In this document: piece by piece, positions 1-64,000 of the stretch
Layout: each line of letters opens with the position of its first letter
How positions within the stretch are numbered: position 1 is the stretch's first letter
Assembly: GCA_041671305.1 (NCBI GenBank)
Contig: JBAZBX010000001.1
Span: 40,821-104,820 of the forward strand
Direction of reading: 5' to 3'
Length of the DNA: 64,000 nt
DNA from: Patescibacteria group bacterium
Lineage (GTDB): Bacteria; Patescibacteriota; Patescibacteriia; 2-01-FULL-39-33
The notes under the pieces: generated by a model
Databases searched by the model: none
The model's input: the letters and a program-made list of their open reading frames with translations, nothing else
What the model was told of the DNA's origin: nothing
Translations under genes and position numbers: made by a program

Positions 1-589
1 ACAACTAGACAATTTTATTGGCATGCTTTTTTCTAATTTTGCCACTTGGTCAATAATCGTTGTGGCTGCTACCGTGCTTCATGGCAATGGAATCTTCAAT
101 GTTAATTCGGCCGCAGATGCCGCCAGAGCCCTGGAACCTCTCGTCCAAACTTTTCCATATGCCGGATTTCTGGCTAAATTAATTTTTGCCACTGGCATTA
201 TCGGCCTAGGATTACTTGCGGTGCCAGTACTTTCCGGATCAGCCGCTTATGCTTTCTCGGAAGCCTTTGGCATGAAAGAAGGGCTAAATCTTAAATTAAA
301 AAAAGCTCATGGCTTCTATGGAGTCATTACCATTGCCACGCTTATTGGCTTGGCCATCAACTTCATAGGTATTGACCCGATTAAGGCATTGGTATTTACG
401 GCTGTGTTCAATGGTGTCGTCGCCGTACCTTTGATATTTCTCATTGCCCGCATTGCCGGAAACAAAAAAATTATGGGCAAATACAAAAGTGGTAAGCTTT
501 CTAGCACCCTCATCTGGATCACTTTTGGAATTATGGGCGCCTCGGCCATTGGCATGTTCTATACTTTATTTAGCGGATTAATCAAATAA
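1..589 (+). CDS. Nramp-family divalent metal cation transporter, C-terminal part (gene continues upstream of window)
   Basis: Frame is open from position 2 with no upstream stop. Multi-TM C-terminus with an ...EAFGMKEGLNLKLKK segment resembling the Nramp ...MEGFLNLR region. Confidence 0.5.
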   Translation, partial: QLDNFIGMLFSNFATWSIIVVAATVLHGNGIFNVNSAADAARALEPLVQTFPYAGFLAKLIFATGIIGLGLLAVPVLSGSAAYAFSEAFGMKEGLNLKLKKAHGFYGVITIATLIGLAINFIGIDPIKALVFTAVFNGVVAVPLIFLIARIAGNKKIMGKYKSGKLSSTLIWITFGIMGASAIGMFYTLFSGLIK

Positions 590-735
590 ATTTATGTCCA
601 TCAAATGGAATCAAGTGACTTGGTATTCTAAGTTGTTAGCTGTCATCGTATATGTCGCCACTCTAGGCATTGGCATATATCTTGGAATGCAACTTGAAAT
701 TATTCTATCAGCAATGAAATAACTTTCATAATTAA

Positions 736-766
736 AAAACGTCCCAAATTGGGACGTTTTTTATTA
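736..766. terminator. Bidirectional rho-independent terminator between convergent genes
   Basis: AACGTCCCAA / TTGGGACGTT perfect hairpin flanked by an A-run and a T-run. Confidence 0.7.
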
Positions 767-777
767 TCATTCAGTCG

Positions 778-2031
778 TTAAGACACTGCACTCTCCCCTG
801 CCACATACCCGGTACTCCAACAAATTTGCAAATTAAATCCTCCAGTCGGACCATCAAGATCCAAAATTTCTCCGGCCAGATATAAATTATCAATCAACTT
901 TGATTTCATAGTTTTGGGATCAATTTCTATTAATTTAACCCCGCCGGAAGTAACCATGGCCTTCTCAAAACCGCCTAAGCCGGATATTTCCAAATCAAAT
1001 TCTTTGAGCAAATGGACTAATTTTTTACGTTCTTCTTTGGTTACCAAATTGACTTGCTTCTCCGGATTAATTCCGAATAACTTCAAAATTACCATCGCTA
1101 ATTTTGGTTGCAATAACTTTTCCAAAAAATTTCTAAATAATTTATTATTATCATTTTGAAAATCAGCCTGAATTTTACGATCTAATTTATCAAAATCCAA
1201 TTGAGGATAAAAGTCTACTCTTAATTTCAAATTTTCTGATAAATTCTTCCCAACGATTCTGCTCATATTTAGAATCAATGGCCCGCTCATGCCATCTGAA
1301 GTGAAAATCGCCTCGCCGATTTGCGACTCTATCTTTTTATTATTTTTATATATAAAGATACTGACATCTTTCAGACTCACACCCTCCAATTCCTTCACAA
1401 ATTTATCTTTGAGCGCAATTGGCGTAAGTGCCGGCAAAGGCTCAACAATTTCATGACCCAATTTTTTGAGCCACTTATAGCCATCACCGCTGGAACCAGT
1501 CAAAGGATACGACTTACCGCCCGTACAAATTATATATTTATCTGCAATTATTTCTTCACCATTTGCCAAAATTAATTTTTCAATTTTCTTGCTCTTCTTG
1601 ATAATTTCTTTTATTTCTGAATTAACTTTCACCTCAACGCCAGAATCTTTTAAGTATCCAATCAGCACACCAAGCACATCCTGAGCTTTGTCACTCACGG
1701 GCAGAACACGATTACCTGGCTCTATTTTTGTTTCCATTCCCCTATTTTCAAAAAATTCCATGATTTCCTCCACACCAAATTTATTGAATGAAGAAAAAAG
1801 AAATTTACCATTGACACCATATTTTTCTACTAATTTTCTGATGTCATCAGTTTTGTTGGTAATATTGCATCTACCGTGTCCAGTCATGAGCAATTTAATT
1901 CCTAAGCTCTTATTTTTTTCAAGTAGAATCACACGAGCTCCCAACTCGCCTGCACGACCACTGGCCATCATTCCAGCCGGACCGCCTCCGATTACGGCTA
2001 TGTCATAGTTTTTGTTGCTTTTTGTGGCCAT
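778..2031 (-). CDS. HI0933-family FAD/NAD(P)-binding flavoprotein
   Basis: N-terminal DIAVIGGGPAGMMA Rossmann motif and HI0933-like TGHGRCNITN signature; 417 aa. Confidence 0.85.
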   Translation of the reverse strand: MATKSNKNYDIAVIGGGPAGMMASGRAGELGARVILLEKNKSLGIKLLMTGHGRCNITNKTDDIRKLVEKYGVNGKFLFSSFNKFGVEEIMEFFENRGMETKIEPGNRVLPVSDKAQDVLGVLIGYLKDSGVEVKVNSEIKEIIKKSKKIEKLILANGEEIIADKYIICTGGKSYPLTGSSGDGYKWLKKLGHEIVEPLPALTPIALKDKFVKELEGVSLKDVSIFIYKNNKKIESQIGEAIFTSDGMSGPLILNMSRIVGKNLSENLKLRVDFYPQLDFDKLDRKIQADFQNDNNKLFRNFLEKLLQPKLAMVILKLFGINPEKQVNLVTKEERKKLVHLLKEFDLEISGLGGFEKAMVTSGGVKLIEIDPKTMKSKLIDNLYLAGEILDLDGPTGGFNLQICWSTGYVAGESAVS

Positions 2032-2192
2032 TTTGATTATAATTAGGGCAAGAAATTTGTAATTTAATTAAAATTAGTAATGTGTATAATATACATTATT
2101 AATGATGATAATACAAAATAATTTGCATAAAAACAACCTAGATAAAACTCGATTCCGCTCAGAATAACTTATATGCAAAAAATTAAAATAAT

Positions 2193-3674
2193 ATGAATAA
2201 TAATTATAAATACTGGCAAACAATTACATATAGCGGCACCCATCACCCCATTCTTTTTATTGATACAGTGTTTCGTGGTTACCAAAATGGAATCATTGGT
2301 AAATTTTTTAATATACGATTCAATCCATCTCACTACCGACAGTTCAATGGAGCGCGTTGGTGGTTATCAGAAGAGGTAGATAAATATATATGTACTTTAA
2401 AAAATAAAAAAGAAAAATCACCAGGTACCTTACTGAAAAAAGCAAACGAATATTACCAGCTCAATAAAAATTTTCTAGCATGGGCAGAGAAAAATAGAAA
2501 AATAAATTTTAAAGGACTGACTAATCAAAAAATACTTCATGCATTTAGACAATGCGTTGATCAGTTAGCTACCATCAATGCTCTTGTATATACTGCCGTC
2601 TTTCTTGATAAATTTTATACCGATGATATTATTGAAATAGTCAACACAAAAACAACAGACCCAATAGCTCAACGTCACATTTTAACAGTAATCTTTTCAG
2701 TTCCATGGGGACTTGAATCGCACCTTGAAAAAGTCTCATTACTTCGCTTAGTTCAAAAAAAGCGGGATAAAATAAGCGAAGAAAAATTAAAACGACTCAT
2801 TAATTCATACCGTTTAAGATTCGGTTCCGTCTTTATGATGCCATTCCAATCAAACCCGTTGTCCATCACCACAGTTTTGCAAAAAGTTAATATGCTAGCT
2901 CGCAACGAAAAAAAATATAATCTCTTAAAATCAGAAATAAAAGAATTACAAGACACGGGAAAAAAATTTAGTAAAATATGCAAATCATTGAAGCTATCAA
3001 CTGAAGAAAAAAGGGAAATAGATACTTTGCGTCGTTGGACTTTTGTTGCCAATAATGATGATCCTTATGTTATGAAATCATTAAATCTCTTACAGCCGTT
3101 ATGGGATGAACTTGCCAGAAGACTTAATCTCACCTTTGAACAATTAATTGAACTACAAATACATGAAGTAGAAAAATTCATAGTGACTGGTGTTTCTGCA
3201 GAATTACGACAAGAATTAAAGTTAAGAAAAAACGCGGCGTTAGTGTGGGATCATTTAGGGACTCATCTATTTACTGGTCAAAAACTTAAAAGTTATATAA
3301 ACAAACAAGGGGCAACGAAAAAAATAAAACAAATAAACGCCGTGAAAGGATTGTCGGCATCGCCTGGAAAAGCCCGCGGGAGAGTCTTTATTCTACATTC
3401 TATTTATGATATTCCCAAAATAAAAAAAGGTGCTATTTTACTTGCGCCATATACATATCCCGCCATTGTTGCGGCTATGCGAAAAGCGAGTGCGATTGTC
3501 ACGGATCAAGGAGGATTACTATCCCACGCAGCAATAATATCGCGTGAAATGAAAAAGCCCTGTATTGTAGGGACCAATGTGGCGACACGGATTTTCCAAG
3601 ATGGGGATTTGGTAGAGGTTGATGCAGATAACGGGATAATAAAATTATTAAAAAAACGAGATAAAGAGCCTTGA
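2193..3674 (+). CDS. PEP-utilizing-enzyme mobile (phosphohistidine swivel) domain protein with an uncharacterized N-terminal domain
   Basis: C-terminal GGLLSHAAIISREMKKPCIVG motif typical of the PpsA/PPDK/RPH swivel His domain. The N-terminal ~350 aa are not recognizable. Confidence 0.6.
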   Translation: MNNNYKYWQTITYSGTHHPILFIDTVFRGYQNGIIGKFFNIRFNPSHYRQFNGARWWLSEEVDKYICTLKNKKEKSPGTLLKKANEYYQLNKNFLAWAEKNRKINFKGLTNQKILHAFRQCVDQLATINALVYTAVFLDKFYTDDIIEIVNTKTTDPIAQRHILTVIFSVPWGLESHLEKVSLLRLVQKKRDKISEEKLKRLINSYRLRFGSVFMMPFQSNPLSITTVLQKVNMLARNEKKYNLLKSEIKELQDTGKKFSKICKSLKLSTEEKREIDTLRRWTFVANNDDPYVMKSLNLLQPLWDELARRLNLTFEQLIELQIHEVEKFIVTGVSAELRQELKLRKNAALVWDHLGTHLFTGQKLKSYINKQGATKKIKQINAVKGLSASPGKARGRVFILHSIYDIPKIKKGAILLAPYTYPAIVAAMRKASAIVTDQGGLLSHAAIISREMKKPCIVGTNVATRIFQDGDLVEVDADNGIIKLLKKRDKEP

Positions 3675-3714
3675 TTTAGAAATGTTAATTAAAGTATTTA
3701 TTTAATTTAAACAT

Positions 3715-4395
3715 ATGAATAACATTTTTTTAATTTTCGGGTATGGGATACCCAAAAATATTTCAAAAGACGAGAATTATAATCTTTATTTAAAAACAAT
3801 TTTCAATAAAATTTACGATCTTAATACCAAAGACAAGCCAAAGAAATCTTTGATTATTTGCTGTGGCGGAAAAACTGATATGATACAGCCTTACGCGAGA
3901 AATGAGGCTGATGAAATAATTAAATTTTTCACAGAATTGATAAAACAAAGGCCGTTTTTGGCTCCGATAACCAAGAATTGGCTTTTTATTCCAGAGAAAA
4001 AATCTCTGTCCACCTTGGAAAACTTTATCAATAGTAGACAAATTATTGAAAAACAAAATATTAAAAAAGCCAATATTATAATTTTCTGCGAACAAACACG
4101 GGAGAAACGCATAAAAATTTTAGCCAAAAAAATATTTAATAAAAATTATAATTCTCAAGTTGTGCCGATTGATTTTGATGTTTCTTCAAACAGATACTTA
4201 TCACCGAATTTCCTTGCCAAAAAAGAGAAGGCTGAACTTGAACATTCTTTGTGGGCGCTAAAAAGTCCAGAAAATCTGAAAAGACATCACGAGGTGTTCG
4301 CGGAGAAGATTAAATACTTACGGAAAGCAGGATCAAAAATGCATGTTGAGGCTGTCCGAGATTGGTGGGAAGAAAAACTTAAGGAATTAAAATAA
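3715..4395 (+). CDS. Hypothetical protein, possibly DUF218/YdcF-like
   Basis: LIICCGG and SLSTLEN motifs weakly reminiscent of the DUF218 family; 226 aa. Confidence 0.3.
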   Translation: MNNIFLIFGYGIPKNISKDENYNLYLKTIFNKIYDLNTKDKPKKSLIICCGGKTDMIQPYARNEADEIIKFFTELIKQRPFLAPITKNWLFIPEKKSLSTLENFINSRQIIEKQNIKKANIIIFCEQTREKRIKILAKKIFNKNYNSQVVPIDFDVSSNRYLSPNFLAKKEKAELEHSLWALKSPENLKRHHEVFAEKIKYLRKAGSKMHVEAVRDWWEEKLKELK

Positions 4396-4410
4396 ATAAT
4401 AAAAATAATT

Positions 4411-4737
4411 ATGGCTTGTCTCATAGCACCAGCAACCGTGGCAGTAATTACTACGGTCGTCAGAAAAAAAATTCCCGCGAAGTACCACATTGAATGGCTC
4501 AATACCATGCTTTGGGGCGGAGTGATCATGCTGATAATTGATCATGTCATCAGCGGTGAAATTGTATTCTATCCCCCATTTCTGACAGCTATGCGAAGTC
4601 CTGCTGATACTATTGTCATGCTCAAAGAGATAGCTACTACGGGCGTAGCCATGACCATCGCGATTTTTCTATCCTGGACAGTGATGATCTTGATTGCAAA
4701 TAGAACTGAAAAGCTAAAACTAAAAAAATCAATTTAA
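4411..4737 (+). CDS. Small hypothetical membrane protein
   Basis: 108 aa with two or three hydrophobic helices. Confidence 0.35.
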   Translation: MACLIAPATVAVITTVVRKKIPAKYHIEWLNTMLWGGVIMLIIDHVISGEIVFYPPFLTAMRSPADTIVMLKEIATTGVAMTIAIFLSWTVMILIANRTEKLKLKKSI

Positions 4738-4740
4738 AAT

Positions 4741-4776
4741 AAAAAAATAAAAACGACCTCTTGTAGGCGGGTCGTT
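4741..4776 (-). terminator. Rho-independent terminator (minus strand)
   Basis: ACGACC...GGTCGT stem followed by a T-run on the minus strand, downstream of the 4846..5082 gene. Confidence 0.5.
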
Positions 4777-4845
4777 GTAGCCTTTGGCAAAACTTTACAG
4801 AAAAAAGTACTCTATGTTTTTTTACTTCTGCACTGCTCGTCTTTT

Positions 4846-5082
4846 TCATAAGTTATCCTCCCTTATCTCCTGTTCGGCCAATTCTTTCGTCGGAAAGACT
4901 TTGGCCTGGTTAATGCTCTCCGTCCACTTCCTTCTTTCGGACGGATCAGCGTACACGGTACGCCACTGGGCATCAAACAATCCTCCCCTTTGAATCACCC
5001 ATTCACCGCGGACTCGTTCCACATGAACAGGTTTCAAAGATGCGCCCATCGTTTTGGGCCTAGTCAACAACTCAATCATGAT
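4846..5082 (-). CDS. Small hypothetical protein encoded in a GC-rich island
   Basis: GC-rich ORF. The longest ORF runs to 5268, but its N-terminus overlaps the ABC-F terminator. GAAGGAGAG sits 6 nt upstream of the ATG (MIELL...), which favours a start at 5082. Confidence 0.4.
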   Translation of the reverse strand: MMIELLTRPKTMGASLKPVHVERVRGEWVIQRGGLFDAQWRTVYADPSERRKWTESINQAKVFPTKELAEQEIREDNL

Positions 5083-5220
5083 CTTCTCTCCTTCCATTTC
5101 TCCTTGTTGTTGCGCTCTCCCTCGGGTTTGAGCACCTAAATAAACAACGAATTTCACTCGGCCTATATCATAACACATCGCTAAATATCTGTCAATACCA
5201 TTTTTGACCAAATTAGCCAA

Positions 5221-5246
5221 AAACAACAAAACTCCCAAAAGGGAGC
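5221..5246 (-). terminator. Rho-independent terminator of the ABC-F gene
   Basis: GCTCCC-TTTT-GGGAGT hairpin followed by a T-run on the minus strand just after the stop at 5271. Confidence 0.6.
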
Positions 5247-5270
5247 TTTTATTAATTATTTTAATCAAAA

Positions 5271-6725
5271 TTAAACTTTATTCAGATCCAAATATTCGTC
5301 AATTCTAATCTGTTTGACAAAATCAGGCATGTGACTGACCAGAATCATCGCGCCCTCAAAATCATTAATTGCCTTAGCAATAACCGGAATATGCCGGAAA
5401 TTAATATGATTAGTCGGCTCATCCAGCACCAATAATCCCGGCCGCATCAGAACCAATCTGGCAAAGGACAAGAGTCCCTTTTGCCCCTCAGACAAACTCC
5501 CCACAGTATGATCCATTAACTCTCCGGTAATAAGTAATCCTGCCGCCGTAGATCTCATTTCCTGCTCCGTAATATCATCATCCAGGATAGCGCTCTTGAG
5601 AGAATTAAAAACAGTCTCATCAAAATTGAGCTGAGAGAAATCCTGACTATAATATCCAATTCTGACGCCTTCAGTAATAGTAGCGCCTTCAGCCTTGCCA
5701 GCCACAAGAAAACGCAAAAACGTGCTTTTGCCAATACCGTTGGGACCGGTTACTAGCAGATGCGTCTTCTTGCGAAGCACCACGTCCACATCTTTGAGCA
5801 ATGGCAAATGATTATAAAAAGACAAAACTGATTTGATCGTCACAACCTCGGTCTTAATATTTTGTTCAGGAATGGTAAAATTTCTAATGGTTTTGTCTTC
5901 TCGTCTGACATCCACAATATTGTCTTCTTGCTCTTCAATTTCATCTCTGAGTTTCTTGGCTAATTTTCTCATCTTACCACCTTTATTGGCAAAAAAATTA
6001 ACTTTTTCTTTGCGATCTCTGATTAATTTTTCCGCGCGGGCATTTTCCATCTGTTCTCTCTCAATCCTTTTGGAAATTTCTTCCACCACTGAGTAATAAT
6101 CGCCCACATAAGCCTCAATCTTGTGAGTAAAGACGTCTAAGTATATGACTCCTTCCGTAAAACAATTAAGAAAATCAGCGTCATGGGAAATTACTATAAC
6201 CGTCTTCTCGTACATCACCAGAAAAGTAATCAAGTGATCAATGCCGTCAGAATCAAGATTATTGGTCGGCTCATCAAGCAACAAAATATCCGGATCCTGA
6301 ATCAAAGCATAAGCCAAAAGTAACCTGGCCTGCTGTCCACCGCTCATATCCCCCACTTTCCTCTCCAAAGGCATATTCAAATTAACCGCTTCCAAAACCT
6401 TGCTAATCCTGCTTTTGAGATTGCCCGGAACCATAGTAAACGCCTTGGCAAAATATTTTTCCACGGTCAACTCCAAATCATCTCTATCCATAGTCTGTCT
6501 AGCCGTACCAATGGTGGCGTCGTTGGTGATAGAAATTCTCCCCTTTTGCGGTTTAATTTTTCCCTGGATGAGATTAAAAATCGTGCTTTTACCGGCACCA
6601 TTTTGGCCCATCAAAGTAATTTTCGCGCCCTTGCGCACACTGAAACTAGCCTCTTCCAAAAGAGGTTTTTTGTATGCGTATTCAAATGAAACTTCATCAA
6701 AACGAAGTATTACTTCTTCGGCCAT
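5271..6725 (-). CDS. ABC-F family ATPase (tandem ABC domains, no TMD; translation-associated)
   Basis: Two Walker A motifs (GQNGAGKST, GPNGIGKST) and two ABC signatures (LSGGQQARL, LSEGQKGLL). Confidence 0.85.
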   Translation of the reverse strand: MAEEVILRFDEVSFEYAYKKPLLEEASFSVRKGAKITLMGQNGAGKSTIFNLIQGKIKPQKGRISITNDATIGTARQTMDRDDLELTVEKYFAKAFTMVPGNLKSRISKVLEAVNLNMPLERKVGDMSGGQQARLLLAYALIQDPDILLLDEPTNNLDSDGIDHLITFLVMYEKTVIVISHDADFLNCFTEGVIYLDVFTHKIEAYVGDYYSVVEEISKRIEREQMENARAEKLIRDRKEKVNFFANKGGKMRKLAKKLRDEIEEQEDNIVDVRREDKTIRNFTIPEQNIKTEVVTIKSVLSFYNHLPLLKDVDVVLRKKTHLLVTGPNGIGKSTFLRFLVAGKAEGATITEGVRIGYYSQDFSQLNFDETVFNSLKSAILDDDITEQEMRSTAAGLLITGELMDHTVGSLSEGQKGLLSFARLVLMRPGLLVLDEPTNHINFRHIPVIAKAINDFEGAMILVSHMPDFVKQIRIDEYLDLNKV

Positions 6726-6879
6726 AATTTATATTATAAAAACCCAAGGATCTTCTTAGGTTTGTCTCTGCATTACTGCAGTATAATAGCATATTTTATA
6801 TAATCTTGCAACCACAAATCCCTGAAGCCCTAGAATACGCTTAAAATTTAATTTCAAAAATAGCGTAAAAAAAAGAGGG

Positions 6880-7320
6880 CCCGACGCGATGATCTTGGAG
6901 GGTGATCGCGTCGGGCGGGAGTTGGGACTCCGAGGGGGTTAGGTACACGACAAATTGACAATAGCGAGGGGGTGCTGGAAGAGGGTGTTCCTCTCGCCAT
7001 TACACAACTCGTCGTGCAAAAAAACTTTTTTGGAGGAAGGTGGACCGAAAAACAGCAATCACTCCCTTTTCATGCTAGTCGTCACATCACGCGCATTGTA
7101 CACAAAAAATGACTAGCATGTCACCGAATCGGTGATGTGGCGGGTGTTGTACACCACAGGATGATTCAACTAAATTCCGTCCACCTTCCTCACTACATAT
7201 ATGGCCGCCCTTATCATCAATCAACCGTTCCAACCGTTCGTGTTTCACAGACATAAGGGTCGAGCCAAGCCTCTTGGGATGAGGCATTTGGGGCTAAAGA
7301 AAGAACGACTCTAAAACAAT
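6880..7320. ncRNA. GC-rich, highly structured, apparently non-coding segment (candidate structured RNA of unknown class)
   Basis: About 55% GC in an AT-rich genome with almost no ORF. Hairpin 6883-6918. Long-range 13-bp helix GGAGGAAGGTGGAC (7031-7044) / GTCCACCTTCCTC (7178-7190). Crossing helices 7071-7079/7110-7118 and 7082-7089/7131-7138 form a pseudoknot. Confidence 0.3.
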
Positions 7321-7774
7321 TACATTATATTAAAATTAGATATAAAAGTCAAGATTTATACAACAAAATCTTTTTATTTCATTTTAAAAGCTAATTTAGA
7401 AGGTTAATTAGGCCAGCTATATCAAATTAACGATTAGTGTGCTAAGATTAAACTCTAATTAAGAACCTACGGGGAAATGGTCGTGACCACGTATTAAGTC
7501 CAGAAATGGATACTACTAGATACCAAATACCATGACAGAAGATACAACAGAAGAAACAACAGAGGAAACTCCTGAAGTTGCTACAGAAGAAAAAACAACA
7601 GAGGAAGCCGCTTCATAGACAATGAAAACGAAGCAAAAAAAGAAAAAATCCCCACTAAACTAGTGAGGCTTTTTTCTTTTGGGTAGAGAACTGGCTGAGT
7701 GAAACAAAATTTTCAAATTTTTGAGTGAGCCAAATTTGGGCTGGACTTCGGCGCTAAGCGCCGGAAATTCCGAA

Positions 7775-7892
7775 TGGCTGGGTGTTTATGAACAAATCCG
7801 AACCGAATTTAAACAAAAATCATGATCGGGCGGGCGGAATCCCCCCCAAACCCCTCCTTCCGCCCGACCTAAACATCTGGACGGCTGAGGCG
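7775..7892. repeat. 118-bp inverted repeat, left copy (IR-L)
   Basis: 100% identical to the reverse complement of 9326..9443. Contains an internal TCGGGCGG...CCGCCCGA hairpin. Confidence 0.9.
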
Positions 7893-7904
7893 AAATAGCA
7901 ATTT

Positions 7905-8951
7905 TCAATTTTTCTTTGGCGGCGAATTTTTTTCTCCTTCTTTAACTATTTCCCTTACTTCATTGTAACTTATCTGCCTTGGCCATAATAGATTGCCGTG
8001 AGCATCATAAATTGGCAGAAGAAAATCAACCCGGTCTCCATAAATCTTTCTCATTAATGTAGCTATTTCATTTGCTTTATTTTGTTTGCTTTCATCATCA
8101 TCAACTTCTTTATACCTATGTATTTTTCTTAAAACTTCTTGTGGGACATATGGTTGTTTTTTATATAAATTATCCATTTCCTCCTCTGTCTGTTCTGCCA
8201 TGGCTCTTATTACAATACCCTTAAACCGGTCTGGAGCAATTCGAAAAGACAAAGCGTAGCCCTCAGAATAGTCAGGAATCCTTCTGTCTCCTTCTTCAAA
8301 ATATTCTTCTCTTTCTGATCCTGGTCTAGCATGGGCTCCGAAAGTATTACTTTTATACTGTAATTTTTCTCTTTTGCCAAGGTCATAATCCAATGCATAA
8401 TTGGCAATTTCAGTATTTTCCTTAAAATCTGCTGTATCAAAAATTATTCCCAAGGAGGTTTGGCTTGTTCCAATGGGTCTAAACCAATGGGCGTCTTCGA
8501 TTTTTCTTAAATCCCGACCAACAATATTGAAAAAAACAACGGCCCCCATTTTTTTTCTAACAGCGCTAACCCAATCTTGTTCAGGACTGTTAGGATTCAA
8601 TTTTCCTAATAAACCCTTTCGAAGTATACCGCCTAATTTAATGGTGGAATTATCATCTTCAAGTATTCTAACAGAATGAAATCCTGTCCCCGGTTTATTT
8701 ATATCTTGTATTTTTTCCATTATTCTCTCAACCACTTCAGGTAGTAGTTCGGGAGGAATAGGGATGTCGGAATTATCAATATTTTGATCTGCATTTTCCA
8801 CGTCCAAAATATCGCTTTCGACTTGATAATCATCAGGAGAAAAATCCTCACCCTTCTCAGGATATTTTTCTTTCAATTTTTCTTGTAGCCTTTGGGCTTC
8901 TTTTAGAGCGTCATCGTTGTTTAATCGACCGCTTTCAAATCTTTTTTCCAT
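7905..8951 (-). CDS. Hypothetical 348-aa protein (cargo of the IR-flanked cassette)
   Basis: Long ORF 5 nt downstream of the XRE HTH gene on the same strand. No recognizable domain. Confidence 0.55.
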   Translation of the reverse strand: MEKRFESGRLNNDDALKEAQRLQEKLKEKYPEKGEDFSPDDYQVESDILDVENADQNIDNSDIPIPPELLPEVVERIMEKIQDINKPGTGFHSVRILEDDNSTIKLGGILRKGLLGKLNPNSPEQDWVSAVRKKMGAVVFFNIVGRDLRKIEDAHWFRPIGTSQTSLGIIFDTADFKENTEIANYALDYDLGKREKLQYKSNTFGAHARPGSEREEYFEEGDRRIPDYSEGYALSFRIAPDRFKGIVIRAMAEQTEEEMDNLYKKQPYVPQEVLRKIHRYKEVDDDESKQNKANEIATLMRKIYGDRVDFLLPIYDAHGNLLWPRQISYNEVREIVKEGEKNSPPKKN

Positions 8952-8955
8952 AAAT

Positions 8956-9162
8956 TTATTTCAATAACTCCCACGCCTCCACTCCTAAAGCGTGAGCTAG
9001 TCTATTTAAATTTTCTAATGTGGGATTAACTTGACCACTCTCGACTCGACATATATAGGCGCGATCTATTTTACTAGAACGAAAAACATCGCCTTGCGTA
9101 AGACTTTTTTCCTCTCTTATTCTCTTGAAATTATACGCTAATTTTTTACTTAATTTATGCAT
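8956..9162 (-). CDS. XRE/Cro-C1-type helix-turn-helix transcriptional regulator
   Basis: LTQGDVFRSSKIDRAYICRVESGQVNPTLENLNRLAHALGV, a classic HTH_3 pattern; 68 aa. Confidence 0.75.
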   Translation of the reverse strand: MHKLSKKLAYNFKRIREEKSLTQGDVFRSSKIDRAYICRVESGQVNPTLENLNRLAHALGVEAWELLK

Positions 9163-9245
9163 AGTTATCCACAGTCATTTTAACAATTATTGTATATCTT
9201 AACAATATTGTAGTATACTACAATATGTAAGTGAAATTTTGCATT

Positions 9246-9272
9246 AAGAAAAAGAAAAAGTTTGATTCTGGC
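9246..9272. repeat. 27-bp inverted repeat IR2-a (partner 9533..9559)
   Basis: AAGAAAAAGAAAAAGTTTGATTCTGGC is the exact reverse complement of 9533-9559. Confidence 0.85.
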
Positions 9273-9302
9273 CAAAATAAAGTTCGAGCCGATTTTTTTA
9301 AT
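9273..9302. repeat. 30-bp inverted duplicate (B') of the recombinase 3' coding segment 10901..10930
   Basis: CAAAATAAAGTTCGAGCCGATTTTTTTAAT equals the reverse complement of 10901-10930. Confidence 0.85.
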
Positions 9303-9325
9303 CTGGTTCTTTGGCGGTTTTATTC

Positions 9326-9443
9326 CGCCTCAGCCGTCCAGATGTTTAGGTCGGGCGGAAGGAGGGGTTTGGGGGGGATTCCGCCCGCCCGATCATGATT
9401 TTTGTTTAAATTCGGTTCGGATTTGTTCATAAACACCCAGCCA
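9326..9443. repeat. 118-bp inverted repeat, right copy (IR-R)
   Basis: Reverse complement is identical to 7775..7892. The outer end CACCCAGCCA resembles the tRNA-Gln 3' end CCCGCAGCCA. Confidence 0.9.
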
Positions 9444-9512
9444 GTTTCGTTTTTCATTTTTTAAAACCGAATCCCAACCGTTTTTTGGCTTAAATTCAAA
9501 TTTTTTGCCTTG
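9441..9512. repeat. 72-bp inverted duplicate (A') of the tRNA-Gln 3' end plus downstream flank (10931..11002)
   Basis: The reverse complement of 10931-10999 is identical to 9444-9512, and the CCA is also shared. Confidence 0.85.
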
Positions 9513-9532
9513 GTTCCGATTACAATCGGAAC
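9513..9532. promoter_or_regulatory. 20-bp perfect dyad site GTTCCGATT-AC-AATCGGAAC (candidate recombinase crossover site or HTH operator)
   Basis: Perfect 9-bp arms around a non-palindromic AC dinucleotide, 40 bp upstream of the serine recombinase start. Confidence 0.35.
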
Positions 9533-9559
9533 GCCAGAATCAAACTTTTTCTTTTTCTT
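9533..9559. repeat. 27-bp inverted repeat IR2-b
   Basis: Reverse complement of 9246-9272. Confidence 0.85.
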
Positions 9560-9574
9560 TAATTCAATACAAAT

Positions 9575-11062
9575 ATGAAATACTTTCTTTATGCCCGCAA
9601 GTCGACAGACGAAGAGGATCGTCAAGTTCTTTCAATTGAAGCCCAGCTCGCGGAGTTGAAGGAGTTAGCCGCCAAAGAAAAATTGGAAATTGCGGACTCG
9701 CTCTGCGAGTCCAAAACCGCCAAAGAACCAGGCCGAAAAATTTTCGGCGGAATGCTCGCTCGGATTGAAAAAGGTGAGGCCGACGGAATTTTAGCGTGGC
9801 ACCCAGATAGATTGGCCAGAAATAGCGTTGATGGTGGAAAAATTATCTACATGGTGGATATCGGCCAGATCAAAACGCTAAAATTCCCGACTTTTTGGTT
9901 TGAGAATACTCCGCAAGGGAAATTCATGCTCAATATCGCTTTCGGCCAAAGCAAATACTATGTTGATAATTTAAGCGAAAATGTTAAACGTGGTTTCAGG
10001 CAAAAGTTAAGGCGCGGCGAATATCCCAATAAAGCGCCCATCGGCTATCTTAACGACCGAACAGCTAAAACCGTGCTCATTGATCCTCTGCGCGCCAAGC
10101 TCGTGATAAAGATGTTTAAGATGTACAACACGGGAGAATTTTCGCTTAAATTTCTTAAAGATAAGTTTTGCGATATTGGCCTGACCAGCAAGCGCGGCAA
10201 AATCCTGACTGTCGGCATGATTTCTAACATATTGAATAATCCCTTTTATTGCGGAGTATTCAAGTTTAATGGCGAAATCTACCAAGGCAAGTACGAGCCA
10301 ATTATTTCCAAGAAGCTTTTTGATGAAGTTCAGGCGGTAATGAAAAACCGAGGACGGCCGCTCGGGCAAGACAAACACGATTATGCTTTTACTGGACTTA
10401 TGAAATGCAAGTGCGGCGCCTGCATTACCGCCGAACGGCAAAAAGGCCATATCTATTATCGCTGTACGAAAAAGCTTGGAGCCTGCGACGAAAAGTATAT
10501 CCGCGAAGAAAAACTGCTGGAGCAATTCCATGGCCTTTTTCAAAAAGTTTCTTTGCCAGATGACTGGATTGACAAGATGCTCGCTAAACTCGATGAGGAA
10601 CAAAAAAGCGACATGAAGTCATCGGTAGGTCTGATTGACGAGGTAAAAACGCAAATAGGAGCCATAGAGAGCAAGCTAGATAAGTTGCTCGATGATCGAT
10701 TAGAAGGATTACTCGATAAGGACGACTATTTGCGGAAGAAGGAACAACTCATCAATCAGAAAATTGCTTTTGAGGAGAAAATCCAGTCAATCAGGCAAAC
10801 GGGAAATAATTGGCTCGAACCGATGCGGGAATTCCTTTCCGCCAATAAACAAACCAAAAAAGTCGCCAATAGCGGCGACATTCTGGAAATCCGAGCATTC
10901 ATTAAAAAAATCGGCTCGAACTTTATTTTGCAAGGCAAAAAATTTGAATTTAAGCCAAAAAACGGTTGGGATTCGGTTTTAAAAAATGAAAAACGAAACT
11001 GGCTGCGGGACCTGGAGTCGAACCAAGATAACAGCTTTCAGAGAGCTGCGTCCTACCATTAG
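9575..11062 (+). CDS. Large serine recombinase (resolvase/invertase catalytic domain, recombinase domain and zinc-ribbon)
   Basis: YARKST catalytic-serine motif near the N-terminus; CKCGACITAERQKGHIYYRC zinc ribbon; 495 aa. The last ~20 codons are antisense to tRNA-Gln. Confidence 0.9.
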   Translation: MKYFLYARKSTDEEDRQVLSIEAQLAELKELAAKEKLEIADSLCESKTAKEPGRKIFGGMLARIEKGEADGILAWHPDRLARNSVDGGKIIYMVDIGQIKTLKFPTFWFENTPQGKFMLNIAFGQSKYYVDNLSENVKRGFRQKLRRGEYPNKAPIGYLNDRTAKTVLIDPLRAKLVIKMFKMYNTGEFSLKFLKDKFCDIGLTSKRGKILTVGMISNILNNPFYCGVFKFNGEIYQGKYEPIISKKLFDEVQAVMKNRGRPLGQDKHDYAFTGLMKCKCGACITAERQKGHIYYRCTKKLGACDEKYIREEKLLEQFHGLFQKVSLPDDWIDKMLAKLDEEQKSDMKSSVGLIDEVKTQIGAIESKLDKLLDDRLEGLLDKDDYLRKKEQLINQKIAFEEKIQSIRQTGNNWLEPMREFLSANKQTKKVANSGDILEIRAFIKKIGSNFILQGKKFEFKPKNGWDSVLKNEKRNWLRDLESNQDNSFQRAASYH

Positions 11063-11073
11063 ACGATCCCGCA
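11000..11073 (-). tRNA. tRNA-Gln (anticodon CUG)
   Basis: Manual fold gives U1-A72 acceptor pair, U8, D-stem GTCT/GGAC, anticodon loop CTCTGAA with U33 and A37, T-loop TTCGACT, discriminator G and an encoded CCA. Confidence 0.8.
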
Positions 11074-11098
11074 TTATATTAATTCATTAATCTTCTTT

Positions 11099-11353
11099 TT
11101 AAATATGCTCTTCCAAAACCAGTCTTAAGCTGTTTTTCCCTTTCAATTCAATAGCGTTTTGTTTACTTAAACACGCCTCATAATATACCAACTCGAGTGG
11201 TTGCCTTTCCTTTGTTGAATTTACTTGTCCACTATTATGCAAATAAATCCTTTTTCTTAAATCTTGAGTAAATCCAATATAATATCTTTCATCCGCCAAA
11301 CTCTTTAACACATAAGTGTAATAAAATTGCATATATCTATTAAACCTATCCAT
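11099..11353 (-). CDS. GIY-YIG nuclease-family protein (UPF0213-like)
   Basis: YYTYVLKS...YYIGFTQDLRKRIYLHNSG...LVYYE. The longest ORF extends to 11404 through a GC-rich palindromic stretch, so the start is uncertain. Confidence 0.65.
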   Translation of the reverse strand: MDRFNRYMQFYYTYVLKSLADERYYIGFTQDLRKRIYLHNSGQVNSTKERQPLELVYYEACLSKQNAIELKGKNSLRLVLEEHI

Positions 11354-11477
11354 TGGACGACCCGCCTGCAACGCTTTGCGTAGCAATGCGGGCAGGTCCC
11401 GCAAAATAATTTAATCCAAAAAAGCACTATAGTGCTTTCTATAAATTAACAAAAAATAGCAAAAAAATCAAGTGAGA

Positions 11478-13244
11478 TTAGAACATCCCTATCACATCAG
11501 CCACAACATCTGTAGGCACCGATGGTTTGGTTACTACAACATCAGCTTCAGCTTTGGATTTAAACATGGCAGGATCCGCACCAAATACTGGGCGATCCAC
11601 TTTCTCTTTCAACTCCGGAATAACCAAATCCTCCTGAACCACTCCTCTAATGCTTACTGGCGCCGATATGGCCTCAGATATCACATCCTCAACCACCTTG
11701 CGATTACTCGCGCATTCCAGCCTATCTTTGTAAAACTGGCTTTTGACGGCAATTTCCAAAACATTATCCTTGGCGCTAAGCGGCTGACTAATCCTAAGTA
11801 AAGATGACAAAGTAAAATTTTTCTCAAACAACTTTTCAGAAATCTGCACCCAATTTTCTTTTACTTTATTTAAATCTATCGGGGTTTTTGTTTTTTGTTT
11901 GTTTTCGTCATCTGACATCTTAATTTCTGAAACCTCTTCCATAATCTCATCTTCTTTCTTTAATTCTTCCGCCACTTCCTCAACCTTAGTCTTTTCAATC
12001 TTCTCAGCTTCTTGAATCCGATTTAAATTTTGAATTTTCTCCTTAGCTTTATCAAAAACCTCTTTTGGAGGTGTAGGCTCAGCACACTTGGCATCTTCTC
12101 TCATAACTACTCCCCTGCCAGTACTAGCCGGATTAATATCTCTATTCTCACACACTACATTTTTATCAAATTGAATAACCGCCATCTCCAAAGGAAATTG
12201 CACGATAGTGGCGCTTTTTAATTCTTGAGCTTTTTCCATGAACAATTCAATAATGGAAATTAATTTTTCATAAGTAAATACTTCTGCTAATTTTTCAGCA
12301 GACTTCTGACTATCTTCATCAAGCTCAATACCAAAGTCATTCAAATTATAATTAACCTTGAGAAGCAAAATCTTTCTGAGAAATTCTATAAGTCCATCTG
12401 CAAAAACCTGTAAATCCACACCGTCTTCCACTAATTTATTTATCAATTCAATAGCGGCAGTTGGATTTTTCTCACCCAAAAAACTCAAAAAGTCAGTGAT
12501 GCTTTTGAAATCCGTACGAGGCAGAACCAATTCCGCCGAATCCATATCTATATCATCGCCGAGAGTAAGAATTTTTCCCAAAAGACTTTCGGCATCACGA
12601 ACGCAACCCTCACTGTGTGTCACAATATTTTTGAGTACATCTTCTGTTACTTTTTTACCTTCTGATTTTACTACCAATTTGAGCAAATCAAGCATTTCTG
12701 CCATGGAAACTTTTTTGAAATCAAATCTTTGGCAACGAGAAATAATAGTCTGTGGCAGCTTGTGCGTTTCTGTAGTGCAGAGAATGAATATCACGTGAGC
12801 CGGCGGCTCTTCCAATGTCTTGAGCAAGGCATTAAAAGCCGCCGTAGAAAGCATGTGTACCTCATCAATAATAAATACCTTGTATTTGCTTTTGGTGGGT
12901 GTAAATCTGGCATTCTCAATAATATTTTCTCTGACATTATCCACACCGGTATGAGATGCCGCATCAATCTCAATCGTATCCACAGAACTGCTATTTATCA
13001 CATCCAAGCACGAAGAACACTCATTGCATGGCTCGCTCTCCCCTTCTTTGCGATTTTCGCAGTTTATCGCCTTGGCAAAAAGCCTAGCCGAAGTCGTCTT
13101 GCCCAAGCCTCTTGGCCCGCAAAAAAGATAAGCATGGCCGATTTCGCCAAGCTCTATTTCATTTTGCAAAGTGATTTTGATGTGATTTTGGCCAATCAAA
13201 TCTTTGAAAGTCTGAGGCCTGTATTTACGATATAATGCGGACAT
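11478..13244 (-). CDS. dnaX: DNA polymerase III subunit gamma/tau
   Basis: GPRGLGKTT Walker A, clamp-loader box motifs and a CxxC zinc module; 588 aa. Confidence 0.9.
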   Translation of the reverse strand: MSALYRKYRPQTFKDLIGQNHIKITLQNEIELGEIGHAYLFCGPRGLGKTTSARLFAKAINCENRKEGESEPCNECSSCLDVINSSSVDTIEIDAASHTGVDNVRENIIENARFTPTKSKYKVFIIDEVHMLSTAAFNALLKTLEEPPAHVIFILCTTETHKLPQTIISRCQRFDFKKVSMAEMLDLLKLVVKSEGKKVTEDVLKNIVTHSEGCVRDAESLLGKILTLGDDIDMDSAELVLPRTDFKSITDFLSFLGEKNPTAAIELINKLVEDGVDLQVFADGLIEFLRKILLLKVNYNLNDFGIELDEDSQKSAEKLAEVFTYEKLISIIELFMEKAQELKSATIVQFPLEMAVIQFDKNVVCENRDINPASTGRGVVMREDAKCAEPTPPKEVFDKAKEKIQNLNRIQEAEKIEKTKVEEVAEELKKEDEIMEEVSEIKMSDDENKQKTKTPIDLNKVKENWVQISEKLFEKNFTLSSLLRISQPLSAKDNVLEIAVKSQFYKDRLECASNRKVVEDVISEAISAPVSIRGVVQEDLVIPELKEKVDRPVFGADPAMFKSKAEADVVVTKPSVPTDVVADVIGMF

Positions 13245-13330
13245 CTATGATACGTGAGTTGTTTATAAGTCATTCATATTTTACTAAGATTAAGACGATA
13301 AGTCAAAAATGCAAAACAACATAATATTGA

Positions 13331-13507
13331 AGCAAGATTGGGGGTTTGGGGGAAGCACCTTTCGCCAAAGCGCGAGTGTAAGCCGAACCTCAGCCAGCAG
13401 GATGAGGTGAGCGAAACGAAGCGCGACTAAGCAAGATAAAAAACACTCCGAGCATAAGGCGAAATTGCGTCCCCCAAAACCTTTGGTTCTTTCAGTTATG
13501 AAAGAAC
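13331..13507 (+). ncRNA. Copy 1 of a ~180-nt GC-rich structured element (candidate sRNA or cis-regulatory leader)
   Basis: Near-identical to 23770..23945. Terminal GGGGGTTTGGGGGA / TCCCCCAAAACC pairing, internal helices, and a 3' hairpin GTTCTTTC-agttat-GAAAGAAC. Confidence 0.45.
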
Positions 13508-13680
13508 ATAAATTAAACTTTTTTAAAAAATGGGTTGAATATAAGAGAAATTATCCAAAATTAGATAAAATATAGGATTAATACTTCCTATCTATTGACA
13601 AAAGTACAAATATATACTATATTATAGGGTCACAATGAGTGACGGAAGCACATCACAACCAAAAAGGAGCATTGACTGTC

Positions 13681-14085
13681 ATGAGAATAATCATGAATAC
13701 CAACTTCGGGGACAGAGAATATGGCCCGGAACAAGACAAGGAGGCCTCTTTCCGACTAGTCCTCGCGACGATGACCTGGATATGGACACGATTCCTGCCG
13801 TTGGCCATGGAATTGGAATACATGAAAGAAGCGAAGGTGCATTCCTTGACATTCTCAATTCCCAGCTTTGAACCTTCGGGCATTCTTCTGACAATTGTTT
13901 TTACGAAGCATGGTAAAAAGCGGCATAGACACAAAGCTTTCAAATTGGATATTGACCAAAATGGCTTGGCGAAACTGGAGGTTCCCAAAAATCCGACACC
14001 GCCCACAACTGCCATATGGTCAGATCCGATGACACCCGAACAATTGATTGAGTCGATCAAGGCAACAATGGAGATTACGGTATGA
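13681..14085 (+). CDS. Hypothetical protein (GC-rich island, first of two coupled genes)
   Basis: AAGGAG lies 8 nt upstream of ATG 13681 (the ORF-track start at 13639 is probably too early). GC is about 50%. The stop overlaps the next start as ATGA. Confidence 0.45.
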   Translation: MRIIMNTNFGDREYGPEQDKEASFRLVLATMTWIWTRFLPLAMELEYMKEAKVHSLTFSIPSFEPSGILLTIVFTKHGKKRHRHKAFKLDIDQNGLAKLEVPKNPTPPTTAIWSDPMTPEQLIESIKATMEITV

Positions 14086-14552
14086 AGACATTTTTCTCTG
14101 TTAAGGCTGTGGATCTGGACAATGACCGCCTCTCCAGCCTAATGGCGTTCTGCCTTTGGCTCCAAGGCGAGTTTAACCAACTCCTCTCCGACAGTCTTGG
14201 CGATGCCTGTGACATAATGCGTTGGACGATTAAATATTCCTCCAAGGGATTTATTGAGGCGTTCGCCGAATTTACACACGATGGTGAACGCCAGGGTGGA
14301 TTATGGACACAATATCCTGGAACGGCCCGATGCCTGCTAAGGTACACCGATCCCGAGATTGAAGTCTATACCCATCTGCTTTTCTGCGGAGAAGGCATCG
14401 GATGGAAGGATAACGGTATTTCAGATCTCGTTTCACGTGACCCCACCGAGATTGTGAAGGTACTCTCCGACGCCATAACACAAGGTATTCTGGAGGATCG
14501 TCGTTACAACGAACTCCATAAAGACGATATTGTTGAATTTGAAGGTGTGTAA
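14082..14552 (+). CDS. Hypothetical protein (GC-rich island, second gene)
   Basis: 156-aa ORF translationally coupled to the upstream gene; no recognizable domain. Confidence 0.45.
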   Translation: MKTFFSVKAVDLDNDRLSSLMAFCLWLQGEFNQLLSDSLGDACDIMRWTIKYSSKGFIEAFAEFTHDGERQGGLWTQYPGTARCLLRYTDPEIEVYTHLLFCGEGIGWKDNGISDLVSRDPTEIVKVLSDAITQGILEDRRYNELHKDDIVEFEGV

Positions 14553-14650
14553 TGCGACCTTCACCAACCGGCAGAAGCACGATCGCCATCGTGACTTTCT
14601 GCCCCCAACTGAATTTACAAATTCTCATTTGCAACTTCTGAGGGTTATAA

Positions 14651-14684
14651 ACAAAAGACGGAATAATTCCGTCTTTTGTTTTAA
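14651..14684. terminator. Bidirectional rho-independent terminator
   Basis: AAAGACGGAAT-aa-ATTCCGTCTTT perfect hairpin followed by TTTGTTTT, between convergent genes. Confidence 0.7.
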
Positions 14685-14704
14685 ATTAAAAATTAAAAAT
14701 TAAC

Positions 14705-17248
14705 TCAGAATTTCGGCCTAGCCGGCATACCCATTTGCCCAATCCTGGATCTCTCCACAATTTCCCTGACTACAATTTTGCGATCACGTCCAAACTTGAG
14801 ACGCGACAATTCTTTGAGTGGCGCTACGATGCCTTTATCGGCCTGGAAATAATCCTTGAAATTATAAATCTTCATATTGAATGGATCGGAAGCGGCATTA
14901 TCAATTAAGAGACGCAGATAAACTGAGAATTTCTCCGTATTCATCACATCATATTCACTCACTTGCGGACCAAGCTGTTTGGCGATAGTCTCGGCATCAT
15001 CCACGCCGATTCTATATGCCGCCACAGTACCCACATTACCAAAAATAGCATCCCTTACCCTGGTGTCATTGTTCTGCACCAGTTGCGCTATGAATTGATG
15101 ACCCATGATCAAATTAAGTTTGTATTTTCTCGCTTCGGACAAAATAATAGAAATACTGTCGGTAATGAAATTTTGAAACTCATCAATGTAGAGATAGAAA
15201 TCATTTCTTTGATCCTCCGGCAAATCAGCGCGTCCCAAAGCCGCCATCTGCAACTTGGATACCGCAATTAAACCAAGTAAGTTGCTATTGGTCTCACCAA
15301 TTTTTCCTTTGCATAAATTCATGAGCAATATTTTGCCTTCATCCATGACCTGTCTGAAATTAATTCCTGATCTGGATTGGCCGATGATATTTCTCATCAA
15401 TTCATTTTCCACAAAACGTCCTGTTTTGGAAATAACATAGGAAAGCATATCGGATCCCGTAGAGCCTTTTTGCGAAGCCGGATATTCCCTTTCCCAGAAA
15501 TCCTTTACCAAAATATCGGTGACGTGCTCTAATTTTTGCTTGCGATAAGTTTCATCAGTAAAAATACGCGCCAATTCCACCAAAGTTCCAGGATCATCCT
15601 GATCGGCCATAAGTGCCAGAAGCGCGTTCCTCATATAATGCTCAAACATAGGTCCTGCCATGGCCGGATCCGGCAATAATTTGTAGAAAATATTAATCAT
15701 TTCCTGAGCCGCCATATCCATTTCATACGGCGTGTGCGCCTCTAGCATATTGAGCCCCATAGGTCTTTCCATGTCCGAAGGATCAAAAATTATCACATCA
15801 TCAAGACGATTTTTCGGGATATAAGGCAAAATGTCTTCCACAAAACTGCCATGCGGATCCACGATACAAACGCCCTTGCCGGCCGCAATATCCTGCAAAG
15901 CCATATGCGACATGAAATAACTTTTACCGGTACCGGTCATACCGACGATATACATATGTCTTCTCCTATCTTCATCCTTGATACGAACGATGTGTTTCAT
16001 GCCCCTGAAATCGTTTTCACCCAGGACAATTCCTGTTGCAGGCATATTTACCGGAGGCGCCAATCTTTTGGCTTGAAGCCACTTGATGCGAGGCACTTCC
16101 GTGTTGGGATATGGCAAGTGCCACAAGGAAGCCATTTCTTCAGAATTCAAAACGCAATAATTACTCTCATCAAAATTACGATAAATAAAATCTTGGATTA
16201 ATTTATTGCCTGAACCCTTGAGTACCGCCTTGAACGAGTTGGCATATTGATAACTGGAATATTGCGAAAAAGCGTTGGCTATGTGCCTCAGCACATCCTT
16301 GGCGAGATTTTCCACTGGCGCAAAAGTAATTATCCTAATATTTACATCCAATCCTGATTTAGCGGCTTTTTCTTCAATAAATTTAACCATCTGCTCTTCC
16401 ATGGGCGATAATTTATAAAGCTCTGGCGGTTTGCTGTCATCTTTTTTGGTAGAAGTCGGCAACCAATCTGACGGCTTGCCCAAAGTCTTGGAGAGTGCCG
16501 TAGAAGATGCCGAGGACATGGCGTCCTTCAATTTCTTACCCTGTTGCATTTCCGAAGCCACTTTGACACCTCTCTTTCTCCAATTAGGAGAAGCCGAACG
16601 CATGACAAATTGTATGGCCACCGTATGTCCCGGAGGCAATTTGGACAAAGTGCTCAGTATTCCCAGAATCGGATCCGTCTCCATTTGTTTGTAAGTCAAA
16701 ATAGGAAACATGGATTGCTTGGCTAACTTCAAATATCCGCCAGCCACATATCCTTGCTGATTAAAAATATTATAATCCTCCACTTCCTCAATCTGACAAT
16801 GCGGGAACTGTGACAGAATCTGCTGTTTGATATAATTTTCCAGATAAACAGGCACCGCCATATAGAAAGTGATAAGCCCATCAGAGCCAACCACCATCTC
16901 AAAAGACCAGCAGTCATAACGCCCAAAAAGCCAAGTCTTGAATCCTTTGTGAGGCATCAAACCGCCCAAACTGGCATAAAAGTTTTCCACACCGGCAAGC
17001 AATTCTTTGATATTTTTCACCTTATTCTCGTCATTTTTATCCAAATCAAATTCAGGAACAGTCAACATAAATATCTTTTTCTCAAAAATTGCCGGGTACA
17101 GCTTGTGTGAGGACAAAATTTTACGCAAAATAAAAACCAGGATAACCGCCGCCACGATAACGAAGATTATGATAAATAACCAAAAGATAATCTGATTCAG
17201 CAATGCTGATGAGATAATTTGTTCGTCAATAGGAATATTTAATTCCAT
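14705..17248 (-). CDS. Type IV coupling-protein-like ATPase (TraD/TrwB/VirD4 family, TraG-D_C-like) with an N-terminal membrane anchor
   Basis: N-terminal TM helix; Walker A GMTGTGKS as in TrwB; Walker B region YLYIDEFQNF followed by ARKYKLNLIMGHQ; 847 aa. Confidence 0.6.
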   Translation of the reverse strand: MELNIPIDEQIISSALLNQIIFWLFIIIFVIVAAVILVFILRKILSSHKLYPAIFEKKIFMLTVPEFDLDKNDENKVKNIKELLAGVENFYASLGGLMPHKGFKTWLFGRYDCWSFEMVVGSDGLITFYMAVPVYLENYIKQQILSQFPHCQIEEVEDYNIFNQQGYVAGGYLKLAKQSMFPILTYKQMETDPILGILSTLSKLPPGHTVAIQFVMRSASPNWRKRGVKVASEMQQGKKLKDAMSSASSTALSKTLGKPSDWLPTSTKKDDSKPPELYKLSPMEEQMVKFIEEKAAKSGLDVNIRIITFAPVENLAKDVLRHIANAFSQYSSYQYANSFKAVLKGSGNKLIQDFIYRNFDESNYCVLNSEEMASLWHLPYPNTEVPRIKWLQAKRLAPPVNMPATGIVLGENDFRGMKHIVRIKDEDRRRHMYIVGMTGTGKSYFMSHMALQDIAAGKGVCIVDPHGSFVEDILPYIPKNRLDDVIIFDPSDMERPMGLNMLEAHTPYEMDMAAQEMINIFYKLLPDPAMAGPMFEHYMRNALLALMADQDDPGTLVELARIFTDETYRKQKLEHVTDILVKDFWEREYPASQKGSTGSDMLSYVISKTGRFVENELMRNIIGQSRSGINFRQVMDEGKILLMNLCKGKIGETNSNLLGLIAVSKLQMAALGRADLPEDQRNDFYLYIDEFQNFITDSISIILSEARKYKLNLIMGHQFIAQLVQNNDTRVRDAIFGNVGTVAAYRIGVDDAETIAKQLGPQVSEYDVMNTEKFSVYLRLLIDNAASDPFNMKIYNFKDYFQADKGIVAPLKELSRLKFGRDRKIVVREIVERSRIGQMGMPARPKF

Positions 17249-17730
17249 AGATTGTTTTGATTTTTTTCCTCTTTGGCTTGCGCCAAAATTTTATCGGTTT
17301 TAATTTTTGCCGTTTGCTCCAGAAAAAACTTATTGATTCCTGGAATCATTTTGAGCCAATCTTTGATCAGCTGGAAAATCTTTTTAATTTTAATTTTGGG
17401 CTGATGCATGAGCCTGATAATCAAATTTGTGGCTTCCTCGCCCTTAACCTTGAATTTTTGCTGTTCAATAGGCATCATTTTGACATACATGTCCTCCAAA
17501 CCTTCTTCAAGTATAAATTCCACTTTCTTAAATTCTTGTTCTTGTGGCGTAAGAGGAGCCGGAGGCGCAGAAAAATGCTGAGGCAATTCCATACCCACAG
17601 TCTCTTCGGCCTGCTCTCTGGAACCGCCGATCTCATGCATGCCTTCTGGACGAAAATTACTTTCACCGCTATCGGGCACTTCCGGCGTTGGCAACTGCTC
17701 AATTATTTTTTCTGGATTTGGATTAACCAT
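17239..17730 (-). CDS. Hypothetical protein overlapping the coupling-protein start by 10 nt (probably co-transcribed)
   Basis: 163-aa ORF, acidic and Pro-rich; the stop overlaps the downstream start. Confidence 0.4.
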   Translation of the reverse strand: MVNPNPEKIIEQLPTPEVPDSGESNFRPEGMHEIGGSREQAEETVGMELPQHFSAPPAPLTPQEQEFKKVEFILEEGLEDMYVKMMPIEQQKFKVKGEEATNLIIRLMHQPKIKIKKIFQLIKDWLKMIPGINKFFLEQTAKIKTDKILAQAKEEKNQNNLWN

Positions 17731-17784
17731 TTTTTATTTCTGAAAGTTATTAACATTAATATTATAGCATAAAATAATTATTTA

Positions 17785-18768
17785 TTGTATAATATTTATA
17801 TGAGTAAAAATATTGCCATACGTCCAGAGCACAGAAATATTTCCAACCTTCAATCCACGGCTGGCAAGTTGAGTTGGATAAATATTACTAATGCCAAAAC
17901 CAAGGAAATTGATTATTTAAAACGTAAATTTAAATTTTTGGATTGCGATCTCAAAGATACTCATTCCAAAAGAATTTCTCAACGCCCCAAATTTTATGTG
18001 AGAAACAATTATTGTTTTCTCATACTCCAATTTCCTATCTATAATCCCAAAACCAGGACCATAGACGCCGAAGAAATAGATTTTTTTATCGGCTCTGACT
18101 ATATTATTTCTATTCATAGAGACGTCTTGCCTCCATTGGTTGAGCTCTTCAACAAATGCAGTAACGATCGCTTTTTTAAGGATCAATACCTCAACAGTAC
18201 GAATTCAATCCTGTTGTATGAAATTCTTACCCGCCTTCATGAATATTGCTATCCCATATTGGATCACATCAGCCTGGATATCAAAAATTTAGAAGGCAAC
18301 ATTTTTACTGGCAGAGAGCGCCGAATGGTGACAGAAATCCTTTTTATCAGAAGAAATCTATTGAATTTCCGAAAAATGATGCAGCCGCACAAAACCATTA
18401 TTCAAAAAATAGCCAAAAAAGAAATTTCTTTCTTGTCCATGACCGGCAGCAAGGAATATTTTGACGATCTCATAGAAAACACCAAGGATATTTGGGATAA
18501 TTTAAACAGCCAAAAGGAAACATTGGAAGCGCTTGAAGACACCAACACCTCGCTGGTCTCTTTCAAGCTAAACGATATTATGCGCACGCTGACTATTTTC
18601 TCGGTCATAATTTTTCCGCTTACCCTCTTTGCTGGTATTTTCAGCATGGGTATTCGCGGTGGCATGCCTTTTTCAGAATCACCTTATGGTTTTTGGATTA
18701 TAATAGGAATTATGGCCATGGGAGCTATTACCATGTTTGTTTTCTTCAAAAAAAGAAAATGGATGTAA
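17785..18768 (+). CDS. CorA-family magnesium/cation transporter-like protein with a non-canonical GMN loop
   Basis: 327 aa; two C-terminal TM helices; KKRKWM tail; the loop reads AGIFSMGIRGGMPF instead of AGIYGMNF. Confidence 0.55.
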   Translation: MYNIYMSKNIAIRPEHRNISNLQSTAGKLSWINITNAKTKEIDYLKRKFKFLDCDLKDTHSKRISQRPKFYVRNNYCFLILQFPIYNPKTRTIDAEEIDFFIGSDYIISIHRDVLPPLVELFNKCSNDRFFKDQYLNSTNSILLYEILTRLHEYCYPILDHISLDIKNLEGNIFTGRERRMVTEILFIRRNLLNFRKMMQPHKTIIQKIAKKEISFLSMTGSKEYFDDLIENTKDIWDNLNSQKETLEALEDTNTSLVSFKLNDIMRTLTIFSVIIFPLTLFAGIFSMGIRGGMPFSESPYGFWIIIGIMAMGAITMFVFFKKRKWM

Positions 18769-18778
18769 ATTGTTAATT

Positions 18779-18808
18779 CAAAAAACCGCCTTTTGGGCGG
18801 ATTTTTTT
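18779..18808. terminator. Bidirectional terminator hairpin
   Basis: AACCGCC-TTTT-GGGCGGA followed by a run of T, between convergent genes. Confidence 0.55.
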
Positions 18809-19430
18809 ATTCCTTTTCTGGATGTTTTGTAATTATCATTCTGTAATCTCTGCCGGGAACTGATTCCAACACAATATCGGCCTGTTCCCTAAAATCAGAA
18901 ATTATTTTTCTGAATGTTTTATCCTCTTGCAATAGAGAGAGTATAGGATAAAAATAAGCACTCCCACCTGGCTTAAGAGTTCGAATAACTTCACTAAAAG
19001 TATCCCTATATTCCTGCTCATGCGTCTGCAAAAAAAACGGTATTGCCAAATAAGATATTTCAAAGTCAAAAGTATCATCTTTAAATGGCATTTCCTGCAC
19101 TAATCCAGATATGACATCGCCATGATGCTTCTTTCTTTCGTTAGAACTAAATAATGTGCCCAAGGCTGGATTTAAAGATATCACCTCAATGCCGTGCTTT
19201 TCCGCCTCTTTGGAAAATACGCCCTCTGACCCGGAGCCAATATCTAATCCACACATACCCTTCATATCGTCGATTGGTAAATTAAGTATTTCACGAGTCT
19301 CCTCAAAGGACCAATTTGTTTGGGCTTCTCTTCTTTTAAGCGGATCCTTGAAATCTTCAATCCGAGTCTTTCTATTAAATGGCTTTTCTTCGTTGGTAGC
19401 TAAAAAACTAGTCTCTCTATTTTCTATCAT
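18807..19430 (-). CDS. Class I SAM-dependent methyltransferase
   Basis: Motif I LDIGSGSEG plus acidic motif II. Confidence 0.65.
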   Translation of the reverse strand: MIENRETSFLATNEEKPFNRKTRIEDFKDPLKRREAQTNWSFEETREILNLPIDDMKGMCGLDIGSGSEGVFSKEAEKHGIEVISLNPALGTLFSSNERKKHHGDVISGLVQEMPFKDDTFDFEISYLAIPFFLQTHEQEYRDTFSEVIRTLKPGGSAYFYPILSLLQEDKTFRKIISDFREQADIVLESVPGRDYRMIITKHPEKE

Positions 19431-20497
19431 ATATTTTTACAAACATTTTTTATATCTTTCAACGACTCCACTGTCACGAGCTGACTTCGCAATTCCTTGG
19501 CATTTTCCCAGCCCTTCACATACCACAGCAGATGTTTTCTCAACTCTATTATACCATGAGTGTCTTTGGATTTAAATGCCGCTTCGGCGTGCTGGATTAT
19601 GACCTTCTTAATTTTGGCTTTATCAAATTTCTGATATTTTCCCGTATTTAGATAATCCTTGATCTGCTTAAATATCCAAGGCTTGCCATAAACTCCGCGA
19701 GCAATGCCGAATCCATCAACTCCGGTTTTTTCCCACATGATTTTTGCATCCATAGGAACATTTATGCCACCATTTCCAAGTACTATGCCTGGAAATTCTT
19801 TTTTGATCTTTTTTATCATCTCATAATCAATCTCGGCATTAAACGGATTTTCATACGGCCGGCCGTGAATCATAATGGCGGAAATATTTAATCCTTTCAT
19901 TTTTTTGACAAAATCAAGCGCGGTTATAATCTTATTATCTTTTTTATAATTGTCATCCCGAGGGAGGATGTAATCAGCCGACCGTGGGGATCCCGCGGGA
20001 TTGCCACACTTCGCCCTTGAGGGCTCGCTCGCAATGACATTGATACTAGATCTTATTTTGACAGAAACTGGCAATTTTGTCCCCGAGAGAACCGCTTCTA
20101 CTATTTCTCTACATTTTTCTAAATCTCGCATCAAAGTCACCCCACCGCCATGTCCAGCAACTTTCTTGGCTGGACAGCCAAAATTAATGTCTATGCCATC
20201 AAAACCGGCCTTTTCTGCCAGTTGTGCCGCCTTAGTAAATTTCTCCGGATGTTTACCGAATAATTGAATTACAATCGGACGTTCATCTTTGGAAAATTTT
20301 AAAAATTCCAAAGTCTTTTTGGAATCATAGTGCAAACCGTCGGCCGAAACCATTTCCGTATAAACCACATCAGCGCCGTATTTCCTGCAGATTTGGCGAA
20401 AAGCCGAATCAGTCACTCCCGCCATAGGAGCAAGCGCTAGAATTGGTTTTTTCTTTAGTCCGCCTGTGGCAGAAAGTTTTGACCAAAAATTTTTCAT
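19427..20497 (-). CDS. tRNA-dihydrouridine synthase (Dus family) carrying an in-frame 30-codon insertion
   Basis: ALAPMAGVTDSAFR...FDGIDINFGCPAKKV...GGGVTLM TIM-barrel Dus motifs. The extra SINVIASEPSRAKCGNPAGSPRSADYILPRDDNYKK segment is encoded by the palindrome at 19951-20039. Confidence 0.85.
   Translation of the reverse strand: MKNFWSKLSATGGLKKKPILALAPMAGVTDSAFRQICRKYGADVVYTEMVSADGLHYDSKKTLEFLKFSKDERPIVIQLFGKHPEKFTKAAQLAEKAGFDGIDINFGCPAKKVAGHGGGVTLMRDLEKCREIVEAVLSGTKLPVSVKIRSSINVIASEPSRAKCGNPAGSPRSADYILPRDDNYKKDNKIITALDFVKKMKGLNISAIMIHGRPYENPFNAEIDYEMIKKIKKEFPGIVLGNGGINVPMDAKIMWEKTGVDGFGIARGVYGKPWIFKQIKDYLNTGKYQKFDKAKIKKVIIQHAEAAFKSKDTHGIIELRKHLLWYVKGWENAKELRSQLVTVESLKDIKNVCKNI
19951..20039. 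repeat. 89-bp GC-rich imperfect palindromic element inserted in-frame in dus (RPE/MITE-like)
   Basis: TGTCAT...ATCCCGCGGGAT...ATGACA. About 60% GC against AT-rich flanks. The length is a multiple of 3 and the reading frame is preserved. Confidence 0.6.
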
Positions 20498-20579
20498 TAT
20501 TATATATTGACAGAATATTTAATTTAAAATAAGGTAAATTATAGTACACTTAACAATTCACCCTGAGGGAGAAAAAAAC

Positions 20580-20741
20580 ATGAAATCTGTTCCATGGGAC
20601 TTCAAACTTATGCTGGGATTTTTGGGATTATTTCTCCTGGTCATTATAGTACAGGAGGCATGGGAGCTTATCCACATCCCGTGGGTTTACAACCTGCTCA
20701 TGAGAATAGGCGAAGGTTTGTCGGCTCTCAATCGCAGTTAA
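20580..20741 (+). CDS. Possible small membrane protein (53 aa), not in the ORF track
   Basis: GAGGGAG lies 8 nt upstream of the ATG; hydrophobic core FLGLFLLVIIV. Confidence 0.25.
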   Translation: MKSVPWDFKLMLGFLGLFLLVIIVQEAWELIHIPWVYNLLMRIGEGLSALNRS

Positions 20742-20802
20742 ATCTGCGGCCACACGACGACAACTTGCACCTGGAGCGACACCCTCTCGCTTCCGGTGCT
20801 TT

Positions 20803-22170
20803 TTATTTTTTCTTCAAATTATACCCTTCGGGAGTATCTTCAATAATATATCCGAGTTTATTTATCTCATCTCTTAACTCATCAGATTTCTTAAAATCCT
20901 TGGACTTCTTCGCTTCTATTCTCTGTTCGGCTAGATCAGTTACTTTTTGAGGGATTTCTTCTATCTCAATTTTATCCAAATTTAATCCTAAAACTCTATC
21001 AAAATCCAAAAGTGTGGCTTTCTTGTCTTCGTCGGCAATATCGCTTTTTATAACCTCCCAAACCAAGGCCATCACCTGTGGCATCGCCAAATCATCATTT
21101 ATTAATCCAATAAATTTATTCTGAAATTCTTTATTAATTTTTCCTACCTTATCAATTCCCGCTACAAAATCATTCAACTTCATTCTGGCTGTCTTGGCGC
21201 CTTCAAGCCCTGCCCAAGTGAAGTTCAATTGGCTACGATAATGCGATGTTAAAAATAAATATCTTAAATCAAGAGCCACGAAGCCTTTTTCTTCCAAATC
21301 CTGCAACCGATAAAAATTATTTTTTGACTTGCTCATTTTTTCACCTTCAACCATCAAAAATCTAGTGTGAAACCAATAATCAACAAACTTGACCCCATTA
21401 GCGCACTCGCTTTGAGCAATTTCACATTCATGATGCGGAAAAATATTATCCTCACCGCCAGTATGAACATCAAAGGTTTTTCCCAAATACTTCATGGACA
21501 TAGCACTACATTCAATATGCCAACCAGGAAATCCTTTATGGCCGAATGCATCCCACTCCATCTGTCTTTTTTCACCCTCAGCTGAAAATTTCCATAATGC
21601 AAAATCGGTTGGATTTTTCTTTTCCGGATTAATCTCCACTCTGGCGCCTTCTTTCAATTTATCCAAAGTATTGCCAGATAATTGGCCATATTGTGAAAAC
21701 TTACTAGTATCAAAATAAATACCGTCGGATGTTTGATATCCATAACCCTTATCAATCAAGACTTGGACTAATTCAATCATTTCTTGAATGTGATCAGTCG
21801 CCTTGCAAATTACATTCGGTTCCAAAAAATTCAACTTTTTTCTATTGGCCAAATAAATCTCAGTAAAATATTCAGCAATTTCATGAGCGCTTTTACCGCC
21901 AGCTTTGGCCGCTTTTTCCAATTTATCCTCACCTGTATCGCCATCAGAAGTTAAGTGCCCCACATCGGTAATATTCATTACGTGCCCAACATTATATCCG
22001 CTATATTCAAAGACACGACGCAAAATATCGGAATTAAAATAATTCCAAGCGTGCCCCAAATGATCATAGCTATAAACGGTCGGACCGCAAGTATACATGC
22101 CAACCTGGCCTTTTTTGAGCGGTTTAAAGTCTTCTTTCTTTCTACTTAAGGTATTGTAAATCTGAAGCAT
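20803..22170 (-). CDS. cysS: Cysteine--tRNA ligase
   Basis: HLGHA (HIGH) and KMSKS motifs with a CysRS Zn-binding cysteine pattern; 455 aa. Confidence 0.95.
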   Translation of the reverse strand: MLQIYNTLSRKKEDFKPLKKGQVGMYTCGPTVYSYDHLGHAWNYFNSDILRRVFEYSGYNVGHVMNITDVGHLTSDGDTGEDKLEKAAKAGGKSAHEIAEYFTEIYLANRKKLNFLEPNVICKATDHIQEMIELVQVLIDKGYGYQTSDGIYFDTSKFSQYGQLSGNTLDKLKEGARVEINPEKKNPTDFALWKFSAEGEKRQMEWDAFGHKGFPGWHIECSAMSMKYLGKTFDVHTGGEDNIFPHHECEIAQSECANGVKFVDYWFHTRFLMVEGEKMSKSKNNFYRLQDLEEKGFVALDLRYLFLTSHYRSQLNFTWAGLEGAKTARMKLNDFVAGIDKVGKINKEFQNKFIGLINDDLAMPQVMALVWEVIKSDIADEDKKATLLDFDRVLGLNLDKIEIEEIPQKVTDLAEQRIEAKKSKDFKKSDELRDEINKLGYIIEDTPEGYNLKKK

Positions 22171-22311
22171 ATTTGATTTTTATTAATTAAACTAATTTTA
22201 GAATTTTTTGGGCTTTTTGGCAAGTTTTGTCAAATAAAAAGAAGGCTTGAGTAAGGATTATCGTCTCCAATACTCAAGCCTCAAAAAGGGGGCTACCAGC
22301 GGATTATCCAC

Positions 22312-22692
22312 CTACCTCACTGCCAGCTCGTGAGCCGGCCGTTGTGCTTTGTGATACATCCCAGTCATCACCTTCTCTCCGTCCGTCAAGCTGCACACAG
22401 CACACAGCACATACTTCGGGAAAATTTGACTTCCCCTGAATTGTCCACACGCATCACAAAGTTCCATTGCAGCCCGAAGATTGGCCTGAGCATGCTCCTT
22501 TGCTCCCTCCGAGCCAAATTCAACTATCCACTGAGCTGCCCGACGCAACCGAGAGTTATTGATACAGGGATCTTCAACGCCGTCCCTGTCCGGACTATTC
22601 AATAGCTCCTCCGCCTTGTCCAAACAACCAAGAACTCCGCGCGCGTCTTGAATGCGCTTCTGTTTCTCATCACAACAAACCAACTCCGACAT
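22312..22692 (-). CDS. Cysteine-rich hypothetical protein (GC-rich island)
   Basis: GGAAGGAG lies 8 nt upstream of the ATG; 126 aa with about 9 Cys including CDACG and CAVC pairs; GC about 55%. Confidence 0.5.
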   Translation of the reverse strand: MSELVCCDEKQKRIQDARGVLGCLDKAEELLNSPDRDGVEDPCINNSRLRRAAQWIVEFGSEGAKEHAQANLRAAMELCDACGQFRGSQIFPKYVLCAVCSLTDGEKVMTGMYHKAQRPAHELAVR

Positions 22693-23152
22693 GTTTCATT
22701 CTCCTTCCAACGTCTGAACCCTAAAATGTACGACACAAAACAAAAAATCAGCTCCGACCGACAGGGTGGGCTGACTGACTCTCTTATCTAAATTCTTCTA
22801 GACAACGTCAATACTTCCACCCCTGGGCAAGAGTAGCAACAAGCCTAACAAATTTTGAGTGAAAGTTTTATTCATATACTTATATAAGTATAATAGCAAA
22901 TATATCAGAAAAGTCAAATACCTTCTTTATCTCAAAGCCACTTTTCTAGAAAAGTGGCGCAAAAGTCGCAAGCAGACAAAATCATGGCCAAATTTTCTCT
23001 GCATTCGCTAAGCCACATGCGCCACTGCTGTGGCTATATGTTGGCTTTTAACGCTCATGCTTAGAGAAAATTGGCACCCGCCCGAACGTACCGTTCGGTA
23101 CGGGCGGGCAATATTTTGTAATGCTTGCATGGGTGCAGAAAGTTGAATTTGA

Positions 23153-23186
23153 ATAAAAACCCGCACCCTAAATCGATGGGTGCGGA
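23153..23186 (-). terminator. Rho-independent terminator (minus strand)
   Basis: CCGCACCC-taaatcgat-GGGTGCGG followed by a T-run on the minus strand, after the stop at 23212. Confidence 0.65.
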
Positions 23187-23211
23187 CTGTAACGCGTGTT
23201 GAAATGTTTCA

Positions 23212-23553
23212 CTATTGGGCGAAGAAAGCCTTGCGGATTTTCCGTCCCACGGAGGAAAGTATCTTCTCGAGATCATGGGGCATGTCTTCACAGGACATAG
23301 TGAGGGCAAAATAATTTCCGCTCTTCTGCTCGATGAAGCTTTCAAGATTGATTGACTCGCCATTGTTTGTCATGGAGTCAAGGGCGAGTTTGATTTTTGC
23401 CCAATTTTCCATATTTTGCGGATGCAGTTCGAAATACATGATCCATTTATCCGCACTTGGGCGCCTGGAAGCTGCAACGACTCGCCACTCTTCAGATCCG
23501 CCCACACTACAGACGGGAGCTATCCTCAAATTGCCAATTTTTCGTATTCGCAT
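23212..23553 (-). CDS. Hypothetical protein (GC-rich island)
   Basis: AAGGAGG lies 7 nt upstream of the internal ATG (MRIRKIG...). The longest ORF extends to 23673. Confidence 0.4.
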   Translation of the reverse strand: MRIRKIGNLRIAPVCSVGGSEEWRVVAASRRPSADKWIMYFELHPQNMENWAKIKLALDSMTNNGESINLESFIEQKSGNYFALTMSCEDMPHDLEKILSSVGRKIRKAFFAQ

Positions 23554-23769
23554 CGCTTGTTCCTCCTTTGGTTGTGCGACGGAATCTCGTATGTTTTGAG
23601 AGCACGGCTGCTCTAAGGAACTATTCCTCGGAAAAGCAGTTAATTTAACGACCTTACCGAGAAATGGTTTCATATTATAATATAATAAATTTAGACAAAT
23701 GTCAAAATTCTCGTAAGTTGTAATTAAATATTTTTATATTATGTATTTTTTAAAAAGCACAAATATCTA

Positions 23770-23945
23770 AGCAAGATTGGGGTTTGGGGGAAGCACCTTT
23801 CGCCAAAGCGCGAGTGTAAGCCGAACCTCAGCCAGCAGGATGAGGTGAGCGAAACGAAGCGCGACTAAGCAAGATAAAGAACACTCCGAGCATAAGGCGA
23901 AATTGCGTCCCCCAAAAGCTTTGGTCCTTTCGCTTACGAAAGGAC
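23770..23945 (+). ncRNA. Copy 2 of the ~180-nt structured element, about 75 nt upstream of metA
   Basis: About 98% identical to copy 1 over the body. The 3' hairpin GTCCTTTC-gcttac-GAAAGGAC carries compensatory T>C and A>G changes relative to copy 1. Confidence 0.45.
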
Positions 23946-24019
23946 AGAAGAAATATTTGACCAAATCCGGAAACCATTGATATAATTAACTAGATTTAGT
24001 TAATAATCCATTATTCATT

Positions 24020-24928
24020 ATGCCAGTAAACGTCCCCGACAGTCTCCCAGCCGTAGGAATCCTAAAAAAGGAAAATATTTTTGTCATGGAGCAATCACGC
24101 GCCTCACATCAAGATATTCGTCCACTACGTATTGCCATTGTAAATATCATGCCTCTCAAATTAGTCACGGAAACACAACTTCTGCGCCAGCTTTCTAATT
24201 CCCCGCTTCAAGTGGAAATTGACTTGGTTCATATGGCCGAACACCAGTCCAAAAACACTCCCAAAGAACATTTGGATTTTTTCTACAAAACATTTGATCA
24301 AATCAAAAATCAGAAATACGACGGCCTGATTATTACCGGCGCGCCAGTGGAAATGATAAATTTTGAGGAAGTTGATTATTGGCCGGGCATCACAAAAATA
24401 ATGGAATGGAGCAAAACCAACGTGACTTCTACACTCCACATCTGCTGGAGCGCGCAAGCCGGATTATATTATCATTACGGAATCAACAAACATCCCCTGG
24501 AGGAGAAAATGTTCGGGGTTTTCTGGCACAAAGTCAATGATTCAAAATGTTTGCTGATGAGAGGATTTGATGATCAATTTCTGGCGCCTCACTCCAGACA
24601 TACTGGCCTAGACCGTAATGATATTATAAATAATAAAAACATTAAGCTTGTCGCCGAGTCAATTGAAGCTGGGCCGTACATTATTGTATCGCGCGATCAT
24701 AAACAAATCTTTGTGACTGGACACAGCGAATATGACGCGCTCACCCTCAAAGGAGAATATAATAGAGACATTGAAAGAGGATTAAACATAAATATTCCCA
24801 ACAATTATTTTCCTAATGACGATCCGACCAGACAGCCGGAAGTGCTTTGGCGCTCTCATGCCAATCTGCTTTTTTCCAATTGGCTTAATTATTACGTTTA
24901 TCAAGAAACTCCATTTGATTGGAGTTAA
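24020..24928 (+). CDS. metA: Homoserine O-acyltransferase (MetA family, HTS/HTA)
   Basis: Near-colinear with E. coli MetA: [23 protein letters not shown]...ITGAPVE...[12 protein letters not shown]...FLAPHSRH. Confidence 0.9.
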
Positions 24929-24939
24929 ATTAAAAATAT

Positions 24940-25464
24940 ATGACCAAATCAATTGACTTGGAATTTGAAAAAGCAATACGATTTCTAGTTAAATATATGC
25001 CAGTTTCTGACAAGAATAGCCGAAAACCTATTTTAGCCCATGGTATCCGCGTTGGAGTTTATCTTTATGAAAATAATTATTCACAAGATATTATTATAGC
25101 TGGACTTTTACATGACACTATAGAATGGTCCAAAGCTAGCAAAGGTATAATAAAAAAAGAATTCGGCAATAATATAACTAAGCTGATTTTAGCCAACACT
25201 AAAAAAGATTCCATCATAGATAAAGAAGAAAAAACCAACGAACTTATCAAACGTTGCATTAAAAACGGCCAAGACGCTTTGATTGTCAAAACGGCTGATA
25301 TAATTGATAGTTTCAAATGGTATTCAAAACAGAATAATAAGGATCAGCTAGGATATTGCATGAGAAATGCCAATGCAATTCTTAAATTCAAACCGAGTAA
25401 TTTTCATGACAACATATTTGGCGAACTAAAAAAGTGGCAAAAAAAATTTAATAATCTAAGCTAA
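24940..25464 (+). CDS. HD-domain phosphohydrolase-like protein
   Basis: H...HD motif (LAHGIRV...GLLHDTIEW); 174 aa. Confidence 0.55.
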   Translation: MTKSIDLEFEKAIRFLVKYMPVSDKNSRKPILAHGIRVGVYLYENNYSQDIIIAGLLHDTIEWSKASKGIIKKEFGNNITKLILANTKKDSIIDKEEKTNELIKRCIKNGQDALIVKTADIIDSFKWYSKQNNKDQLGYCMRNANAILKFKPSNFHDNIFGELKKWQKKFNNLS

Positions 25465-27000
25465 TTTCTCAATTACCGCTAATTTATAAATATACCCGCT
25501 CAGGAGCGCCTCCCAAGAGGCTTCTTCTATATTCTCTTTAACTCCAACGGTCTCCCAAGTGTGCTGTCCATCAGAAAATTGAATTAGTACTCTCACTTTG
25601 GCCGCCGTACCACGAAAAGCGTCAACCGTTCTCACACTGAAATCAACCAGCTTCAGATGATCAATTTTCTCAGTGTAGCCATTGAGCGACTGACGCAAAA
25701 CATTATCCAGAGCATTGACCGGGCCATCGCCAGAAGCATTGAGCCATTTCTCTTGTCCGTGGATATTTATTTTCAGACTGGCCACGCACTCGCTCCCCTC
25801 TCCTGATTCTTGCTTGTTGAGTATCTGCCACATATTAACTTTGAAATACTCCGGCAAACTACCCAGTTCTTTAATTAAAAACAAATGAAAGGAAGCGTCC
25901 GCCAACCCAAAATTAATTCCTTCATCAACTAAATTCTGATAATTTTTGGCAATCTCGCTGACCTTATCTTCTGGAATTTCTATGGCTAATTCCTGAGCCT
26001 TGGACAAAAGATTGGATTTGCCTGATTGCTCGGTAATTCCAGTAGTAGCAAAATTGCCAAACATCGCCGGATCAGCATGGAGATAACTGCCCGGATCTCT
26101 TTGCTGTCCGGATTCGTGCATGCCCGCCTCGGTATAAAAAGCGGCATCGCCCACGTATGGTTTCTTGGCATCGGGCACGGTATTGACACAGTCGCAAACT
26201 TGGAGGTAGACATCCTTGAGTTTGGCTAATTTTTCCTCGCCAAATCCTTGAGCTTCATGATCAAGGCACAAATTGGGAATTAGCGTCATCAAATCTAAAT
26301 TTCCAGTTCTCTCGCCGAAACCGCCCACCACGCCTTGAATGTGCCTCACGCCAGCCACCCAAGCGGCCTCAGCATTGGCCAGAGCGCGTCCACGGTCATT
26401 GTGAGTATGAATGCCCAACATTTCCATGGGAACGTGCTTGGCGGTCTCAGCTATGGCCTCAGCCACTTTCTCCGGCGTCATTTTGCCGTTGGTATCGCAA
26501 AGTACCAATCTAGTGACACCGCAATCCCAAGCGAGCTTCAAAACTTTCAAAGCATACTCTCTGTCGTCTTCAAAAAATGCTTGAAAATAATGCTCGGCGT
26601 CAAAAATTACTTCTATACTATTTTCTACTAATTTTTTGATTGATTCTCGGATCAAATCCAAATTTTCCTGAGCAGTTTTGAGTAATGATTTCTCCACATC
26701 CCTAAGCCTCACCTTGCCAACTAGCACACCGACTGGCACTTTCAGATCCAAAATAGCACCCACATCGGTCGCATGAGTCCGGCCAAAAGCAGCCACCTTG
26801 GCATTCAAATCCAATTCCAAAGCTTTTCTAATTCTTTCCTGAGCAGAAAAATTAGACGAAGCAAAGCCTAATTCTAAATACTTTACACCCAAATCATCAA
26901 TAGTCCTGATGGCGTGCATGGCGTCATCAATATTGGTCACTTCAATCCCCCTACCCTGTACTCCATCACGAAAAGTCGTGTCTAGAATTTCTAGATTCAT
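25456..27000 (-). CDS. 2-isopropylmalate synthase / citramalate synthase family (LeuA/CimA)
   Basis: LDTTFRDGVQ and HTHNDRGRALANAEAA DRE-TIM metallolyase motifs plus a C-terminal regulatory domain; 514 aa. Confidence 0.85.
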   Translation of the reverse strand: MNLEILDTTFRDGVQGRGIEVTNIDDAMHAIRTIDDLGVKYLELGFASSNFSAQERIRKALELDLNAKVAAFGRTHATDVGAILDLKVPVGVLVGKVRLRDVEKSLLKTAQENLDLIRESIKKLVENSIEVIFDAEHYFQAFFEDDREYALKVLKLAWDCGVTRLVLCDTNGKMTPEKVAEAIAETAKHVPMEMLGIHTHNDRGRALANAEAAWVAGVRHIQGVVGGFGERTGNLDLMTLIPNLCLDHEAQGFGEEKLAKLKDVYLQVCDCVNTVPDAKKPYVGDAAFYTEAGMHESGQQRDPGSYLHADPAMFGNFATTGITEQSGKSNLLSKAQELAIEIPEDKVSEIAKNYQNLVDEGINFGLADASFHLFLIKELGSLPEYFKVNMWQILNKQESGEGSECVASLKINIHGQEKWLNASGDGPVNALDNVLRQSLNGYTEKIDHLKLVDFSVRTVDAFRGTAAKVRVLIQFSDGQHTWETVGVKENIEEASWEALLSGYIYKLAVIEKLA

Positions 27001-27016
27001 AATTTTATTTTATAAT

Positions 27017-27044
27017 TTAAAAAACCCACTCTTGCGAGTGGGCG
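27017..27044 (-). terminator. Rho-independent terminator ending the mraZ-to-murF operon
   Basis: CCCACTC-gcaa-GAGTGGG followed by TTTTTT on the minus strand, downstream of the murF stop. Confidence 0.75.
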
Positions 27045-27176
27045 ATTGACTTTTAAGCAATTCAACACTTCCCACTCAAAAACTGGATAATAATAATGCT
27101 AATAATGTTTGTTCTTGTGGAATGCATAAATTTAAATAAATTATATACAAATATATCCAAAATGTCAAAAAATAAA

Positions 27177-28451
27177 CTAAATCCAAGGTTTTTCCTGCCT
27201 GACCAATAATTCTTTCGCTCTAAGAGGCTCAGCCATAATTTCTTTGACCACTTTTTCCATTCTAGCGCCTTGTGAACCTTTAATTAAAATATAATCGCCC
27301 TGCCTGATTCTCTTTTGGACAAATTTTCCCGCTTCCAAATTTTTGGAAAAAGAAAATACTTTGTCTTTTGGCATTTTCAGCCTGATAGCCTCACCAGCAA
27401 TTATTCTCGCCCTTTCTCCGACAGTTATGAGATAATCAACCTCTGACATCGCCAAAGCCTTGGCCACTTTTTTGTGCCCTTCCTCGGTAAATTCTCCCAG
27501 TTCCAACATATCACCCAAAACCACATACTTCTCATGCTTTGTTTTGATTTTACCTAGAGCATTTATAGCACCAATCATGGATTCAGGGCTGGCATTATAA
27601 CTGTCGTCAATAATAATTGTACCTTTAATTCCGTTTACAATATTCATCCTGCCCTTGGGCGCGGAAAAATGCATTAAATTTTGAGCTATATCCACCAAAT
27701 TCATTTTGTATATCAATCCTATGGCTGAAGCAGCCAAAGCGGAATAAATCAAATGCTCACCCAAAATATGAGGCAAAAGTATGGGCACCGTACTGCCCTC
27801 ATAAGAAAGCTTGAAACTTAAACCCCGGGTATCTCCCTCATTGCCCTGTGAAATATTAACTTCCTGGGCAGTTACATCCGCTCCTTGATCAAAACCATAA
27901 GTCATAATCCTGCCTTTGACATATTTATCCATGCCAGCAACATACTCATTATCCGCATTGAGCACTCCCCAACCATTTTTGTCCAGATGAGAAAGCAAAA
28001 CTGCTTTTTCTTTGGCAATTTTTTCTATGGATTTGAAATGTTCCAAATGGACAGTGCTGACATTAGTCACTACTCCAATTTTGCATGGCGCCAACTCCGT
28101 GAGATATTTCATATCACCAGGATGGTCAACAGCCATTTCCAAAATTAATATTTTGGGATAATTTGGATTTTTGACAATAATTAATCCGATGGCTTTGATA
28201 AATACTCCTAGCCAGCTAAGTGGCGAACGACCGCCTGAATTAGCGCCGATGATGGAAAGAGGCAAGCCGATTTCATTATTATAATTTTTAATATTCCTGC
28301 GAACGTTAAAATTGGAGCTAAGTACCGCGTAAATTGCTTCTTTGGTGGAAGTCTTGCCCACACTTCCTGTCACGCCAATAATATCCGGCTGATATTTTTT
28401 CAAGACGGATTTAGCAAAAGTTTTTAATATTTTTTGTATTAACTTTCTCAT
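27177..28451 (-). CDS. murF: UDP-N-acetylmuramoyl-tripeptide--D-alanyl-D-alanine ligase
   Basis: Mur ligase P-loop GVTGSVGKTSTKE and a C-terminal ILIKGSQGARMEKVV. Confidence 0.8.
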   Translation of the reverse strand: MRKLIQKILKTFAKSVLKKYQPDIIGVTGSVGKTSTKEAIYAVLSSNFNVRRNIKNYNNEIGLPLSIIGANSGGRSPLSWLGVFIKAIGLIIVKNPNYPKILILEMAVDHPGDMKYLTELAPCKIGVVTNVSTVHLEHFKSIEKIAKEKAVLLSHLDKNGWGVLNADNEYVAGMDKYVKGRIMTYGFDQGADVTAQEVNISQGNEGDTRGLSFKLSYEGSTVPILLPHILGEHLIYSALAASAIGLIYKMNLVDIAQNLMHFSAPKGRMNIVNGIKGTIIIDDSYNASPESMIGAINALGKIKTKHEKYVVLGDMLELGEFTEEGHKKVAKALAMSEVDYLITVGERARIIAGEAIRLKMPKDKVFSFSKNLEAGKFVQKRIRQGDYILIKGSQGARMEKVVKEIMAEPLRAKELLVRQEKPWI

Positions 28452-28460
28452 TTTTAATTA

Positions 28461-30365
28461 TTACTTTTTGAGAGCCGGATCGTCTGCGCGATCATAGGGC
28501 ACATTATAATACTGAAGAATGAACTTTCCCACATTGGCAAATACTGGAGCAGCCGAATATTCTCCTGTCTTTCCATATTGAGGCTCTTTTATCACAACGA
28601 ACATAACAAATTTAGGATTAGTAAAAGGAGCATAACCGATAAATGAAGCATTAACCACACTATCAGGCATATATCCTCCGCCATTTTTTGGCACTTGAGC
28701 AGTACCAGTTTTACCAGCCACATGATATCCAGGAATCTGAGCTGTTTTGGCATGGCCATTTTCCGTAACACTAACCATCATACCAGACAACATCATAGCG
28801 GTTTTAGAAGATACCACTTGCTTTAAAACTTTTGGCTGGGTTGAGGAAACCACTTCTTTGCCGGAAAGTATTTGGGATACAATATATGGATGCATAAGTT
28901 TTCCACCGTTAGCAATAGCACCTACTGCTGTAATCATTTGAAGGGGCGTAACCGTAATGCCTTGCCCGAAAGTAGCGGTAGCGGCGTTTATCTCTCCGCG
29001 CAAATTTAAATTGGAAATATCTCCAGGCATTTCTTTGTCTAATTCAATTCCTGTCTTCACTCCAAAGCCGAAATTTTTGACGTAATTGACAAAAACTTTC
29101 TGCGTGGCTTGTTGCATGGCATAGATGACTCCGGTATTAATGGAAGTTTCCAAAACCTGAGTCATGGTTTGAAGTCCATATGATTTATCATTATAATTCC
29201 CTATTTTATACTTACCATAATCCACCACTCCCGTATCCACATAAGTCGTATCCGGTTTAACTTTGCCAACGTCCAAAGCGGCGGCCATGGTTATCGGTTT
29301 AAACACCGATCCCGGCTCATAAGCTTCAAAAATGGCAGGATTATTATATACAGAGATATTGTCTACCTGATTGTACTTATCGGGACTATAATCGGGATAA
29401 GAGCACATGGCCAAAATCGCGCCGGTTTTAGGATCCATAACGATGGCGGAACCGCCCTTGGCTTTTTGTCCCTGAACCATCAGATAAAGCTCTTGGCAAG
29501 TTTTGAATTGTATAGCTCGATCTATAGTCAAAACCAAATCCTGTCCATCTGTTTTTTCTTTGATGGAATTATTACCGACCGCCACGATATTGCCCCAAGC
29601 ATCCCGCTCAGAATGGATTTCTCCCATAGTTCCGGAAAGGATTGAATCAAAGTAACTCTCTAGTCCGTATTTTCCCTTTCGACTATCCCCTGAAAAACCC
29701 CAAAATCCGAATATGTGCCCGCCCATTCCCTGCTCAGGATAAAATCTCCAATCTTCTTCTTTGAATTCTAAGCCTTTTATGTTTAGGGCTTTTATCGCCT
29801 CTACCTGTTTATCAGAAAGTTTGGATCTAATCGGCGCGTATAATTTATTGGGCTGCGAGAGAATGCCGGTAAGCCGAACTAATTCTTTGCTTTTTTGCTC
29901 TTGAAACCACTGTTCTTGCTGAGTCTTGTTATTTTTCTGCATCAGATCATCTACGGTACTAGATGAGCTGGTAACGGCAATTATCGGGGATAAATTTTCA
30001 TATTTTATTCCATCCGACAAACCCAGAATTCCAAATAATTTATCCGCCGTGCTACTAGCGTCTTCTACACTTACCGGCACAGCGTAAAGCATATTTAATT
30101 TCTGATTTGTTACCAAGGGGAAAAGCGTCTTGCCGGTAATTGTGCTTTCAGAGACATAGATAGATCCTCGTTCTGGAAAAAGTTTTTGATACAAATCATG
30201 CTGACCTGCCGCCAAAGCCGAATAAAATCCGCCACGGATGATTTGTAAAGTAAAAAGCCGCGCCACAATACACAAAGAAAAAATAATAAAAAAAACAGCC
30301 AACACTGTTATTCTTTTTTTCTCGCTATATTGTTTCTTTTTTAAGAGTGAAGAGCGCCAATCCAT
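28461..30365 (-). CDS. ftsI: Penicillin-binding protein 2/3 class transpeptidase
   Basis: N-terminal TM, dimerization domain, and transpeptidase S*xxK, SxN and KTG(T) motifs (GSVFKP, KTGTAQ); 634 aa; dcw position. Confidence 0.9.
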   Translation of the reverse strand: MDWRSSLLKKKQYSEKKRITVLAVFFIIFSLCIVARLFTLQIIRGGFYSALAAGQHDLYQKLFPERGSIYVSESTITGKTLFPLVTNQKLNMLYAVPVSVEDASSTADKLFGILGLSDGIKYENLSPIIAVTSSSSTVDDLMQKNNKTQQEQWFQEQKSKELVRLTGILSQPNKLYAPIRSKLSDKQVEAIKALNIKGLEFKEEDWRFYPEQGMGGHIFGFWGFSGDSRKGKYGLESYFDSILSGTMGEIHSERDAWGNIVAVGNNSIKEKTDGQDLVLTIDRAIQFKTCQELYLMVQGQKAKGGSAIVMDPKTGAILAMCSYPDYSPDKYNQVDNISVYNNPAIFEAYEPGSVFKPITMAAALDVGKVKPDTTYVDTGVVDYGKYKIGNYNDKSYGLQTMTQVLETSINTGVIYAMQQATQKVFVNYVKNFGFGVKTGIELDKEMPGDISNLNLRGEINAATATFGQGITVTPLQMITAVGAIANGGKLMHPYIVSQILSGKEVVSSTQPKVLKQVVSSKTAMMLSGMMVSVTENGHAKTAQIPGYHVAGKTGTAQVPKNGGGYMPDSVVNASFIGYAPFTNPKFVMFVVIKEPQYGKTGEYSAAPVFANVGKFILQYYNVPYDRADDPALKK

Positions 30366-30401
30366 AGTTTTTTAATTATCATCGCAATGACTCTTTTTGC
30401 T

Positions 30402-30773
30402 CTATTTCATGGCTACGATAGATCCAACTGGTGATATAACCTCAACTCTGGAAATAGGCACTAAATCTGATTTGGAAGCCCCGTTTACTATATTAGCCAT
30501 TGACTGTAATTGAATATAATTCAAATTAAGTTTGGTACTTACTTCCTGCAAGTCGGATAACTGCCTTTGCAAATCATTGACTTGATATCCTTTGGTGGCT
30601 GTAATATTAGTCTGCATCAGATATGCCACTCCGACTAAAACCGTTATAACTACCACGAGCGAGGTGCCTTTCATGCCACAGAGAAAACAAGCGGCCAAAG
30701 ATCCAAATCCTTTTTTCGGATTCAATTCAGGAAAATGATGATTAGATTTTTCGTGCTTCCAAAACCTTCCCAT
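30402..30773 (-). CDS. FtsL/DivIC-like cell-division protein (assigned by position)
   Basis: Small bitopic protein with one TM followed by a coiled-coil (LQRQLSDLQE), between rsmH and ftsI. Confidence 0.5.
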   Translation of the reverse strand: MGRFWKHEKSNHHFPELNPKKGFGSLAACFLCGMKGTSLVVVITVLVGVAYLMQTNITATKGYQVNDLQRQLSDLQEVSTKLNLNYIQLQSMANIVNGASKSDLVPISRVEVISPVGSIVAMK

Positions 30774-30785
30774 ATATGATTATGA

Positions 30786-31691
30786 TTAGTTAAAAGTTTT
30801 CTCAATGACTCGCAGTTTTGCGCTTCTGCTACGCGGATTCTCCTGGCTTTCTTGCTCCGTAGCGACTATCGGCTTCTTGGTGATAATTTTTATTCTTGGC
30901 TTATCCTGCTTGGATTCGTCTCTGAAATAATTCTTGATTATCCTATCTTCTCCTGAATGGAAAGAAATTACCGCCAATCTTCCTCCGGACTTAAGTAATT
31001 CTATGGCTTGAGGAAGTACCGTATGGATATTGCCGAATTCATCATTAACCGCAATACGCAACGCCTGAAATACTTTGGTGGCGGGCGATTTTTTGGATTT
31101 AGCACGGTAATGCCTGCCATAAACGCCTTCAACTAGTTGCACCAAAGCCTCTACCGTCTCTATTTTATTTCCTGCCTCTCTTTCCGCAACGATCTTCTTG
31201 GCTATAGGCCAAGCTAGAGGCTCCTCTCCGTATTCCTTAAATATTCTGAATAATTCTTTTTGATTGTATGATTGCAAAATCTCCGCTGCCGTCATCTGAT
31301 CAGATGAGGCATTATATCTCATGTCAAGAGTTCCGCTATCTTGGAAACTAAATCCCCGACTCCTTGCGCCGAGCTGATCTGATGATAGCCCAAGGTCAAG
31401 TAGAACACCGTCAATTTTGCCAATTCGCTTATCATCGCTTAATTTTTTATAAATATTTTTTAAATTCCGATAATTATCATTTACCAGAATTAAATTTTTA
31501 TTACTACTGGTCTGAATGACACTGGGATCCAAATCAATTCCGATAAGCTTGCCATCAGGTTTTATGCGCTCCAAAATTTCCAATGAATGACCACCGCCTC
31601 CAAAAGTACAATCTATAAAATTCTGTCCAGGCTGAGGGTCTAAATACTGCAATACCTCCTGCAAGAGCACTGGCTCATGGATCGTGGCCAT
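30786..31691 (-). CDS. rsmH: 16S rRNA (cytosine1402-N4)-methyltransferase
   Basis: MraW family; FIDCTFGGGGHS SAM-binding motif. Confidence 0.9.
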   Translation of the reverse strand: MATIHEPVLLQEVLQYLDPQPGQNFIDCTFGGGGHSLEILERIKPDGKLIGIDLDPSVIQTSSNKNLILVNDNYRNLKNIYKKLSDDKRIGKIDGVLLDLGLSSDQLGARSRGFSFQDSGTLDMRYNASSDQMTAAEILQSYNQKELFRIFKEYGEEPLAWPIAKKIVAEREAGNKIETVEALVQLVEGVYGRHYRAKSKKSPATKVFQALRIAVNDEFGNIHTVLPQAIELLKSGGRLAVISFHSGEDRIIKNYFRDESKQDKPRIKIITKKPIVATEQESQENPRSRSAKLRVIEKTFN

Positions 31692-31710
31692 ATCTATATA
31701 AAATTATATT

Positions 31711-32139
31711 TTAGGTACCCAGACTACTGAGAGCTTCAGCAATATTATTATAATTTTTTTCACTCTCTTCCTTGTAATTATTCCATCTGTCTTCATCCCA
31801 GATTTCCAATCTATTATATAATCCAGCGATAATAACATTCTTACTGATACCGGCAAACCTTCTCAAATATTCAGGCAAAATAATTCTTCCCTGTTTATCA
31901 AACTCCACTTCCATCGCTCCGGCAAGTATTGCCCTGGAAAAAGCGCGATTATCTGACTTGTCTATAGATAGAGAAGCTATTTTGGTAGCCATTTTATCCC
32001 ATTCTTTTTGTGGATAAAGAAAAAGACAATTATCCAAGCCCTTAGTTACAACTGCCTTTTTTAATTCAGACCTAAATTTCGCAGGAACTGCAACCCGCCC
32101 CTTATTATCCAAGCTATGAGTGTACTGGCCTATAAACAT
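31711..32139 (-). CDS. mraZ: Transcriptional regulator MraZ
   Basis: Two DxxxR-type MraZ repeats (LDNKGRVAVPAKFR and DKQGRIILPEYLR); 142 aa; head of the dcw cluster. Confidence 0.9.
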   Translation of the reverse strand: MFIGQYTHSLDNKGRVAVPAKFRSELKKAVVTKGLDNCLFLYPQKEWDKMATKIASLSIDKSDNRAFSRAILAGAMEVEFDKQGRIILPEYLRRFAGISKNVIIAGLYNRLEIWDEDRWNNYKEESEKNYNNIAEALSSLGT

Positions 32140-32250
32140 GTTTTTTGTTGTTTGTGAAATTCACCACTTTTCACCATTTGTATTCATTATACACCACCAA
32201 CACACCACCGTCAAACATTATTCTGCATAAATTCTACATAATTATGTAAT

Positions 32251-32280
32251 TAAAAATGCCCGAAAATCGGGCATTTTTAT
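32251..32280. terminator. Bidirectional terminator hairpin
   Basis: AAAAATGCCCG-aaaat-CGGGCATTTTT. Confidence 0.65.
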
Positions 32281-32475
32281 TAATCCAAATAAACTAAGTG
32301 GAAAACGTGGGGATAATTTTAATTTTTCTCTACTTAAATAATCCCATCAGTACAGCAGAAGAAATAATTATCAACATGTACACCGTCAAAATAATTACAC
32401 TAATTCCGGAAGAGATGGTGACCTTGGTTTTGGTTTGAGTTTCAGTTTGAAGTTTTGGTTTTTGCATATTGTAAT

Positions 32476-32874
32476 TTAAGTTATATTTGGTTCTCTATCA
32501 TAGAATGGCAAAACAATACTTCCCTTTTTAACTTTTTTAATTTTAATCAATAGCTTACTAATTAAATCATCATTATTTTCAAATTCATCCTTTCTAATTC
32601 CAGCAACCGGGACTTTCCAGGCATAGCCAAGCGTATTGGCCACCACTACTCCAATTCTGACCGATGTAAATCCACCCGGTCCAGAAACAACGCCAATCCC
32701 CTTCAATTGAGAAAATTTTATCTTCTGCGTGGTTATAATTTTCTCAATACCAACGAGTAATTTCTCCGATTGCTTTCGCTCACCGATAATTTTCTTGTGC
32801 CAAAAATTAACCTTGTCTTTGACAAGAAATATTTCAATGCCCTTATCGTCTGTGGTATTAATTATTAAATACAT
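32476..32874 (-). CDS. tsaB: tRNA t6A biosynthesis protein TsaB-like (YeaZ family, short form)
   Basis: GIGVVSGPGGFTSVRIGVVVANTLGYAWKVP, typical of the YeaZ N-terminal domain; only 132 aa. Confidence 0.6.
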   Translation of the reverse strand: MYLIINTTDDKGIEIFLVKDKVNFWHKKIIGERKQSEKLLVGIEKIITTQKIKFSQLKGIGVVSGPGGFTSVRIGVVVANTLGYAWKVPVAGIRKDEFENNDDLISKLLIKIKKVKKGSIVLPFYDREPNIT

Positions 32875-32877
32875 AAA

Positions 32878-34251
32878 TTAATATATTATAACCTTTGTCC
32901 CAATATCAACCCAATCATAAATCAACTTAGCCTGCGCCGTCAACATATTTACGCAACCATGGCTCATCACATGCCCAAAATTACTGTGCCAATAAGTTCC
33001 ATGAATTGTATACGCTCCCTTAAACGACGCTACCCAAGGCACATTGGGCAAATTATAATCCGTTCCAACCATATTTACTTTTGGCCTTTTTTTGAATATA
33101 GAGAATAATCCTTTTGGCGTCGGTTTACTGGCTAACCCAGAAGAAATCAAAAATGTATCTAATTTTCTCCCATCTTGCCAATATGTCAATTTCTGATTTT
33201 TTAAATCAACATCAATAAATTTGTAATCACCGCTTCTATAGCTATCAAAAGTTCTCTCCGGTAAAGTCACGATTTCATTTTTTCCGTCACCGTCTATATC
33301 GCCCACTGCATTTTTTATTCCACCCAGATAGTTATCCAACTCATACGGCTTAAATTCTTTCAATAAAGTCCCCTTGGTGTCAAAAACTCTTACTACGGCA
33401 AAGCCATGGAAACTGGGACTAACTACGATTTCCGAATTTCCATCACCATTTAAATCTCCGCCGGAAACATTTATTCCTCCATTATATTTATCATCAAAGG
33501 CCGCAAACCTCCCTGTCTCTGCCAAATCAGAATTCAAAATTAGCACTTCTGGCTTATTGCCATAACCCGGAGAAATCAAAATAGCTTCTTTACTGCCGAA
33601 AAGAGGTAATTTTCCCAAGTTCACCCCTCCCGCATTACCAAAATCCAATTTTTTATTTTTTAATATCTTTCCTTGCGTGTCATAGACAGCAATCTGAGCC
33701 GGCTGATTGAGGTTTGAACCGGTTACTATTTCAGACTTATTGTCGCCATTTAAATCAACAACCAAGACCTTGATCCCGCTTCGGCCATTATTATCGCCGG
33801 AGAAAAAATTAAAGAAATTATTTCCATCGCCATAAAATCCTCGCACCTGAGGTCCGCCTCTATATCCCGCTCCGGTCGCAATCTCAGATTTCCCGTCCCC
33901 ATCTATATCTCCAGCAGAAATAAAGACTCCGCCTTTAAAAGACTCCGCATAAGCCATAAACTCTCCCATCTTCTGACCATTGTCTGACCATATTTCTACC
34001 CTGGGAGAATTTCCACTGCCCGTAGAAACAATAATTTCCTCCTTGCCGTCATTATCAATATCGCCCAGACTCAGATCAGTATTTCCCAGATAAATATTGC
34101 CACCCAATACTTCAAAACTTGTTTTCAACTTTCCCTCAGAATCAAATATCTTTATTTGTGGAGAAATAACATTGCCAGCCTTGGTTATAGCAGGAAATAT
34201 TATTAAGCCCAGCACTATCATTAAAAATGATACAAAAAATATTTTTTTCAT
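32878..34251 (-). CDS. Secreted FG-GAP/VCBS-repeat protein with a C-terminal L,D-transpeptidase (YkuD) domain
   Basis: Signal peptide; repeated GDIDGDGKxEI motifs; C-terminal HGTYWHSNFGHVMSHGCVNM catalytic His/Cys motif. Confidence 0.75.
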   Translation of the reverse strand: MKKIFFVSFLMIVLGLIIFPAITKAGNVISPQIKIFDSEGKLKTSFEVLGGNIYLGNTDLSLGDIDNDGKEEIIVSTGSGNSPRVEIWSDNGQKMGEFMAYAESFKGGVFISAGDIDGDGKSEIATGAGYRGGPQVRGFYGDGNNFFNFFSGDNNGRSGIKVLVVDLNGDNKSEIVTGSNLNQPAQIAVYDTQGKILKNKKLDFGNAGGVNLGKLPLFGSKEAILISPGYGNKPEVLILNSDLAETGRFAAFDDKYNGGINVSGGDLNGDGNSEIVVSPSFHGFAVVRVFDTKGTLLKEFKPYELDNYLGGIKNAVGDIDGDGKNEIVTLPERTFDSYRSGDYKFIDVDLKNQKLTYWQDGRKLDTFLISSGLASKPTPKGLFSIFKKRPKVNMVGTDYNLPNVPWVASFKGAYTIHGTYWHSNFGHVMSHGCVNMLTAQAKLIYDWVDIGTKVIIY

Positions 34252-34850
34252 CGCTGAGTTTTTAATTTATCAACAAGAATCAAATTCTTGTGCTCAAGCA
34301 GGTCATAAAGGAACTTATCAGTCAGACCTCTTCTATACAAGAAATCAGCCTTGGTTAAAATAGTATAGTTGATAGATCGTCCTAATTCTTTCTCAAATCC
34401 GCGAATAATCTTCTGAAAATTAGCTTTTTTAACATTTCCGACCACAAGTACATCTGCCGGAGCATCTTCCCAGCCCACAAACACACCAGAGAGAAGGAAA
34501 AAATAGATATCGCCCATCTTATCCACTTTCTGAAGCAATGACTGATCCATAATCAAATTAGACTTAACCAAAAGCGACCGTAATTCATCTACAAAGATAA
34601 AATTTCTATTGAGTTTATAGTATTTTTTATTGTCTTTTAACTCTTTCTCCACCTCCTTTTCAAAATCTTCCTTGGTAGAAGCTTCAATAATGCCAATACT
34701 TTCCAAATTATTGAGTTCCCTGCGTACTGAATTTAAATGGAGATCCAAATTCCTGGCCATTTCCCTGACAAAATAAAATTTTTCTGGATTATTAATAAAA
34801 AGCCGAAGCAATAACACTCTGGCCTTTGATCCAAAAATTTGTTCAAGCAT
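34248..34850 (-). CDS. Winged-helix DNA-binding-like protein (hypothetical regulator)
   Basis: N-terminal ARVLLLRLF...FYFVREMARNL...NSVRRELNNLESIGII wHTH-like segment; 200 aa. Confidence 0.35.
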   Translation of the reverse strand: MLEQIFGSKARVLLLRLFINNPEKFYFVREMARNLDLHLNSVRRELNNLESIGIIEASTKEDFEKEVEKELKDNKKYYKLNRNFIFVDELRSLLVKSNLIMDQSLLQKVDKMGDIYFFLLSGVFVGWEDAPADVLVVGNVKKANFQKIIRGFEKELGRSINYTILTKADFLYRRGLTDKFLYDLLEHKNLILVDKLKTQR

Positions 34851-34951
34851 AATATGTGTTTGTGCCTTAGTTAAATTGGCGCGATTTTGTGTTTGTGATA
34901 CTTTTATTGTATAATAATATAATTAAACTGTAAAGAAAAAGACTGCCCCAA

Positions 34952-37207
34952 ATGGAAAATTTCTCCACCAAAATAAGCAAGCTATCCTTAGAAGCCGATC
35001 CATCAGTAATCGGCGAGGCTTTTGTTGCAAAAACAGAAAGAAATTTAGCCAAAAACCTTGGTTTACTTTTTGGAGTTACTGATTTGTGCGATCTTCCGGA
35101 CGGCTTTGTGGATAAATTCACTGAGATGATTTCCGATCTTAAAACAGAATATTATCTGCCCCCATTTGATATTGAAGAAGGGTTGGAAAAAAGATTTGAG
35201 GAATGTCTGCAAAGAGCCAACAGAAGACTGAATAAAATAATCAACGAATCATTTGAGGAAATTAATCTTTCCGGCATTCATGCCATTATCGGACTTATCC
35301 ACAAGAACAAAATTTATTTGAGCCAGATAGGTCATATCAGCGCTTTCCTGTTCCACCAGAGGAAACAGTTTGATCGTATCATTATAGATATCCTGGGCGT
35401 TGGCGCTGACAAAAAAGCCAAGATAGACCATGAAAAAATGTTTTCTAATATTGTCAGCGGAGCCATAAGCGAAAAAGATGACATCATCATCTGCAATTCA
35501 AAAGTTTTGGAAGCTGTTTCGCAATATGATCTTCTTGGACTATTTTCCGAATCCCAGGCAGAAGAAGTCATTCCAGTCAAGCTGGAAAAACTCATTGAGT
35601 CAATCGGACAAAAAAGCAATTTTTATGCCATTATTATCCAACCTGATATTGAAGAAGTCACTCAGCAATCTACAGGATCGTTGCCTATAAACAAAAATAA
35701 TCAAGTTCCATCTCTCCCCTCGCAAAATTCCATAAATAAATTGCTCCGGACCCAAGAGAAAACCGAGAAATACTTGACCCCATCGCTCATGCCTTCATGG
35801 CAAAAAATTCTAATTCTACTAGGCCGAGGAATCAAAAAAACATCAATTTTTATTTGGAAATATCTCAAGATAGTTTTGATTTATATCAATAATTATGCGA
35901 GAAAGCTTTTTATAATAATTAAAAACAAATTATTCAAAAAATCCGCCGCCAAAGAGATTATGCCAATTATTCCTGGCGGAGCAAGCTCCCAAATAGAGCC
36001 CATGAAACCTAGTGAAAAATTTTCCGAAATTACTCAGCCTGATTTCCAACAAATGCCTGCCACCAACCCGCTAAACATAATTAGCAATTGGGTTAATGGG
36101 CAGATTGCCAAGATAATACGATTAAACAAACTTCAAAAAGCGCTGCTGATTTTGGCCTTAATCTTAATTTTTGCCTTCAGCGAAAGTATTGTTTGGATGG
36201 GACAAGCTTCTTCCAATAAAAAATCTCCCAACGATCCTCAAGTAATTTCCCTGCAGATTGAGGATAAATTAAGTCTCGCAGAGGCACAAAACATCTTCAA
36301 CGACGAAGTTGGCGCCAAAAGTTATCTGCAACAAGCCAGGGATTTACTGGCCAAAATACCAGAGAAAAAGAAATATCAATCCATGAGATCGGACTTGCTA
36401 AGCAAAATAGAAAAATTAAGCCAAACTATACAAAAAATATCCTATCTGGAAAATCCTCAATTAATAACTGACCTAACTGCCGATAACGCACAGATAAAAA
36501 GCATGGCTCTTTCCGGCAGAATCCTTTTTGTCTATGGCAACGGCAATCAAATATTGTATCAAATAGATTTGGACAAAAAACAAATTAATAAATCTAATAT
36601 TCCTCAAAATTTAAATATTATCAAAATTGCTTCTCTGGATGCCAAAAATTTAATTATATTGGACAATTCCGGTAATTTATTCAAATATACCCTCAAAGCA
36701 TCTACGACTGATCCACTACTTTCCGGAAGCGCCAGCGACGTCTCCCTCTATGCCGGCAAAATCTATATTCTTCAAAAAGACAAAAATCAAATCATCAAAT
36801 ATAGTCTAGTCAAAAATAAACTGTCCACTCCCAGTTCCCTTATCAAAAATAACTACAATCTTGCCAATACTTCAGCCATTTCTGCCACGGTAAGCGGTGT
36901 GTTGTCTTTTGACAATTCCGGCCAAATTAAATATTTCAAAAAGGGAATCCCCGATAACATGCCTTTTACAGTAATTGATCCGGCAGTCAAGCCTCCCGTC
37001 CAAATATATGGCGATTCAGCCGGATACATTTATCTACTGGATCAAACCAATAAAAAAGTAATTATATATGACAAAAAAGGCGAGTTAAAAGTTCAAATTA
37101 CTTCTACTCAATTTAATTCTTTGGATGGCATGGCCGTATCCGAGAAAGACAAGAAGATTTATCTTCTTTCCGGAAGCAAAATATTTGCCATCAATACTAA
37201 TTTATAA
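34952..37207 (+). CDS. Large hypothetical membrane-anchored protein (751 aa)
   Basis: Cytosolic N-terminal domain, a central TM (LLILALILIFAF), and a C-terminal region with a beta-rich repeat character. Confidence 0.45.
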   Translation: MENFSTKISKLSLEADPSVIGEAFVAKTERNLAKNLGLLFGVTDLCDLPDGFVDKFTEMISDLKTEYYLPPFDIEEGLEKRFEECLQRANRRLNKIINESFEEINLSGIHAIIGLIHKNKIYLSQIGHISAFLFHQRKQFDRIIIDILGVGADKKAKIDHEKMFSNIVSGAISEKDDIIICNSKVLEAVSQYDLLGLFSESQAEEVIPVKLEKLIESIGQKSNFYAIIIQPDIEEVTQQSTGSLPINKNNQVPSLPSQNSINKLLRTQEKTEKYLTPSLMPSWQKILILLGRGIKKTSIFIWKYLKIVLIYINNYARKLFIIIKNKLFKKSAAKEIMPIIPGGASSQIEPMKPSEKFSEITQPDFQQMPATNPLNIISNWVNGQIAKIIRLNKLQKALLILALILIFAFSESIVWMGQASSNKKSPNDPQVISLQIEDKLSLAEAQNIFNDEVGAKSYLQQARDLLAKIPEKKKYQSMRSDLLSKIEKLSQTIQKISYLENPQLITDLTADNAQIKSMALSGRILFVYGNGNQILYQIDLDKKQINKSNIPQNLNIIKIASLDAKNLIILDNSGNLFKYTLKASTTDPLLSGSASDVSLYAGKIYILQKDKNQIIKYSLVKNKLSTPSSLIKNNYNLANTSAISATVSGVLSFDNSGQIKYFKKGIPDNMPFTVIDPAVKPPVQIYGDSAGYIYLLDQTNKKVIIYDKKGELKVQITSTQFNSLDGMAVSEKDKKIYLLSGSKIFAINTNL

Positions 37208-37214
37208 ATTTCTC

Positions 37215-37254
37215 ATAAAAAAATTCCCTCGGATATCCGAGGGAATTTTTTTAC
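37215..37254. terminator. Bidirectional terminator
   Basis: ATTCCCTCGGAT / ATCCGAGGGAAT perfect hairpin flanked by A- and T-runs, between convergent genes. Confidence 0.75.
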
Positions 37255-37277
37255 TTCAGCAATATAGAGTAATTTCC

Positions 37278-37673
37278 TTATTTCAAAGTAACTGTAGCGC
37301 CAGCGGTTTCCAATTCTTTCTTGATCTTTTCTGCTTCTTCTTTCTTTACGCCTTCTCTTACTACTTTTGGAGCTCCATCAACCAAATCCTTGGCTTCTTT
37401 GAGGCCAAGTTCAGTAATAGTTCTGACTGCCTTAATAACAGCAATCTTGTTGGCTCCGGCATTGGTGATTTCAATATCAAAGAAATCTTTTTCCTCTGCG
37501 GCTTCAGCAGCTCCGCCAGCAGCAGCCATCATGACAGGGGCAGCAGCAGAAACACCAAACTTTTCTTCCAACACCTTAACTAATTCAGCCAAATCAACGA
37601 CTGAAAGCTTATCAATTTGTTCCACCAAAGATTTGAACTTTTCTGGAACAATAACTTCTTTTTGTTCGTCCAT
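37278..37673 (-). CDS. rplL: 50S ribosomal protein L7/L12
   Basis: [13 protein letters not shown]...[20 protein letters not shown]...[14 protein letters not shown]. Confidence 0.95.
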
Positions 37674-37709
37674 ATTATTGTTTTATTTTAAATTTGTTAA
37701 TTAATTCTA

Positions 37710-38213
37710 TTAAACGGCTTGTCCTTCTTTGCTTTCTTTAATTGCATTTATAACTCTCACGATGCCCGACAAAGGATTGGAAAGGCAACCAACGAGTTTT
37801 GACAAAAGTTCTTTTCTGGAAGGAATCTTGGATAATTCCGTTACTTTTACAGCATCAATATAATTACCTTCAAAAATACCGCCAATAAACTTCAATTTGT
37901 TGTTCTCCTTGGCAAGTCCTGCTACGATTCTAGCTGGAGCAATCTCGTCTTCATAACCGAAAACGGTTGCGATTTCTCCTGATAGTTCTTGACTATCTAT
38001 CTCAGAAATACCTCTTTTCTTCAAAACATTTTTGAGTAAGGTCTTTTTGGTGGCCATATACTCAGCGCCCTCATCACGGCATTTATTTCTCAAAACATCT
38101 ATTTCTTTGACTGGAATTCCGGAATAATTGATGAAAACTGCGGATTTCATTTTTTCCGCCTTTTCCTCCAAAGAACCGATAATGGCAGCCTTTTTGGATC
38201 TTGTTTTTGGCAT
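37710..38213 (-). CDS. rplJ: 50S ribosomal protein L10
   Basis: L10 fold signature and position immediately upstream of rplL. Confidence 0.9.
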   Translation of the reverse strand: MPKTRSKKAAIIGSLEEKAEKMKSAVFINYSGIPVKEIDVLRNKCRDEGAEYMATKKTLLKNVLKKRGISEIDSQELSGEIATVFGYEDEIAPARIVAGLAKENNKLKFIGGIFEGNYIDAVKVTELSKIPSRKELLSKLVGCLSNPLSGIVRVINAIKESKEGQAV

Positions 38214-38397
38214 ATTTGTAATAATTAAAATTACGAATTAATAATTGAAAAAATAAAAACTGTGGTTTTCCACAGGGTAAAATAGCTAAATCTAGCTAAT
38301 TCCTCGGTAGGTCTTATGTCTTTAATGACGCCTACTGTCTGTGGAAAATTAAGTTATGCATAAATTATAACAAAATATAAAGAAAAGTCAACATTTA

Positions 38398-38961
38398 TTA
38401 TCCAATGGTTTGTTCGCTGAACTTTATTACACTATATTTATAAAATTCTATCCCTTCTTCCAAATAAGCATTTTCCTCCAATCCAGCCTTAAGGCAAAGA
38501 CTCTTAATAAACTCTTCCTTGGGCGACATAGCCTTAGCGAAGTCGGCCCACACCTGAGGCAAATAAGTTGCTCCATTAAGCCCGCTTTTTATAACTACGC
38601 CATCTCCCGTTCCAATATCATCAAAAGCTGTCCTTTCCAATTCGCTCAAAATAGAAATTTCAATATTAATATCCCCCAACTCCCCTCTTTCAATCGGATC
38701 AAAACGGGAATCTTTGGCAGCCGATATGGTGTTATCCCTTACAGCCAACATCAACGGCTCAATCGGTTCAGTGTAACCGATGCATCCTCTGAGATCGCCG
38801 TTTTTAGTAAGCGTCACAAACACTCCCATTTTTTCCCATAATTTAGAATTGACGGTCTGAGGTTCACACCTCTCACCCTCAGTGACAAACTTTTCCAGCG
38901 TTGTCCTGGCAATTTTGAGCAAAAATTCCTTTTCCCCTCTAGTAAAATAATCCTCTGTCAT
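38398..38961 (-). CDS. AMMECR1-domain protein
   Basis: Conserved LRGCIGY motif; 187 aa. Confidence 0.75.
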   Translation of the reverse strand: MTEDYFTRGEKEFLLKIARTTLEKFVTEGERCEPQTVNSKLWEKMGVFVTLTKNGDLRGCIGYTEPIEPLMLAVRDNTISAAKDSRFDPIERGELGDINIEISILSELERTAFDDIGTGDGVVIKSGLNGATYLPQVWADFAKAMSPKEEFIKSLCLKAGLEENAYLEEGIEFYKYSVIKFSEQTIG

Positions 38962-38965
38962 AATA

Positions 38966-39967
38966 TTATTCTAAATATTTTGCAATATTCAATTTATGCT
39001 GTTCAAATGTCTTGGCAAATACTGCATGTCCGCCCTCATCAGTCAAGAAATAATAATAATCATTTTTAATCGGATAAAGCGCGGCAGAAATAGAGCTGAG
39101 TCCTGGACTAGAAATAGGCCCAGGCGTAAGTCCACGGTATTTATAGGTATTGTATGGAGAATCTGTTTCTAGATCCGCACCGCTAGGACGCAAAGAACTT
39201 TTTTTGGTCACATAATTTACCGTAGCATCAGATTGCAAACCCATACCGATATCAATCCTCTTCCAAAAAATATCTGAAACCATTTTTCTATCCTGAGCAA
39301 ATTTAGCTTCTCTTTCAATAATTGAAGCCATAGTTACTATCTCAAAAATACTCTTATTTTGTGATAAAGCGTCATTTCTCATGCTAGCGCTAAACTTATG
39401 ATCAAAATTATCCAACATCTTGACGACAATATCATCCGCCGTTGCATCTTCAAAAATTCTATATGTATCTGGGAATAAAAATCCTTCAACCGTATCTCCC
39501 TTAACATCTTTCAAAAAATCATATTTATTCTTCCAGTTTTTCAGCTTAACTGCATTTATAAAATCGGAACTAGATACTATTGCCTGCTTATCTAGATAAT
39601 TTGCCATATCTACAATTGTCCAACCTTCAATAATAGTAATAGTTTTCTCTTTTGATAAATTTCTACTACTATTTAATTCATCCAAAACCGCAACGATACT
39701 CATATTTTTGGACAAAGGATGTTCTCCGGCGACGATTTTCCTCTTTTGCGCGATCAGAGAATACCATTTGAAAGATAATTTATTATCAATAATTCCAGCG
39801 TCTTTTAATTTATCCGCAACTTTTTGAATGCCGTCTCCTTTATCAATTTTAAATATTACTTTCTGCGCGCTGCCTGATTTGGGCTGATATGCCGGAATTA
39901 AAACAAAAAACGCTGCCAAAGAGATTAGCAGTATCAAAATTACAATAGTTGTTATGAATTTCCGCAT
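38966..39967 (-). CDS. mltG: Endolytic murein transglycosylase (YceG family)
   Basis: N-terminal TM and a YceG-like domain ending ...YYYFLTDEGGHAVFAKTFEQH. Confidence 0.8.
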   Translation of the reverse strand: MRKFITTIVILILLISLAAFFVLIPAYQPKSGSAQKVIFKIDKGDGIQKVADKLKDAGIIDNKLSFKWYSLIAQKRKIVAGEHPLSKNMSIVAVLDELNSSRNLSKEKTITIIEGWTIVDMANYLDKQAIVSSSDFINAVKLKNWKNKYDFLKDVKGDTVEGFLFPDTYRIFEDATADDIVVKMLDNFDHKFSASMRNDALSQNKSIFEIVTMASIIEREAKFAQDRKMVSDIFWKRIDIGMGLQSDATVNYVTKKSSLRPSGADLETDSPYNTYKYRGLTPGPISSPGLSSISAALYPIKNDYYYFLTDEGGHAVFAKTFEQHKLNIAKYLE

Positions 39968-40043
39968 ATTTATATTTTAATTATAGCAATAGCGTTTTAT
40001 TATAACAAGCCCTTGAATATGTTATAATTAATATTAGTAATTT

Positions 40044-40811
40044 ATGGACAAACTTCAAAAAATATTTTTGGTCATCGTTATTTCACTCGTCGCATTCAAA
40101 GCCATTATCGGTTTTGGCATATTTTTCTATCCTCTCTCTACTGCCAGCAACAATATTGAAGTCAGCTCCAAGGAGCTTATCAATTTGACAAATCAATACC
40201 GCATCAATAGAGGGCTCAAGCCATTGGCCCAAAACCCGCGGCTGACTCAGGCAGCTCTCAATCATGCCAATGATCTTCTGACCAAAAACTATTTTGATCA
40301 TACCTCACCTGACGGCCGTAAGTTTTCTCAGTGGATAAATGATGTCAATTACAAATATTTTTATGTCGGCGAGAATCTAGCTATTGATTTTGATGACGAT
40401 AAGCGCGCTTTTCAAGCTTGGGTGGACAGCCCGGAACATCTGGCAAATCTTGAGAAACCGCAATATCAAGAAATAGGCATTGCGGTAGTTAAAGGAGAAA
40501 TGAAAGGACAAGACACTACCGTCATGGTACAAATGTTCGGATCAAGAGTCATGGGCGCGAATGAAGAGAATAATTATAATTTTTCAGGTAGCTCAGGTAG
40601 CGTCGCTCAAAATTATTTCTACCCGGAAAACGGCCTTGAAAAATACCTTGAACCAAAAAATCTTCAAAAGTTAAACATTATAAATGATTTTCTGCTGATA
40701 ATTTTCATTATTCTAGTACTAATTGCCTACAAACCTCTGAAAAGAAAAAACCAACCGAGTATAAAAAGTCCCATGACTAGACGATACCAGGCAAAAACAT
40801 TCAAAGAATGA
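40044..40811 (+). CDS. CAP (SCP/PR-1, YkwD-like) domain protein, membrane anchored
   Basis: NQYRINRGLKPL...HANDLLTKNYFDHTSPDG...GENLA CAP motifs; TM at both ends. Confidence 0.65.
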   Translation: MDKLQKIFLVIVISLVAFKAIIGFGIFFYPLSTASNNIEVSSKELINLTNQYRINRGLKPLAQNPRLTQAALNHANDLLTKNYFDHTSPDGRKFSQWINDVNYKYFYVGENLAIDFDDDKRAFQAWVDSPEHLANLEKPQYQEIGIAVVKGEMKGQDTTVMVQMFGSRVMGANEENNYNFSGSSGSVAQNYFYPENGLEKYLEPKNLQKLNIINDFLLIIFIILVLIAYKPLKRKNQPSIKSPMTRRYQAKTFKE

Positions 40812-41557
40812 TTACCGAGGAATTTCATTAGAAACTTGATAGAGAAATATCCGGTTATGGCCGCGGAAAGAAAACCTATAATCAAAATCATTATAGGAAT
40901 TTGGAACCAATCCGTGACATCCAAAAATGACTTAAGTCCCGCTCCCAAAATTACTGGAACCGAAAGCAAAAAAGAAAATCTAGCCGCCTCTGATCTTTTT
41001 AAATTTCTCCACAAACCTGTTATAATAGTAATACCTGATCTTGAAGTTCCAGGAATTAGTGCCAACGCTTGAGCGCAACCAAGAATAAAAGAATCAACCT
41101 TGGTCATTTCTCGCAAGTCTTTCTGTTGAGTGGCATATTTTTCCACTACCCAGAATAGAATTGCCACGCCGATAAGCATAAAAGCGACCACAAGTGGAGC
41201 AATGGAGTTATTGTGCAAAGTATTGGTGATAAAATGATCAAAAGTAAATCCAAGAATTCCCGCGGGAATCGTGCCGATAATAACCATCCAAGACAAGCGC
41301 TGATTAAAATTATTGGATAAATTAAAATTTACCAGACTAGAAAAAAATCCGCGAATAATCTTGATAATATCTTTGTAAAAAACCAGTAAGATTGCTACCA
41401 GACTTCCAAGGTGCAGTACCACGTCAAATAAAACATTATCCGGAAGATTAAAATTAAACATATCGTGAAATATCACCAAATGCCCGGAACTGGATATTGG
41501 CAGAAATTCAGTTATGCCCTGGATAGCGCCCGCCAAGATGGCAAAAAGATAACTCAT
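40727..41557 (-). CDS. uppP: Undecaprenyl-diphosphatase
   Basis: BacA family; GITEFLPISSSGHL and PGTSRSG motifs; 276 aa. Confidence 0.9.
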   Translation of the reverse strand: MSYLFAILAGAIQGITEFLPISSSGHLVIFHDMFNFNLPDNVLFDVVLHLGSLVAILLVFYKDIIKIIRGFFSSLVNFNLSNNFNQRLSWMVIIGTIPAGILGFTFDHFITNTLHNNSIAPLVVAFMLIGVAILFWVVEKYATQQKDLREMTKVDSFILGCAQALALIPGTSRSGITIITGLWRNLKRSEAARFSFLLSVPVILGAGLKSFLDVTDWFQIPIMILIIGFLSAAITGYFSIKFLMKFLGNHSLNVFAWYRLVMGLFILGWFFLFRGL

Positions 41558-41582
41558 ATTTATTATTAATAATATTTATTAA

Positions 41583-42020
41583 ATGTATCAATTAATCATC
41601 ATCCCGATTGTGGTCGGAGCCATAACCCAGATTATTAAGCTCATTATTGATGGTATACCAAATAACTTAAATTGGCAACATATCTACAACGACTACGGCG
41701 GTATGCCTTCATCTCATACTGCGTTTGTCGTTTCCCTGGTCACGGCCGTGGGTTTTCGTGAAGGATTAGATAGTGCTGCTTTTGCCATTGCTCTCATTTT
41801 GATGTTAATTGTAGTTCGGGATGCCATCGGATTTAGGAGAGAAATCGGAAGAAACGCCACGATGACGAATTTGCTGGCCAAAGAGGTTTTCAAAAGCAAA
41901 AAAGTTCTTGTCCCTCATCTGCGCGAAAGAATCGGTCACAGCATACCGGAAGTAATTGCCGGCGCCTTGCTCGGATTTTCTCTGACTTCCATCTTATATT
42001 TAGTCTTTTTCTTTCAATAA
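41583..42020 (+). CDS. Divergent PAP2-family (DUF212) membrane protein
   Basis: YGGMPSSHTA motif. Confidence 0.65.
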   Translation: MYQLIIIPIVVGAITQIIKLIIDGIPNNLNWQHIYNDYGGMPSSHTAFVVSLVTAVGFREGLDSAAFAIALILMLIVVRDAIGFRREIGRNATMTNLLAKEVFKSKKVLVPHLRERIGHSIPEVIAGALLGFSLTSILYLVFFFQ

Positions 42021-42256
42021 ACCTCTATTCTTGACTTTTTTAATATTTTGTATAAAATAGAGAACGGCGGTTATATTTTAAAAGGACAGAAACGCAATCC
42101 CAGCGAGGGACCCAAAAAACTCAAACGAGCAAATCTCAGCCACAAATACTGAGCAGCCTCAGCTGAGTCAAGGGACCCACCTATTGAGGAAACGGTTTCT
42201 CGTCTTTTAAAAATATAACCCCTTTTTCATTTGAACTTCAAAACCGAGTAATTTTT

Positions 42257-43123
42257 TTATTTCTGGCAATCTTCACAAAAAAATGTTCCTCGGCCGTTCA
42301 ACTTGATTCTCTTGATTGTTCCTTTCTTGCATCTCTTGCATTTCTGTCCGTGTCTCTGATAAACATTTAAATATTCTACCATGGCGCCCTTGCTGCCATC
42401 AGTGGTGACATAAGTATTGGATGACGTTCCTTTCTTGCTGATAGAAAATTTCAAAACTTCTGGAATACAAGTAAAAAACGCCTTAATCTCTTTGGCGGTT
42501 AAACTAGAAACTTTTCGCATCGGCAAAACTTTGGCACAGAAACAAATCTCATCATTATAAATATTTCCGATTCCGGCGATAAGCGACTGATCAAGCAGAA
42601 CCTGTTTTATCTTCCTGTTCGGATATCTGCCAATTATCTCTCTAAAATTATCCAAAGTGAATTCACGCGATAACGGCTCCAAGCCGTATTTTTTTGTCTC
42701 TATTTTTAATTCTTCACTGTCCACTAATTTCATCCAACCGAATTTACGGATGTCATTAAAAAATAACTTGGAACCATTCTTAAATTTAAGAGTGATGTGC
42801 GAAAATTTGTTCGGAAGTTTTCCAATATCCCCTATCGGATGTCCGCCTACTATTATTTTTCCGTCCTTTGCCGGCTGATAAATCAATTGGCCGGTCATCT
42901 TCAGATGAATCAAAAGATAATTTCCATCACTTAGATCCCAAATCATCATCTTGCCACGCCTTTCTAATTTGATAATTTTCTGGCCTTTTAACTTTTTGGC
43001 AAAATCTAAAAAGGGCAGATTTATCATTCTACCCACCTTCACTTCAATACTGCTTATGATATGATTCCTAATTTTCGCCTGCAGTTCCCGATTAATTGTT
43101 TCCACTTCTGGGAGTTCCGGCAT
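42257..43123 (-). CDS. mutM: Formamidopyrimidine-DNA glycosylase
   Basis: N-terminal MPELPEVE with catalytic Pro2/Glu3, an H2TH domain, and a C-terminal CxxC...CxxC zinc finger. Confidence 0.85.
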   Translation of the reverse strand: MPELPEVETINRELQAKIRNHIISSIEVKVGRMINLPFLDFAKKLKGQKIIKLERRGKMMIWDLSDGNYLLIHLKMTGQLIYQPAKDGKIIVGGHPIGDIGKLPNKFSHITLKFKNGSKLFFNDIRKFGWMKLVDSEELKIETKKYGLEPLSREFTLDNFREIIGRYPNRKIKQVLLDQSLIAGIGNIYNDEICFCAKVLPMRKVSSLTAKEIKAFFTCIPEVLKFSISKKGTSSNTYVTTDGSKGAMVEYLNVYQRHGQKCKRCKKGTIKRIKLNGRGTFFCEDCQK

Positions 43124-43133
43124 AATACTTAAA

Positions 43134-43313
43134 TTAATTTAATTTTAAAGCCCCCATGGGACAAAACTGAACGCATTGTCCGCACTCTATGCACTTATCA
43201 TAATTAATAATCGGCAGACCATGTCCAACCTGAGAAATGGCTCCAACCGGACAAACTGTGATTGCCGGACAAACGTGGTTTTGCGGACATAAATTTTTAT
43301 CTACTGTTATCAT
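43134..43313 (-). CDS. Small 4Fe-4S ferredoxin-like protein (59 aa), not in the ORF track
   Basis: MITVDKNLCPQNHVCPAITVCP...CIECGQCVQFCP has two Cys clusters, the second a canonical CxxCxxCxxxCP. Confidence 0.45.
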   Translation of the reverse strand: MITVDKNLCPQNHVCPAITVCPVGAISQVGHGLPIINYDKCIECGQCVQFCPMGALKLN

Positions 43314-43329
43314 ATTTTAAATTCAATAT

Positions 43330-43677
43330 TTAAATCTCTTCCTCTTTTTTACTATAGCCTCCAACAACGATATTACCCAGTCCAGCATCGCTTAAGGCTT
43401 CAACAACCCTTAGACGGTTGGGATCTTCCCACTTTTCAAAACCGTTAGTAAATGAAATTTTCAAGCCAGACCCCGTATCATATGAATACCTAATGCCATC
43501 ACAACCATCGGAAACTAAGGGGGTAGCAAACTCTTCCATATATTCTTTTTTTAATAATCTATCGGTTACATCGAAACCCAGGCCCCTAATTATCTCGGCC
43601 GCCTGCAATAACTTTTGCCAAGCTTCTTCTTTTTTTTCCTCCACTTCTAAATTTTTTAAAATTCTAGATTCATTCAT
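43330..43677 (-). CDS. Hypothetical protein
   Basis: 115-aa ORF with no recognizable motif. Confidence 0.35.
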   Translation of the reverse strand: MNESRILKNLEVEEKKEEAWQKLLQAAEIIRGLGFDVTDRLLKKEYMEEFATPLVSDGCDGIRYSYDTGSGLKISFTNGFEKWEDPNRLRVVEALSDAGLGNIVVGGYSKKEEEI

Positions 43678-43700
43678 AGATATATCTATTATTGATTATT

Positions 43701-44219
43701 TTATAATAAATTATCAACCTGGATTAAATCATAATTCTCAACTGATTCATCTTCCCTGAATAAAAATTTCCCCTTGAATTTCTTACCCTGCAATAGCAAC
43801 GGCATCCAATATGGATCATCAGTCCACATATCCGTAAAAGGAATATCATCAATACGAAACCACTGGGGCTTCATCTCCTCTGATTCAACCAAATCTCCGC
43901 TGAACTTATCCACTCGGAAAACATGAACAATTATAATTTCCTTAAAATGGTCGGCATCAAATTCCAATACGCCAACCTTCTCCATTTCACTTATTTCCAA
44001 TCCGCATTCTTCCCTCATCTCCCTTACTGTCGCTTCCTCAATAGTTTCATCTTCTTTGACCTTTCCACCAAAACCATTCCACCTACCTTCTCCAAATCCC
44101 CGTTTCTTCATGCCAAGCAAAATTTCTGGATGATTGTAAACCAGGCATAGTGTTGTTTGCTTCTTGGGCTTAGAATATTCCATATGTTGCGGACATGAGC
44201 TTTTGTCTACAATTATCAT
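43701..44219 (-). CDS. NUDIX hydrolase
   Basis: Nudix box GGKVKEDETIEEATVREMREECG. Confidence 0.75.
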   Translation of the reverse strand: MIIVDKSSCPQHMEYSKPKKQTTLCLVYNHPEILLGMKKRGFGEGRWNGFGGKVKEDETIEEATVREMREECGLEISEMEKVGVLEFDADHFKEIIIVHVFRVDKFSGDLVESEEMKPQWFRIDDIPFTDMWTDDPYWMPLLLQGKKFKGKFLFREDESVENYDLIQVDNLL

Positions 44220-44222
44220 ATT

Positions 44223-44825
44223 TCAATTTTGATTTCTTTTAATCAAGCCGTCAAATTTAAATTCTATATAATCCAACATTTTAATTCCTTTCAGGGCATA
44301 AATCTGCGAGGCGGAAAAAATCTTTTTGTCTTCCGGATTTAAACCCAAAAGTTTTATTCCTCTATCCACATTTTCCCACGAGCTGGATTCTATTTCCAAA
44401 AAAGGATCCAGAGCCGGCATCAAGTCAATATCAAATTCTATCTCATCCAAAATATACCTAATGCGCCTTTTTTCTTCATAAAATTTAATCATCAATCCCA
44501 GAGAAAGAAAAATATCGCTTGTCCTGTCAAAATTATCAACGACTACTTCCAATTCCTCCATGCCCTGATCATTGACTCCGGCTACCTGAGAAACTCCCAG
44601 TCTCCTTTTGAAAGCTACCGTGACTTTGTCACCCTCATCTCTTAATCTTAGCCATGATTTACGATCATTCAAGCGTAAATCGGGATAATCAAAAATCCTG
44701 ATTTTATAAATTTTATCAAAAACCTTTTTGGCGCCGATATTTTTCAGCTTGGCCTCTATTTCTTCTATATTGATGTTGAGAAATTTTACTTCAATCTCTT
44801 CCATAATTTTATTTATTTTCTTCAA
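44223..44825 (-). CDS. CYTH-domain protein (class IV adenylate cyclase / triphosphatase-like)
   Basis: N-terminal EIEVKFLNI motif typical of the CYTH family. Confidence 0.55.
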   Translation of the reverse strand: MKKINKIMEEIEVKFLNINIEEIEAKLKNIGAKKVFDKIYKIRIFDYPDLRLNDRKSWLRLRDEGDKVTVAFKRRLGVSQVAGVNDQGMEELEVVVDNFDRTSDIFLSLGLMIKFYEEKRRIRYILDEIEFDIDLMPALDPFLEIESSSWENVDRGIKLLGLNPEDKKIFSASQIYALKGIKMLDYIEFKFDGLIKRNQN

Positions 44826-45057
44826 CGTACTTAAATCTCGGGCTCCTTCGTCCTAAATATTCCACCTCGTCAAAAAATTCATCCAGTGGCCTAGCCCAAT
44901 AATTATGCTCTCCATATTGCGCTTGATAAATCACCATTTCCTGCAAAGTCTCGCTATGAAAAGCCACGCCAATAACACGATACCTTCCGCCTTTATAATG
45001 TTCATAAATCCCAAGCTTCAAGCCCTTTGCTTGGTCTGATAATTTTATATCGCTCAT
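44809..45057 (-). CDS. DUF1653-family protein
   Basis: YEHYKGGRYRVIGVA...MVIYQ pattern. Confidence 0.55.
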   Translation of the reverse strand: MSDIKLSDQAKGLKLGIYEHYKGGRYRVIGVAFHSETLQEMVIYQAQYGEHNYWARPLDEFFDEVEYLGRRSPRFKYVEENK

Positions 45058-45062
45058 ATTAT

Positions 45063-45575
45063 TTATTCTTTAAAAAGCTTAATTGTTTTAATCACTTCAT
45101 CTTGAATTCCGCCAATACAATCATAATTTTTTACTTCATCTTCATTGACCCAAACAAAATTAGTAAAGCCATCCTCCTCCAACTTTACCTCTCCGCTTTT
45201 ATACTTCATCGCCAATTTTACCATGGCAACAGGAGTTTCATCCGGCCGAATGAAAGCATTGCTATTGATGAAAATCGGCGTTCCATAAATTTCTATACCG
45301 GCTTCTTCCATTACCTCGCGCTCCAATAATTTTTCTACCGTACCCTCAAAATCCAACACCTCGCCATTTATTCTTCCTGGATTATTTATGTCCAAATCAC
45401 TCCAATCCAATTTTCCGCCAGGTACGCAATATTTGCCAGGATGAACTTTTTCATTTTCACTGCGTTTTAAGATCAAACATCTCGCGTCGTCTTCGCGATA
45501 GATGACAACATTAGCTACAAAATAAAAAAGATGATTGATTTTTGCATTATCAATGCTTATTTTAGTAGCTGGCAT
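45063..45575 (-). CDS. NUDIX hydrolase
   Basis: Nudix box GGKLDW...VEKLLEREVMEEAGIEI. Confidence 0.75.
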   Translation of the reverse strand: MPATKISIDNAKINHLFYFVANVVIYREDDARCLILKRSENEKVHPGKYCVPGGKLDWSDLDINNPGRINGEVLDFEGTVEKLLEREVMEEAGIEIYGTPIFINSNAFIRPDETPVAMVKLAMKYKSGEVKLEEDGFTNFVWVNEDEVKNYDCIGGIQDEVIKTIKLFKE

Positions 45576-45590
45576 AATATTAATTTTTAT

Positions 45591-46172
45591 TTAAAAAATC
45601 TTATACTCTCCCTCTTTCAAAGTAATAATCGGCAAATCTTCTTCATAATTTTTTAATTCTTCATAAGCCCTATCCCAATCAATGTTGGGAGAGTTATAAT
45701 TTGATTGATAGTGGACTATAATTTTAATCTGAAGAATTCCCAAACCTTCAGCAAGTTTTAAATTGTCCAAATCATAAAAATATTTAGATATGGCATCAGA
45801 CCCGGCGGATGTGCCAACCAAAACTTTTCCGTCCAGCTCATTTAGCCATGACCCATCTCGGCTTAAATATTCTATCAATGTTCCCTCTTCATCTCCGCCA
45901 CGAAGATAAATCACGTCAGCCCATCTCGCCTGCCGAGAAAATTTTTCCAATTCAGCCGTCTCTAACACAAATTCTTTTCCGGTCAAATTCCTGGCCAAAA
46001 ACATTTTGTCATCTTCCAAAGCTTTTTCCCACGTCTCCTTCGGCCGAGCGAAAAGACAATCCAAAATTTTTACCGGTTCTGCAAAACCATTCACCATTTC
46101 TTCGCAAAAAGCCTTTCCTCCATCAGAAGCAACTTTGGGATATCCGCCGACTAGAATATATTTGGTGGACAT
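45591..46172 (-). CDS. Peptidase S51 (dipeptidase E / cyanophycinase-like) family protein
   Basis: VGTSAGS nucleophile-elbow-like motif in a class-I glutamine-amidotransferase-like fold context. Confidence 0.5.
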   Translation of the reverse strand: MSTKYILVGGYPKVASDGGKAFCEEMVNGFAEPVKILDCLFARPKETWEKALEDDKMFLARNLTGKEFVLETAELEKFSRQARWADVIYLRGGDEEGTLIEYLSRDGSWLNELDGKVLVGTSAGSDAISKYFYDLDNLKLAEGLGILQIKIIVHYQSNYNSPNIDWDRAYEELKNYEEDLPIITLKEGEYKIF

Positions 46173-46175
46173 AAA

Positions 46176-46490
46176 TCAATTTGAAATTTTTTTGTCTAAT
46201 TCATCCATATTCACAAAAAAATCTTTTTCTAAATCAATTGCTAATTTATCAGCTATCATAATTATTGACCACAAGCAATCAGACAATTCCTCAGAAAGTT
46301 TTTTGTCTACGTCTTCCTTTTTACGAAATCTATTTTTGGCCATCACCAACTTACACAAATCTCCCACATCTCCAACAAAACCTTGAGTGTATTCTGAAAG
46401 TTCCCATAATCTATTGCCAATATGCTTATTTAATAAAGTATATTTATCATCAATCTCCTTGGCTTTTTTAATAAATTCTTTTAATTCCAT
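46176..46490 (-). CDS. MazG-like nucleotide pyrophosphohydrolase domain protein
   Basis: EL.E...D..LWE...E.GD pattern (RLWELSEYTQGFVGDVGDL); 104 aa. Confidence 0.55.
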   Translation of the reverse strand: MELKEFIKKAKEIDDKYTLLNKHIGNRLWELSEYTQGFVGDVGDLCKLVMAKNRFRKKEDVDKKLSEELSDCLWSIIMIADKLAIDLEKDFFVNMDELDKKISN

Positions 46491-46499
46491 AATTAAAAA

Positions 46500-49217
46500 T
46501 TATTTCCCATGGCAATTCTTAAACTTTTTCCCGCTACCGCAAGGACACGGATCATTGCGGCCGACTTTTTCGCCATCATAGTGTGAGGAGTCTTTGATGA
46601 TTTTATCGGCCTTGCGCGCTTCCAGACCTTCATCACCAGCCATGGGAGATTGCATGCTGGATTCCTTGCTGGGCGCAGAGAATTGTAAATTGTGCTGTTG
46701 CATTTCATCTTGGGGCATCTCTTGAGGCGTCACCATGCCAATTTTATAGATACTAAAGGCAATCTGCTGATCAATCATAGAGAGCAATTCCTTAAACATA
46801 TTAAATGATTCTCTCTTATATTCCACCAATGGATCTCTCTGGCCGTAACCGCGCAGACCGATACCGGTTCTCATATATTGCATAGAGTCCAGATGTTCAA
46901 TCCACAAAGCATCAATGACTCGCAAAAGCATGCCCTGTTCCACCTGCCTCATCAATGGCGCTTCCGGACGTTGATTGGGCAACAAATTTATATGCTCTTC
47001 CAATTCATTATACTTTATAACTGCTTGCTTGATCAGATAACCAGTCAAAGCATCCTGGCCAGCTTCGTTCTGGCCATTATCATTTTCACGTCTTATTTCT
47101 TCCAATGTCTTCCTGGCTTCTTTTGGCAACGGGAAAATAGTGTCTGCCAGATTGTACAGTTCTTCCATATTCCATCTGCTTTCTTCCGGATCTTGCGTGT
47201 TAGACAAAACTATATTCTCAATCTCTTTTTCAATCGCTGAGAGAACTGCTTCCTTGGTATCGCCGCCATCAAGAATCAAACGCCTCTTTTTGTAAATCGT
47301 CTCTCTGTGCTTATTCATGACATCGTCATATTCCACCAGATGTTTTCTGATATCAAAATTATTGGTTTCCACTTTCTTCTGCGCCTGCTCAATGGATTTG
47401 GAAATCATCTTGTTTTCTATAGGCATATCATCCGGCATGCCCAAAGTCGTCATGATGGATTTCATTCTGTCTGAACCGAAAATTCTCATCAAATCATCAT
47501 CCATGGAAATATAAAATTGCGTGTCTCCAGGATCGCCTTGTCTTCCGGCGCGGCCTCTGAGCTGATTATCAATTCTTCTGGACTCATGCCGTTCAGTGCC
47601 GATAACACACAAACCTCCGACCTCTACCACTTTCCGATATTCTTCTTCATTGAATGGATATCCGCCAAGAATAATATCTACGCCACGACCAGCCATATTG
47701 GTCGCCACAGTCACAGCGCCGAATTTTCCGGCTTGAGCAATGATGTGCGCTTCTTTCTCATGATGCTTGGCATTGAGGATTTGGCAATCCACGCCCTCAC
47801 GAGCCAGAAGCTCTGCCAACAATTCATTTTTTTCAATAGAAACCGTACCGATAAGAATCGGCTGTCCCTTCTCGTGCCTTTCTTTTATCTCCCGCGCCAA
47901 GGCCTGGAACTTTCCGCTTTCATTCTTATAGACCCTGTCATTTAGATCGTACCTCACCATGGGCTTATTGGTCGGAATAATGACCACTTCCAATTTATAA
48001 ATTTTGGAAAATTCTTCCGCTTCGGTTGCAGCTGTTCCGGTCATGCCGGATAATTTCTCATACAAACGGAAATAATTTTGAAAGGACACGGTCGCCAAGG
48101 TTTTGCTTTCTTTCTGAACTTTCACTCCTTCTTTGGCTTCAATGGCCTGATGCAAACCTTCACTATATCTACGGCCAAACATCATCCTGCCAGTAAACTC
48201 ATCAATAATAATTATCTCGCCGTCTTGGACTACATAATCTTTGTCTTTTTTAAATAATGCCTGCGCTTTCAAAGCCTGTTCAATGTGATGCACTTCGCCT
48301 ATTCCTCGCTCGGTATAAATATTTCCCAAACCAAGCAACTTCTCCACCTTGGCGATTCCTTCTTCGGTCAAAGTCGCCGCTCTCATTTTCTCATCAATTT
48401 TATAATCTTCTTCCGGTACTAGTTTTTTTACTAATTGCGAGAACTGATAATACTTGTCGGTTGATTCCATGTCCGGAGCGGAAATGATGAGTGGCGTTCT
48501 GGCTTCATCAATTAAAATAGAATCAACTTCATCAACAATGGAATAATACAAATCACGCTGAACCATATCTTCTCTGGACTGAACCATATTGTCACGCAGG
48601 TAGTCAAAGCCGAATTCGTTGTTGGTGCCATAAAGAATGTCGCAGTTGTAAGCCTCTTTGCGAGCGCAAGGAACCAAATTTTGGACATCAAGCATCTCAT
48701 CTCCTTCTTGCTTGCCTCGCGCGCTGTCAAACTTGAAAGCGCTTTCATGCTGGATACAACCCACGCTCATGCCCAAAAAATCATAAACCCGTCCCATCCA
48801 GTCAGCATGGATTCTGGACAGATAATCATTGACTGTCACCAAATGCGCTCCCTTGCCGGCCAAAGCATTGAGATACATGGGACTGGTAGCGGTAAGAGTT
48901 TTTCCTTCACCAGTTCTCATTTCCGCAATCTGCCCGCGGTGAAGCACGATACCGCCGATAAGCTGAACATCAAAATGCCTTTGACCCAGAACTCTCTTGG
49001 AAGCTTCTCTCACCGTGGCGAAAGCTTCCGGTAAAATTTCATCCAAAGTTTTGCCTTCGGAGAGCATTTTACGAAGCTTGGGAGTCTGTGCTCTCAACTC
49101 TTCATCTGAGAGCTTCACCATCTCCGGTTCCAGTGCGTTTATCTCCTCAATTACGGGTCGCATGGACTTGACCACTTTCTCATTCGGATCACCAAAAACT
49201 TTGCTAATTATAGACAT
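46500..49217 (-). CDS. secA: Preprotein translocase ATPase SecA
   Basis: DEAD-like motor motifs (MRTGEGKTL, DEVDSILIDEARTPL), preprotein cross-linking domain, and a C-terminal Zn-finger CPCGSGKKFKNCHG; 905 aa. Confidence 0.95.
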   Translation of the reverse strand: MSIISKVFGDPNEKVVKSMRPVIEEINALEPEMVKLSDEELRAQTPKLRKMLSEGKTLDEILPEAFATVREASKRVLGQRHFDVQLIGGIVLHRGQIAEMRTGEGKTLTATSPMYLNALAGKGAHLVTVNDYLSRIHADWMGRVYDFLGMSVGCIQHESAFKFDSARGKQEGDEMLDVQNLVPCARKEAYNCDILYGTNNEFGFDYLRDNMVQSREDMVQRDLYYSIVDEVDSILIDEARTPLIISAPDMESTDKYYQFSQLVKKLVPEEDYKIDEKMRAATLTEEGIAKVEKLLGLGNIYTERGIGEVHHIEQALKAQALFKKDKDYVVQDGEIIIIDEFTGRMMFGRRYSEGLHQAIEAKEGVKVQKESKTLATVSFQNYFRLYEKLSGMTGTAATEAEEFSKIYKLEVVIIPTNKPMVRYDLNDRVYKNESGKFQALAREIKERHEKGQPILIGTVSIEKNELLAELLAREGVDCQILNAKHHEKEAHIIAQAGKFGAVTVATNMAGRGVDIILGGYPFNEEEYRKVVEVGGLCVIGTERHESRRIDNQLRGRAGRQGDPGDTQFYISMDDDLMRIFGSDRMKSIMTTLGMPDDMPIENKMISKSIEQAQKKVETNNFDIRKHLVEYDDVMNKHRETIYKKRRLILDGGDTKEAVLSAIEKEIENIVLSNTQDPEESRWNMEELYNLADTIFPLPKEARKTLEEIRRENDNGQNEAGQDALTGYLIKQAVIKYNELEEHINLLPNQRPEAPLMRQVEQGMLLRVIDALWIEHLDSMQYMRTGIGLRGYGQRDPLVEYKRESFNMFKELLSMIDQQIAFSIYKIGMVTPQEMPQDEMQQHNLQFSAPSKESSMQSPMAGDEGLEARKADKIIKDSSHYDGEKVGRNDPCPCGSGKKFKNCHGK

Positions 49218-49290
49218 ATTTTATAATAATATTAGTTTATAAGATCAAATATATTCTACCAGAGAACGGTATTAATTTCAAATTTTAGTA

Positions 49291-49328
49291 AAAAAAATAT
49301 GGGGGCTCCTGACGGCAGGCGCTCCCCA
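49291..49328 (-). terminator. Rho-independent terminator (minus strand)
   Basis: GGGGAGCGCC...GGAGCCCCC imperfect hairpin followed by a T-run on the minus strand. Confidence 0.5.
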
Positions 49329-49353
49329 AATAAATTGTCCAATATGTTCGCGT

Positions 49354-49704
49354 TCACTCTTTTACAGTGAACATCAGCGGATTGGTGAACATCAGCGGAT
49401 TGTATGAACGCGGCTTACCGTGATATCCATCATGACCCTGGAATATCAACGTACCATGCTTGGTAATTTCTGCGATGACATACTCCGCTTTTGTATCGCG
49501 GTGGACGACGATTACGCCGACTGCCATCTTTTGTTTATCTATCCACTGTTGCATGGAATATTGCGCATTGGCGCAATTCTGAGCAGTGGAGTTAGTCTCT
49601 TCTCGCATAGCCACCGCCGCGAAATGCGTACTTATGGATCCGCTCTGACAAGTCATGCTTCCACCACGATACACCATCGCTTTTGCCAAACCCAGTTTTG
49701 ACAT
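49354..49704 (-). CDS. Hypothetical protein in a GC-rich island with a C-terminal tandem NPLMFT repeat
   Basis: GGGAGG lies 6 nt upstream of the internal ATG (MSKLGLAK...). The longest ORF extends to 49731. Confidence 0.4.
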   Translation of the reverse strand: MSKLGLAKAMVYRGGSMTCQSGSISTHFAAVAMREETNSTAQNCANAQYSMQQWIDKQKMAVGVIVVHRDTKAEYVIAEITKHGTLIFQGHDGYHGKPRSYNPLMFTNPLMFTVKE

Positions 49705-49810
49705 TTGGAACCTCCCTTCTCCCTTATCCATCTTCTCGTTGTTTGAAGACCATTCTTACAAAGAATAGAACCAATTTATTATACCATAATATTATAAACT
49801 TTGCAAGACA

Positions 49811-49850
49811 AAAATAATCCACCCAGACGTTACGCTGAGGTGGATTATTT
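49811..49850. terminator. Bidirectional terminator
   Basis: ATAATCCACC...GGTGGATTAT perfect 10-bp stem followed by a T-run on the minus strand, after the hpf stop. Confidence 0.65.
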
Positions 49851-49859
49851 TAGAATAAT

Positions 49860-50162
49860 TTATTCCTGCTTTTTTTCTTTGTATTTTATCAATTCTTGTT
49901 TCATTTTGTCTTTTGCCTCGTTTATAGATTTTTCAATATTATCTGTTTCGGCTTCAGCTCTTAATACCGTGCCAGGAACCGTCAGATTAATTTCTGCACG
50001 GAAATTATCTCCATTTCTGTGATGAAAAGAAATAAGCCCTATTTCCACATCAACTTCAATAATATTGTCAAAATATTTAGTTAATCCTCCAACTTTTTCA
50101 TTGATCATCTCGTGAGCTTCCGGAGTGAGCTTGGCATTAGTGGCCTTGATATTAATTTTCAT
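49860..50162 (-). CDS. hpf: Ribosome hibernation promoting factor (short HPF/RaiA)
   Basis: MKINIKATN...LTPE...KYFD fold signature; 100 aa. Confidence 0.85.
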   Translation of the reverse strand: MKINIKATNAKLTPEAHEMINEKVGGLTKYFDNIIEVDVEIGLISFHHRNGDNFRAEINLTVPGTVLRAEAETDNIEKSINEAKDKMKQELIKYKEKKQE

Positions 50163-50192
50163 GATTTTGTATTTTATTAATTAATTTAATAT

Positions 50193-51158
50193 TTAAAATC
50201 CCAGATATTCTATTTCCTCCATCAATTGCAAATCAAAAGTGTCTCTCACTTTCTGTTTTATAATGCTAATTAGCATAATTACGTTTTCCGCCGTCGCCCC
50301 TCCGATATTAATAATAATACCAGCATGATTTTCAAAAACTTTGGCATGGCCGATTTCTTTGCCTTTGAGTTCGCATTTATCAATCAACCAAGCAACTGGA
50401 ATTTTCCGATATTTTACATATTGATCGGGAAAATTCGGAAATTTTTCCTGAAACAGTTTAATTTCTTCTGCGCTAGTTTCTATATTCTTGAAAACACAAC
50501 CTGCCGAAAAACCCGCAAACTTCGGAGCCCTTTCGCTGATAATTTTTTTTACTCTTTCTCTAGCTTGATTAGTATCACTTTTTTGCAGTTTCATGGTGAC
50601 AGACAAAATTACATCTTTATTGCCATTCTTTTTGAAAACGCTTTCCCGATAACCAAATTCACAATCAGAAACGGACAAAGATTTGATCTTGCCATCACGC
50701 AAAACTTTTACTTCTATGATGTTTCTGCTCATATCACTGCCATAAGCTCCGGCATTTCCCCTGACTGCTCCTCCTATTGTGCCGGGAATTCCTGCCGCCC
50801 ACTCCAGACCGGAAAGACCTTCAGCCAATGACTGACTGAGCGCTTTGGCCAGAATTACTCCAGCCTCGCATTCAACAATTTCATCTTTTATGTTTAGACG
50901 ATCTCCGGACATCTTTATTACTAGTCCCGGATAGCCGTTATCACTGACTAATATATTGCTTCCGCCACCCAGGACGACATACGAAATCGCATTTTTCTCC
51001 GCCCAGGACAACACCTCCTGAAACTCTTCTAAATTTTGAATAACGGCGAAATACCTGGCCGGTCCGCCGATACGAAATGTGGTATGAGAAGACAACGGCT
51101 CATTTTCCATAAATCTTTCATTCAAAATTTCCTTTATTTTACTAGTATCTGAATTCAT
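50193..51158 (-). CDS. murB: UDP-N-acetylenolpyruvoylglucosamine reductase
   Basis: FAD-binding HTTFRIGGPARYF...VLGGGSNILV. Confidence 0.9.
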   Translation of the reverse strand: MNSDTSKIKEILNERFMENEPLSSHTTFRIGGPARYFAVIQNLEEFQEVLSWAEKNAISYVVLGGGSNILVSDNGYPGLVIKMSGDRLNIKDEIVECEAGVILAKALSQSLAEGLSGLEWAAGIPGTIGGAVRGNAGAYGSDMSRNIIEVKVLRDGKIKSLSVSDCEFGYRESVFKKNGNKDVILSVTMKLQKSDTNQARERVKKIISERAPKFAGFSAGCVFKNIETSAEEIKLFQEKFPNFPDQYVKYRKIPVAWLIDKCELKGKEIGHAKVFENHAGIIINIGGATAENVIMLISIIKQKVRDTFDLQLMEEIEYLGF

Positions 51159-51343
51159 TATTTTTTTCTTTTATCAATTAATTTAATTTCTTTCTTTTTT
51201 TTGGTCTTAATATAATATCCGGATTGTTCCATCACCTGCCGTTGCTTGGCAAAACCAGTGCCTTTGACTTTCCGTTTCGGGCGCTTTTCCTGCTCTAGCT
51301 TGTTTTGTAAATTATATAAATCTTTTTCCATATAGACAAGCAA
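51158..51343 (-). CDS. Small lysine-rich hypothetical protein
   Basis: 61-aa ORF between murC and murB. Confidence 0.3.
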   Translation of the reverse strand: MLVYMEKDLYNLQNKLEQEKRPKRKVKGTGFAKQRQVMEQSGYYIKTKKKKEIKLIDKRKK

Positions 51344-51349
51344 CTTGAA

Positions 51350-52726
51350 TTATTTTTTCACTAGATTTTGGGCCACGTCATAGATATTACCTGCCCCCAT
51401 AATAAGTATTACGTCAAAATCACCTGCTTTGGTTCTAATTAAATTCTCGGTTTCGTTTAAACTGCCTCCGTAAACGGCATTAGCGCCTGAATTTTTGGCC
51501 TCTTCCGCCAACACCACGGAATTAATATCAAAATCCTCGGGCCTTTCCCGACCTTCTACATAGTAGATGTCGGAAATAATAGCCATATCCGCCAAGGAGA
51601 AACTCTGGACAAATTCATTGAACAAATTTTTTGTTCGCGCAAATTGGTGGGGCTGGAACACGACCAAAATCTTTTGGGAAGGAAAAAATTCCTTGGTTGC
51701 CTCAATGGTTTTATATACTGCGTCCGGCGTATGAGCATAATCGGTGATAAGAAGCGCCTTACCCAGATGACCAAGCTTTTCAAATCGTCTCCAAGCACCA
51801 TTAAATCCAGCCAAAGACGACCTAATCACTTCCCACCTAATGTTAAACTGCCTGGCAACCGCAATGGAGGCCAAAGCATCATAAACATTAAATCTGCCAG
51901 GGATATTAATAAAAAAATTCTCCCCAAAATTACCCCTCTGGAAAACATCAAAATATTGTTTACCGTTATTTAAGTGAATGCACTTGGCAGTAAAATCAGA
52001 TTCATTATCCAACCCGTAAGTTATTATTCTAGCCTGGCATTTTGCAGAAGCTTGGCTGGAATTTGAATCATCATTATTGATAACTAGCATGCCGTCGCCA
52101 GGCAATTTTTCAAAATACTTTTTGAAAGCCATCTTTATTTCTTTCGCATTTTTATAATAATCCAAATGATCTTCTCCAATATAAGTATTTACCGCCACCT
52201 TGGGATTGTAATTATCAAAGGCTCTTCTATATTCATCGCTTTCAAAAATAAAATATTTACTATTTCCGACCCTGGAATTGCCCCCAAGATAATCAGCTTT
52301 GCTTCCCAATATAATAGTTGGATCCATCCCGGCATCTACAAAAATTTTTCCCAGCATGGCGGTGGTAGTCGTTTTGCCATTGGTGCCGGAAATTCCTATA
52401 GCGTATTTATCTTTCATCAAAAATCCCAAAAGATCAGGATAAGTCAGGGTATTTATTTTTAACTTCCTGGCTTCCTGCCGTTCACAATTATCTTCCGGCA
52501 CAGCCACGCTATAAACCACCAGATCAATATCGTCTTTTATATTCTCGGATCTGTGTCCGATAATAATATTTATCCCTTCCTTGGATAATTGTTCCGTTAT
52601 CTCGCTTTCTGTGGCATCACTGCCGGAGACTTCCTTTTTTTGAAAATTCAAAACACGCGCCACCGCCGAAATGCCAATTCCACCAATGCCGACAAAATGT
52701 ATTTTTTTTATTTCCGATAAATCCAT
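51350..52726 (-). CDS. murC: UDP-N-acetylmuramate--L-alanine ligase
   Basis: HFVGIGGIGISAVA Rossmann motif and GISGTNGKTTTTAM P-loop. Confidence 0.9.
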   Translation of the reverse strand: MDLSEIKKIHFVGIGGIGISAVARVLNFQKKEVSGSDATESEITEQLSKEGINIIIGHRSENIKDDIDLVVYSVAVPEDNCERQEARKLKINTLTYPDLLGFLMKDKYAIGISGTNGKTTTTAMLGKIFVDAGMDPTIILGSKADYLGGNSRVGNSKYFIFESDEYRRAFDNYNPKVAVNTYIGEDHLDYYKNAKEIKMAFKKYFEKLPGDGMLVINNDDSNSSQASAKCQARIITYGLDNESDFTAKCIHLNNGKQYFDVFQRGNFGENFFINIPGRFNVYDALASIAVARQFNIRWEVIRSSLAGFNGAWRRFEKLGHLGKALLITDYAHTPDAVYKTIEATKEFFPSQKILVVFQPHQFARTKNLFNEFVQSFSLADMAIISDIYYVEGRERPEDFDINSVVLAEEAKNSGANAVYGGSLNETENLIRTKAGDFDVILIMGAGNIYDVAQNLVKK

Positions 52727-52732
52727 GCTGAT

Positions 52733-53803
52733 TTATTTATCTTTGACTATTGATTTAATTAAGCCGACCACATTTTTGGCTCCATCTTTGGCCATAATAT
52801 GAGATATATTTTCAGACAATAATTCGCTCTGACTCTTGCGGTTAGAAAACAAGTCTTTGATCACTCCAACAAACATAGCCGGCGTCAGGCTTTCTTGAGA
52901 AAGCACCAAAGCCGCTTCATGTTTTTGATAATAATGAGCGTTTAATTCTTGATGACTGTGAGGCATGGGTATTAAAATTGCCACCTTGCCCATTATAGAT
53001 AGCTCCGACAAAGTTGAAATGCCACACCTAGACACGACGATATCAGCCACGCACAAGGCCTCAATTAATTCTGAAGTCAAAAATTCAAATTGATGATAAT
53101 TATCAGACTGGACATCAATCTTTTTGCCATGACCAGTGACATGGATTATCTGGCAAAATTTAATCAAATCAGCAATAGCTTTTTCCATAATTTCATTAAT
53201 GCCCTTGGCTCCCGTGCCTCCCCCCATCACCAGAAGAATCGGGAGATCCGAATTCAATTTAAAAAATTCTCTGCTCTCGTCACGATTGCAATAATAAAAT
53301 TCTTGTCGCACCGGATTTCCGGTAAGCACCGTCTTTTTAGGATTAAAATCTTTGAGCGACACATCAAATGAAACCGTTATTTTCCTAGAAATATTGGCCA
53401 TCAACTTATTGGCTAAGCCGGCTACAATATCCTGCTGATGAACAATAACCGGAATATGGAGAAGCCATGCTGCATAAGCGACCGGTACGCCTACAAAAGC
53501 GCCAGCGACCATTACCGCCTCCGGTCTGAATTTCCAGACAATACCAAAGGCCTGAAAAAATCCCAAAATTATTTTGAATGGATCTGTAAAATTCTGCCAA
53601 CTGAAATATCTGCGAAATTTTCCTGATGAAATGGATTTAAACGGTATCTTGTAACTTTCTACGGCCTTCCTCTCCGGCCCGCTTTCCGTACCAATAAAAA
53701 GAAACTTATCACTGCCATGGCTACTTTTTTTAAACTCTTCATAAACTGCAATAAGCGGACTGACTGATCCCATGGTTCCACCGCCTGATAATAATATTTT
53801 CAT
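52733..53803 (-). CDS. murG: Undecaprenyldiphospho-muramoylpentapeptide beta-N-acetylglucosaminyltransferase
   Basis: GT28; SGGGTMGSVSP and GGGTGA motifs. Confidence 0.9.
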   Translation of the reverse strand: MKILLSGGGTMGSVSPLIAVYEEFKKSSHGSDKFLFIGTESGPERKAVESYKIPFKSISSGKFRRYFSWQNFTDPFKIILGFFQAFGIVWKFRPEAVMVAGAFVGVPVAYAAWLLHIPVIVHQQDIVAGLANKLMANISRKITVSFDVSLKDFNPKKTVLTGNPVRQEFYYCNRDESREFFKLNSDLPILLVMGGGTGAKGINEIMEKAIADLIKFCQIIHVTGHGKKIDVQSDNYHQFEFLTSELIEALCVADIVVSRCGISTLSELSIMGKVAILIPMPHSHQELNAHYYQKHEAALVLSQESLTPAMFVGVIKDLFSNRKSQSELLSENISHIMAKDGAKNVVGLIKSIVKDK

Positions 53804-53817
53804 ATGAATTTATTTAA

Positions 53818-54966
53818 TTAGCGATATGAATTCTGTTTGGATATATTAACCAAAATTCCGGCTGCTGCCAAGGAGGCCATAATGGAAGTGCCTCCGTATG
53901 AGATAAATGGCAAAGTCACTCCGGTAAGCGGTAAGATACCGACCATGGCGCCGATATTAAAAAATGCTTGGAATGCAAACCAAGAAATAATACCTACGAC
54001 CAACAATTTACCAAAAGTATCTTCACATCTTTGCGCCAGCTTGAGGCCTCTTATTGCCAAAAAGATAAAAACTGCCACAATAATTGAAGCGAAGATAAAT
54101 CCTAATTCTTCAGACACCACGGCAAATATGGAATCTCCGGTTACCTCGGGAAGATAATTGAACTTTTGTATAGAATGGCCATATCCCTTGCCAAACCATC
54201 CGCCGGATCCGACAGCCAGAAGCGCTTGGTTGATATGATACCCGGTTCCCAAAGGATCAAGTTCCGGATGCAAGAAAGTTGTAAATCTCTCTCCTCTATA
54301 CGGAGAGAATTTTATAAGTAAGGCCAAAGCACCCGCTCCCAAAACTCCGAGCCAGGTCAGATGAAGGACTTTTCCGCCAGCCGTAAAATATACCGACAGG
54401 GACATGAGAATTATAATCATCATAGTTCCGGTATCTGGCTCCAAAACAGTCAGCAGGGAAATTATTCCTAATACAAATAGAAACGGCACGAAACCATACT
54501 GAAAATTTTTGAGATGACTTTCCTCTTTGGATGAGAGCCAGGAAGCTAAATACAAAAGAAATGTCAGCTTTACTATTTCAGACGGCTGAATGGAAAAACC
54601 AAAAATATAAATCCAACTTCGTGAGGTTCCCCAACTGGCGCCGATACCTGGGATAAACACCAAAACCAAAAGCGCAATAGAAAACAAAAGAAGTCCAGGA
54701 GCATAATTTTTCAGTTTGCGATAATCAAACTTAGAAAAAAGAAACATCAAAATCAGACCCGGAATAACGCCGACTAATAATTGATGCTTAAAATAATAAT
54801 ATGGATCATGAAATTTCTGCCAACCTACGGCTACTCCGGCTGAACAAAGCATGATCAACCCGAAAGCGGTCAAGAATAAAATCGTACCAACCAAATACCA
54901 ATCTGGCTCATTAGTATCATGAAAAAAATATTTTTTTATCTTTTCAATTAATTTTTTGATAAGCAT
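53818..54966 (-). CDS. ftsW: SEDS-family peptidoglycan glycosyltransferase / cell division protein FtsW
   Basis: Ten TM helices; conserved PEVTGDSIFAVVSEELG region. Confidence 0.85.
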   Translation of the reverse strand: MLIKKLIEKIKKYFFHDTNEPDWYLVGTILFLTAFGLIMLCSAGVAVGWQKFHDPYYYFKHQLLVGVIPGLILMFLFSKFDYRKLKNYAPGLLLFSIALLVLVFIPGIGASWGTSRSWIYIFGFSIQPSEIVKLTFLLYLASWLSSKEESHLKNFQYGFVPFLFVLGIISLLTVLEPDTGTMMIIILMSLSVYFTAGGKVLHLTWLGVLGAGALALLIKFSPYRGERFTTFLHPELDPLGTGYHINQALLAVGSGGWFGKGYGHSIQKFNYLPEVTGDSIFAVVSEELGFIFASIIVAVFIFLAIRGLKLAQRCEDTFGKLLVVGIISWFAFQAFFNIGAMVGILPLTGVTLPFISYGGTSIMASLAAAGILVNISKQNSYR

Positions 54967-55005
54967 ATTTTAATAATTACCTGCATTTGCAATGAGAGCA
55001 TTATG

Positions 55006-57504
55006 TTATTTACTTTTTGATAATTTTTTAATTATAGCTTGAAACTGGTTTCCTTTTTCTTCAAAATTTTTCCATAAGCTATAACTGGGCGAAGCCGTGG
55101 AAAGCAGGCATATCTCCCCCGCCTTGGTACTTACATAAGCGAATTTAACCGCCTCAGCCATGCTATCCGTAGACAAAATATTTAGTTTATTTTTTTGTTT
55201 GAATATCCTCTGACCACTATCCGGGAACAGCACCACATTCTTTATTCCGGATTTGATAATTATACCTTCTAATTCTTTAAAATCATATCCTCTATCTTCA
55301 CCGCCGAGAAAAATTGTGCCGACTCTCGGCAAAGATTTAATGGCCATTATGGTTGATTCCGGCGTAGTGGAAATGGCGTCATCATAAAATTTGATTTCGT
55401 TATATTCTCCCACAAATTCCAAACGATGCGACAATGGCCGAAAAGTCTTGATCGCTTTTTTTATTATCACATCTGAAATGCCCAAAATTTTTACTGCTTT
55501 AACGGCGGCTAGGATATTGTCTTGATTATGCTTGCCCAAAAGAACTGTCTCATAATTCGCTCTACCATTATTATAAGCAAAAATTTGAGCAATGGATTCT
55601 TTCGCCCATAATTTCAAACCGGCAAACTTGGAATTATAAATAAAATAATCAGACGGACTTTGATACTTGATAATATTTCTCTTGGCATCATGGTACTTTT
55701 CTACTCCACCATGATAAGTCATGTGATCGGCGTATAAATTCAAAACCACAGCAATATTGGGTGAGTATTCTATGTCATCCAATTGATAAGAGGATAATTC
55801 CAAAACAAAAATTTCTTTCGGATTAATCGGTTTCATCAGAACCTCCAACATGGGATTGCCAATATTACCCAACAAACGGACTTTCTTGCCGGCGGTCTTC
55901 AAAATATGATAAATGAGCGACGCGGTGGTTGATTTACCTTTGGTACCAGTAACCCCGATAGTGAAATTGCTGATTTGTGACAGAAAAATATTGGTAGCCG
56001 TGGTATAAGGAATGGTTAATTTTTCTTTGGTGAGTCCCGGGGTTCTGATGGCAAAATCATAATCTTTCTGCTTTTCTAAATAATCTTTACCCTGCTTTTG
56101 ATCCGCGATACCGATATTTAACCATGGATATTTCTTCGCCAAATACTGTTTGGTTATTTTTCCTTCATTTTCATAACCCATAATTAAAATATTCTTCAGT
56201 CCCAACAGTCTCTGTGAAACTGGCATATTTTTTACGTCCTGAAATTTCAATAATTCTTCTAGTTTCCCAGACTGAACAATTTTTGTGTTCAGATTTTTTA
56301 TAACATAATCAGACTTAAATTTGGGACTAGCCAAACGCATCGCCAACTTTATTTCCTCAAAAGTGCCCACACATTCAAACGGCTTCATCTTCCCCTCTCC
56401 AATCAAATCTTGATATAGGGGCAAAAGCAACTCGTCCGCATATAAATTCTTGCCAAATATTTTGATAACTTTATCCTTTGGCAGATATGCCGACAAAAGC
56501 GCAAAAACAAAGGCGCATTTCGGGCACTCTCCACACCACAATGTTTTCTGGCGTTCCTTGTTCGCTTTAAAATTTAAATTACAACTGGAGAATAAATGAT
56601 GGTATTTCTTATGCTGAGCAAACATCTGAGCTATGCGAATTTCGTAATATGGACGAAGCAAAGAATAATACTGAATATCCGGCGTGATAAATTTCCGGCA
56701 ATAATTTTGAAACAACTGTTCAAATTCCAAGGACTTGCTCCACTGGTGATTAATTTCCAATCCTTTGTATTTAATATTGCCAAAATTACTAGAATACTCA
56801 TTACCCACAACTACCTCGCCATAATCATATAATACTGCGCCCAAAAGTCCCATAAACGCGACTATAGCGCTAAAGGGAACATGACCATTATAAGCCTCAG
56901 GAAAAGTTTGAAATATCTTCGGATCTAATTTACGAATAATTGCCAGTTTGTCCGTACCGAGAGCTTTTATGGTTTTATCAATAATCGGCGAACCTTTTTC
57001 CGTTTCCATCACAAAAGAAGAAAACTTTTGTCCGGCTCGCTTCATGAGTTCTGCCACCACTATTGAATCCTTTCCTCCTCCGATGCCAACCAACGCCCTT
57101 TTCTGCCTCGGATATTTAATTGCCTGCGCCTGCGCTTTATTGTCGCTGGCAAAAACCGGAGAATTATTCGGATCCAAGTGATTGCGATAATAAAATTCTC
57201 CCAATCCCTTTTTGTAAACAATACCAAAAAATTCTGCCTGTTCTGATGTTAATTTGTACGGATGTATAACCTTCTTCGGGCAATATAATTTGTAATAGCT
57301 CAACCCCAAAATCAAGTGTAGAGAAGACAATAAATTCTTGAGTAATGGCTGAGGTACTGACTGAGGCGTCTTTGGTAGAATAATAGTTTCCGTAAACAAT
57401 AGTGGTTTGCCACTGAAAAAATTAATTTGGTAATTAAAATAAACCCGCCTTTGCGCCGGCTTAAATTGGTATGAGACAAATTCAAAACTTTTGGGTTTGG
57501 TCAT
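55006..57504 (-). CDS. murD: UDP-N-acetylmuramoylalanine--D-glutamate ligase fused to an N-terminal PP-loop ATP-pyrophosphatase-like domain
   Basis: The C-terminal ~400 aa are MurD (GVTGTKGKSTTASL P-loop). The N-terminal ~420 aa have GIGGGKDS (PP-loop SGGxDS-like) and C-x13-CGECPKC. One continuous 832-aa ORF. Confidence 0.75.
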   Translation of the reverse strand: MTKPKSFEFVSYQFKPAQRRVYFNYQINFFSGKPLLFTETIILPKTPQSVPQPLLKNLLSSLHLILGLSYYKLYCPKKVIHPYKLTSEQAEFFGIVYKKGLGEFYYRNHLDPNNSPVFASDNKAQAQAIKYPRQKRALVGIGGGKDSIVVAELMKRAGQKFSSFVMETEKGSPIIDKTIKALGTDKLAIIRKLDPKIFQTFPEAYNGHVPFSAIVAFMGLLGAVLYDYGEVVVGNEYSSNFGNIKYKGLEINHQWSKSLEFEQLFQNYCRKFITPDIQYYSLLRPYYEIRIAQMFAQHKKYHHLFSSCNLNFKANKERQKTLWCGECPKCAFVFALLSAYLPKDKVIKIFGKNLYADELLLPLYQDLIGEGKMKPFECVGTFEEIKLAMRLASPKFKSDYVIKNLNTKIVQSGKLEELLKFQDVKNMPVSQRLLGLKNILIMGYENEGKITKQYLAKKYPWLNIGIADQKQGKDYLEKQKDYDFAIRTPGLTKEKLTIPYTTATNIFLSQISNFTIGVTGTKGKSTTASLIYHILKTAGKKVRLLGNIGNPMLEVLMKPINPKEIFVLELSSYQLDDIEYSPNIAVVLNLYADHMTYHGGVEKYHDAKRNIIKYQSPSDYFIYNSKFAGLKLWAKESIAQIFAYNNGRANYETVLLGKHNQDNILAAVKAVKILGISDVIIKKAIKTFRPLSHRLEFVGEYNEIKFYDDAISTTPESTIMAIKSLPRVGTIFLGGEDRGYDFKELEGIIIKSGIKNVVLFPDSGQRIFKQKNKLNILSTDSMAEAVKFAYVSTKAGEICLLSTASPSYSLWKNFEEKGNQFQAIIKKLSKSK

Positions 57505-57543
57505 TTTGTCTTTTAATTCTTAATTGCCCATTCTTAATTAATC

Positions 57544-58599
57544 CTAGTGCCACCCTCCCCTATCCATTAGAAAAATTACCAAGCCAATAACGGAAGTCAT
57601 GGCAGAAATGACCCAAAAACGCATGACCACTTTGGCTTCCGGCCAGCCTTTGGCTTCAAAATGATGATGAATCGGAGTAGAGAGAAAAACCTTTTTGCCT
57701 TTACGTAATTTTTTGGAAATCACTTGGATGATGACCGAGCCGGATTCCACCACAAACATAAATCCAATTATGGGCAAAAGTAAAATGGAATTAGTGAGAA
57801 TGGCGATAATCGCCAGTGTCACACCAAGAGCCATCGCTCCGGTATCGCCCATAAAAAACCTGGCCGGCGTAATATTGAACCACAAGAAAGCAAGAAGCGC
57901 GCCAATTATAACTGCACAGAATGTAGCTAGATCATATTTGCCTTGAGCAAAAGCTATAGCGCCGAAGGACGCAAACGCGGCCAAAAGCGTCCCGCCAGAC
58001 AAACCGTCAAGTCCGTCAATTTCATTGACCGAGAAAGCCGTGCCTACGATGACAAAAATTACAAAAGGAATAAACCACCAGCCAATTTCAAAATTTCCCA
58101 CAAAAGGAATTCTGACTATATCCCAATCCAACCGGAAATAAAACCACAGTGCCGCGATAACCGCTATGGTCGTATACACCGCCAACCTATACTTTACTGA
58201 CAGACCTCCACCATAAAGACCAATTTTTCTGACATTGAGATAATCATCAAAAAGTCCTACGATGGCGGCGGCAATTAAAGCGCCCAAAGGAAGCAAGGTC
58301 TGCGGTCTGGTTAGAAAATTCAAATCCGTAAAAACATGATCAAACCACTTGCCAAAATAAAAGAAAAAAACTGACATCAGAAGCACGGTCAGCCAAATAA
58401 GAATTCCGCCCATGGTCGGCGTGCCCGATTTTTTCTGATGGAGAGAGAAAAAAATAGGAGCCTTGTCCGAAGTCCTTATCTGTTTTCCTAATTTATATTT
58501 ATACAAAAAATGCGTCAGGATGGGCGTCATAGCAAAAGCAATCGCAAAAGAAAGAAAAGCGAGCAAAAAAATCCTCATGACGGCGAAGTTTAAGTCCAT
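57544..58599 (-). CDS. mraY: Phospho-N-acetylmuramoyl-pentapeptide-transferase
   Basis: TPTMGG motif; multi-TM; HHHFE; 351 aa. Confidence 0.95.
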   Translation of the reverse strand: MDLNFAVMRIFLLAFLSFAIAFAMTPILTHFLYKYKLGKQIRTSDKAPIFFSLHQKKSGTPTMGGILIWLTVLLMSVFFFYFGKWFDHVFTDLNFLTRPQTLLPLGALIAAAIVGLFDDYLNVRKIGLYGGGLSVKYRLAVYTTIAVIAALWFYFRLDWDIVRIPFVGNFEIGWWFIPFVIFVIVGTAFSVNEIDGLDGLSGGTLLAAFASFGAIAFAQGKYDLATFCAVIIGALLAFLWFNITPARFFMGDTGAMALGVTLAIIAILTNSILLLPIIGFMFVVESGSVIIQVISKKLRKGKKVFLSTPIHHHFEAKGWPEAKVVMRFWVISAMTSVIGLVIFLMDRGGWH

Positions 58600-58601
58600 A
58601 T

Positions 58602-58976
58602 TTAGAGATTTATATATATTAGAAGGAAGCAGGCTAAAGCCAAAATTAAATTAAAAATCAAAGCTGAAACTGACAAAAAATGGCTCAACGCCTGTTTTTT
58701 CAAATAAAAGTAAAAAGACAACAAGAAGTTTACACCGATAACAAGCAATCCCAAAAATGGCGGAATTAAAATCTTGTACCAAATATCCAAATCACTGATT
58801 CCGAAATATACATTATAATGCAAGATTATATACTCTGGGGCGCTAAAAAATTTGACCAAATAAGCCGCCCAAACGGCTATATTGATTATTAATGCTAAAA
58901 TTAGGCTAATTAGAATAATCCTATCCCTTTTGGCCGGACTAGTGGTGATTAATTCCCTAAATTTGAAAAAAATCAT
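58602..58976 (-). CDS. Hypothetical polytopic membrane protein
   Basis: 124 aa with four hydrophobic helices, immediately upstream of mraY. Confidence 0.35.
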   Translation of the reverse strand: MIFFKFRELITTSPAKRDRIILISLILALIINIAVWAAYLVKFFSAPEYIILHYNVYFGISDLDIWYKILIPPFLGLLVIGVNFLLSFYFYLKKQALSHFLSVSALIFNLILALACFLLIYINL

Positions 58977-59132
58977 ATTGTTGATAAATGTTTAAATATA
59001 TTATAAATGTTTTTAGCATTTTCTTCAACTATTGACATTTTTTGATATTTATGTTAATCTCAAAAGTTGACTTTTCATTCCAACTGTTAATTACTTAATT
59101 TAATATAAATATTATCTAAATTTACAAATTAT

Positions 59133-59900
59133 ATGCATAAAGATTCTGCCATAAATACTAGAAATATATTGACTATTATATTCATAGCCATCTTGGTTAT
59201 GGGTATAACTTTGGGAACTAGCATTTTTATAACTCCCAAATACAAAGCCACTTCCAAATTAATCGTTGTTTTTAACCAGGGCAATATTGATGCTTATACC
59301 GCCTCCAAAAACTCCAGTTACATCACCAGCATTTTGGCCGAAGTAGTATACTCCAATTCATTTATTGGAGATGTCTTGACCAATAATTATAATCTCAAAG
59401 ATAATCTGGGCATGACCAATGAAGCCAGACAGAAATCTTGGAAAAAAATGATTAAAATTTCCACTCTTGATGCGCAAGGCATAATCATCGTTGATTCTTA
59501 CAACAACGACAAATATCAGGCTTATCAGTTCGCTCAATCCGTGAGCGCCGTACTTATGAGCAGTCATGGCCAGTATGATGGATTCGGCGACAAGGTTATT
59601 ATCAAGCAAATTGATAATTCCAGCTTAAGCGACAACTGGTATCCTTTGCAAATAATCAAAAACACTATCTTGGGATTTTTGGCCGGATTGTTTTTGGGCA
59701 TTACTTTCATTGTAATTTTTCCTCAACAGCAAATATTTAAAATCTTCTCGTTTAATCTTGATAGAATCAGAGAAAATGAAACTATCGGACTTGAGCAGTA
59801 TAATTACAATAGCAACATCCAGCCATACAGCGCAGATTGGATGAATTATAATCAGTCTCAACCAAAAGAACAGGATCAAGAATCAAATCGGGATTCCTAA
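59133..59900 (+). CDS. Wzz-like polysaccharide chain-length determinant / co-polymerase-like protein
   Basis: Bitopic: N-terminal TM, ~170-aa exposed domain, C-terminal TM (GFLAGLFLGITFIVIF). Located in a polysaccharide locus. Confidence 0.5.
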   Translation: MHKDSAINTRNILTIIFIAILVMGITLGTSIFITPKYKATSKLIVVFNQGNIDAYTASKNSSYITSILAEVVYSNSFIGDVLTNNYNLKDNLGMTNEARQKSWKKMIKISTLDAQGIIIVDSYNNDKYQAYQFAQSVSAVLMSSHGQYDGFGDKVIIKQIDNSSLSDNWYPLQIIKNTILGFLAGLFLGITFIVIFPQQQIFKIFSFNLDRIRENETIGLEQYNYNSNIQPYSADWMNYNQSQPKEQDQESNRDS

Positions 59901-59912
59901 ATTGCAAATTCC

Positions 59913-61412
59913 ATGAATATACTACGCAGCACAATGATTGGCCCGAATGAGTCAGTCAATTCTTTGAGCAAGCAAGCGGTAATCGCCTTTATTTATCTGG
60001 CCATTATTACTGTGCTGTATTTGTATTTCGGACTTTCACTTCCTCTTTATCTTCTCTTCATCCTGATGTCGGCCATATTTATCATGCCGTCATCCTATTA
60101 TCTTGGCCTGTCCCTGATGGTGGTTCTAACCATGGTTTTTGAAAAATTCTTTACCTTGGAATCGCTTACTATCGGCAGAGAAATTTATAAATTATATCCG
60201 ATAGACATAATTATGGCTTTTACTATTCTGGCTCTATTTATAGCAGTCAGAATAAACAAAGAAAAAATAAAATGGCTTTTTGGGTGGCCGGAAAAATTAT
60301 TGGTATTTTTCCTCTTTTTGGTAGCCGCTTATCTGATCAGATCCTTCTTTGATATTAATGCCAACTTCGCTTCCGCCTTCTCCTCATTCAAAAATTATTT
60401 TTGGTACCCGCTCATATACTTTATGGTTATCTATGCCATACAAACGCCACAGAGACTCAAAAATTTTGTCCACATCATGTTGCTTTGCGGAATAGGTATC
60501 ATCGGATTTCTAGCTTACGGTATTATAAACGGCCAGGGTCTTTGGACAGAATTTACTCCCCTATCTACCTCCGGTATTAGAATCTTGGCGGGCACTCATG
60601 CTTTTTATCTTTGCATCACTTTTGTCATTGCGCTGAGCCTACTTACATTTGAAAGATTTCAAAACAAAAATTTTACCCAAGCCATACTTTGGATTTGGGC
60701 CATAGGAATTATCGGTTCCATGATGAGACATCTATGGCTAGGTTTTGGCGTAGGATTGATAATTCTATTTGCCTTCCTACCCAAAAAAAATAAGAAAAAC
60801 TTGATAAGCTATGGCGCAAAAAATATATTAATCGCCTTAACTGTAATCTTATTGATAATTCTATTATCTAGTGTAATTGTCACCGGCGGATCTACTTCTG
60901 GAAATGATCAATTTTTTACCAGTTTGCAAAATCGTGCCGTATCATTTCTCAATACCAGCGATGACACCAGTGCCACTTGGAGACTTGATCTGTGGCGTGA
61001 TGCCAAAAACAAATGGCTAGACAACCCTTTATGGGGCGTAGGCTATGGAAAAACTTTATCACTAGAGACATTTGACTGGCACACCTATGAGGAAATCAGA
61101 AACTTGCATAATTCTCCTTTGGCTATCGCCGTACAGATGGGCGCTTTGGGACTAGTGGCTTTCTTGATATTCTGTGTCGGCGTGCTAGTATCCAGTTTCA
61201 AATACATCTACAAAGATCCGGAACTAACTCCGTATTATATTGGAATTATTGCCGCCATTGCCATTATGGGTTTTGCCAGTTTATTCCAGCCGTATCTGGA
61301 AGCCAACTTTACGGGAATCTTTTTGTGGCTAATGCTAGGATTACTAGGAACCAGCAGAATAATTAATTCTTCAAAAGATAAGGAATTAGAAACAGATCAA
61401 AAGACAAATTAA
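59913..61412 (+). CDS. O-antigen ligase / Wzy_C-family polymerase-like membrane protein
   Basis: About 12 TM helices and a large exposed loop with a NLHNSPLAIAVQMGALG (Wzy_C-like) segment. Confidence 0.65.
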   Translation: MNILRSTMIGPNESVNSLSKQAVIAFIYLAIITVLYLYFGLSLPLYLLFILMSAIFIMPSSYYLGLSLMVVLTMVFEKFFTLESLTIGREIYKLYPIDIIMAFTILALFIAVRINKEKIKWLFGWPEKLLVFFLFLVAAYLIRSFFDINANFASAFSSFKNYFWYPLIYFMVIYAIQTPQRLKNFVHIMLLCGIGIIGFLAYGIINGQGLWTEFTPLSTSGIRILAGTHAFYLCITFVIALSLLTFERFQNKNFTQAILWIWAIGIIGSMMRHLWLGFGVGLIILFAFLPKKNKKNLISYGAKNILIALTVILLIILLSSVIVTGGSTSGNDQFFTSLQNRAVSFLNTSDDTSATWRLDLWRDAKNKWLDNPLWGVGYGKTLSLETFDWHTYEEIRNLHNSPLAIAVQMGALGLVAFLIFCVGVLVSSFKYIYKDPELTPYYIGIIAAIAIMGFASLFQPYLEANFTGIFLWLMLGLLGTSRIINSSKDKELETDQKTN

Positions 61413-61416
61413 TCAT

Positions 61417-62595
61417 ATGAAAATACTTCAAATTAATAAATTTCTTTATCCGCATGGCGGAGCAGAAACTTATCTTCTCAACCTAAGCCGTCTTCTTGAG
61501 CAAAACGGCCATGAGGTGATTTATTTTTCACAAAAAATTTCCAAAAATATTCCTTGTTCTCAAGAAAAATATTTTTTATCTAATTTGGAACTGGATAAAT
61601 TCCACTGGAAGACTCTTTGGAGATTGGGAAGAATTTTCTGGTCCTTTGAAGCCAGCAGAAAAATTAAAAAGTTAATTGACCAGGAAAAGCCGGACATAGT
61701 TCACATCCACAATATCTATCATCAAATTTCACCTTCTATCTTGCATGTGATTAAACGCGCCGGCATACCAATTGTGATGACCGCTCATGATTACAAATTA
61801 ATCAGACCGGATTACATCTTGCGAGCAGACGGCAAAAAGGTAAAGCCCAAGGACTCCACTCTGGTACAAATTCTTTTGTCAGCTGAATTTTATTTCCATA
61901 GAATAATTAATGTCTATTCCAAAAATATAAAACTATTCCTTACGCCTTCAAAATTTTTGAAAGATAAATTAATAAAAAAGGATTATTTGTCTGTGGAAGC
62001 TGTCCCATTATTCATTGATTTGGCCGATTACCCGGAATTTGAGACTGACCGAATCAGTCCATATATCATTTTTTTCGGAAGACTACATGAAAGCAAAGGC
62101 GCTGACGTTTTGATTAATGCTCTAGCCAAAGTACGTAATAAAGATATAAAATTAAAGTTAGCAGGAGCCGGACCGGAAGAAGACGGTTTGAAAGCCTTAG
62201 CTGACGAACTGAAAATATCCGATCGCGTAGAATTTACGGGACATAAAAGCAAAAAAGAGCTGATAGAGCTTATCGGCAAAAGCATGTTTGCCGTGGTGCC
62301 ATCAAGATTTCATGAAACCTTCGGGCTAAGCGTTTTGGAGAGTTTTGCCTGTGGCAAACCGGTTATTGCCACGAGAGCTGGCGCCGTTCCAGAACTGATA
62401 AATGAGAACAACGGCATATTGTTTGAAGTGGATAATGTGAAAGAATTGTCACTTGCCATAGACAAAATATTGGACGATCCCATCCTGTTGGAAAAAATGT
62501 CTCAAGAAGGCAAAAAGACTGCTCAAGAATTTTCACCCGAAAAGCATTACCAGAAAATAAACGAAATATATAATGAAGCTGTCAGAAATAAATAA
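61417..62595 (+). CDS. GT4-family glycosyltransferase
   Basis: E-x7-E region VPSRFHETFGLSVLESFACGKPVIAT. Confidence 0.85.
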   Translation: MKILQINKFLYPHGGAETYLLNLSRLLEQNGHEVIYFSQKISKNIPCSQEKYFLSNLELDKFHWKTLWRLGRIFWSFEASRKIKKLIDQEKPDIVHIHNIYHQISPSILHVIKRAGIPIVMTAHDYKLIRPDYILRADGKKVKPKDSTLVQILLSAEFYFHRIINVYSKNIKLFLTPSKFLKDKLIKKDYLSVEAVPLFIDLADYPEFETDRISPYIIFFGRLHESKGADVLINALAKVRNKDIKLKLAGAGPEEDGLKALADELKISDRVEFTGHKSKKELIELIGKSMFAVVPSRFHETFGLSVLESFACGKPVIATRAGAVPELINENNGILFEVDNVKELSLAIDKILDDPILLEKMSQEGKKTAQEFSPEKHYQKINEIYNEAVRNK

Positions 62596-64000
62596 AAAAG
62601 AGTGGTTTAGAATTATTCTCCTGATAATCATTTTTATAGGAGCGATAATTTATTTCCTTCATCCTACTCTATTTGTTGAACCGGGATTGTCTTATAATGC
62701 TCCAACTCATGACTATCCTCGTATTGCTAATTTGTATTGGAAAGCTCCCATTACCACAGCCACTGCCGAGGAATTATCCAAGTGGGATTTATTGGTACTG
62801 GATCTCTCGGCGCAAAATGAAAGCGCCGAAGCCATCAGATATTTGCGCAAATTGAATCCAAATATAATTATCCTGGCATACGCTTCAGCTACTGAAGAGC
62901 CCAAAGAGAGACTTTCCATCAGGGAACCAAAGGGCGTGGGAGTTTGGTGCGATTTGACTTCGGGCATAAAATCTCAGTGGCAACTCAAAACCTGCCAGGG
63001 ACAAGATATTTCTTGGTGGCCGGGCAACACCTCTCTTAACCTCTGCGCCAAAGATGAAAACAATAGAACTTACGCTGATTATTTGTCTCAATTTTTGAAT
63101 GACAAAGTTTTGAGTACGGGATTGTGGGATGGAATTATTTTTGATACCACCTGGGATGAGATTGCTTGGAAAAACAACAACATAGATATTGACGGCGACG
63201 GACGCAAAGACAGTGTAGAAAAAATAAATTCCATGTGGCGATCGTGCCATAATAATTTTTTTGACCAACTTCGCAAAAAAGCCGGATCCAAATATTTATT
63301 GCTAAGCAATGGCAATGGATCATATTCCAGCAAGCTCAACGGCCGAATGTTTGAAGGCTTTCCGGAAATTTCAGAAGGCGCCTGGGTCGGCTCAGTTCAA
63401 AAATATGCTCAAACCAATAATAACGGACTGTCTCCTCGCATAAATATTATTAATTCCGATACCAATAACACCGGCAATAGTAAAAATTACCAAGCCATGA
63501 GACTGGGACTGGGAAGCGCCTTGCTATACAACGGTTATTTCAGTTTTGATTATGGCACACAGCTTAGAGAACAATTATGGTATTATGATGAATATGACGC
63601 CAATCTGGGACAACCCAAAAGCCAGCCTTTTAATTTATTGGATCAGAATAATTCCACAATCAAAGAAGGTCTCTGGCAAAGAGATTTTGCTAATGGCTTA
63701 GTGATAGTAAATGCTACCAGCAAGAAACAAAGCGTTAAATTTGACAGCGAATATGAAAAAATCCATGGCACTCAGGATACTATAATTAATGACGGTTCCA
63801 TTGTGGACTCTCTTTCCCTTAATCCCTGGGACTCCATCATATTACTTCGTCCCATAAATCAGATAGATAATCAGGTATTTGTTAATGGTTCTTTTGTCAG
63901 AGTTTTCAATAAATCAGGAGTAAATACCAGAACCGGTTTTTTCGCTTATAATTCCAAATTCCGAGGCGGAACCAAAATAATTTCTACCGACATAGATAAT
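62574..64000 (+). CDS. Membrane-anchored extracytoplasmic protein, possibly glycoside-hydrolase-like; 3' partial, not in the ORF track
   Basis: Frame open by manual translation from ATG 62574 to the end of the window (at least 475 codons). N-terminal TM (IILLIIIFIGAIIYF). Overlaps the GT4 stop by 22 nt. Confidence 0.5.

Follow-up and report, generated by a model that had tools for sequence, protein, structure and literature searches.

The locus described here raises the question of what kind of sequence the GC-rich imperfect palindrome lying within a gene for a tRNA-dihydrouridine synthase (Dus) of a Patescibacteria genome is, and how it came to be there without breaking the frame. The whole stretch of DNA analyzed, hereafter the window, is 64 kb long; the gene occupies positions 19427–20497 of its minus strand and encodes a DusB-like protein of 356 aa. 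The ORF matched Pfam PF01207 (E = 4.8e-70, 236.6 bits vs. a cut-off of 20.4) in two stretches, one on either side of the insert, and it was open and retained all family-invariant residues, in agreement with the original prediction of an in-frame insertion into an otherwise intact Dus. Residues C108, K147, and R149 fell in invariant alignment columns, K147 and R149 aligning with Lys132 and Arg134 of the Thermus Dus, and sequence matches in the PDB were 1vhn, 6ei9 (DusB), and 3b0v. The AlphaFold2 model was a confident barrel (pLDDT 87.9), for which Foldseek gave TM values of 0.80–0.87 against the same three Dus structures. The predicted TIM-barrel plus helical-domain fold, the catalytic Cys and the Lys/Arg strand were all found, which supports the assignment of the host protein as Dus.

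The palindrome extends over 89 nt (19951–20039, minus strand) and reads TGTCATTGCGAG...CTCGGGATGACA in the coding strand, with TGTCAT at 19951–19956 and ATGACA at 20034–20039; coordinates, sequence and center were the same as those originally given. Its GC content (0.59–0.66) was well above that of the whole window (0.387), where the remaining GC-rich islands had sequences unrelated to it. The left end in coding orientation is the canonical family terminus TGTCATTGCGAG (20028–20039, minus strand), read as the codons V-I-A-S, and the right end is a variant terminus, CTCGGGATGACA (19951–19962, minus strand; TGTCATCCCGAG in the plus strand), which departs from the canonical CTCGCAATGACA at two of 12 positions. 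The hairpin apex corresponds to a central perfect palindrome, ATCCCGCGGGAT (19990–20001), and the left arm contains a nested mini-hairpin, GCCCTCAAGGGC (20013–20024, minus strand). In the DNA alignment with the closest empty-site ortholog (L003/P0002) the insertion appeared as a clean gap of 96 nt (19946–20041, minus strand), corresponding to 32 codons that encode NVIASEPSRAKCGNPAGSPRSADYILPRDDNY, residues 153–184 (NVIAS...RDDNY). The peptide reported before was correct. The net gain comprises the palindrome plus 7 nt. The exact junction is uncertain, since 89 is not divisible by three and the gene shares only 76% identity with the nearest ortholog that has an empty site. With 96 nt added in total and no stop codon in the frame that is read, the gene stays open.

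The insert is predicted to form a disordered loop on the confident Dus barrel. Residues 157–186 had pLDDT values below 50 in the AlphaFold2 model, as would be expected of the surface loop envisaged at the outset, and the loop is bracketed by strands 151–153 and 190–192, beginning four residues past the active-site strand K147-x-R149.

Comparison with orthologs showed that the insertion is, as far as these alignments indicate, a lineage-specific and recent gain, as had been anticipated. The nearest orthologs (P0002–P0007, 76–67% aa identity) lacked the insert and presented a short loop, for example ‘SSIKNGDKI’; the five closest relatives of the window lineage were all empty at this position, and only the 98% identical P0001, represented by two independent metagenome assemblies (JGI 3300014208 and ENA ERZ27249449), kept both insert and ORF. 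The window and P0001 differed at eight synonymous and seven non-synonymous codons. Purifying selection is not demonstrable because these differences are too few. Two of the seven amino acid differences lay in the insert, which makes up 9% of the protein, and a G-to-C change in P0001 fell within the central palindrome at 19990–20001. The Dus ORF was intact in three independent assemblies differing at 17–19 nt, and the enlarged enzyme is putatively still active.

Judged by its sequence, the window segment is a member of a dispersed palindromic repeat family. Another Candidatus Buchananbacteria MAG (L051) contained a copy that aligned with it over 101 nt at 88% identity (E = 6e-28); the element itself, at positions 7107–7196 of that contig, was 88.9% identical to the window element and lay in an unrelated non-coding locus with stops in most reading frames. 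A family pattern scan, for which one genome per species was used and the 12-nt termini were demanded by the pattern, returned at least 119 stretches with at least 130 copies, the listed ones belonging to Bacteroidota, Chloroflexota, Planctomycetota, Pseudomonadota, Nitrospirota, Verrucomicrobiota, Cyanobacteria, Firmicutes, and Patescibacteria; viral contigs also contained family members (49 viral loci). Among the matches listed, elements measured 66–96 nt and had inverted termini and a GC-rich hairpin interior, and 13 of the 130 genome copies sat within ORFs of 150 aa or more. The 130 copies were used to build a profile, which matched the window element end to end (profile positions 1–83 = 20039–19951, E = 1.4e-5). 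The element has TGTCATTGCGAG exact at its left end and carries both termini by which membership was defined; the same 12-nt terminus also occurred in Dus-loop copies and in other copies on related contigs that were found independently of the pattern scan. In sister CPR contigs, copies of a related subfamily were found in-frame in uvrB (L048) and in cysS (L050, L171, and L174). The L051 copy, the profile and the copies in uvrB and cysS together bear out the earlier suggestion that the insert may mark a mobile palindromic repeat family in this lineage.

Within the TGTCATTGCGAG...CTCGCAATGACA family, the window element falls in an asymmetric subfamily: its right end, CTCGGGATGACA, was common to L051, both copies of L048, and L016, and L047 had the close variant CTCAGGATGACA. 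The mini-hairpin GCCCTCAAGGGC is replaced in L051 by GCCGTAATCGGC, both sides having changed in such a way that they still pair. Family copies clustered by genome and not by locus. Thus, the Dus and uvrB copies of L048 were 95.8% identical, whereas the orthologous Dus copies of L048 and L047 were only 83% identical; similarly, the window copy was 89% identical to that of L051 and 58–63% to the other Dus copies. The window genome had a single copy in the 64 kb covered, where neither blastn-short, a 3-mismatch pattern, the family profile nor a scan for TGTCAT/ATGACA pairs revealed a second one, this being the only such pair at 50–130 nt spacing. A plasmid search with the family consensus gave one unannotated match on a Novosphingobium megaplasmid, and a phage search with the window copy gave none. 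At the protein level, a word-indexed search for the insert with a 40-aa query yielded no candidate, and phmmer with the 32-aa peptide, a query too short for a database of that size for the result to mean much, found nothing at E ≤ 0.001 among 1.84 billion representatives. Literature searches with the terminal sequence returned unrelated primer matches and no published family name, and those on CPR bacteria with MITE or palindromic elements gave nothing relevant.

The outer arms of the window element were 77% complementary across 22 nt. Its predicted RNA fold (−37.4 kcal/mol, z = −2.4 to −2.47) was equaled by three of 200 shuffles and its DNA fold (z = −0.84) by 42 of 200. The hairpin supposed to form in the mRNA was indeed predicted, but it is weak for this copy: the family median of the RNA fold z was −6.6, and 98% of members outdid the window copy relative to shuffles. 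The palindrome by itself was only modestly beyond chance, and the segment was judged non-chance because of its homology to other copies. Because the hairpin lacks a following U-tract on both strands, it does not resemble a terminator, a role that was rejected for this reason, and the gene contained no terminator-like site. No Rfam family reached its gathering score, and the matches obtained at E 3–10 were at chance level.

The same Dus loop is repeatedly occupied in related bacteria. Some insert was present there in 32 of 121 orthologs, and a neighbor-joining tree of these sequences required at least 22 gain or loss events; the nearest neighbor of a filled gene was often empty, at a distance of 0.05–0.08. 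Empty loops were uniform (‘SSIKKDGxxVT’) and scar-free. The DNA of 11 filled loops was inspected, seven of them containing the window family and four containing three other palindrome types, so that the kinds recorded were the TGTCATTGCGAG type (in both orientations), the TGTCATTCCCGC type, the ‘PPLYERGG’ type and short GTAG-tagged hairpins. A-type copies of six lineages lay at the identical nucleotide position and frame, after ‘SSI’ + 2 nt, and the flank ‘ATTAG’ was common to P0008 (A type) and P0014 (B type), empty sites having ‘ATTAA’. Inserts were unrelated between lineages and varied in charge and in length, from 38 to 83 aa between anchor residues. The recurrent use of this loop by several palindrome families across Patescibacteria Dus had gone unseen in the original prediction.

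We consider it very probable that a mobile palindromic element was inserted in-frame into Dus and has been tolerated there. According to this explanation, the 89-nt segment would be a copy of a small non-coding MITE/REPIN-like palindromic repeat with termini TGTCATTGCGAG...CTC(GCA/GGG)ATGACA, which would have entered the Dus coding sequence in a recent ancestor of the species-level lineage; the frame in which it is read (V-I-A-S...R-D-D) happens to be stop-free and would give a Dus with a 32-residue, probably disordered, surface loop. We propose that tolerance, and not any need for the insert, accounts for its persistence. The recurrent occupation would then be due to insertions that arose independently and of which selection left those at a permissive site, with an A-tract preference or pre-existing hairpins possibly helping insertions into the loop.

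A different history, with a single ancient insertion in the Dus loop followed by many precise losses and by concerted evolution through gene conversion, the window copy being inherited, would account for the identical position and frame of the A-type copies in six lineages and for the ‘ATTAG’ shared by P0008 and P0014 where empty sites have ‘ATTAA’, and palindromes are prone to deletion. This history is nevertheless improbable: most of the 22 or more tree events would have to be exact in-frame losses, empty loops are uniform and without scars, no fewer than four unrelated kinds of palindrome are found at the site, the A type in both orientations, and the five nearest relatives of the window lineage are empty. 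Co-option of the insert, by which the loop, lying on the catalytic face, would alter specificity or the binding of tRNA, or a hairpin in the mRNA would tune Dus expression, seems quite improbable as well. It would explain the recurrent occupation by selection for that function, and can draw on the presence of some insert in about a quarter of orthologs, on the pairing-preserving double change that separates the mini-hairpins of the window and L051 copies, and on the start of the loop four residues after K147/R149, which places it on the side of the barrel that faces the substrate. Against such a function, however, insert sequences are unrelated between lineages and differ in charge and length, the region is predicted to be disordered, two of the seven amino acid differences from P0001 fall within it, the same elements occur at non-coding loci and in other genes, and the hairpin of the window copy is weak.

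That the interrupted Dus is inactivated, as a young pseudogene, or that the segment is excised from the transcript or the protein product, like an intron or intein, is highly improbable. Nothing direct points to it apart from the closeness of the insertion to active-site residues, whereas three independent assemblies share an intact ORF, the invariant residues are all kept, and no Rfam intron or other RNA family was matched even at E up to 10; intein and intron were both rejected, 32 aa being far too small for an intein and there being no Pfam intein domain and no motif or family match. The chance that we are dealing with an ordinary lineage-specific loop, or with a fortuitous GC-rich stretch of palindromic appearance, and not with mobile DNA, is practically nil. 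A fold energy only modestly better than shuffles and the DNA z of −0.84 would suit it, but it is refuted by the 88% identical match over 101 nt at an unrelated locus of another genome, by the end-to-end match of the family profile and by the absence of the segment from the closest orthologs in the empty-site alignment, and it is also at odds with a GC content of about 0.6 vs. 0.39 in the window.

The surroundings of the copies were examined for signs of mobilization. Exact flanking target-site duplications of 2–9 nt were at chance level among the listed copies; when offsets were allowed, 6–8-nt direct repeats near the junctions were in weak excess (five seen vs. 0.7 expected), in approximately 4–12% of copies. 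The flanks of the listed copies gave no consistent consensus signal. No protein family recurred within 1.2–2 kb of copies, the largest cross-locus cluster comprising five of the 119 listed loci, and the 8-kb flanks of the 119 listed genome loci and the 49 viral loci contained no autonomous insertion sequence sharing the ends of the element. No transposase was identified because no recurrent neighbor gene was found. From these data we infer that the element moves as DNA by means of an enzyme encoded elsewhere, and a hairpin-recognizing enzyme acting on single-stranded DNA is a plausible mobilizer. It seems rather unlikely that the Dus loop is an actively targeted integration hotspot to whose few nucleotides unrelated palindrome families are sent; the cue in that case could be local DNA (an A-tract or hairpin-prone sequence) or a resident palindrome attracting the next one. 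Such a mechanism also leans on the multi-phylum and viral spread of the family, on its conserved 12-nt ends and on the lack of a known mobilizing enzyme. If true, it would amount to an undescribed site-selective, hairpin-dependent mode of DNA insertion, routinely remodeling CPR housekeeping proteins.

Tolerated insertion, as favored here, would imply that the very small streamlined genomes of Patescibacteria also carry selfish palindromes within housekeeping proteins (Dus, and UvrB and CysS in sister lineages); we found no paper on in-protein selfish palindromes in this group. Such inserts split domain matches, inflate protein lengths and seed spurious ‘hypothetical’ peptides, and they mark loops that tolerate approximately 30–80 extra residues, which could be used in protein engineering. 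The family would be a good handle for finding its mobilizing enzyme because its termini are conserved across phyla and viral contigs and no transposase was seen.

The likeness to Rickettsia palindromic elements proposed in the original prediction held as an analogy of behavior and would not extend to family membership, the element matching a different, multi-phylum family. These elements, RPE-1 to RPE-9, were reportedly described by Ogata et al. in 2000 and by Claverie and Ogata in 2003. Repeated colonization of one loop by several families is, to our knowledge, not a described feature of RPEs. In common with them, the window element is a short, apparently selfish palindromic repeat placed in-frame in a housekeeping gene that stays open and putatively functional; among the genes so occupied are tRNA-related and DNA-repair ones, the resulting peptide lies in surface loops, and the genomes are small and belong to host-dependent bacteria (RPEs are summarized in PMC3733652). 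It differs in its occurrence in Patescibacteria, in its size (89 nt vs. roughly 100–150 nt) and, RPEs being compared by description, in a family that spans many phyla and viral contigs and not one genus.

Similarities were also apparent with REP/REPIN sequences, which are associated with RAYT transposases and some of which are intragenic (Di Nocera et al. 2013, PMC3733652). REPs are GC-rich hairpin repeats without obvious target-site duplications, whose inverted doublets make long hairpins; some are in-frame within tRNA synthetase, DNA-repair and tRNA-modification genes, and two species of Xanthomonas have different REPs at about the same site of recB (PMC3733652). In contrast, neither GTAG nor CGTC tags the end of the window element, which has instead the conserved termini TGTCATTGCGAG, no RAYT or other recurrent gene lies near the listed copies, and the density is low, at one per 64 kb. 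Among the matches listed, GTAG stood at the start of none of 131 copies; within the arm it was present in 19 and CGTC in three, the window copy having GAAG there. In behavior, the element resembles both Rickettsia palindromic elements and intragenic REPs; by analogy it would be of a kind already known from these two groups.

With bacterial MITEs, for example Correia/NEMIS, ERIC, RUP, and Nezha (reviewed in PMC10969869), the family shares a size below 100 nt, the lack of coding capacity, dispersed copies with occasional in-frame insertion, and conserved terminal inverted repeats starting TGT...ACA. Unlike them, it lacks a consistent target-site duplication, the flanks of the listed loci revealed no parent insertion sequence sharing its ends, and the window element forms a single hairpin throughout in place of two terminal repeats that flank an unrelated core. 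A further parallel can be drawn outside bacteria. The GC clusters of yeast mitochondrial DNA are GC-rich mobile palindromes in an AT-rich genome, some of them in-frame in var1, where they cause length polymorphism; they share with the window element a GC-rich palindromic insert in-frame in a protein gene of an AT-rich genome, but belong to an organelle and to an unrelated sequence family and prefer other targets. As to REP-like sequences in the group studied here, short GTAG-tagged palindromes were present in the Dus loop of L012 and in another ORF of L011.

The 120 best homologs of the tRNA-dihydrouridine synthase (Dus) of the window were all Dus proteins of Patescibacteria, several of which carry the name Candidatus Buchananbacteria in their sources. 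In most of them the 'SVK(L/I)R' strand and the 'TALDF' helix are 27-35 residues apart, the usual short-loop sequence being 'SSIKKDGxxV'; in the window protein the spacing is 63 residues. Compared with the closest segment-free ortholog (P0002, locus L003; 76% identical), which reads AGA TCA AGT ATA AAA AAC GGT, the window gene is longer by 96 nt, that is, 32 codons (N153-Y184), and its 356-aa ORF stays open, in agreement with the in-frame insertion of about 30 codons put forward in the original prediction. This gain comprises the 89-nt palindrome plus 7 nt that cannot be traced in the nearest empty (insert-free) allele because of its divergence. In a neighbour-joining tree the five nearest relatives of the window Dus were all empty, and only P0001 (98% identical; sources, one JGI and one ENA assembly) had the same insert, which makes the insertion lineage-specific. 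The P0001 and window genes differ at 17-19 nt, two of them within the element, where one change brings back the common GAAGCGTGG motif and the other falls in the central palindrome. The window segment is a recent insertion.

On the coding (minus) strand the element (19951-20039) reads TGTCATTGCGAGCGAGCCCTCAAGGGCGAAGTGTGGCAATCCCGCGGGATCCCCACGGTCGGCTGATTACATCCTCCCTCGGGATGACA. It had been described as an imperfect palindrome within Dus, and its coordinates, its TGTCAT/ATGACA ends and its centre (ATCCCGCGGGAT, 19990-20001) were all confirmed in the sequence. Its GC content was around 0.6 vs. 0.387 across the window, its outer arms showed 77% complementarity across 22 nt, and its fold reached z = -2.47 as RNA and z = -0.84 as DNA; no terminator-like site followed the hairpin on either strand. 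The window copy is a mediocre palindrome, and therefore the case for a real element rests on homology.

In the DNA of other long-loop Dus orthologs, there were palindromes framed by TGTCATTGCGAG...CTCGCAATGACA or ...CTCGGGATGACA. When one genome per species was scanned for the TGTCATTGCGAG...CTCGCAATGACA-type terminal frame, at least 119 stretches had it, with 130 copies among the matches listed. Among these matches, cultured hosts were Mucilaginibacter and Flavobacterium, metagenome-assembled hosts belonged to Chloroflexota, Planctomycetota, Pseudomonadota, Nitrospirota, Verrucomicrobiota, Cyanobacteria, and Firmicutes, and patescibacterial hosts were Buchanan-, Woese- and Daviesbacteria. A profile built from the 130 listed copies covered the window element over the full model, exactly from 20039 to 19951 (E = 1.4e-5). 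Most tellingly for the element's membership of a dispersed family, another Buchananbacteria MAG (L051) contained a copy 88.9% identical to it, in a locus otherwise without similarity to the window and with stops in most of the copy's reading frames; the nested mini-hairpin is GCCGTAATCGGC in that copy vs. GCCCTCAAGGGC in the window, a two-sided change that keeps the pairing. The suggestion of a mobile palindromic repeat family in this lineage is supported by the L051 copy and the end-to-end profile match. Further copies were found in related genomes (L051, and uvrB of contig L048), and none elsewhere in the 64-kb window.

Identity between the Dus copy and the uvrB copy within L048 was 95.8%, vs. 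83% between that Dus copy and its ortholog in L047 and only 58-63% between the window copy and other Dus copies. Judged by these identities, the family copies cluster by genome and not by locus, a pattern expected from a locally active subfamily; gene conversion would give it too, as a less simple alternative to local activity.

More than 36 residues separated the loop anchors in 32 of 121 Dus orthologs, and every loop insert whose DNA was read (11 of the 32) was a palindrome. The TGTCATTGCGAG family occupied the loop in six lineages (the window/P0001 pair, P0022, P0009, P0034, P0010, and P0008) at the identical nucleotide position and frame, and lay in the opposite orientation in the Dus loop of L016. 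Other palindromes in the loop were those of the TGTCATTCCCGC...GGGATGACA family (P0012 and P0014), a long perfect palindrome encoding 'PPLYERGGQEGF' (P0023), and the short perfect GTAG-tagged GTAGAAACGTTGCATGCAACGTTTCTAC (L012, 6582-6609), which, like GTAGAGACGGGGCATGCCCCGTCTCTAC within another ORF (L011, 3395-3422), is a classical GTAG-REP-like unit. Fitch parsimony on the neighbour-joining tree gave at least 22 state changes for loop occupancy and at least 5 for the TGTCATTGCGAG type alone, counts that are rough because the tree is neighbour-joining only. The contrasts between filled and empty nearest neighbours are independent of deep branches: several filled genes had an empty nearest neighbour at a distance of 0.05-0.08, and P0008 and P0014, at 0.09, carried different palindrome families. 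The Dus loop is, from these comparisons, a recurrent landing site for several palindrome families. A weaker second insertion zone was found near the N-terminus, from 'FWxKL' to 'PILAL' (P0043, P0047, P0009, P0022, P0036, P0045, and P0083), where peptides such as 'GLRFRVKPGMTGAGTGFP' and 'PNPPFRKERERK' look like translated palindromes; P0039 had one more insert, mid-protein ('CHLSRRAKADAPLAMT').

The window Dus (19427-20497, minus strand) matched Pfam PF01207 (E = 4.8e-70) in two stretches, the first stopping at residue 153 and the second starting near 200, and its best solved relatives were 1vhn, E. coli DusB (6ei9), and Thermus Dus (3b0v). Every column invariant across 56 sequences was retained, including C108, K147, and R149. 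An AlphaFold2 model from the 56-sequence alignment (pLDDT 87.9, pTM 0.86) matched Dus structures with TM 0.80-0.87 (normalised to target); in this model the insert is predicted as a low-confidence segment (pLDDT below 50 for residues 157-186) on a well-predicted Dus fold, with short strands at 151-153 and 190-192 on either side. In the alignment to Thermus Dus, K147 and R149 fall at its positions 132 and 134, which puts the insert's exit from the barrel on the side that faces the substrate, four residues past that strand.

Copies also occurred in frame in other genes. The uvrB copy (L048, 8800-8894; gene 7340-9379) encodes VIARERSDRGNPVAKTRDPHAMPLRGSARDD, and the protein has 679 aa vs. 612 aa in L172. 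One loop of cysS (cysteinyl-tRNA synthetase) contained in-frame family remnants in three related contigs, L050 (279-338), L171, and L174 ('SLRAKIPTLRSGQAPQSH', 'PSLRLGQAPQSH', and 'SLRGTKQSH'); the cysS of the window itself (20803-22170) has none. ORFs of at least 150 aa spanned 13 of the 130 listed genome copies, some being 670-910 aa long. The terminal frame was found in 49 stretches of viral contigs (IMG/VR entries, putative phages or proviruses with host flanks), several of which carry 2-3 copies. Twelve stretches (L178, L179, L185, L186, L190, L193, L195, L202, L203, L209, L213, and L219) share a protein of about 494 aa adjoining a copy, and in L202, the one example printed, it reads through a copy ('...SAAKQSQGIATSPRFIGAPRNDTSLSLRG...').

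Around family copies there was no flank consensus, exact flanking duplications stayed at chance level, and 6-8-nt direct repeats were weakly in excess, in a minority of copies, when small offsets were allowed. No recurrent protein family was found near the copies. The GTAG tag is the defining mark of RAYT-type REPs; it was absent at the family's element ends and lay inside the arm in only 19 of 131. The window element differs in this mark from RAYT-type REPs, and in target duplication from classical MITEs. The mover could be a single-strand, hairpin-recognising enzyme; the hairpin shape of the element and the missing duplications are compatible with this. In-frame palindromic inserts in still-functional genes are known as Rickettsia RPEs and as intragenic REPs, whose hosts include tRNA-related and repair genes; in one case, recB, different REPs lie at about the same site in two Xanthomonas species (PMC3733652). 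The window element works in a similar way, and its proposed likeness to RPEs holds at the level of behaviour; both the original observation and its interpretation stand. The element is a new member of this known kind. It is more unusual that several palindrome families have repeatedly colonised a single Dus loop, and that a family whose 12-nt ends are conserved, and for which no mobilising enzyme is known, is so widely distributed. In the library searched no paper had the family's terminal sequence or such inserts in CPR bacteria; this library is incomplete, so missing reports do not prove the family undescribed.

Other repeats were present in the window. A 199-nt direct repeat (13313-13511 and 23753-23949; 93% identical, GC-rich, apparently intergenic) matched no Rfam family at gathering score, nor did a strong GC-rich intergenic hairpin with 12-bp arms (6879-6916; GCCCGACGCGATGATC...GATCGCGTCGGGC) match Rfam, and a ribosomal protein L10 leader (RF00557, 38245-38362, minus strand, 57.6 bits) is an ordinary feature. 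A 123-nt inverted repeat (7775-7897 and 9321-9443; 99% identical, partly GC-rich) encloses a 348-aa ORF (7905-8951, minus strand) without Pfam match, and may represent either an inverted duplication or a mobile element bounded by long inverted repeats at its termini. Exact reverse-complement pairs (9438-9512 with 10931-11005, 75 nt; 9273-9302 with 10901-10930, 30 nt) duplicate a sequence that overlaps the 3' end of a tRNA-Gln gene (11000-11073, minus strand) and extends just downstream of it, which looks like an attachment-site duplication by an element integrated beside the tRNA.

Follow-up and report, generated by a model that had tools for sequence, protein, structure and literature searches.

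A Cys-rich gene with a candidate leader-peptide attenuator beside cysS, and an adjoining 1-kb block with a structured repeat, in a Patescibacteria group bacterium

Genes and composition of the region

In the window (i.e., the whole stretch of 64,000 nucleotides that was analysed), the region from 22250 to 23700 carries two small minus-strand genes, ORF A and ORF B, which lie with their signals and a structured region as follows.

ORF A: 22312..22692, minus strand, 126-aa Cys-rich protein, predicted zinc ribbon, gene of the slot beside cysS
Intrinsic terminator of A: 22232..22282, minus strand, 12-bp stem followed by a U-run
cysS promoter: 22195..22223, minus strand, TTGCCA, 17-nt spacer, TAAAAT (promoter scan)
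ORF B: 23212..23553, minus strand, 113-aa orphan, Shine-Dalgarno sequence AAGGAGG at 23568-23562
Promoter of B: 23677..23705, minus strand, TTGACA, 17-nt spacer, TATTAT, 11 of 12 positions matching (promoter scan)
Intrinsic terminator of B: 23154..23185, minus strand, hairpin 23161-23185 followed by UUUUU (reading and fold)
Structured region S2: 22938..23135, minus strand, three-way junction including hairpin 23078-23110, with a terminal hairpin at 22938-22959

The preliminary description had put the GC content of this region at about 55%, which proved too high, the measured value being 45.8% (52.5% in ORF A, 47.1% in ORF B and 42% in the interval between them, against 38.7% for the 64-kb window). 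Even at the corrected figure, the region remains the GC peak of the window, and the most GC-rich 380-nt window in all 64 kb starts at 22271 (53.4%, for a background of 38.7% with a standard deviation of 4.3%). GC3 is likewise raised, to 0.54 in A and 0.535 in B, compared with 0.39 +/- 0.05 in 31 long host ORFs, and the composition and codon check thus bears out that both genes are atypical for the host. Homologues of A also stand 3-9 GC points above their own loci. As for the genes themselves, the Shine-Dalgarno sequence proposed for A was confirmed (GGAAGGAG, 22708-22701), as were the orphan status of B, its AAGGAGG and its clean terminator hairpin; about nine Cys had been announced for the A protein and eight were counted. 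The two GC hairpins described as bounding the region do exist, but neither serves as a boundary, since 23161-23185 is the terminator of B and 23078-23110 an arm of the larger S2 structure.

ORF B is a true orphan, with only identical copies among 5.8 billion proteins and nothing in Pfam, PHROGs, PADLOC, NCBIfam, PDB, phages and plasmids (tblastn) or IMG/VR. More generally, Pfam, PHROGs, PADLOC and NCBIfam profiles returned nothing below E = 0.01 for ORFs A, B, C and D, a phage, plasmid or defence origin for any of the four was set aside for want of matches, and no kinship was found among them or with the small ORFs of contig L002. No mobility gene (recombinase or transposase) was found within or beside 22250-23700. 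A non-coding RNA in place of genes was also considered for the GC-rich region and rejected, as no Rfam family was found at gathering or E-value thresholds, the ORFs display a coding-type GC1 > GC2 (0.61/0.43/0.54 over the three codon positions of A) and Cys are conserved in the homologues of A.

The slot beside cysS and the exchange of its gene

An exhaustive HMMER search delineated a family of seven members, namely A and six homologues (E-values from 9e-37 to 1e-4), with C79, C82, G83, C97 and C100 invariant in a CxxC-x14-CxxC arrangement and an NSPDRD motif also kept. The AlphaFold2 model of A (pLDDT 82.6, pTM 0.71) predicts a C4 zinc ribbon between a helical hairpin and a C-terminal helix; judged by this model and by the family alignment, A is a real, conserved protein. 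Attenuation of cysS through the Cys codons of ORF A was considered and rejected, because A is a conserved folded protein in which only the four zinc-binding Cys are invariant across the family, A has its own terminator and cysS its own promoter.

The order of parts in A, with a helical hairpin bearing an acidic loop (NSPDRDxxED), CxxC...CxxC and a C-terminal helix, recalls the DksA/TraR family (PF01258). Indeed, hhalign of the A family against F-plasmid TraR gave 64% probability over a 27-column zinc-finger stretch, LC[DE]ACG..IFP..LCxxC. However, the same comparison with DksA gave 1% probability, the CxxC spacer, x14 in the A family, is x17 in the TraR and DksA sequences used, and the DxxDxA motif is absent from the A family. 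Moreover, PF01258 matched none of the seven members, and the structural test did not reveal similarity of A to DksA or TraR. Membership of A in this family is thus not supported, the resemblance being a weak one to the zinc finger of TraR.

All members of the A family lie directly upstream of cysS in the same orientation, at loci that also share dus and T4CP, and none of the relative loci (L084-L091) contains the structured element that occurs in the window. A, its promoter and its leader are syntenic beside cysS in relatives without the element, which had been named beforehand as the observation that would count against a foreign island, and this proposal is contradicted for the A half of the region. 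The order of slot gene, own terminator and cysS promoter was found in every lineage examined, and the cysS promoter region is 90% conserved with the close relative L091.

In contrast to its flanks, the slot gene itself is highly variable. Two metagenome contigs, L082 and L083, match the window at ~100% identity over ~1 kb of flank (23713 to 22722), but their A allele has only 71% nucleotide and 59% amino-acid identity to that of the window (dS 0.72, dN 0.30, omega 0.41); the breakpoint is at 22722/22721, and identity resumes at the terminator of A. In L003, the same leader is followed by an unrelated 84-aa ORF in the slot; in L084, an A homologue occurs with no leader before it, and L002 lacks both gene and leader. 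As a further example, cysS and dus are 78-79% identical between L087 and L090, and A only 34%. The neighbouring cysS has itself been exchanged for a version of 45-48% identity, the breakpoint falling after about codon 17, and no exact match to the window cysS protein was found among recorded proteins.

The slot gene would thus be very fast-evolving and replaced by recombination through the conserved leader on one side and the terminator and cysS promoter on the other, and such replacement would account for the atypical GC of A as well as for two deeply diverged alleles in otherwise identical strains. The A allele looks imported by recombination, even though the A locus is not co-mobilised cargo. 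A diversity-generating retroelement (DGR) or hypermutation was rejected as the source of this divergence, since all substitution types occur, evenly spread over the gene (with the dS given above), and neither a reverse transcriptase nor a template repeat is present. The slot resembles allelic cassette or replacement hot spots (e.g., polymorphic immunity or surface-protein loci) in its sharp breakpoints, near-identical flanks around a 59%-identical gene, non-homologous gene in L003 and replaced neighbour, but unlike them it shows neither silent donor copies nor a recombinase, toxin partner or secretion signal. The case illustrates that an old locus with an allele swapped by recombination can look like a GC-rich ‘foreign island’, which bears on the reading of composition-based island calls in AT-rich reduced genomes.

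The leader upstream of A

Between the promoter and the start of A lies a leader with the following features.

Leader/A promoter: 22890..22917, minus strand, TTGACT, 16-nt spacer, TG-TATTAT (promoter scan)
Leader uORF: 22798..22875, minus strand, 25 codons, MNKTFTQNLLGLLLLLPRGGSIDVV and a stop codon
Candidate attenuator RNA: 22736..22866, minus strand (RNAalifold and per-species folds)
Segment 1: 22866-22859, minus strand, ACUUUCAC
Segment 2 (box): 22820-22813, minus strand, GUGGAAGU, with the central hairpin next to it
Terminator hairpin: 22774-22748, minus strand, followed by a U-run at 22747-22736

The leader is conserved in five lineages (the window, L091, L087, L090 and L003), with one copy per genome in the available sequence, and an equivalent of the promoter is conserved in the other four. 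In all five, the uORF has 25-28 codons in the same frame with 5-7 Leu, mostly consecutive, for which synonymous codons differ. Its ATG is invariant and lies 6 nt past the -10 box in L003, L087 and L090, implying a leaderless transcript in these three; in the window and L091, the ATG is 14-15 nt past the best -10 box and there is no Shine-Dalgarno sequence, so that translation of the uORF is less certain in these two. RNAalifold recovers helix 1:2 and the terminator, and truncated per-species folds yield the 2:3 antiterminator in five of five species. Duplexes between box and terminator (2:3) are more stable for cognate pairs (mean -14.3 kcal/mol) than for non-cognate ones (-10.7), and the cognate arrangement is matched by only 2 of 120 permutations, a statistic at the limit of what five sequences, two of them close to each other, allow. 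Helix 1:2 carries no covariation because it is invariant, and its conservation could stem from the peptide code.

As far as sequence goes, the layout appears to be that of a classical ribosome-mediated attenuator, without earlier description; we infer that the uORF is translated and that the charging of Leu-tRNA is the signal. The stretch 22917..22232 (minus strand) would form an ancestral, self-contained transcription unit in the slot just upstream of cysS, whose promoter drives a short Leu-rich uORF, leaderless in most lineages, overlapping an RNA able to form helices 1:2, 2:3 and 3:4. If it works like the trp, leu and his attenuators, stalling of a ribosome at the Leu codons would mask segment 1 and leave segment 2 (the box) free to bind the 5' half of the terminator, so that transcription would continue into the slot gene. 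A ribosome that reaches the stop codon of the uORF without hindrance would instead cover the box and let the terminator form. The leader shares with the leader-peptide attenuators of amino-acid operons (E. coli leuL, trpL and hisL; Rfam Leu_leader, Trp_leader and His_leader) a short uORF with a run of codons for a single amino acid (leuL of E. coli carries LLLL), an RNA of four segments whose 1:2, 2:3 and 3:4 pairings exclude one another, a uORF stop near segment 2 and an intrinsic terminator with U-run just before the regulated gene. It differs in resembling none of the Rfam leaders by sequence or covariance model, in an apparently leaderless uORF and in its Patescibacteria-type host. Another difference is that the gene that would be under control does not serve the amino acid that would be sensed: downstream lies a zinc-ribbon protein with no known leucine link (in L003, an unrelated small ORF) and no gene of leucine biosynthesis or charging, and cysS has its own promoter.

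Two other readings of the leader have to be weighed. One would make it a ligand- or tRNA-binding riboswitch, e.g., a reduced T-box sensing tRNA-Cys for the cysS neighbourhood, with an incidental uORF. Indeed, the invariant box contains UGGA, which under T-box logic would be complementary to the UCCA 3' end of a tRNA whose discriminator base is U73, helix 1:2 includes a conserved UUGC motif, and the expression platform is of the terminator/antiterminator type. However, neither a T-box nor any other Rfam family matched the 281 nt of the leader even at E <= 10, UGG is paired rather than bulged in the predicted antiterminator, and UGC stands out of frame within synonymously varying Leu codons, which points to selection on the peptide. 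In addition, cysS has its own promoter after the terminator, and the sequence 5' of the box, about 60 nt and coding, does not show a T-box Stem I specifier architecture. Sensing of tRNA-Cys by a T-box was rejected on the absent Rfam match, the out-of-frame UGC and the paired UGG, and we regard the riboswitch reading in general as quite improbable. The other reading, to which we give slightly less credit again, takes the uORF as a gene for a small functional peptide (signal-peptide-like or toxic and hydrophobic) with its own terminator, the alternative pairings being by-products. Conservation of the peptide at MxKTFT..LLL.LL..GGS and the lack of covariation in helix 1:2 would agree with it, but the hydrophobic run of ~9 residues is too short for a membrane span, synonymous sites in ACU UUC AC and GGU GGA AGU are frozen over the five lineages, and the 2:3 pairing co-varies with the terminator sequence.

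Turning back to the attenuator reading, a leaderless leader-peptide attenuator gating a hypervariable small protein would represent a testable circuit in an uncultured, host-dependent lineage. Note that cis-regulatory RNAs and starvation sensing are nearly uncharted in the Candidate Phyla Radiation, for which our literature search found no paper on leader-peptide attenuation. A bolder conjecture, which we advance as a long shot, is that this Patescibacteria lineage keeps a dedicated cysS-side slot with a leaderless Leu-codon attenuator and interchangeable, quickly diversifying small Cys-rich zinc-ribbon proteins, A being a TraR/DksA-like protein induced when Leu-tRNA charging falls and kept polymorphic by recombination. 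If so, A would serve as a minimal regulator of the starvation response in organisms that rely on their host for amino acids.

The 1,035-bp block and the structured element

On the far side of the A promoter, the comparison with L091 delimits a block that ends in one copy of the structured element, for which three copies were recorded.

1,035-bp block: 22921..23955, no strand assigned, absent from the close relative L091 (BLAST)
Element copy 2: 23762..23949, plus strand, structured repeat of ~190 nt
Element copy 1: 13323-13511 of the window
Element copy 3: 3424-3630 of contig L092

In BLAST, positions 1-554 of L091 correspond to 24514-23956 of the window and positions 553-729 to 22920-22741. 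The block occupies the space between the -35 boxes of the A and metA promoters, which stand back to back, and it holds S2, the B cassette and element copy 2, which sits at the metA-side end within ~6 nt of the boundary. No border repeats were found around the block besides the element itself, and neither terminal repeats nor a target duplication were seen beyond a possible AT dinucleotide, which is the most that the junction offers. Likewise, element copy 1 and the GC-rich island beside it are missing between T4CP and dnaX in L003. A metagenome 20-mer scan for the element gave one real match (L092) and one chance match (L093). Within the block, S2 lies downstream of the terminator of B, is identical in L082 and L083 and folds with z-scores of -8.1 on the minus and -7.0 on the plus strand, with no match in Rfam.

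The block would be an insertion specific to this lineage, placed between the divergent promoters of metA and A, and comprises a structured region of ~200 nt, the B cassette (promoter, Shine-Dalgarno sequence and terminator included) and a single copy of the element; whether DNA was inserted here or deleted in L091 is judged from a single 1.8-kb contig, L091 itself. On balance, we lean towards two adjacent and independent units, so that the supposed island consists of unrelated neighbours: an old, fast-evolving, attenuator-gated gene in the slot on the cysS side, and a separate, lineage-specific 1-kb insertion with B and the element. The block itself could also have arisen in two or three steps instead of a single one.

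By comparison, we consider it improbable that 22250-23700 in its entirety was acquired horizontally as a single GC-rich island that travelled with the structured element. This reading would draw on the raised GC and GC3 of both ORFs, on the fact, noted earlier and confirmed here, that each of the two copies of the element in the window has orphan genes of elevated GC beside it, and on the B part and the element forming a single indel relative to L091; for this B half, co-mobilisation with copy 2 fits better than for the A half. However, the L091 junction cuts the supposed island at 22920/22921, A with its leader keeps its place beside cysS in relatives without the element, and the orientation of the element relative to its cargo is opposite at the two loci. 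Moreover, the third copy has no GC-rich neighbour in the visible sequence (3.4 kb on one side and 170 nt on the other). These opposite orientations and the third copy without a visible island, with the lack of terminal repeats, target duplication and mobility gene, argue against a single mobile unit. The element copies were also considered as att-like borders of a 10.4-kb integrated element and rejected in this role, because T4CP, dus and cysS, which lie between them, are syntenic in relatives without the element.

A possible, if rather unlikely, alternative is that the element, the B cassette and S2 arrived separately, the AT-rich space between divergent promoters being a permissive hot spot and the element an independently spreading repeat or small-RNA gene. 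The element is indeed multi-copy in three contexts, its orientation versus cargo differs by locus, the L092 copy is solitary and lies upstream of a promoter in AT-rich intergenic DNA, and other small GC-rich insertions occur in the genome (e.g., an in-frame palindromic insert in dus). Yet two of the three copies adjoin orphan cassettes, copy 2 ends ~6 nt from the indel boundary on the metA side, and no intermediate (B without the element, or the element without B) was found at the site. The indel, 1 kb long and with a structured repeat at one end, provides a concrete case for studying the spread of orphan genes and small structured repeats in such genomes.

As a multi-copy, structured unit of ~190 nt with 94-98% identity between copies (95% between copies 1 and 2), found in AT-rich intergenic DNA beside promoters and at the end of a 1-kb indel, the element resembles MITE-like or small-RNA repeat families. 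It differs from them in having no terminal inverted repeats, target-site duplication or transposase and in its inconstant orientation relative to cargo, and it has no match in Rfam. A compensatory change between copies was observed in its 3' hairpin, which suggests a functional RNA or DNA hairpin.

Composition of the region between cysS and metA

The gene content and best matches of the window (GC ~38.7%) suggest a Patescibacteria (CPR) genome.

Features of the region studied
20803-22170, minus: cysS
22692..22312, minus: ORF A, the slot gene beside cysS
22938-23135: structured region S2
23553..23212, minus: ORF B
24020-24928, plus: metA

The preliminary description had seen in 22250-23700 a foreign-looking island of ~55% GC, possibly co-mobilized with a structured element; the measured GC is 45.8% (52.5% in ORF A, 47.1% in ORF B and 42% in the spacer). 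The highest 380-nt GC of the whole window falls in this region (53.4%, versus a mean of 38.7% and an sd of 4.3%), and codon-position composition gives a GC3 of ~0.54 in A and B versus 0.39 +/- 0.05 in host ORFs. The Cys-rich protein is indeed 126 aa long with a good Shine-Dalgarno sequence (GGAAGGAG), but it has 8 Cys and not ~9, while the 113-aa orphan is as described, with a strong Shine-Dalgarno sequence (AAGGAGG), a clean intrinsic terminator (hairpin 23161-23185) and no detectable relatives. Both reported GC hairpins exist, one being this B terminator and the other (23078-23110) a part of S2. Both ORFs come with a sigma-70-like promoter and with an intrinsic terminator. The earlier observation is confirmed in part; its interpretation finds partial support, limited to the B half, which forms one indel with element copy 2. 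More interesting than the island reading is the predicted attenuator-gated, recombining slot beside cysS.

A family of predicted zinc-ribbon proteins upstream of cysS

While a word-indexed search returned only A itself, exhaustive HMMER identified six homologues (100-126 aa, 31-59% identity), and a profile search for further members added none, leaving seven known. In their alignment, C79, C82, G83, C97 and C100 (CxxC-x14-CxxC) are invariant, and the NSPDRD loop is conserved. All seven genes directly precede cysS on the same strand, their loci and the window have dus, a 160-aa protein and a T4CP gene in common, and the element was present in none of the relatives' loci. Because A is syntenic with cysS in loci without the element, the A half contradicts the foreign-island reading, and synteny clearly suggests that gene A is old, not foreign. 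Note that the nearest species-representative genomes retrieved with cysS, L002 (76%) and L003 (68%), have no A homologue. Since the homologues exceed their own loci by 3-9 GC points, the elevated GC of A is partly a family trait, probably reinforced in the window by an allele imported from a GC-richer relative.

The AlphaFold2 model of A (pLDDT 82.6, pTM 0.71) predicts a helix (8-31), an acidic loop, a second helix (47-76), a zinc-ribbon hairpin and a last helix (98-125), an order of parts that would be similar to DksA/TraR. The zinc-finger stretch also matched TraR with an hhalign probability of 64%; however, DksA scored 1%, the CxxC spacing differs from that of DksA/TraR, and PF01258 matched none of the seven members. 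A was therefore left outside the DksA/TraR family, and A and its homologues together form, as judged from their sequences, a new seven-member family of small predicted zinc-ribbon proteins.

A predicted attenuator and an exchangeable slot

Upstream of A, a promoter and a ~150-nt leader are conserved by alignment in the window, in its close relative L091 (a 1.8-kb contig) and in the related L087 and L090, and a pattern search recovered this leader in L003 as well; all sequence examined holds one copy per genome. A uORF of 25-28 codons opens at the invariant ATG with which the leader starts. Its distance from the -10 hexamer is 6 nt in L003, L087 and L090, which is a leaderless mRNA geometry; in the window and L091 the spacing is longer and a Shine-Dalgarno sequence is missing.

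Peptides of the uORF
Window: MNKTFTQNLLGLLLLLPRGGSIDVV
L091: MNKTFTQNLLGLLLLLTQGGSIDIA
L087: MKTFTQKSGLLLGLLLPMGSGSFIGA
L090: MNTFTKNSALLLQLLPANGGSFISV
L003: MKTFTINNGLLLLSLLRVSQVEVFSINR

The Leu run of the uORF is retained across lineages despite changing codons (TTG, TTA, CTA, CTC, CTG). Within the KTFT codons, ACUUUCAC pairs with an invariant GUGGAAGU within the GGS codons (helix 1:2), followed 3′ by a variable hairpin and by a terminator hairpin with its U-run. When the terminator 3′ strand was withheld from folding, the box region of every species instead formed a long-range helix with the terminator 5′ strand, with pairings that vary by species (CAGGG-UGG/CCA-CCCUG, GGGAGUGG/CCGCUCCC, GUGGAAG/CUUCCAC and GCAAGUGG/CCACUUGC). 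Cognate pairings were more stable than cross-species ones (-14.3 versus -10.7 kcal/mol), and only 2 of 120 permutations were equally good, namely the unpermuted set and the one exchanging the near-identical window and L091. The leader has the 1:2, 2:3, 3:4 pairing logic of classical leader-peptide attenuators, and an Rfam search gave no match, T-box and Leu, Trp and His leaders included. We predict that this uncultured lineage uses a new form of leader-peptide attenuation, with the uORF start context in the window and L091 and the invariance of helix 1:2 across lineages as caveats. The sensed signal may be Leu-tRNA charging, although the gene downstream has no known leucine link. This attenuator is predicted to control the seven-member zinc-ribbon family.

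In two other data sets, the metagenomic contigs L082 and L083 are ~100% identical to window 23713-22722, which spans the B promoter, B, its terminator, S2, the A promoter and the attenuator. Identity breaks abruptly one base past the attenuator U-run region and resumes at the A terminator; between these points lies an A allele with 71% nt and 59% aa identity to that of the window and ~110 extra nt. The alleles differ by a dS of 0.72 and a dN of 0.30 (omega 0.41), with substitutions of every type, evenly distributed, which rules out hypermutation as the source of divergence; the alleles appear to be old and swapped by recombination. Likewise, identity between L087 and L090 is 78-79% for cysS and dus but no more than 34% for A, and L003 has an unrelated 84-aa ORF behind the same leader. 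Behind each slot gene come its own terminator and then a cysS promoter, which makes the slot an independent transcription unit.

Between L091 and the window, metA retains 90% aa identity (81% nt), the cysS promoter 90% nt identity, and the first 17 cysS codons are identical. After codon 17, L091 cysS falls to 45-48% identity with the window and is 75% identical to that of the related L084, whose type it shares. This mosaic between close relatives has the appearance, in sequence, of a xenologous replacement whose breakpoint falls within cysS.

Mosaic and variable positions around cysS
cysS mosaic: window 22122-22170 + 20803-22170; L091 1211-1814; L084 6053-7504
cysS-dus variable position: window 20498-20802; L084 7558-7893; L087 8024-8266; L090 4787-5065; L002 11409-12195

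The position between cysS and dus is a second variable one, holding a different small ORF (80-133 aa, either strand) in each relative. In L002, an unrelated ORF of 116 aa lies upstream of cysS and has no leader. The ~110 extra nt (L082 1402-1515, L083 1380-1493), which the window allele does not have, contain a possible 37-aa ORF (MQEATACSIPSVFGIVGDEQLSAELESVDNIPEHYYW). In addition, dus (19427-20497) has a ~27-codon in-frame insertion, ASEPSRAKCGNPAGSPRSADYILPRDDN, at ~19960-20040 (minus), found in none of the relatives; its DNA is GC-rich, partly palindromic (ATTGCGAGCGAGCCC...GTGGCAAT) and resembles a small repeat placed in coding sequence.

The probable B insertion and the structured element

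L091 fuses window 23956 directly to 22920, with the -35 boxes of metA and A back to back (GGTCAA-AT-TTGACT); therefore, 22921-23955 (1,035 nt) is one contiguous indel, containing S2, the B terminator, B, its promoter, an AT-rich spacer and, at the metA-side end, element copy 2. By this alignment, we consider the B half an insertion. S2 (~200 nt, downstream of the B terminator) folds with z = -8.1 on the minus strand into a predicted three-way junction with a closing stem and a terminal hairpin (22938-22959); its sequence is identical in L082/L083 and matched no Rfam family. For B and the other orphans C and D, no relatives were detectable in Pfam, PHROGs, PADLOC, NCBIfam, phages, plasmids or IMG/VR, and the three are unrelated to each other; a structure of B modelled from its sequence alone has low confidence and generic fold matches. 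An alternative 153-aa B (23673..23212, minus) would start in the same frame at an ATG immediately past the -10 region; the 113-aa start is the strong Shine-Dalgarno one, as called in the ENA record.

Copies of the element
13323-13511 and 23762-23949: copies 1 and 2, ~190 nt, 95% identical to each other
L092 3424-3630, minus: third copy, on JGI 3300014208 contig Ga0172379_10047787

The element folds strongly (z = -5.8), its 3′ hairpin has a compensatory change between copies 1 and 2, and it matched no Rfam family and was absent from IMG/VR. The third copy (98% identical to copy 1, 94% to copy 2) lies in AT-rich intergenic DNA between the contig end and a 196-aa lysozyme-like gene, upstream of that gene, infB and rbfA. 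The element and its cargo might form a single mobile unit: copy 2 shares one indel with B, and the T4CP-dnaX gap, 100 nt in L003 versus 1,460 nt in the window, holds copy 1 with its GC-elevated neighbour, island 1. Arguing against such a unit, the element faces its cargo at locus 1 but has the opposite orientation at locus 2, terminal repeats, a target duplication and a mobility gene are absent, and the third copy has no GC-rich neighbour in the visible sequence. All three copies share their ends, AATAT(C/T)(T/G)AAGCAAG ... GAAAG(A/G)ACA, and the conserved AATAT may serve as a -10 box, in which case the element would be a small-RNA gene.

Island 1 is likewise strongly structured in its 3′ region (14553-14704; z = -7.65), with a long GC hairpin (~14570-14603) and then a separate terminator (~14649-14681), mirroring the layout downstream of B. 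Elsewhere, a cluster of long near-perfect inverted repeats at 7775-11005 (123, 75 and 30 nt long, at 99%, 100% and 100%, respectively) surrounds a large serine recombinase of 495 aa (9575-11062), whose gene overlaps tRNA-Gln (11000-11073, minus) at its 3′ end.

What the first reader, a model, noticed from the sequence alone, without database searches (positions are those of the whole stretch)
55006..57504. MurD fused to a ~420-aa N-terminal PP-loop ATP-pyrophosphatase-like domain
A single 832-aa ORF sits between mraY and ftsW. Its C-terminal half is a canonical MurD. The N-terminal half carries GIGGGKDS (PP-loop SGGxDS-like) and a C-x13-CGECPKC cysteine cluster reminiscent of QueC/TtcA-type adenylating enzymes. 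Such a fusion at the heart of the dcw cluster suggests an extra ATP-dependent step coupled to D-Glu addition, for example amidation, an alternative amino-acid activation, or epimerization support.
Basis: partly seen in the sequence, partly recalled or inferred. Interest (0 to 1): 0.6.

Follow-up and report, generated by a model that had tools for sequence, protein, structure and literature searches.

The report
Fused MurL epimerase–MurD2 glutamate ligase
This single 832-aa cell-wall gene joins two known enzymes, a ligase that most likely adds L-glutamate to the peptidoglycan precursor and the ATP-driven MurL epimerase that then turns it into D-glutamate, and the pathway, described as rare, turns out to be common in the ultra-small Patescibacteria.

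Summary
The 832-aa ORF (55006-57504, minus strand) between mraY and ftsW is real and is not an assembly artefact. More than 100 full-length fused homologues (51-100% identity) come from independent assemblies.

The C-terminal half keeps every MurD catalytic residue. At the published chirality positions it carries the MurD2 (L-Glu ligase) signature: I711, R738, P806 and Y808. The one exception is D593, which is Glu in most relatives.

murL sits directly upstream of a MurD2-type ligase in most of the 80 genome loci examined, and the two are fused in 24 of them. One large clade of Patescibacteria holds most of the fusions.

Most likely function: ligate L-Glu, then epimerise it on the nucleotide precursor, so that no free D-Glu is needed.

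This is a new architectural variant of a known two-enzyme pathway. Public records annotate it only as a D-glutamate ligase. Activity, substrate chirality and absence of MurI remain untested.

The parts
55006..57504 (-). Whole fused gene murL-murD2, 832 aa plus stop
   Evidence: ORF list. NCBIfam finds MurL at aa 5-412 and murD at aa 470-826. 120 full-length fused homologues. The full-length AF2 model has pLDDT 91.7 and pTM 0.88.
56215..57504 (-). [quoted passage not shown]
   Evidence: NF041275 E=1.5e-100, covering profile positions 8-415 of 447. About 35% identity end-to-end to MurL of Dyella, Micromonospora and Actinoplanes, with shared motifs. AF2 pLDDT 94.3, pTM 0.93.
57115..57504 (-). MurL-specific N-terminal subdomain, aa 1-130 (three long beta-strands plus helices); role unknown, possibly substrate binding
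   Evidence: Secondary structure of the model. Solved PP-loop enzymes align over only 145-179 residues of the 430-residue model, so much of it lies outside the shared core; that this N-terminal part is outside the core is inferred. F7, F9, Y12, Y25 and E39 are nearly invariant.
56485..57105 (-). QueC-like PP-loop ATP-pyrophosphatase core, about aa 134-340
57064..57087 (-). PP-loop motif GIGGGKDS (aa 140-147), the predicted ATP alpha/beta-phosphate binding site
   Evidence: Translation. G144, D146 and S147 are invariant, and G142, G143 and K145 at least 90% conserved, across 83 fused and stand-alone MurL sequences.
56515..56583 (-). Four-Cys cluster C308-x15-C324-x2-C327-x2-C330, a presumed structural metal (Zn) site as in QueC
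   Evidence: Translation. The four Cys are at least 90% conserved family-wide and invariant among fusions. Metal identity is inferred from the QueC resemblance, not tested.
56365..56385 (-). KPFECVG motif with invariant C378, a candidate acid/base residue for alpha-proton exchange
   Evidence: P375, C378 and V379 are invariant in 83 diverse MurL sequences. The motif is present in Dyella, Micromonospora and Actinoplanes MurL. The catalytic role is inferred.
56197..56274 (-). Ordered helical connector between the two enzymes, aa 411-436
   Evidence: pLDDT 80-94 across this stretch in the full-length model. In split relatives, MurL ends about 25 aa after the KPFDCVG motif and murD begins with its own Met.
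55009..56214 (-). MurD2-type UDP-MurNAc-L-Ala:glutamate ligase half, aa 431-832
   Evidence: TIGR01087 255.8 bits, Mur_ligase_M and Mur_ligase_C. Best solved relatives are MurD structures (3lk7, E=6e-50). All MurD catalytic residues are conserved.
55924..55947 (-). Mur-ligase P-loop GTKGKSTT (aa 520-527; K524 = E. coli K115)
55726..55728 (-). D593 = E. coli D182 / X. oryzae MurD2 E197, a chirality determinant. This one is the MurD-like residue.
   Evidence: Alignment to E. coli MurD: E in 104 and D in 16 of 120 fused homologues. E in 59 and D in 9 of 68 MurL-linked ligases. The role of E197 is from PMC8788868.
55372..55374 (-). I711 = E. coli K319. It is Lys in the solved D-Glu ligases, and K319T lets E. 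coli MurD accept L-Glu.
   Evidence: I in 115 of 120 fusions. I/L/F in all 68 MurL-linked ligases. K in the solved MurDs aligned. The K319T result is from PMC8788868.
55291..55293 (-). R738 = E. coli K348 / X. oryzae MurD2 R358, a chirality determinant. This one is MurD2-like.
   Evidence: R in 120 of 120 fusions and in all MurL-linked ligases.
55081..55089 (-). P806-S807-Y808 = E. coli A414-S415-L416 / X. oryzae MurD2 P433-x-F435, MurD2-like
   Evidence: P in 120 of 120 and Y in 119 of 120 fusions. The solved MurDs have A-S-(L/F/W) here.
57544..58599 (-). mraY, immediately upstream (39-nt spacer)
   Evidence: TIGR00445 231.6 bits. Spacer sequence.
50193..54966 (-). Downstream genes of the same block: ftsW (53818-54966), murG (52733-53803), murC (51350-52726), murB (50193-51158)
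   Evidence: ftsW (TIGR02614), murC (TIGR01082) and murB (NF010480, TIGR00179) score above their curated cutoffs. murG matches the murG models strongly (NF009102 E=6.4e-78; TIGR01133 246.7 bits) but falls just below cutoff (250.25).

Best explanation
[quoted passage not shown] Step 2 (inferred from homology to characterised MurL and from the fold): the N-terminal QueC-like PP-loop domain uses a second ATP (to AMP + PPi) to adenylate the alpha-carboxylate of the new terminal L-Glu. This acidifies the alpha-proton. A conserved base removes it and it is returned on the opposite face. Candidates are C378, H208, H253 and K257. An oxazolone intermediate is also chemically plausible. Hydrolysis of the adenylate then releases the D-Glu product irreversibly for MurE.

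Fusing two genes that are adjacent (murL then murD2) in most relatives gives 1:1 stoichiometry. It may also allow hand-over of the L-Glu intermediate.

Shown here: the ORF, its conservation, family membership, the fold, the pocket residues and the gene linkage. Not shown: any enzymatic activity, the chirality of the substrate, the metal, or channeling.
For: - The N-domain matches MurL (NF041275) at E=1.5e-100 over almost the whole profile. It aligns end-to-end at about 35% identity with MurL from Dyella, Micromonospora and Actinoplanes, genera in which the review places the pathway. The GGGKDS, NGHxP, NHQWSK, YFSLLRP, SCN, WCxxCPKC and KPFECVG motifs are shared.
- All 16 residues invariant across 83 diverse MurL sequences are present in the window protein.
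- The ligase half keeps K115, N138, E157, H183, K198, N268, N271, R302, D317, T321, S415 and F422 (E. coli numbering). It has the MurD2 residues R738, P806 and Y808, and it lacks K319 (I711).
- The same E/D-[ILF]-R-[PA]-[YFH] signature is found in all 68 MurL-linked ligases, including those of Dyella, Micromonospora and Actinoplanes. The solved D-Glu ligases have K319 and A414.
- In 73 of 80 genome loci a MurD-type ligase is fused to murL or lies close by. It lies directly downstream on the same strand in most of the split cases.
- The gene occupies the murD slot between mraY and ftsW, and no second murD is in the window.
Against: - Position 593 is Asp, as in D-Glu-specific E. coli MurD, not the Glu197 of X. 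oryzae MurD2. The review reports that the E197D single mutant had altered stereospecificity, and that E197D/R358K switched it completely. The window's ligase may therefore accept D-Glu as well as, or instead of, L-Glu.
- The MurL score (337 bits) is far below NCBI's equivalog cutoff of 700. Identity to experimentally relevant lineages is only about 35%.
- Absence of glutamate racemase or D-amino-acid aminotransferase could be checked only in this 64-kb window, not in the genome.
- At least one member of the radiation (a Saccharibacterium) is reported to have glutamate racemase activity (title of reference 104 in PMC11974145).
- No biochemical data exist for any Patescibacteria member.
Confidence: 0.78

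Rival explanations
1. Dual-specificity ligase plus corrector. Because of D593, the ligase half accepts both D-Glu (for example, scavenged from a host) and L-Glu. The unidirectional MurL domain only converts the fraction made with L-Glu, so the product is always the D-form.
For: D593 is the E. coli-type residue at one of the two positions shown to control chirality, and single E197D mutants of X. oryzae MurD2 had changed stereospecificity. 16 of 120 fused homologues and 9 of 68 MurL-linked ligases share this Asp while keeping an intact MurL. MurL is reported to be strictly L-to-D.
Against: The other diagnostic positions (I711, R738, P806, Y808) are MurD2-like. E. coli MurD mutated at these positions did not readily gain L-Glu use, so the effect of one residue is context-dependent. 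No data show that D-Glu is available to these cells.
Confidence: 0.13
2. The N-domain uses the same carboxylate adenylation for a different outcome in Patescibacteria. One example is amidation of the Glu alpha-carboxylate to isoglutamine with ammonia, which would be QueC- or NAD-synthetase-like chemistry.
For: The closest solved folds (QueC, NAD synthetase, asparagine-synthetase-like enzymes) are amidating PP-loop enzymes. Identity to characterised MurL lineages is only about 35%, and the score is below the equivalog cutoff.
Against: All family-invariant residues, including C378, H208, H253 and K257, are shared with the Xanthomonadales and Micromonosporaceae proteins. The partner ligase carries the L-Glu signature, which makes sense only if epimerisation follows. 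No glutaminase domain or partner gene is present in the block.
Confidence: 0.05
3. The fusion is an artefact: two adjacent genes joined by a sequencing or assembly error, or by a missed stop codon.
For: Close relatives exist in which murL and murD are separate adjacent genes.
Against: More than 100 independent full-length fusions at 51-100% identity. The same 832-aa protein occurs on several contigs. 24 fused loci occur in species-representative genomes, most of them in one coherent clade. The connector is ordered and confidently modelled. Split relatives use a different frame and their own start codon.
Confidence: 0.01
4. The N-domain is a QueC- or TtcA-type queuosine or tRNA-modification enzyme, fused by chance and unrelated to peptidoglycan.
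For: QueC is the best structural match, and a few homologues carry a weak precomputed hit to the MnmA family PF03054.
Against: Sequence identity to QueC is only 13-19%, and only 167-179 residues align out of the 430-residue model. The specific family match is MurL. The domain is linked to a MurD-type ligase in nearly every locus across several phyla.
Confidence: 0.01

Closest known systems
MurL, UDP-N-acetyl-alpha-D-muramoyl-L-alanyl-L-glutamate epimerase (X. oryzae XOO_1319; NCBIfam NF041275)
   Same: Homology runs over the full ~410-aa length (E=1.5e-100). All family-invariant residues and motifs are shared. It is genetically coupled to a MurD2-type ligase. The PP-loop fold fits the published ATP-to-AMP requirement.
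   Different: Here MurL is the N-terminal half of one polypeptide instead of a separate ~450-aa protein. Identity is about 35% and the score is below the equivalog cutoff. The host is a Patescibacteria MAG, a group not listed among known MurL hosts in the two reviews read.
MurD2, UDP-MurNAc-L-Ala:L-glutamate ligase (X. oryzae XOO_1320)
   Same: Mur-ligase three-domain enzyme encoded next to murL. It shares R358, P433 and an aromatic residue at 435 (R738, P806, Y808), and Lys319 of E. coli MurD is replaced (I711), as in Dyella, Micromonospora and Actinoplanes.
   Different: It has Asp (D593) where X. oryzae MurD2 has Glu197, one of the two residues shown to set chirality. It is fused C-terminally to MurL.
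[quoted passage not shown]
   Same: Same position in the dcw cluster between mraY and ftsW. Same catalytic residues. The score is above the TIGR01087 cutoff. D182 is retained.
   Different: The D-Glu pocket residues K319, K348, A414 and L416 are I, R, P and Y. The protein carries an extra 430-aa epimerase domain.
QueC (7-cyano-7-deazaguanine synthase) and QueC-like Cap9/QatC, PP-loop ATP pyrophosphatases
   Different: Only 13-19% identity. MurL has an additional ~130-aa N-terminal subdomain and a ~90-aa C-terminal helical region. The substrate is a UDP-muramoyl dipeptide and the outcome is epimerisation, not amide or nitrile formation.

Membership tests
[quoted passage not shown] | Full-length sequence homology to the MurL profile | tested here: met
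   NF041275 E=1.5e-100, 336.8 bits; aa 5-412 match profile positions 8-415 of 447.
[quoted passage not shown] | Score above NCBI's equivalog cutoff (700 bits; the model is built for Xanthomonadales) | tested here: not met
   336.8 bits against 700. Other Patescibacteria and unnamed fused or stand-alone relatives also score 270-441 bits.
[quoted passage not shown] | Family-invariant residues and motifs shared with MurL of lineages where the pathway is established | tested here: met
   G144, D146, S147, H208, P210, H253, Q254, K257, S307, N309, W323, K329, P375, C378 and V379 are all present. Motif-by-motif alignment with Dyella, Micromonospora and Actinoplanes.
[quoted passage not shown] | Genetic coupling to a MurD2-type ligase | tested here: met
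   Fused in the window. A MurD-type ligase is fused or lies close by in 73 of 80 loci.
[quoted passage not shown] | ATP/Mg-dependent unidirectional L-to-D epimerisation with AMP release | not testable with these tools
   Needs an enzyme assay.
[quoted passage not shown] | Host genome lacks glutamate racemase and D-amino-acid aminotransferase | tested here: inconclusive
   None is found among the ORFs of at least 150 aa submitted to family scans, and no MurI motif occurs in any of the six frames of the 64-kb window. The rest of the genome is not available.
[quoted passage not shown] | Mur-ligase architecture with the complete MurD catalytic set | tested here: met
[quoted passage not shown] | Both chirality-determining residues of X. 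oryzae MurD2 (Glu197 and Arg358) | tested here: inconclusive
   Arg is present (R738) but Glu is replaced by Asp (D593). 104 of 120 fused homologues have Glu.
[quoted passage not shown] | Pro433 and an aromatic residue at 435, and loss of E. coli Lys319 | tested here: met
   P806, Y808 and I711. The same pattern is seen in Dyella, Micromonospora and Actinoplanes.
[quoted passage not shown] | Preference for L-Glu over D-Glu in vitro | not testable with these tools
   Needs an enzyme assay.
Canonical MurD (D-Glu ligase) | D-Glu pocket residues Lys319, Lys348, Ala414 and Leu416 (E. coli numbering) | tested here: not met
   I711, R738, P806 and Y808. The solved MurDs keep K319 and A414.
PP-loop ATP pyrophosphatase superfamily (QueC-like) | SGGxDS-type PP-loop after the first strand of a Rossmann-like core | tested here: met
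   GGGKDS at aa 142-147 (Gly replaces the first Ser), following strand 137-140.
PP-loop ATP pyrophosphatase superfamily (QueC-like) | Three-dimensional fold | tested here: met
PP-loop ATP pyrophosphatase superfamily (QueC-like) | Metal bound by the four-Cys cluster | not testable with these tools
   Cys308, Cys324, Cys327 and Cys330 are conserved. Whether the metal is Zn or Fe-S is unknown.

The most novel reading that the evidence does not exclude
In a large part of the Patescibacteria, peptidoglycan D-Glu is made only after ligation, by a single rigid MurL-MurD2 polypeptide that hands the L-Glu intermediate from one active site to the other. These cells would then need neither glutamate racemase nor a free D-Glu pool. 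The 'rare' MurD2/MurL route would be one of the major D-Glu routes in bacteria. The natural Asp593 variants might additionally let the enzyme use D-Glu scavenged from a host.
Probability: 0.3. Interest if true: 0.6.

Novelty: new variant of a known kind. Interest (0 to 1): 0.48.

Why it matters
The MurD2/MurL route was presented as confined to a few genera (Xanthomonas, Stenotrophomonas, some Alphaproteobacteria, Micromonosporaceae). On that basis it was proposed as a narrow-spectrum antibiotic target (PMC8788868).

Here the family has 2,582 representatives at 50% identity. It occurs in at least 598 species-representative genomes. It is common across Patescibacteria, often as a single fused gene.

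If the function holds, four things follow:
- It explains how these reduced genomes obtain D-Glu for their cell wall.
- It corrects a systematic mis-annotation, since these proteins are named only 'UDP-MurNAc-L-alanine--D-glutamate ligase'.
- It gives a structural rationale for MurL's unexplained ATP-to-AMP chemistry, namely a QueC-like PP-loop adenylating core with a conserved Cys/His/Lys set. The reviews described MurL as lacking known domains.
- It offers a naturally fused, compact construct for structural work on MurL. No MurL structure was found in the PDB copy searched.

Tried and rejected
- Artefactual fusion was rejected on conservation.
- A sequence search of the PDB with the N-domain found nothing significant (best E=0.38), so fold assignment needed a model.
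- The local Pfam copy sees only the Mur_ligase_M and Mur_ligase_C domains. Precomputed hits list two newer families (PF26298, PF26299) whose names I could not read.
- An exact-protein contig look-up found nothing on record, so the rest of the source contig was unavailable.
- The afdb50 fold library was not installed.
- The first MAFFT run timed out.
- My first residue mapping was off by one, because the literature numbers E. coli MurD without Met1. This was corrected.
- Six literature searches for MurL or glutamate racemase in CPR, Patescibacteria or Parcubacteria found no paper describing MurL or the fusion there. This covers only open-access text.
- The paper reporting MurI activity in Ca. 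Saccharimonas aalborgensis could not be read. Only its title is known.
- A motif scan for MurI in six frames of the window was negative, but this is weak evidence.
- Whole-genome absence of MurI and channeling between active sites could not be tested, because no coordinates or PAE are returned for the models.
Full report
**1. The observation**

The window contains one uninterrupted 832-aa ORF on the minus strand at 55006..57504. Base composition across it is uniform, with GC 0.35-0.40.

It lies 39 nt downstream of mraY (57544..58599) and 39 nt upstream of ftsW (53818..54966). murG, murC and murB follow. mraY, ftsW, murC and murB score above curated NCBIfam cutoffs. murG matches its models at E=6.4e-78 but falls just below cutoff.

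GIGGGKDS is at aa 140-147. The Cys cluster is at aa 308-330, and its spacing is C-x15-C-x2-C-x2-C rather than C-x13.

**2. Not an artefact**

- A search of 5.8 billion proteins returned 3,509 hits at E<=1e-10.
- The best 120 are all 781-860 aa and cover 95-100% of the query at 51-100% identity. They come from NCBI, JGI, ENA and Logan assemblies and are named Patescibacteria, Parcubacteria, Moranbacteria or Buchananbacteria.
- The protein itself is NCBI MFA6918579.1. The same 90%-identity cluster holds 832-aa copies from two other, shorter contigs.
- In relatives with separate genes, MurL stops about 25 residues after its KPFDCVG motif. murD then begins with its own Met in a different frame.
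- Fused and split forms are therefore real alternatives.

**3. What the N-terminal half is**

- The local Pfam copy recognises nothing in aa 1-430.
- NCBIfam matches aa 5-412 to NF041275, MurL (UDP-N-acetyl-alpha-D-muramoyl-L-alanyl-L-glutamate epimerase), at E=1.5e-100 over positions 8-415 of 447. The score of 337 bits is below the 700-bit equivalog cutoff of this Xanthomonadales-built model.
- The domain aligns end-to-end at about 35% identity with MurL of Dyella, Micromonospora, Actinoplanes and Emcibacter. All conspicuous motifs are shared.
- Across 83 diverse fused and stand-alone MurL sequences, the invariant residues are G67, G144, D146, S147, H208, P210, H253, Q254, K257, S307, N309, W323, K329, P375, C378 and V379. 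All are present in the window protein. C308, C324, C327 and C330 are at least 90% conserved.

**4. What is known about MurL**

According to the review PMC8788868 and PMC5808125:

- X. oryzae lacks glutamate racemase and D-amino-acid aminotransferase.
- MurL (XOO_1319) then converts the terminal L-Glu to D-Glu. The reaction runs in one direction only and uses one ATP, which is converted to AMP.
[quoted passage not shown] They proposed adenylation of the alpha-carboxylate.
- They listed the distribution as some Gammaproteobacteria, Alphaproteobacteria and rare actinobacteria. Low-similarity orthologues were noted in cyanobacteria, a fungus and an amoeba.
- Neither review mentions Patescibacteria or a fusion.

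**5. Fold of the N-domain**

- An AlphaFold2 model of aa 1-430, built with 95 sequences, is confident (pLDDT 94.3, pTM 0.93).
- Foldseek against the PDB gives QueC-family proteins first: Cap9 9nto (E=9.7e-6), QueC 3bl5 and 2pg3, and QatC 9y02. Carbapenam synthetase, TtuA, argininosuccinate synthetase, MnmA, NMN/NAD synthetase and ThiI follow.
The four-Cys cluster sits where QueC has its metal site. That comparison rests on my general knowledge of QueC.
- Solved PP-loop enzymes align over at most 179 residues of the 430-residue model. By inference, the first ~130 residues and the last ~90 are MurL-specific additions.
- No solved MurL structure appeared in either the sequence search or the fold searches.
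- A PP-loop fold explains the published ATP-to-AMP stoichiometry, because these enzymes adenylate a substrate oxygen and release PPi.

**6. What the C-terminal half is**

It scores as MurD (TIGR01087, 255.8 bits against a cutoff of 211.95). Its best solved relatives are MurD structures.

Aligned to E. coli MurD, it keeps the catalytic residues K115, N138, E157, H183, K198, N268, N271, R302, D317, T321, S415 and F422. Literature numbering is gene position minus one. An initial off-by-one mapping was corrected.

The review identifies X. oryzae MurD2 residues E197, R358, P433 and F435 (E. coli D182, K348, A414 and L416) around the glutamate. E197D/R358K switches MurD2 to D-Glu use. K319T lets E. 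coli MurD accept L-Glu.

| E. coli position | E. coli MurD | X. oryzae MurD2 | Window protein | 120 fused homologues |
|---|---|---|---|---|
| 182 | D | E197 | D593 | E in 104, D in 16 |
| 319 | K | not stated | I711 | I in 115 |
| 348 | K | R358 | R738 | R in 120 |
| 414 | A | P433 | P806 | P in 120 |
| 416 | L | F435 | Y808 | Y in 119 |

- All 68 MurL-linked ligases recovered from genomes share E/D-[ILF]-R-[PA]-[YFH]. Dyella is EIRPF, and Micromonospora and Actinoplanes are ELRPY.
- The solved D-Glu ligases aligned have Lys at 319 and Ala at 414.
- The ligase half is therefore a MurD2-type enzyme with one reversion-like difference. Asp593 is the main reason for caution about strict L-Glu specificity.

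**7. Distribution and linkage**

- A profile-free scan of 1.84 billion 50%-identity representatives found 2,582 MurL relatives at E<=1e-3 and 1,217 at E<=1e-30.
- Of the best 150, 19 are fused (795-914 aa), 124 are stand-alone (about 400-480 aa) and 7 have other lengths (282-625 aa), probably fragments.
- In every fused example examined, MurL is N-terminal and MurD C-terminal.
- The best 80 span Uhrbacteria, Moraniibacteriota, Staskawiczbacteria, Falkowbacteria, Peri-/Peregrinibacteria, Roizman-, Levy-, Woese-, Beckwith-, Taylor- and Nealsonbacteria, and Gracilibacteria.
- They also include Dyella, Emcibacter, Micromonospora and Actinoplanes, and MAGs labelled Weeksellaceae, Myxococcota, Thermoanaerobaculia and Solirubrobacteraceae. 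MAG labels are the submitters' own.
- Of these 80 loci, 24 are fused. In most of the others murD lies directly downstream on the same strand. In Micromonospora and Actinoplanes it is divergent. The few loci without murD mostly end near the match.
- A rough neighbour-joining tree puts the window and 21 fused loci in one clade, with two small additional fused groups. Parsimony infers a separate ancestral state and three changes. The tree has no support values, so the number of events is tentative.

**8. The whole protein**

- The full-length model has pLDDT 91.7 and pTM 0.88. The connector (aa 411-436) scores 80-94.
- This suggests a defined arrangement of the two enzymes rather than beads on a string.
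- No coordinates or PAE are returned, so whether the active sites face each other is unknown.

**9. Mechanism proposed**

- The ligase adds L-Glu, with ATP converted to ADP.
- The PP-loop domain adenylates the alpha-carboxylate of that Glu, with ATP converted to AMP + PPi.
- A conserved base abstracts the alpha-proton and it is returned from the other face. [quoted passage not shown]
- The steps are inferred from the published enzymology of homologues, from the fold and from the conserved residues. None is shown for this protein.

**10. Rivals**

- A dual-specificity ligase with MurL acting as corrector. This is plausible because of D593.
- An amidating or other adenylation outcome. This is chemically possible for the fold, but it is disfavoured by the shared invariant residues and the L-Glu-type partner.
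- An artefactual fusion, or a chance QueC fusion. Both are effectively excluded.

**11. Caveats on physiology**

- No MurI or D-amino-acid aminotransferase was found in the window, but 64 kb is a small part of a genome.
- A paper cited in PMC11974145 (reference 104, title only) reports glutamate racemase activity from a Saccharibacterium. The radiation is therefore not uniform in its D-Glu supply.

**12. Verdict**

- The domain is a member of the already characterised MurL family, and the ligase is MurD2-type rather than canonical.
- What is new relative to the accessible literature and to public annotation is the single-polypeptide architecture, the breadth of the pathway in Patescibacteria, and the QueC-like fold assignment for MurL.
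- I rate it a new variant of a known kind, of moderate interest.

Noticed in passing
window 27177-31691 (-): A second, separate cell-wall/division block lies about 24 kb from the mraY-murB block. It holds murF (27177-28451, TIGR01143 314.9 bits), a class B PBP/FtsI-like protein (28461-30365) and rsmH/mraW (30786-31691). The dcw cluster is therefore split, and no murE or ddl was seen among the ORFs scanned.
   Followed up: partly
window 32878-34251 (-): A 457-aa protein combines FG-GAP repeats with a C-terminal YkuD L,D-transpeptidase domain. This is an unusual pairing next to the division genes.
   Followed up: no
window 34952-37207 (+): A 751-aa ORF has no Pfam or NCBIfam match at the thresholds used.
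   Followed up: no
window 9575-17248: A large serine recombinase (9575-11062: Resolvase + Recombinase + Zn ribbon) and an 847-aa TraG/VirD4-like coupling protein (14705-17248) suggest an integrated mobile element in this small genome.
   Followed up: no
window 58602-58976 (-): A 124-aa ORF with long hydrophobic stretches ends 3 nt before the mraY start codon, in the position where murF usually sits. It has no family match.
   Followed up: no
window 57310-57504 (-): JGI's gene call for the same protein cluster is 767 aa, with the start 65 codons further in. That would delete the conserved N-terminal strands (F7, F9, Y12, Y25 and E39 are nearly invariant), so the 832-aa start is the right one.
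   Followed up: yes
L022 7060-7330, L023 1450-1720, L025 2330-2600: In these Patescibacteria loci the MurL gene is separate. It ends only about 25 aa after KPFDCVG, so it lacks the C-terminal helical region present in the fusion and in proteobacterial and actinobacterial MurL. murD starts about 10-20 nt later in another frame.
   Followed up: partly
L024, L054, L058, L068, L077: murL followed by a MurD2-signature ligase also occurs in MAGs labelled Weeksellaceae, Myxococcota, Thermoanaerobaculia and Solirubrobacteraceae, and in a Holdemanella biformis bin. This is wider than the distribution given in the reviews. The labels and binning were not verified.
   Followed up: no
P0266 (914 aa) and P0156 (883 aa): These are fused MurL-MurD proteins that score higher against the Xanthomonadales MurL model (441 and 401 bits) than the window protein does (337 bits). 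Fusions may therefore also exist outside the main Patescibacteria clade. Their taxonomy is unknown.
   Followed up: partly
window 24020-27000: A homoserine O-succinyltransferase (24020-24928) and a LeuA/homocitrate-synthase-like protein (25456-27000) are present. These are biosynthetic genes one might not expect in a reduced Patescibacteria genome.
   Followed up: no
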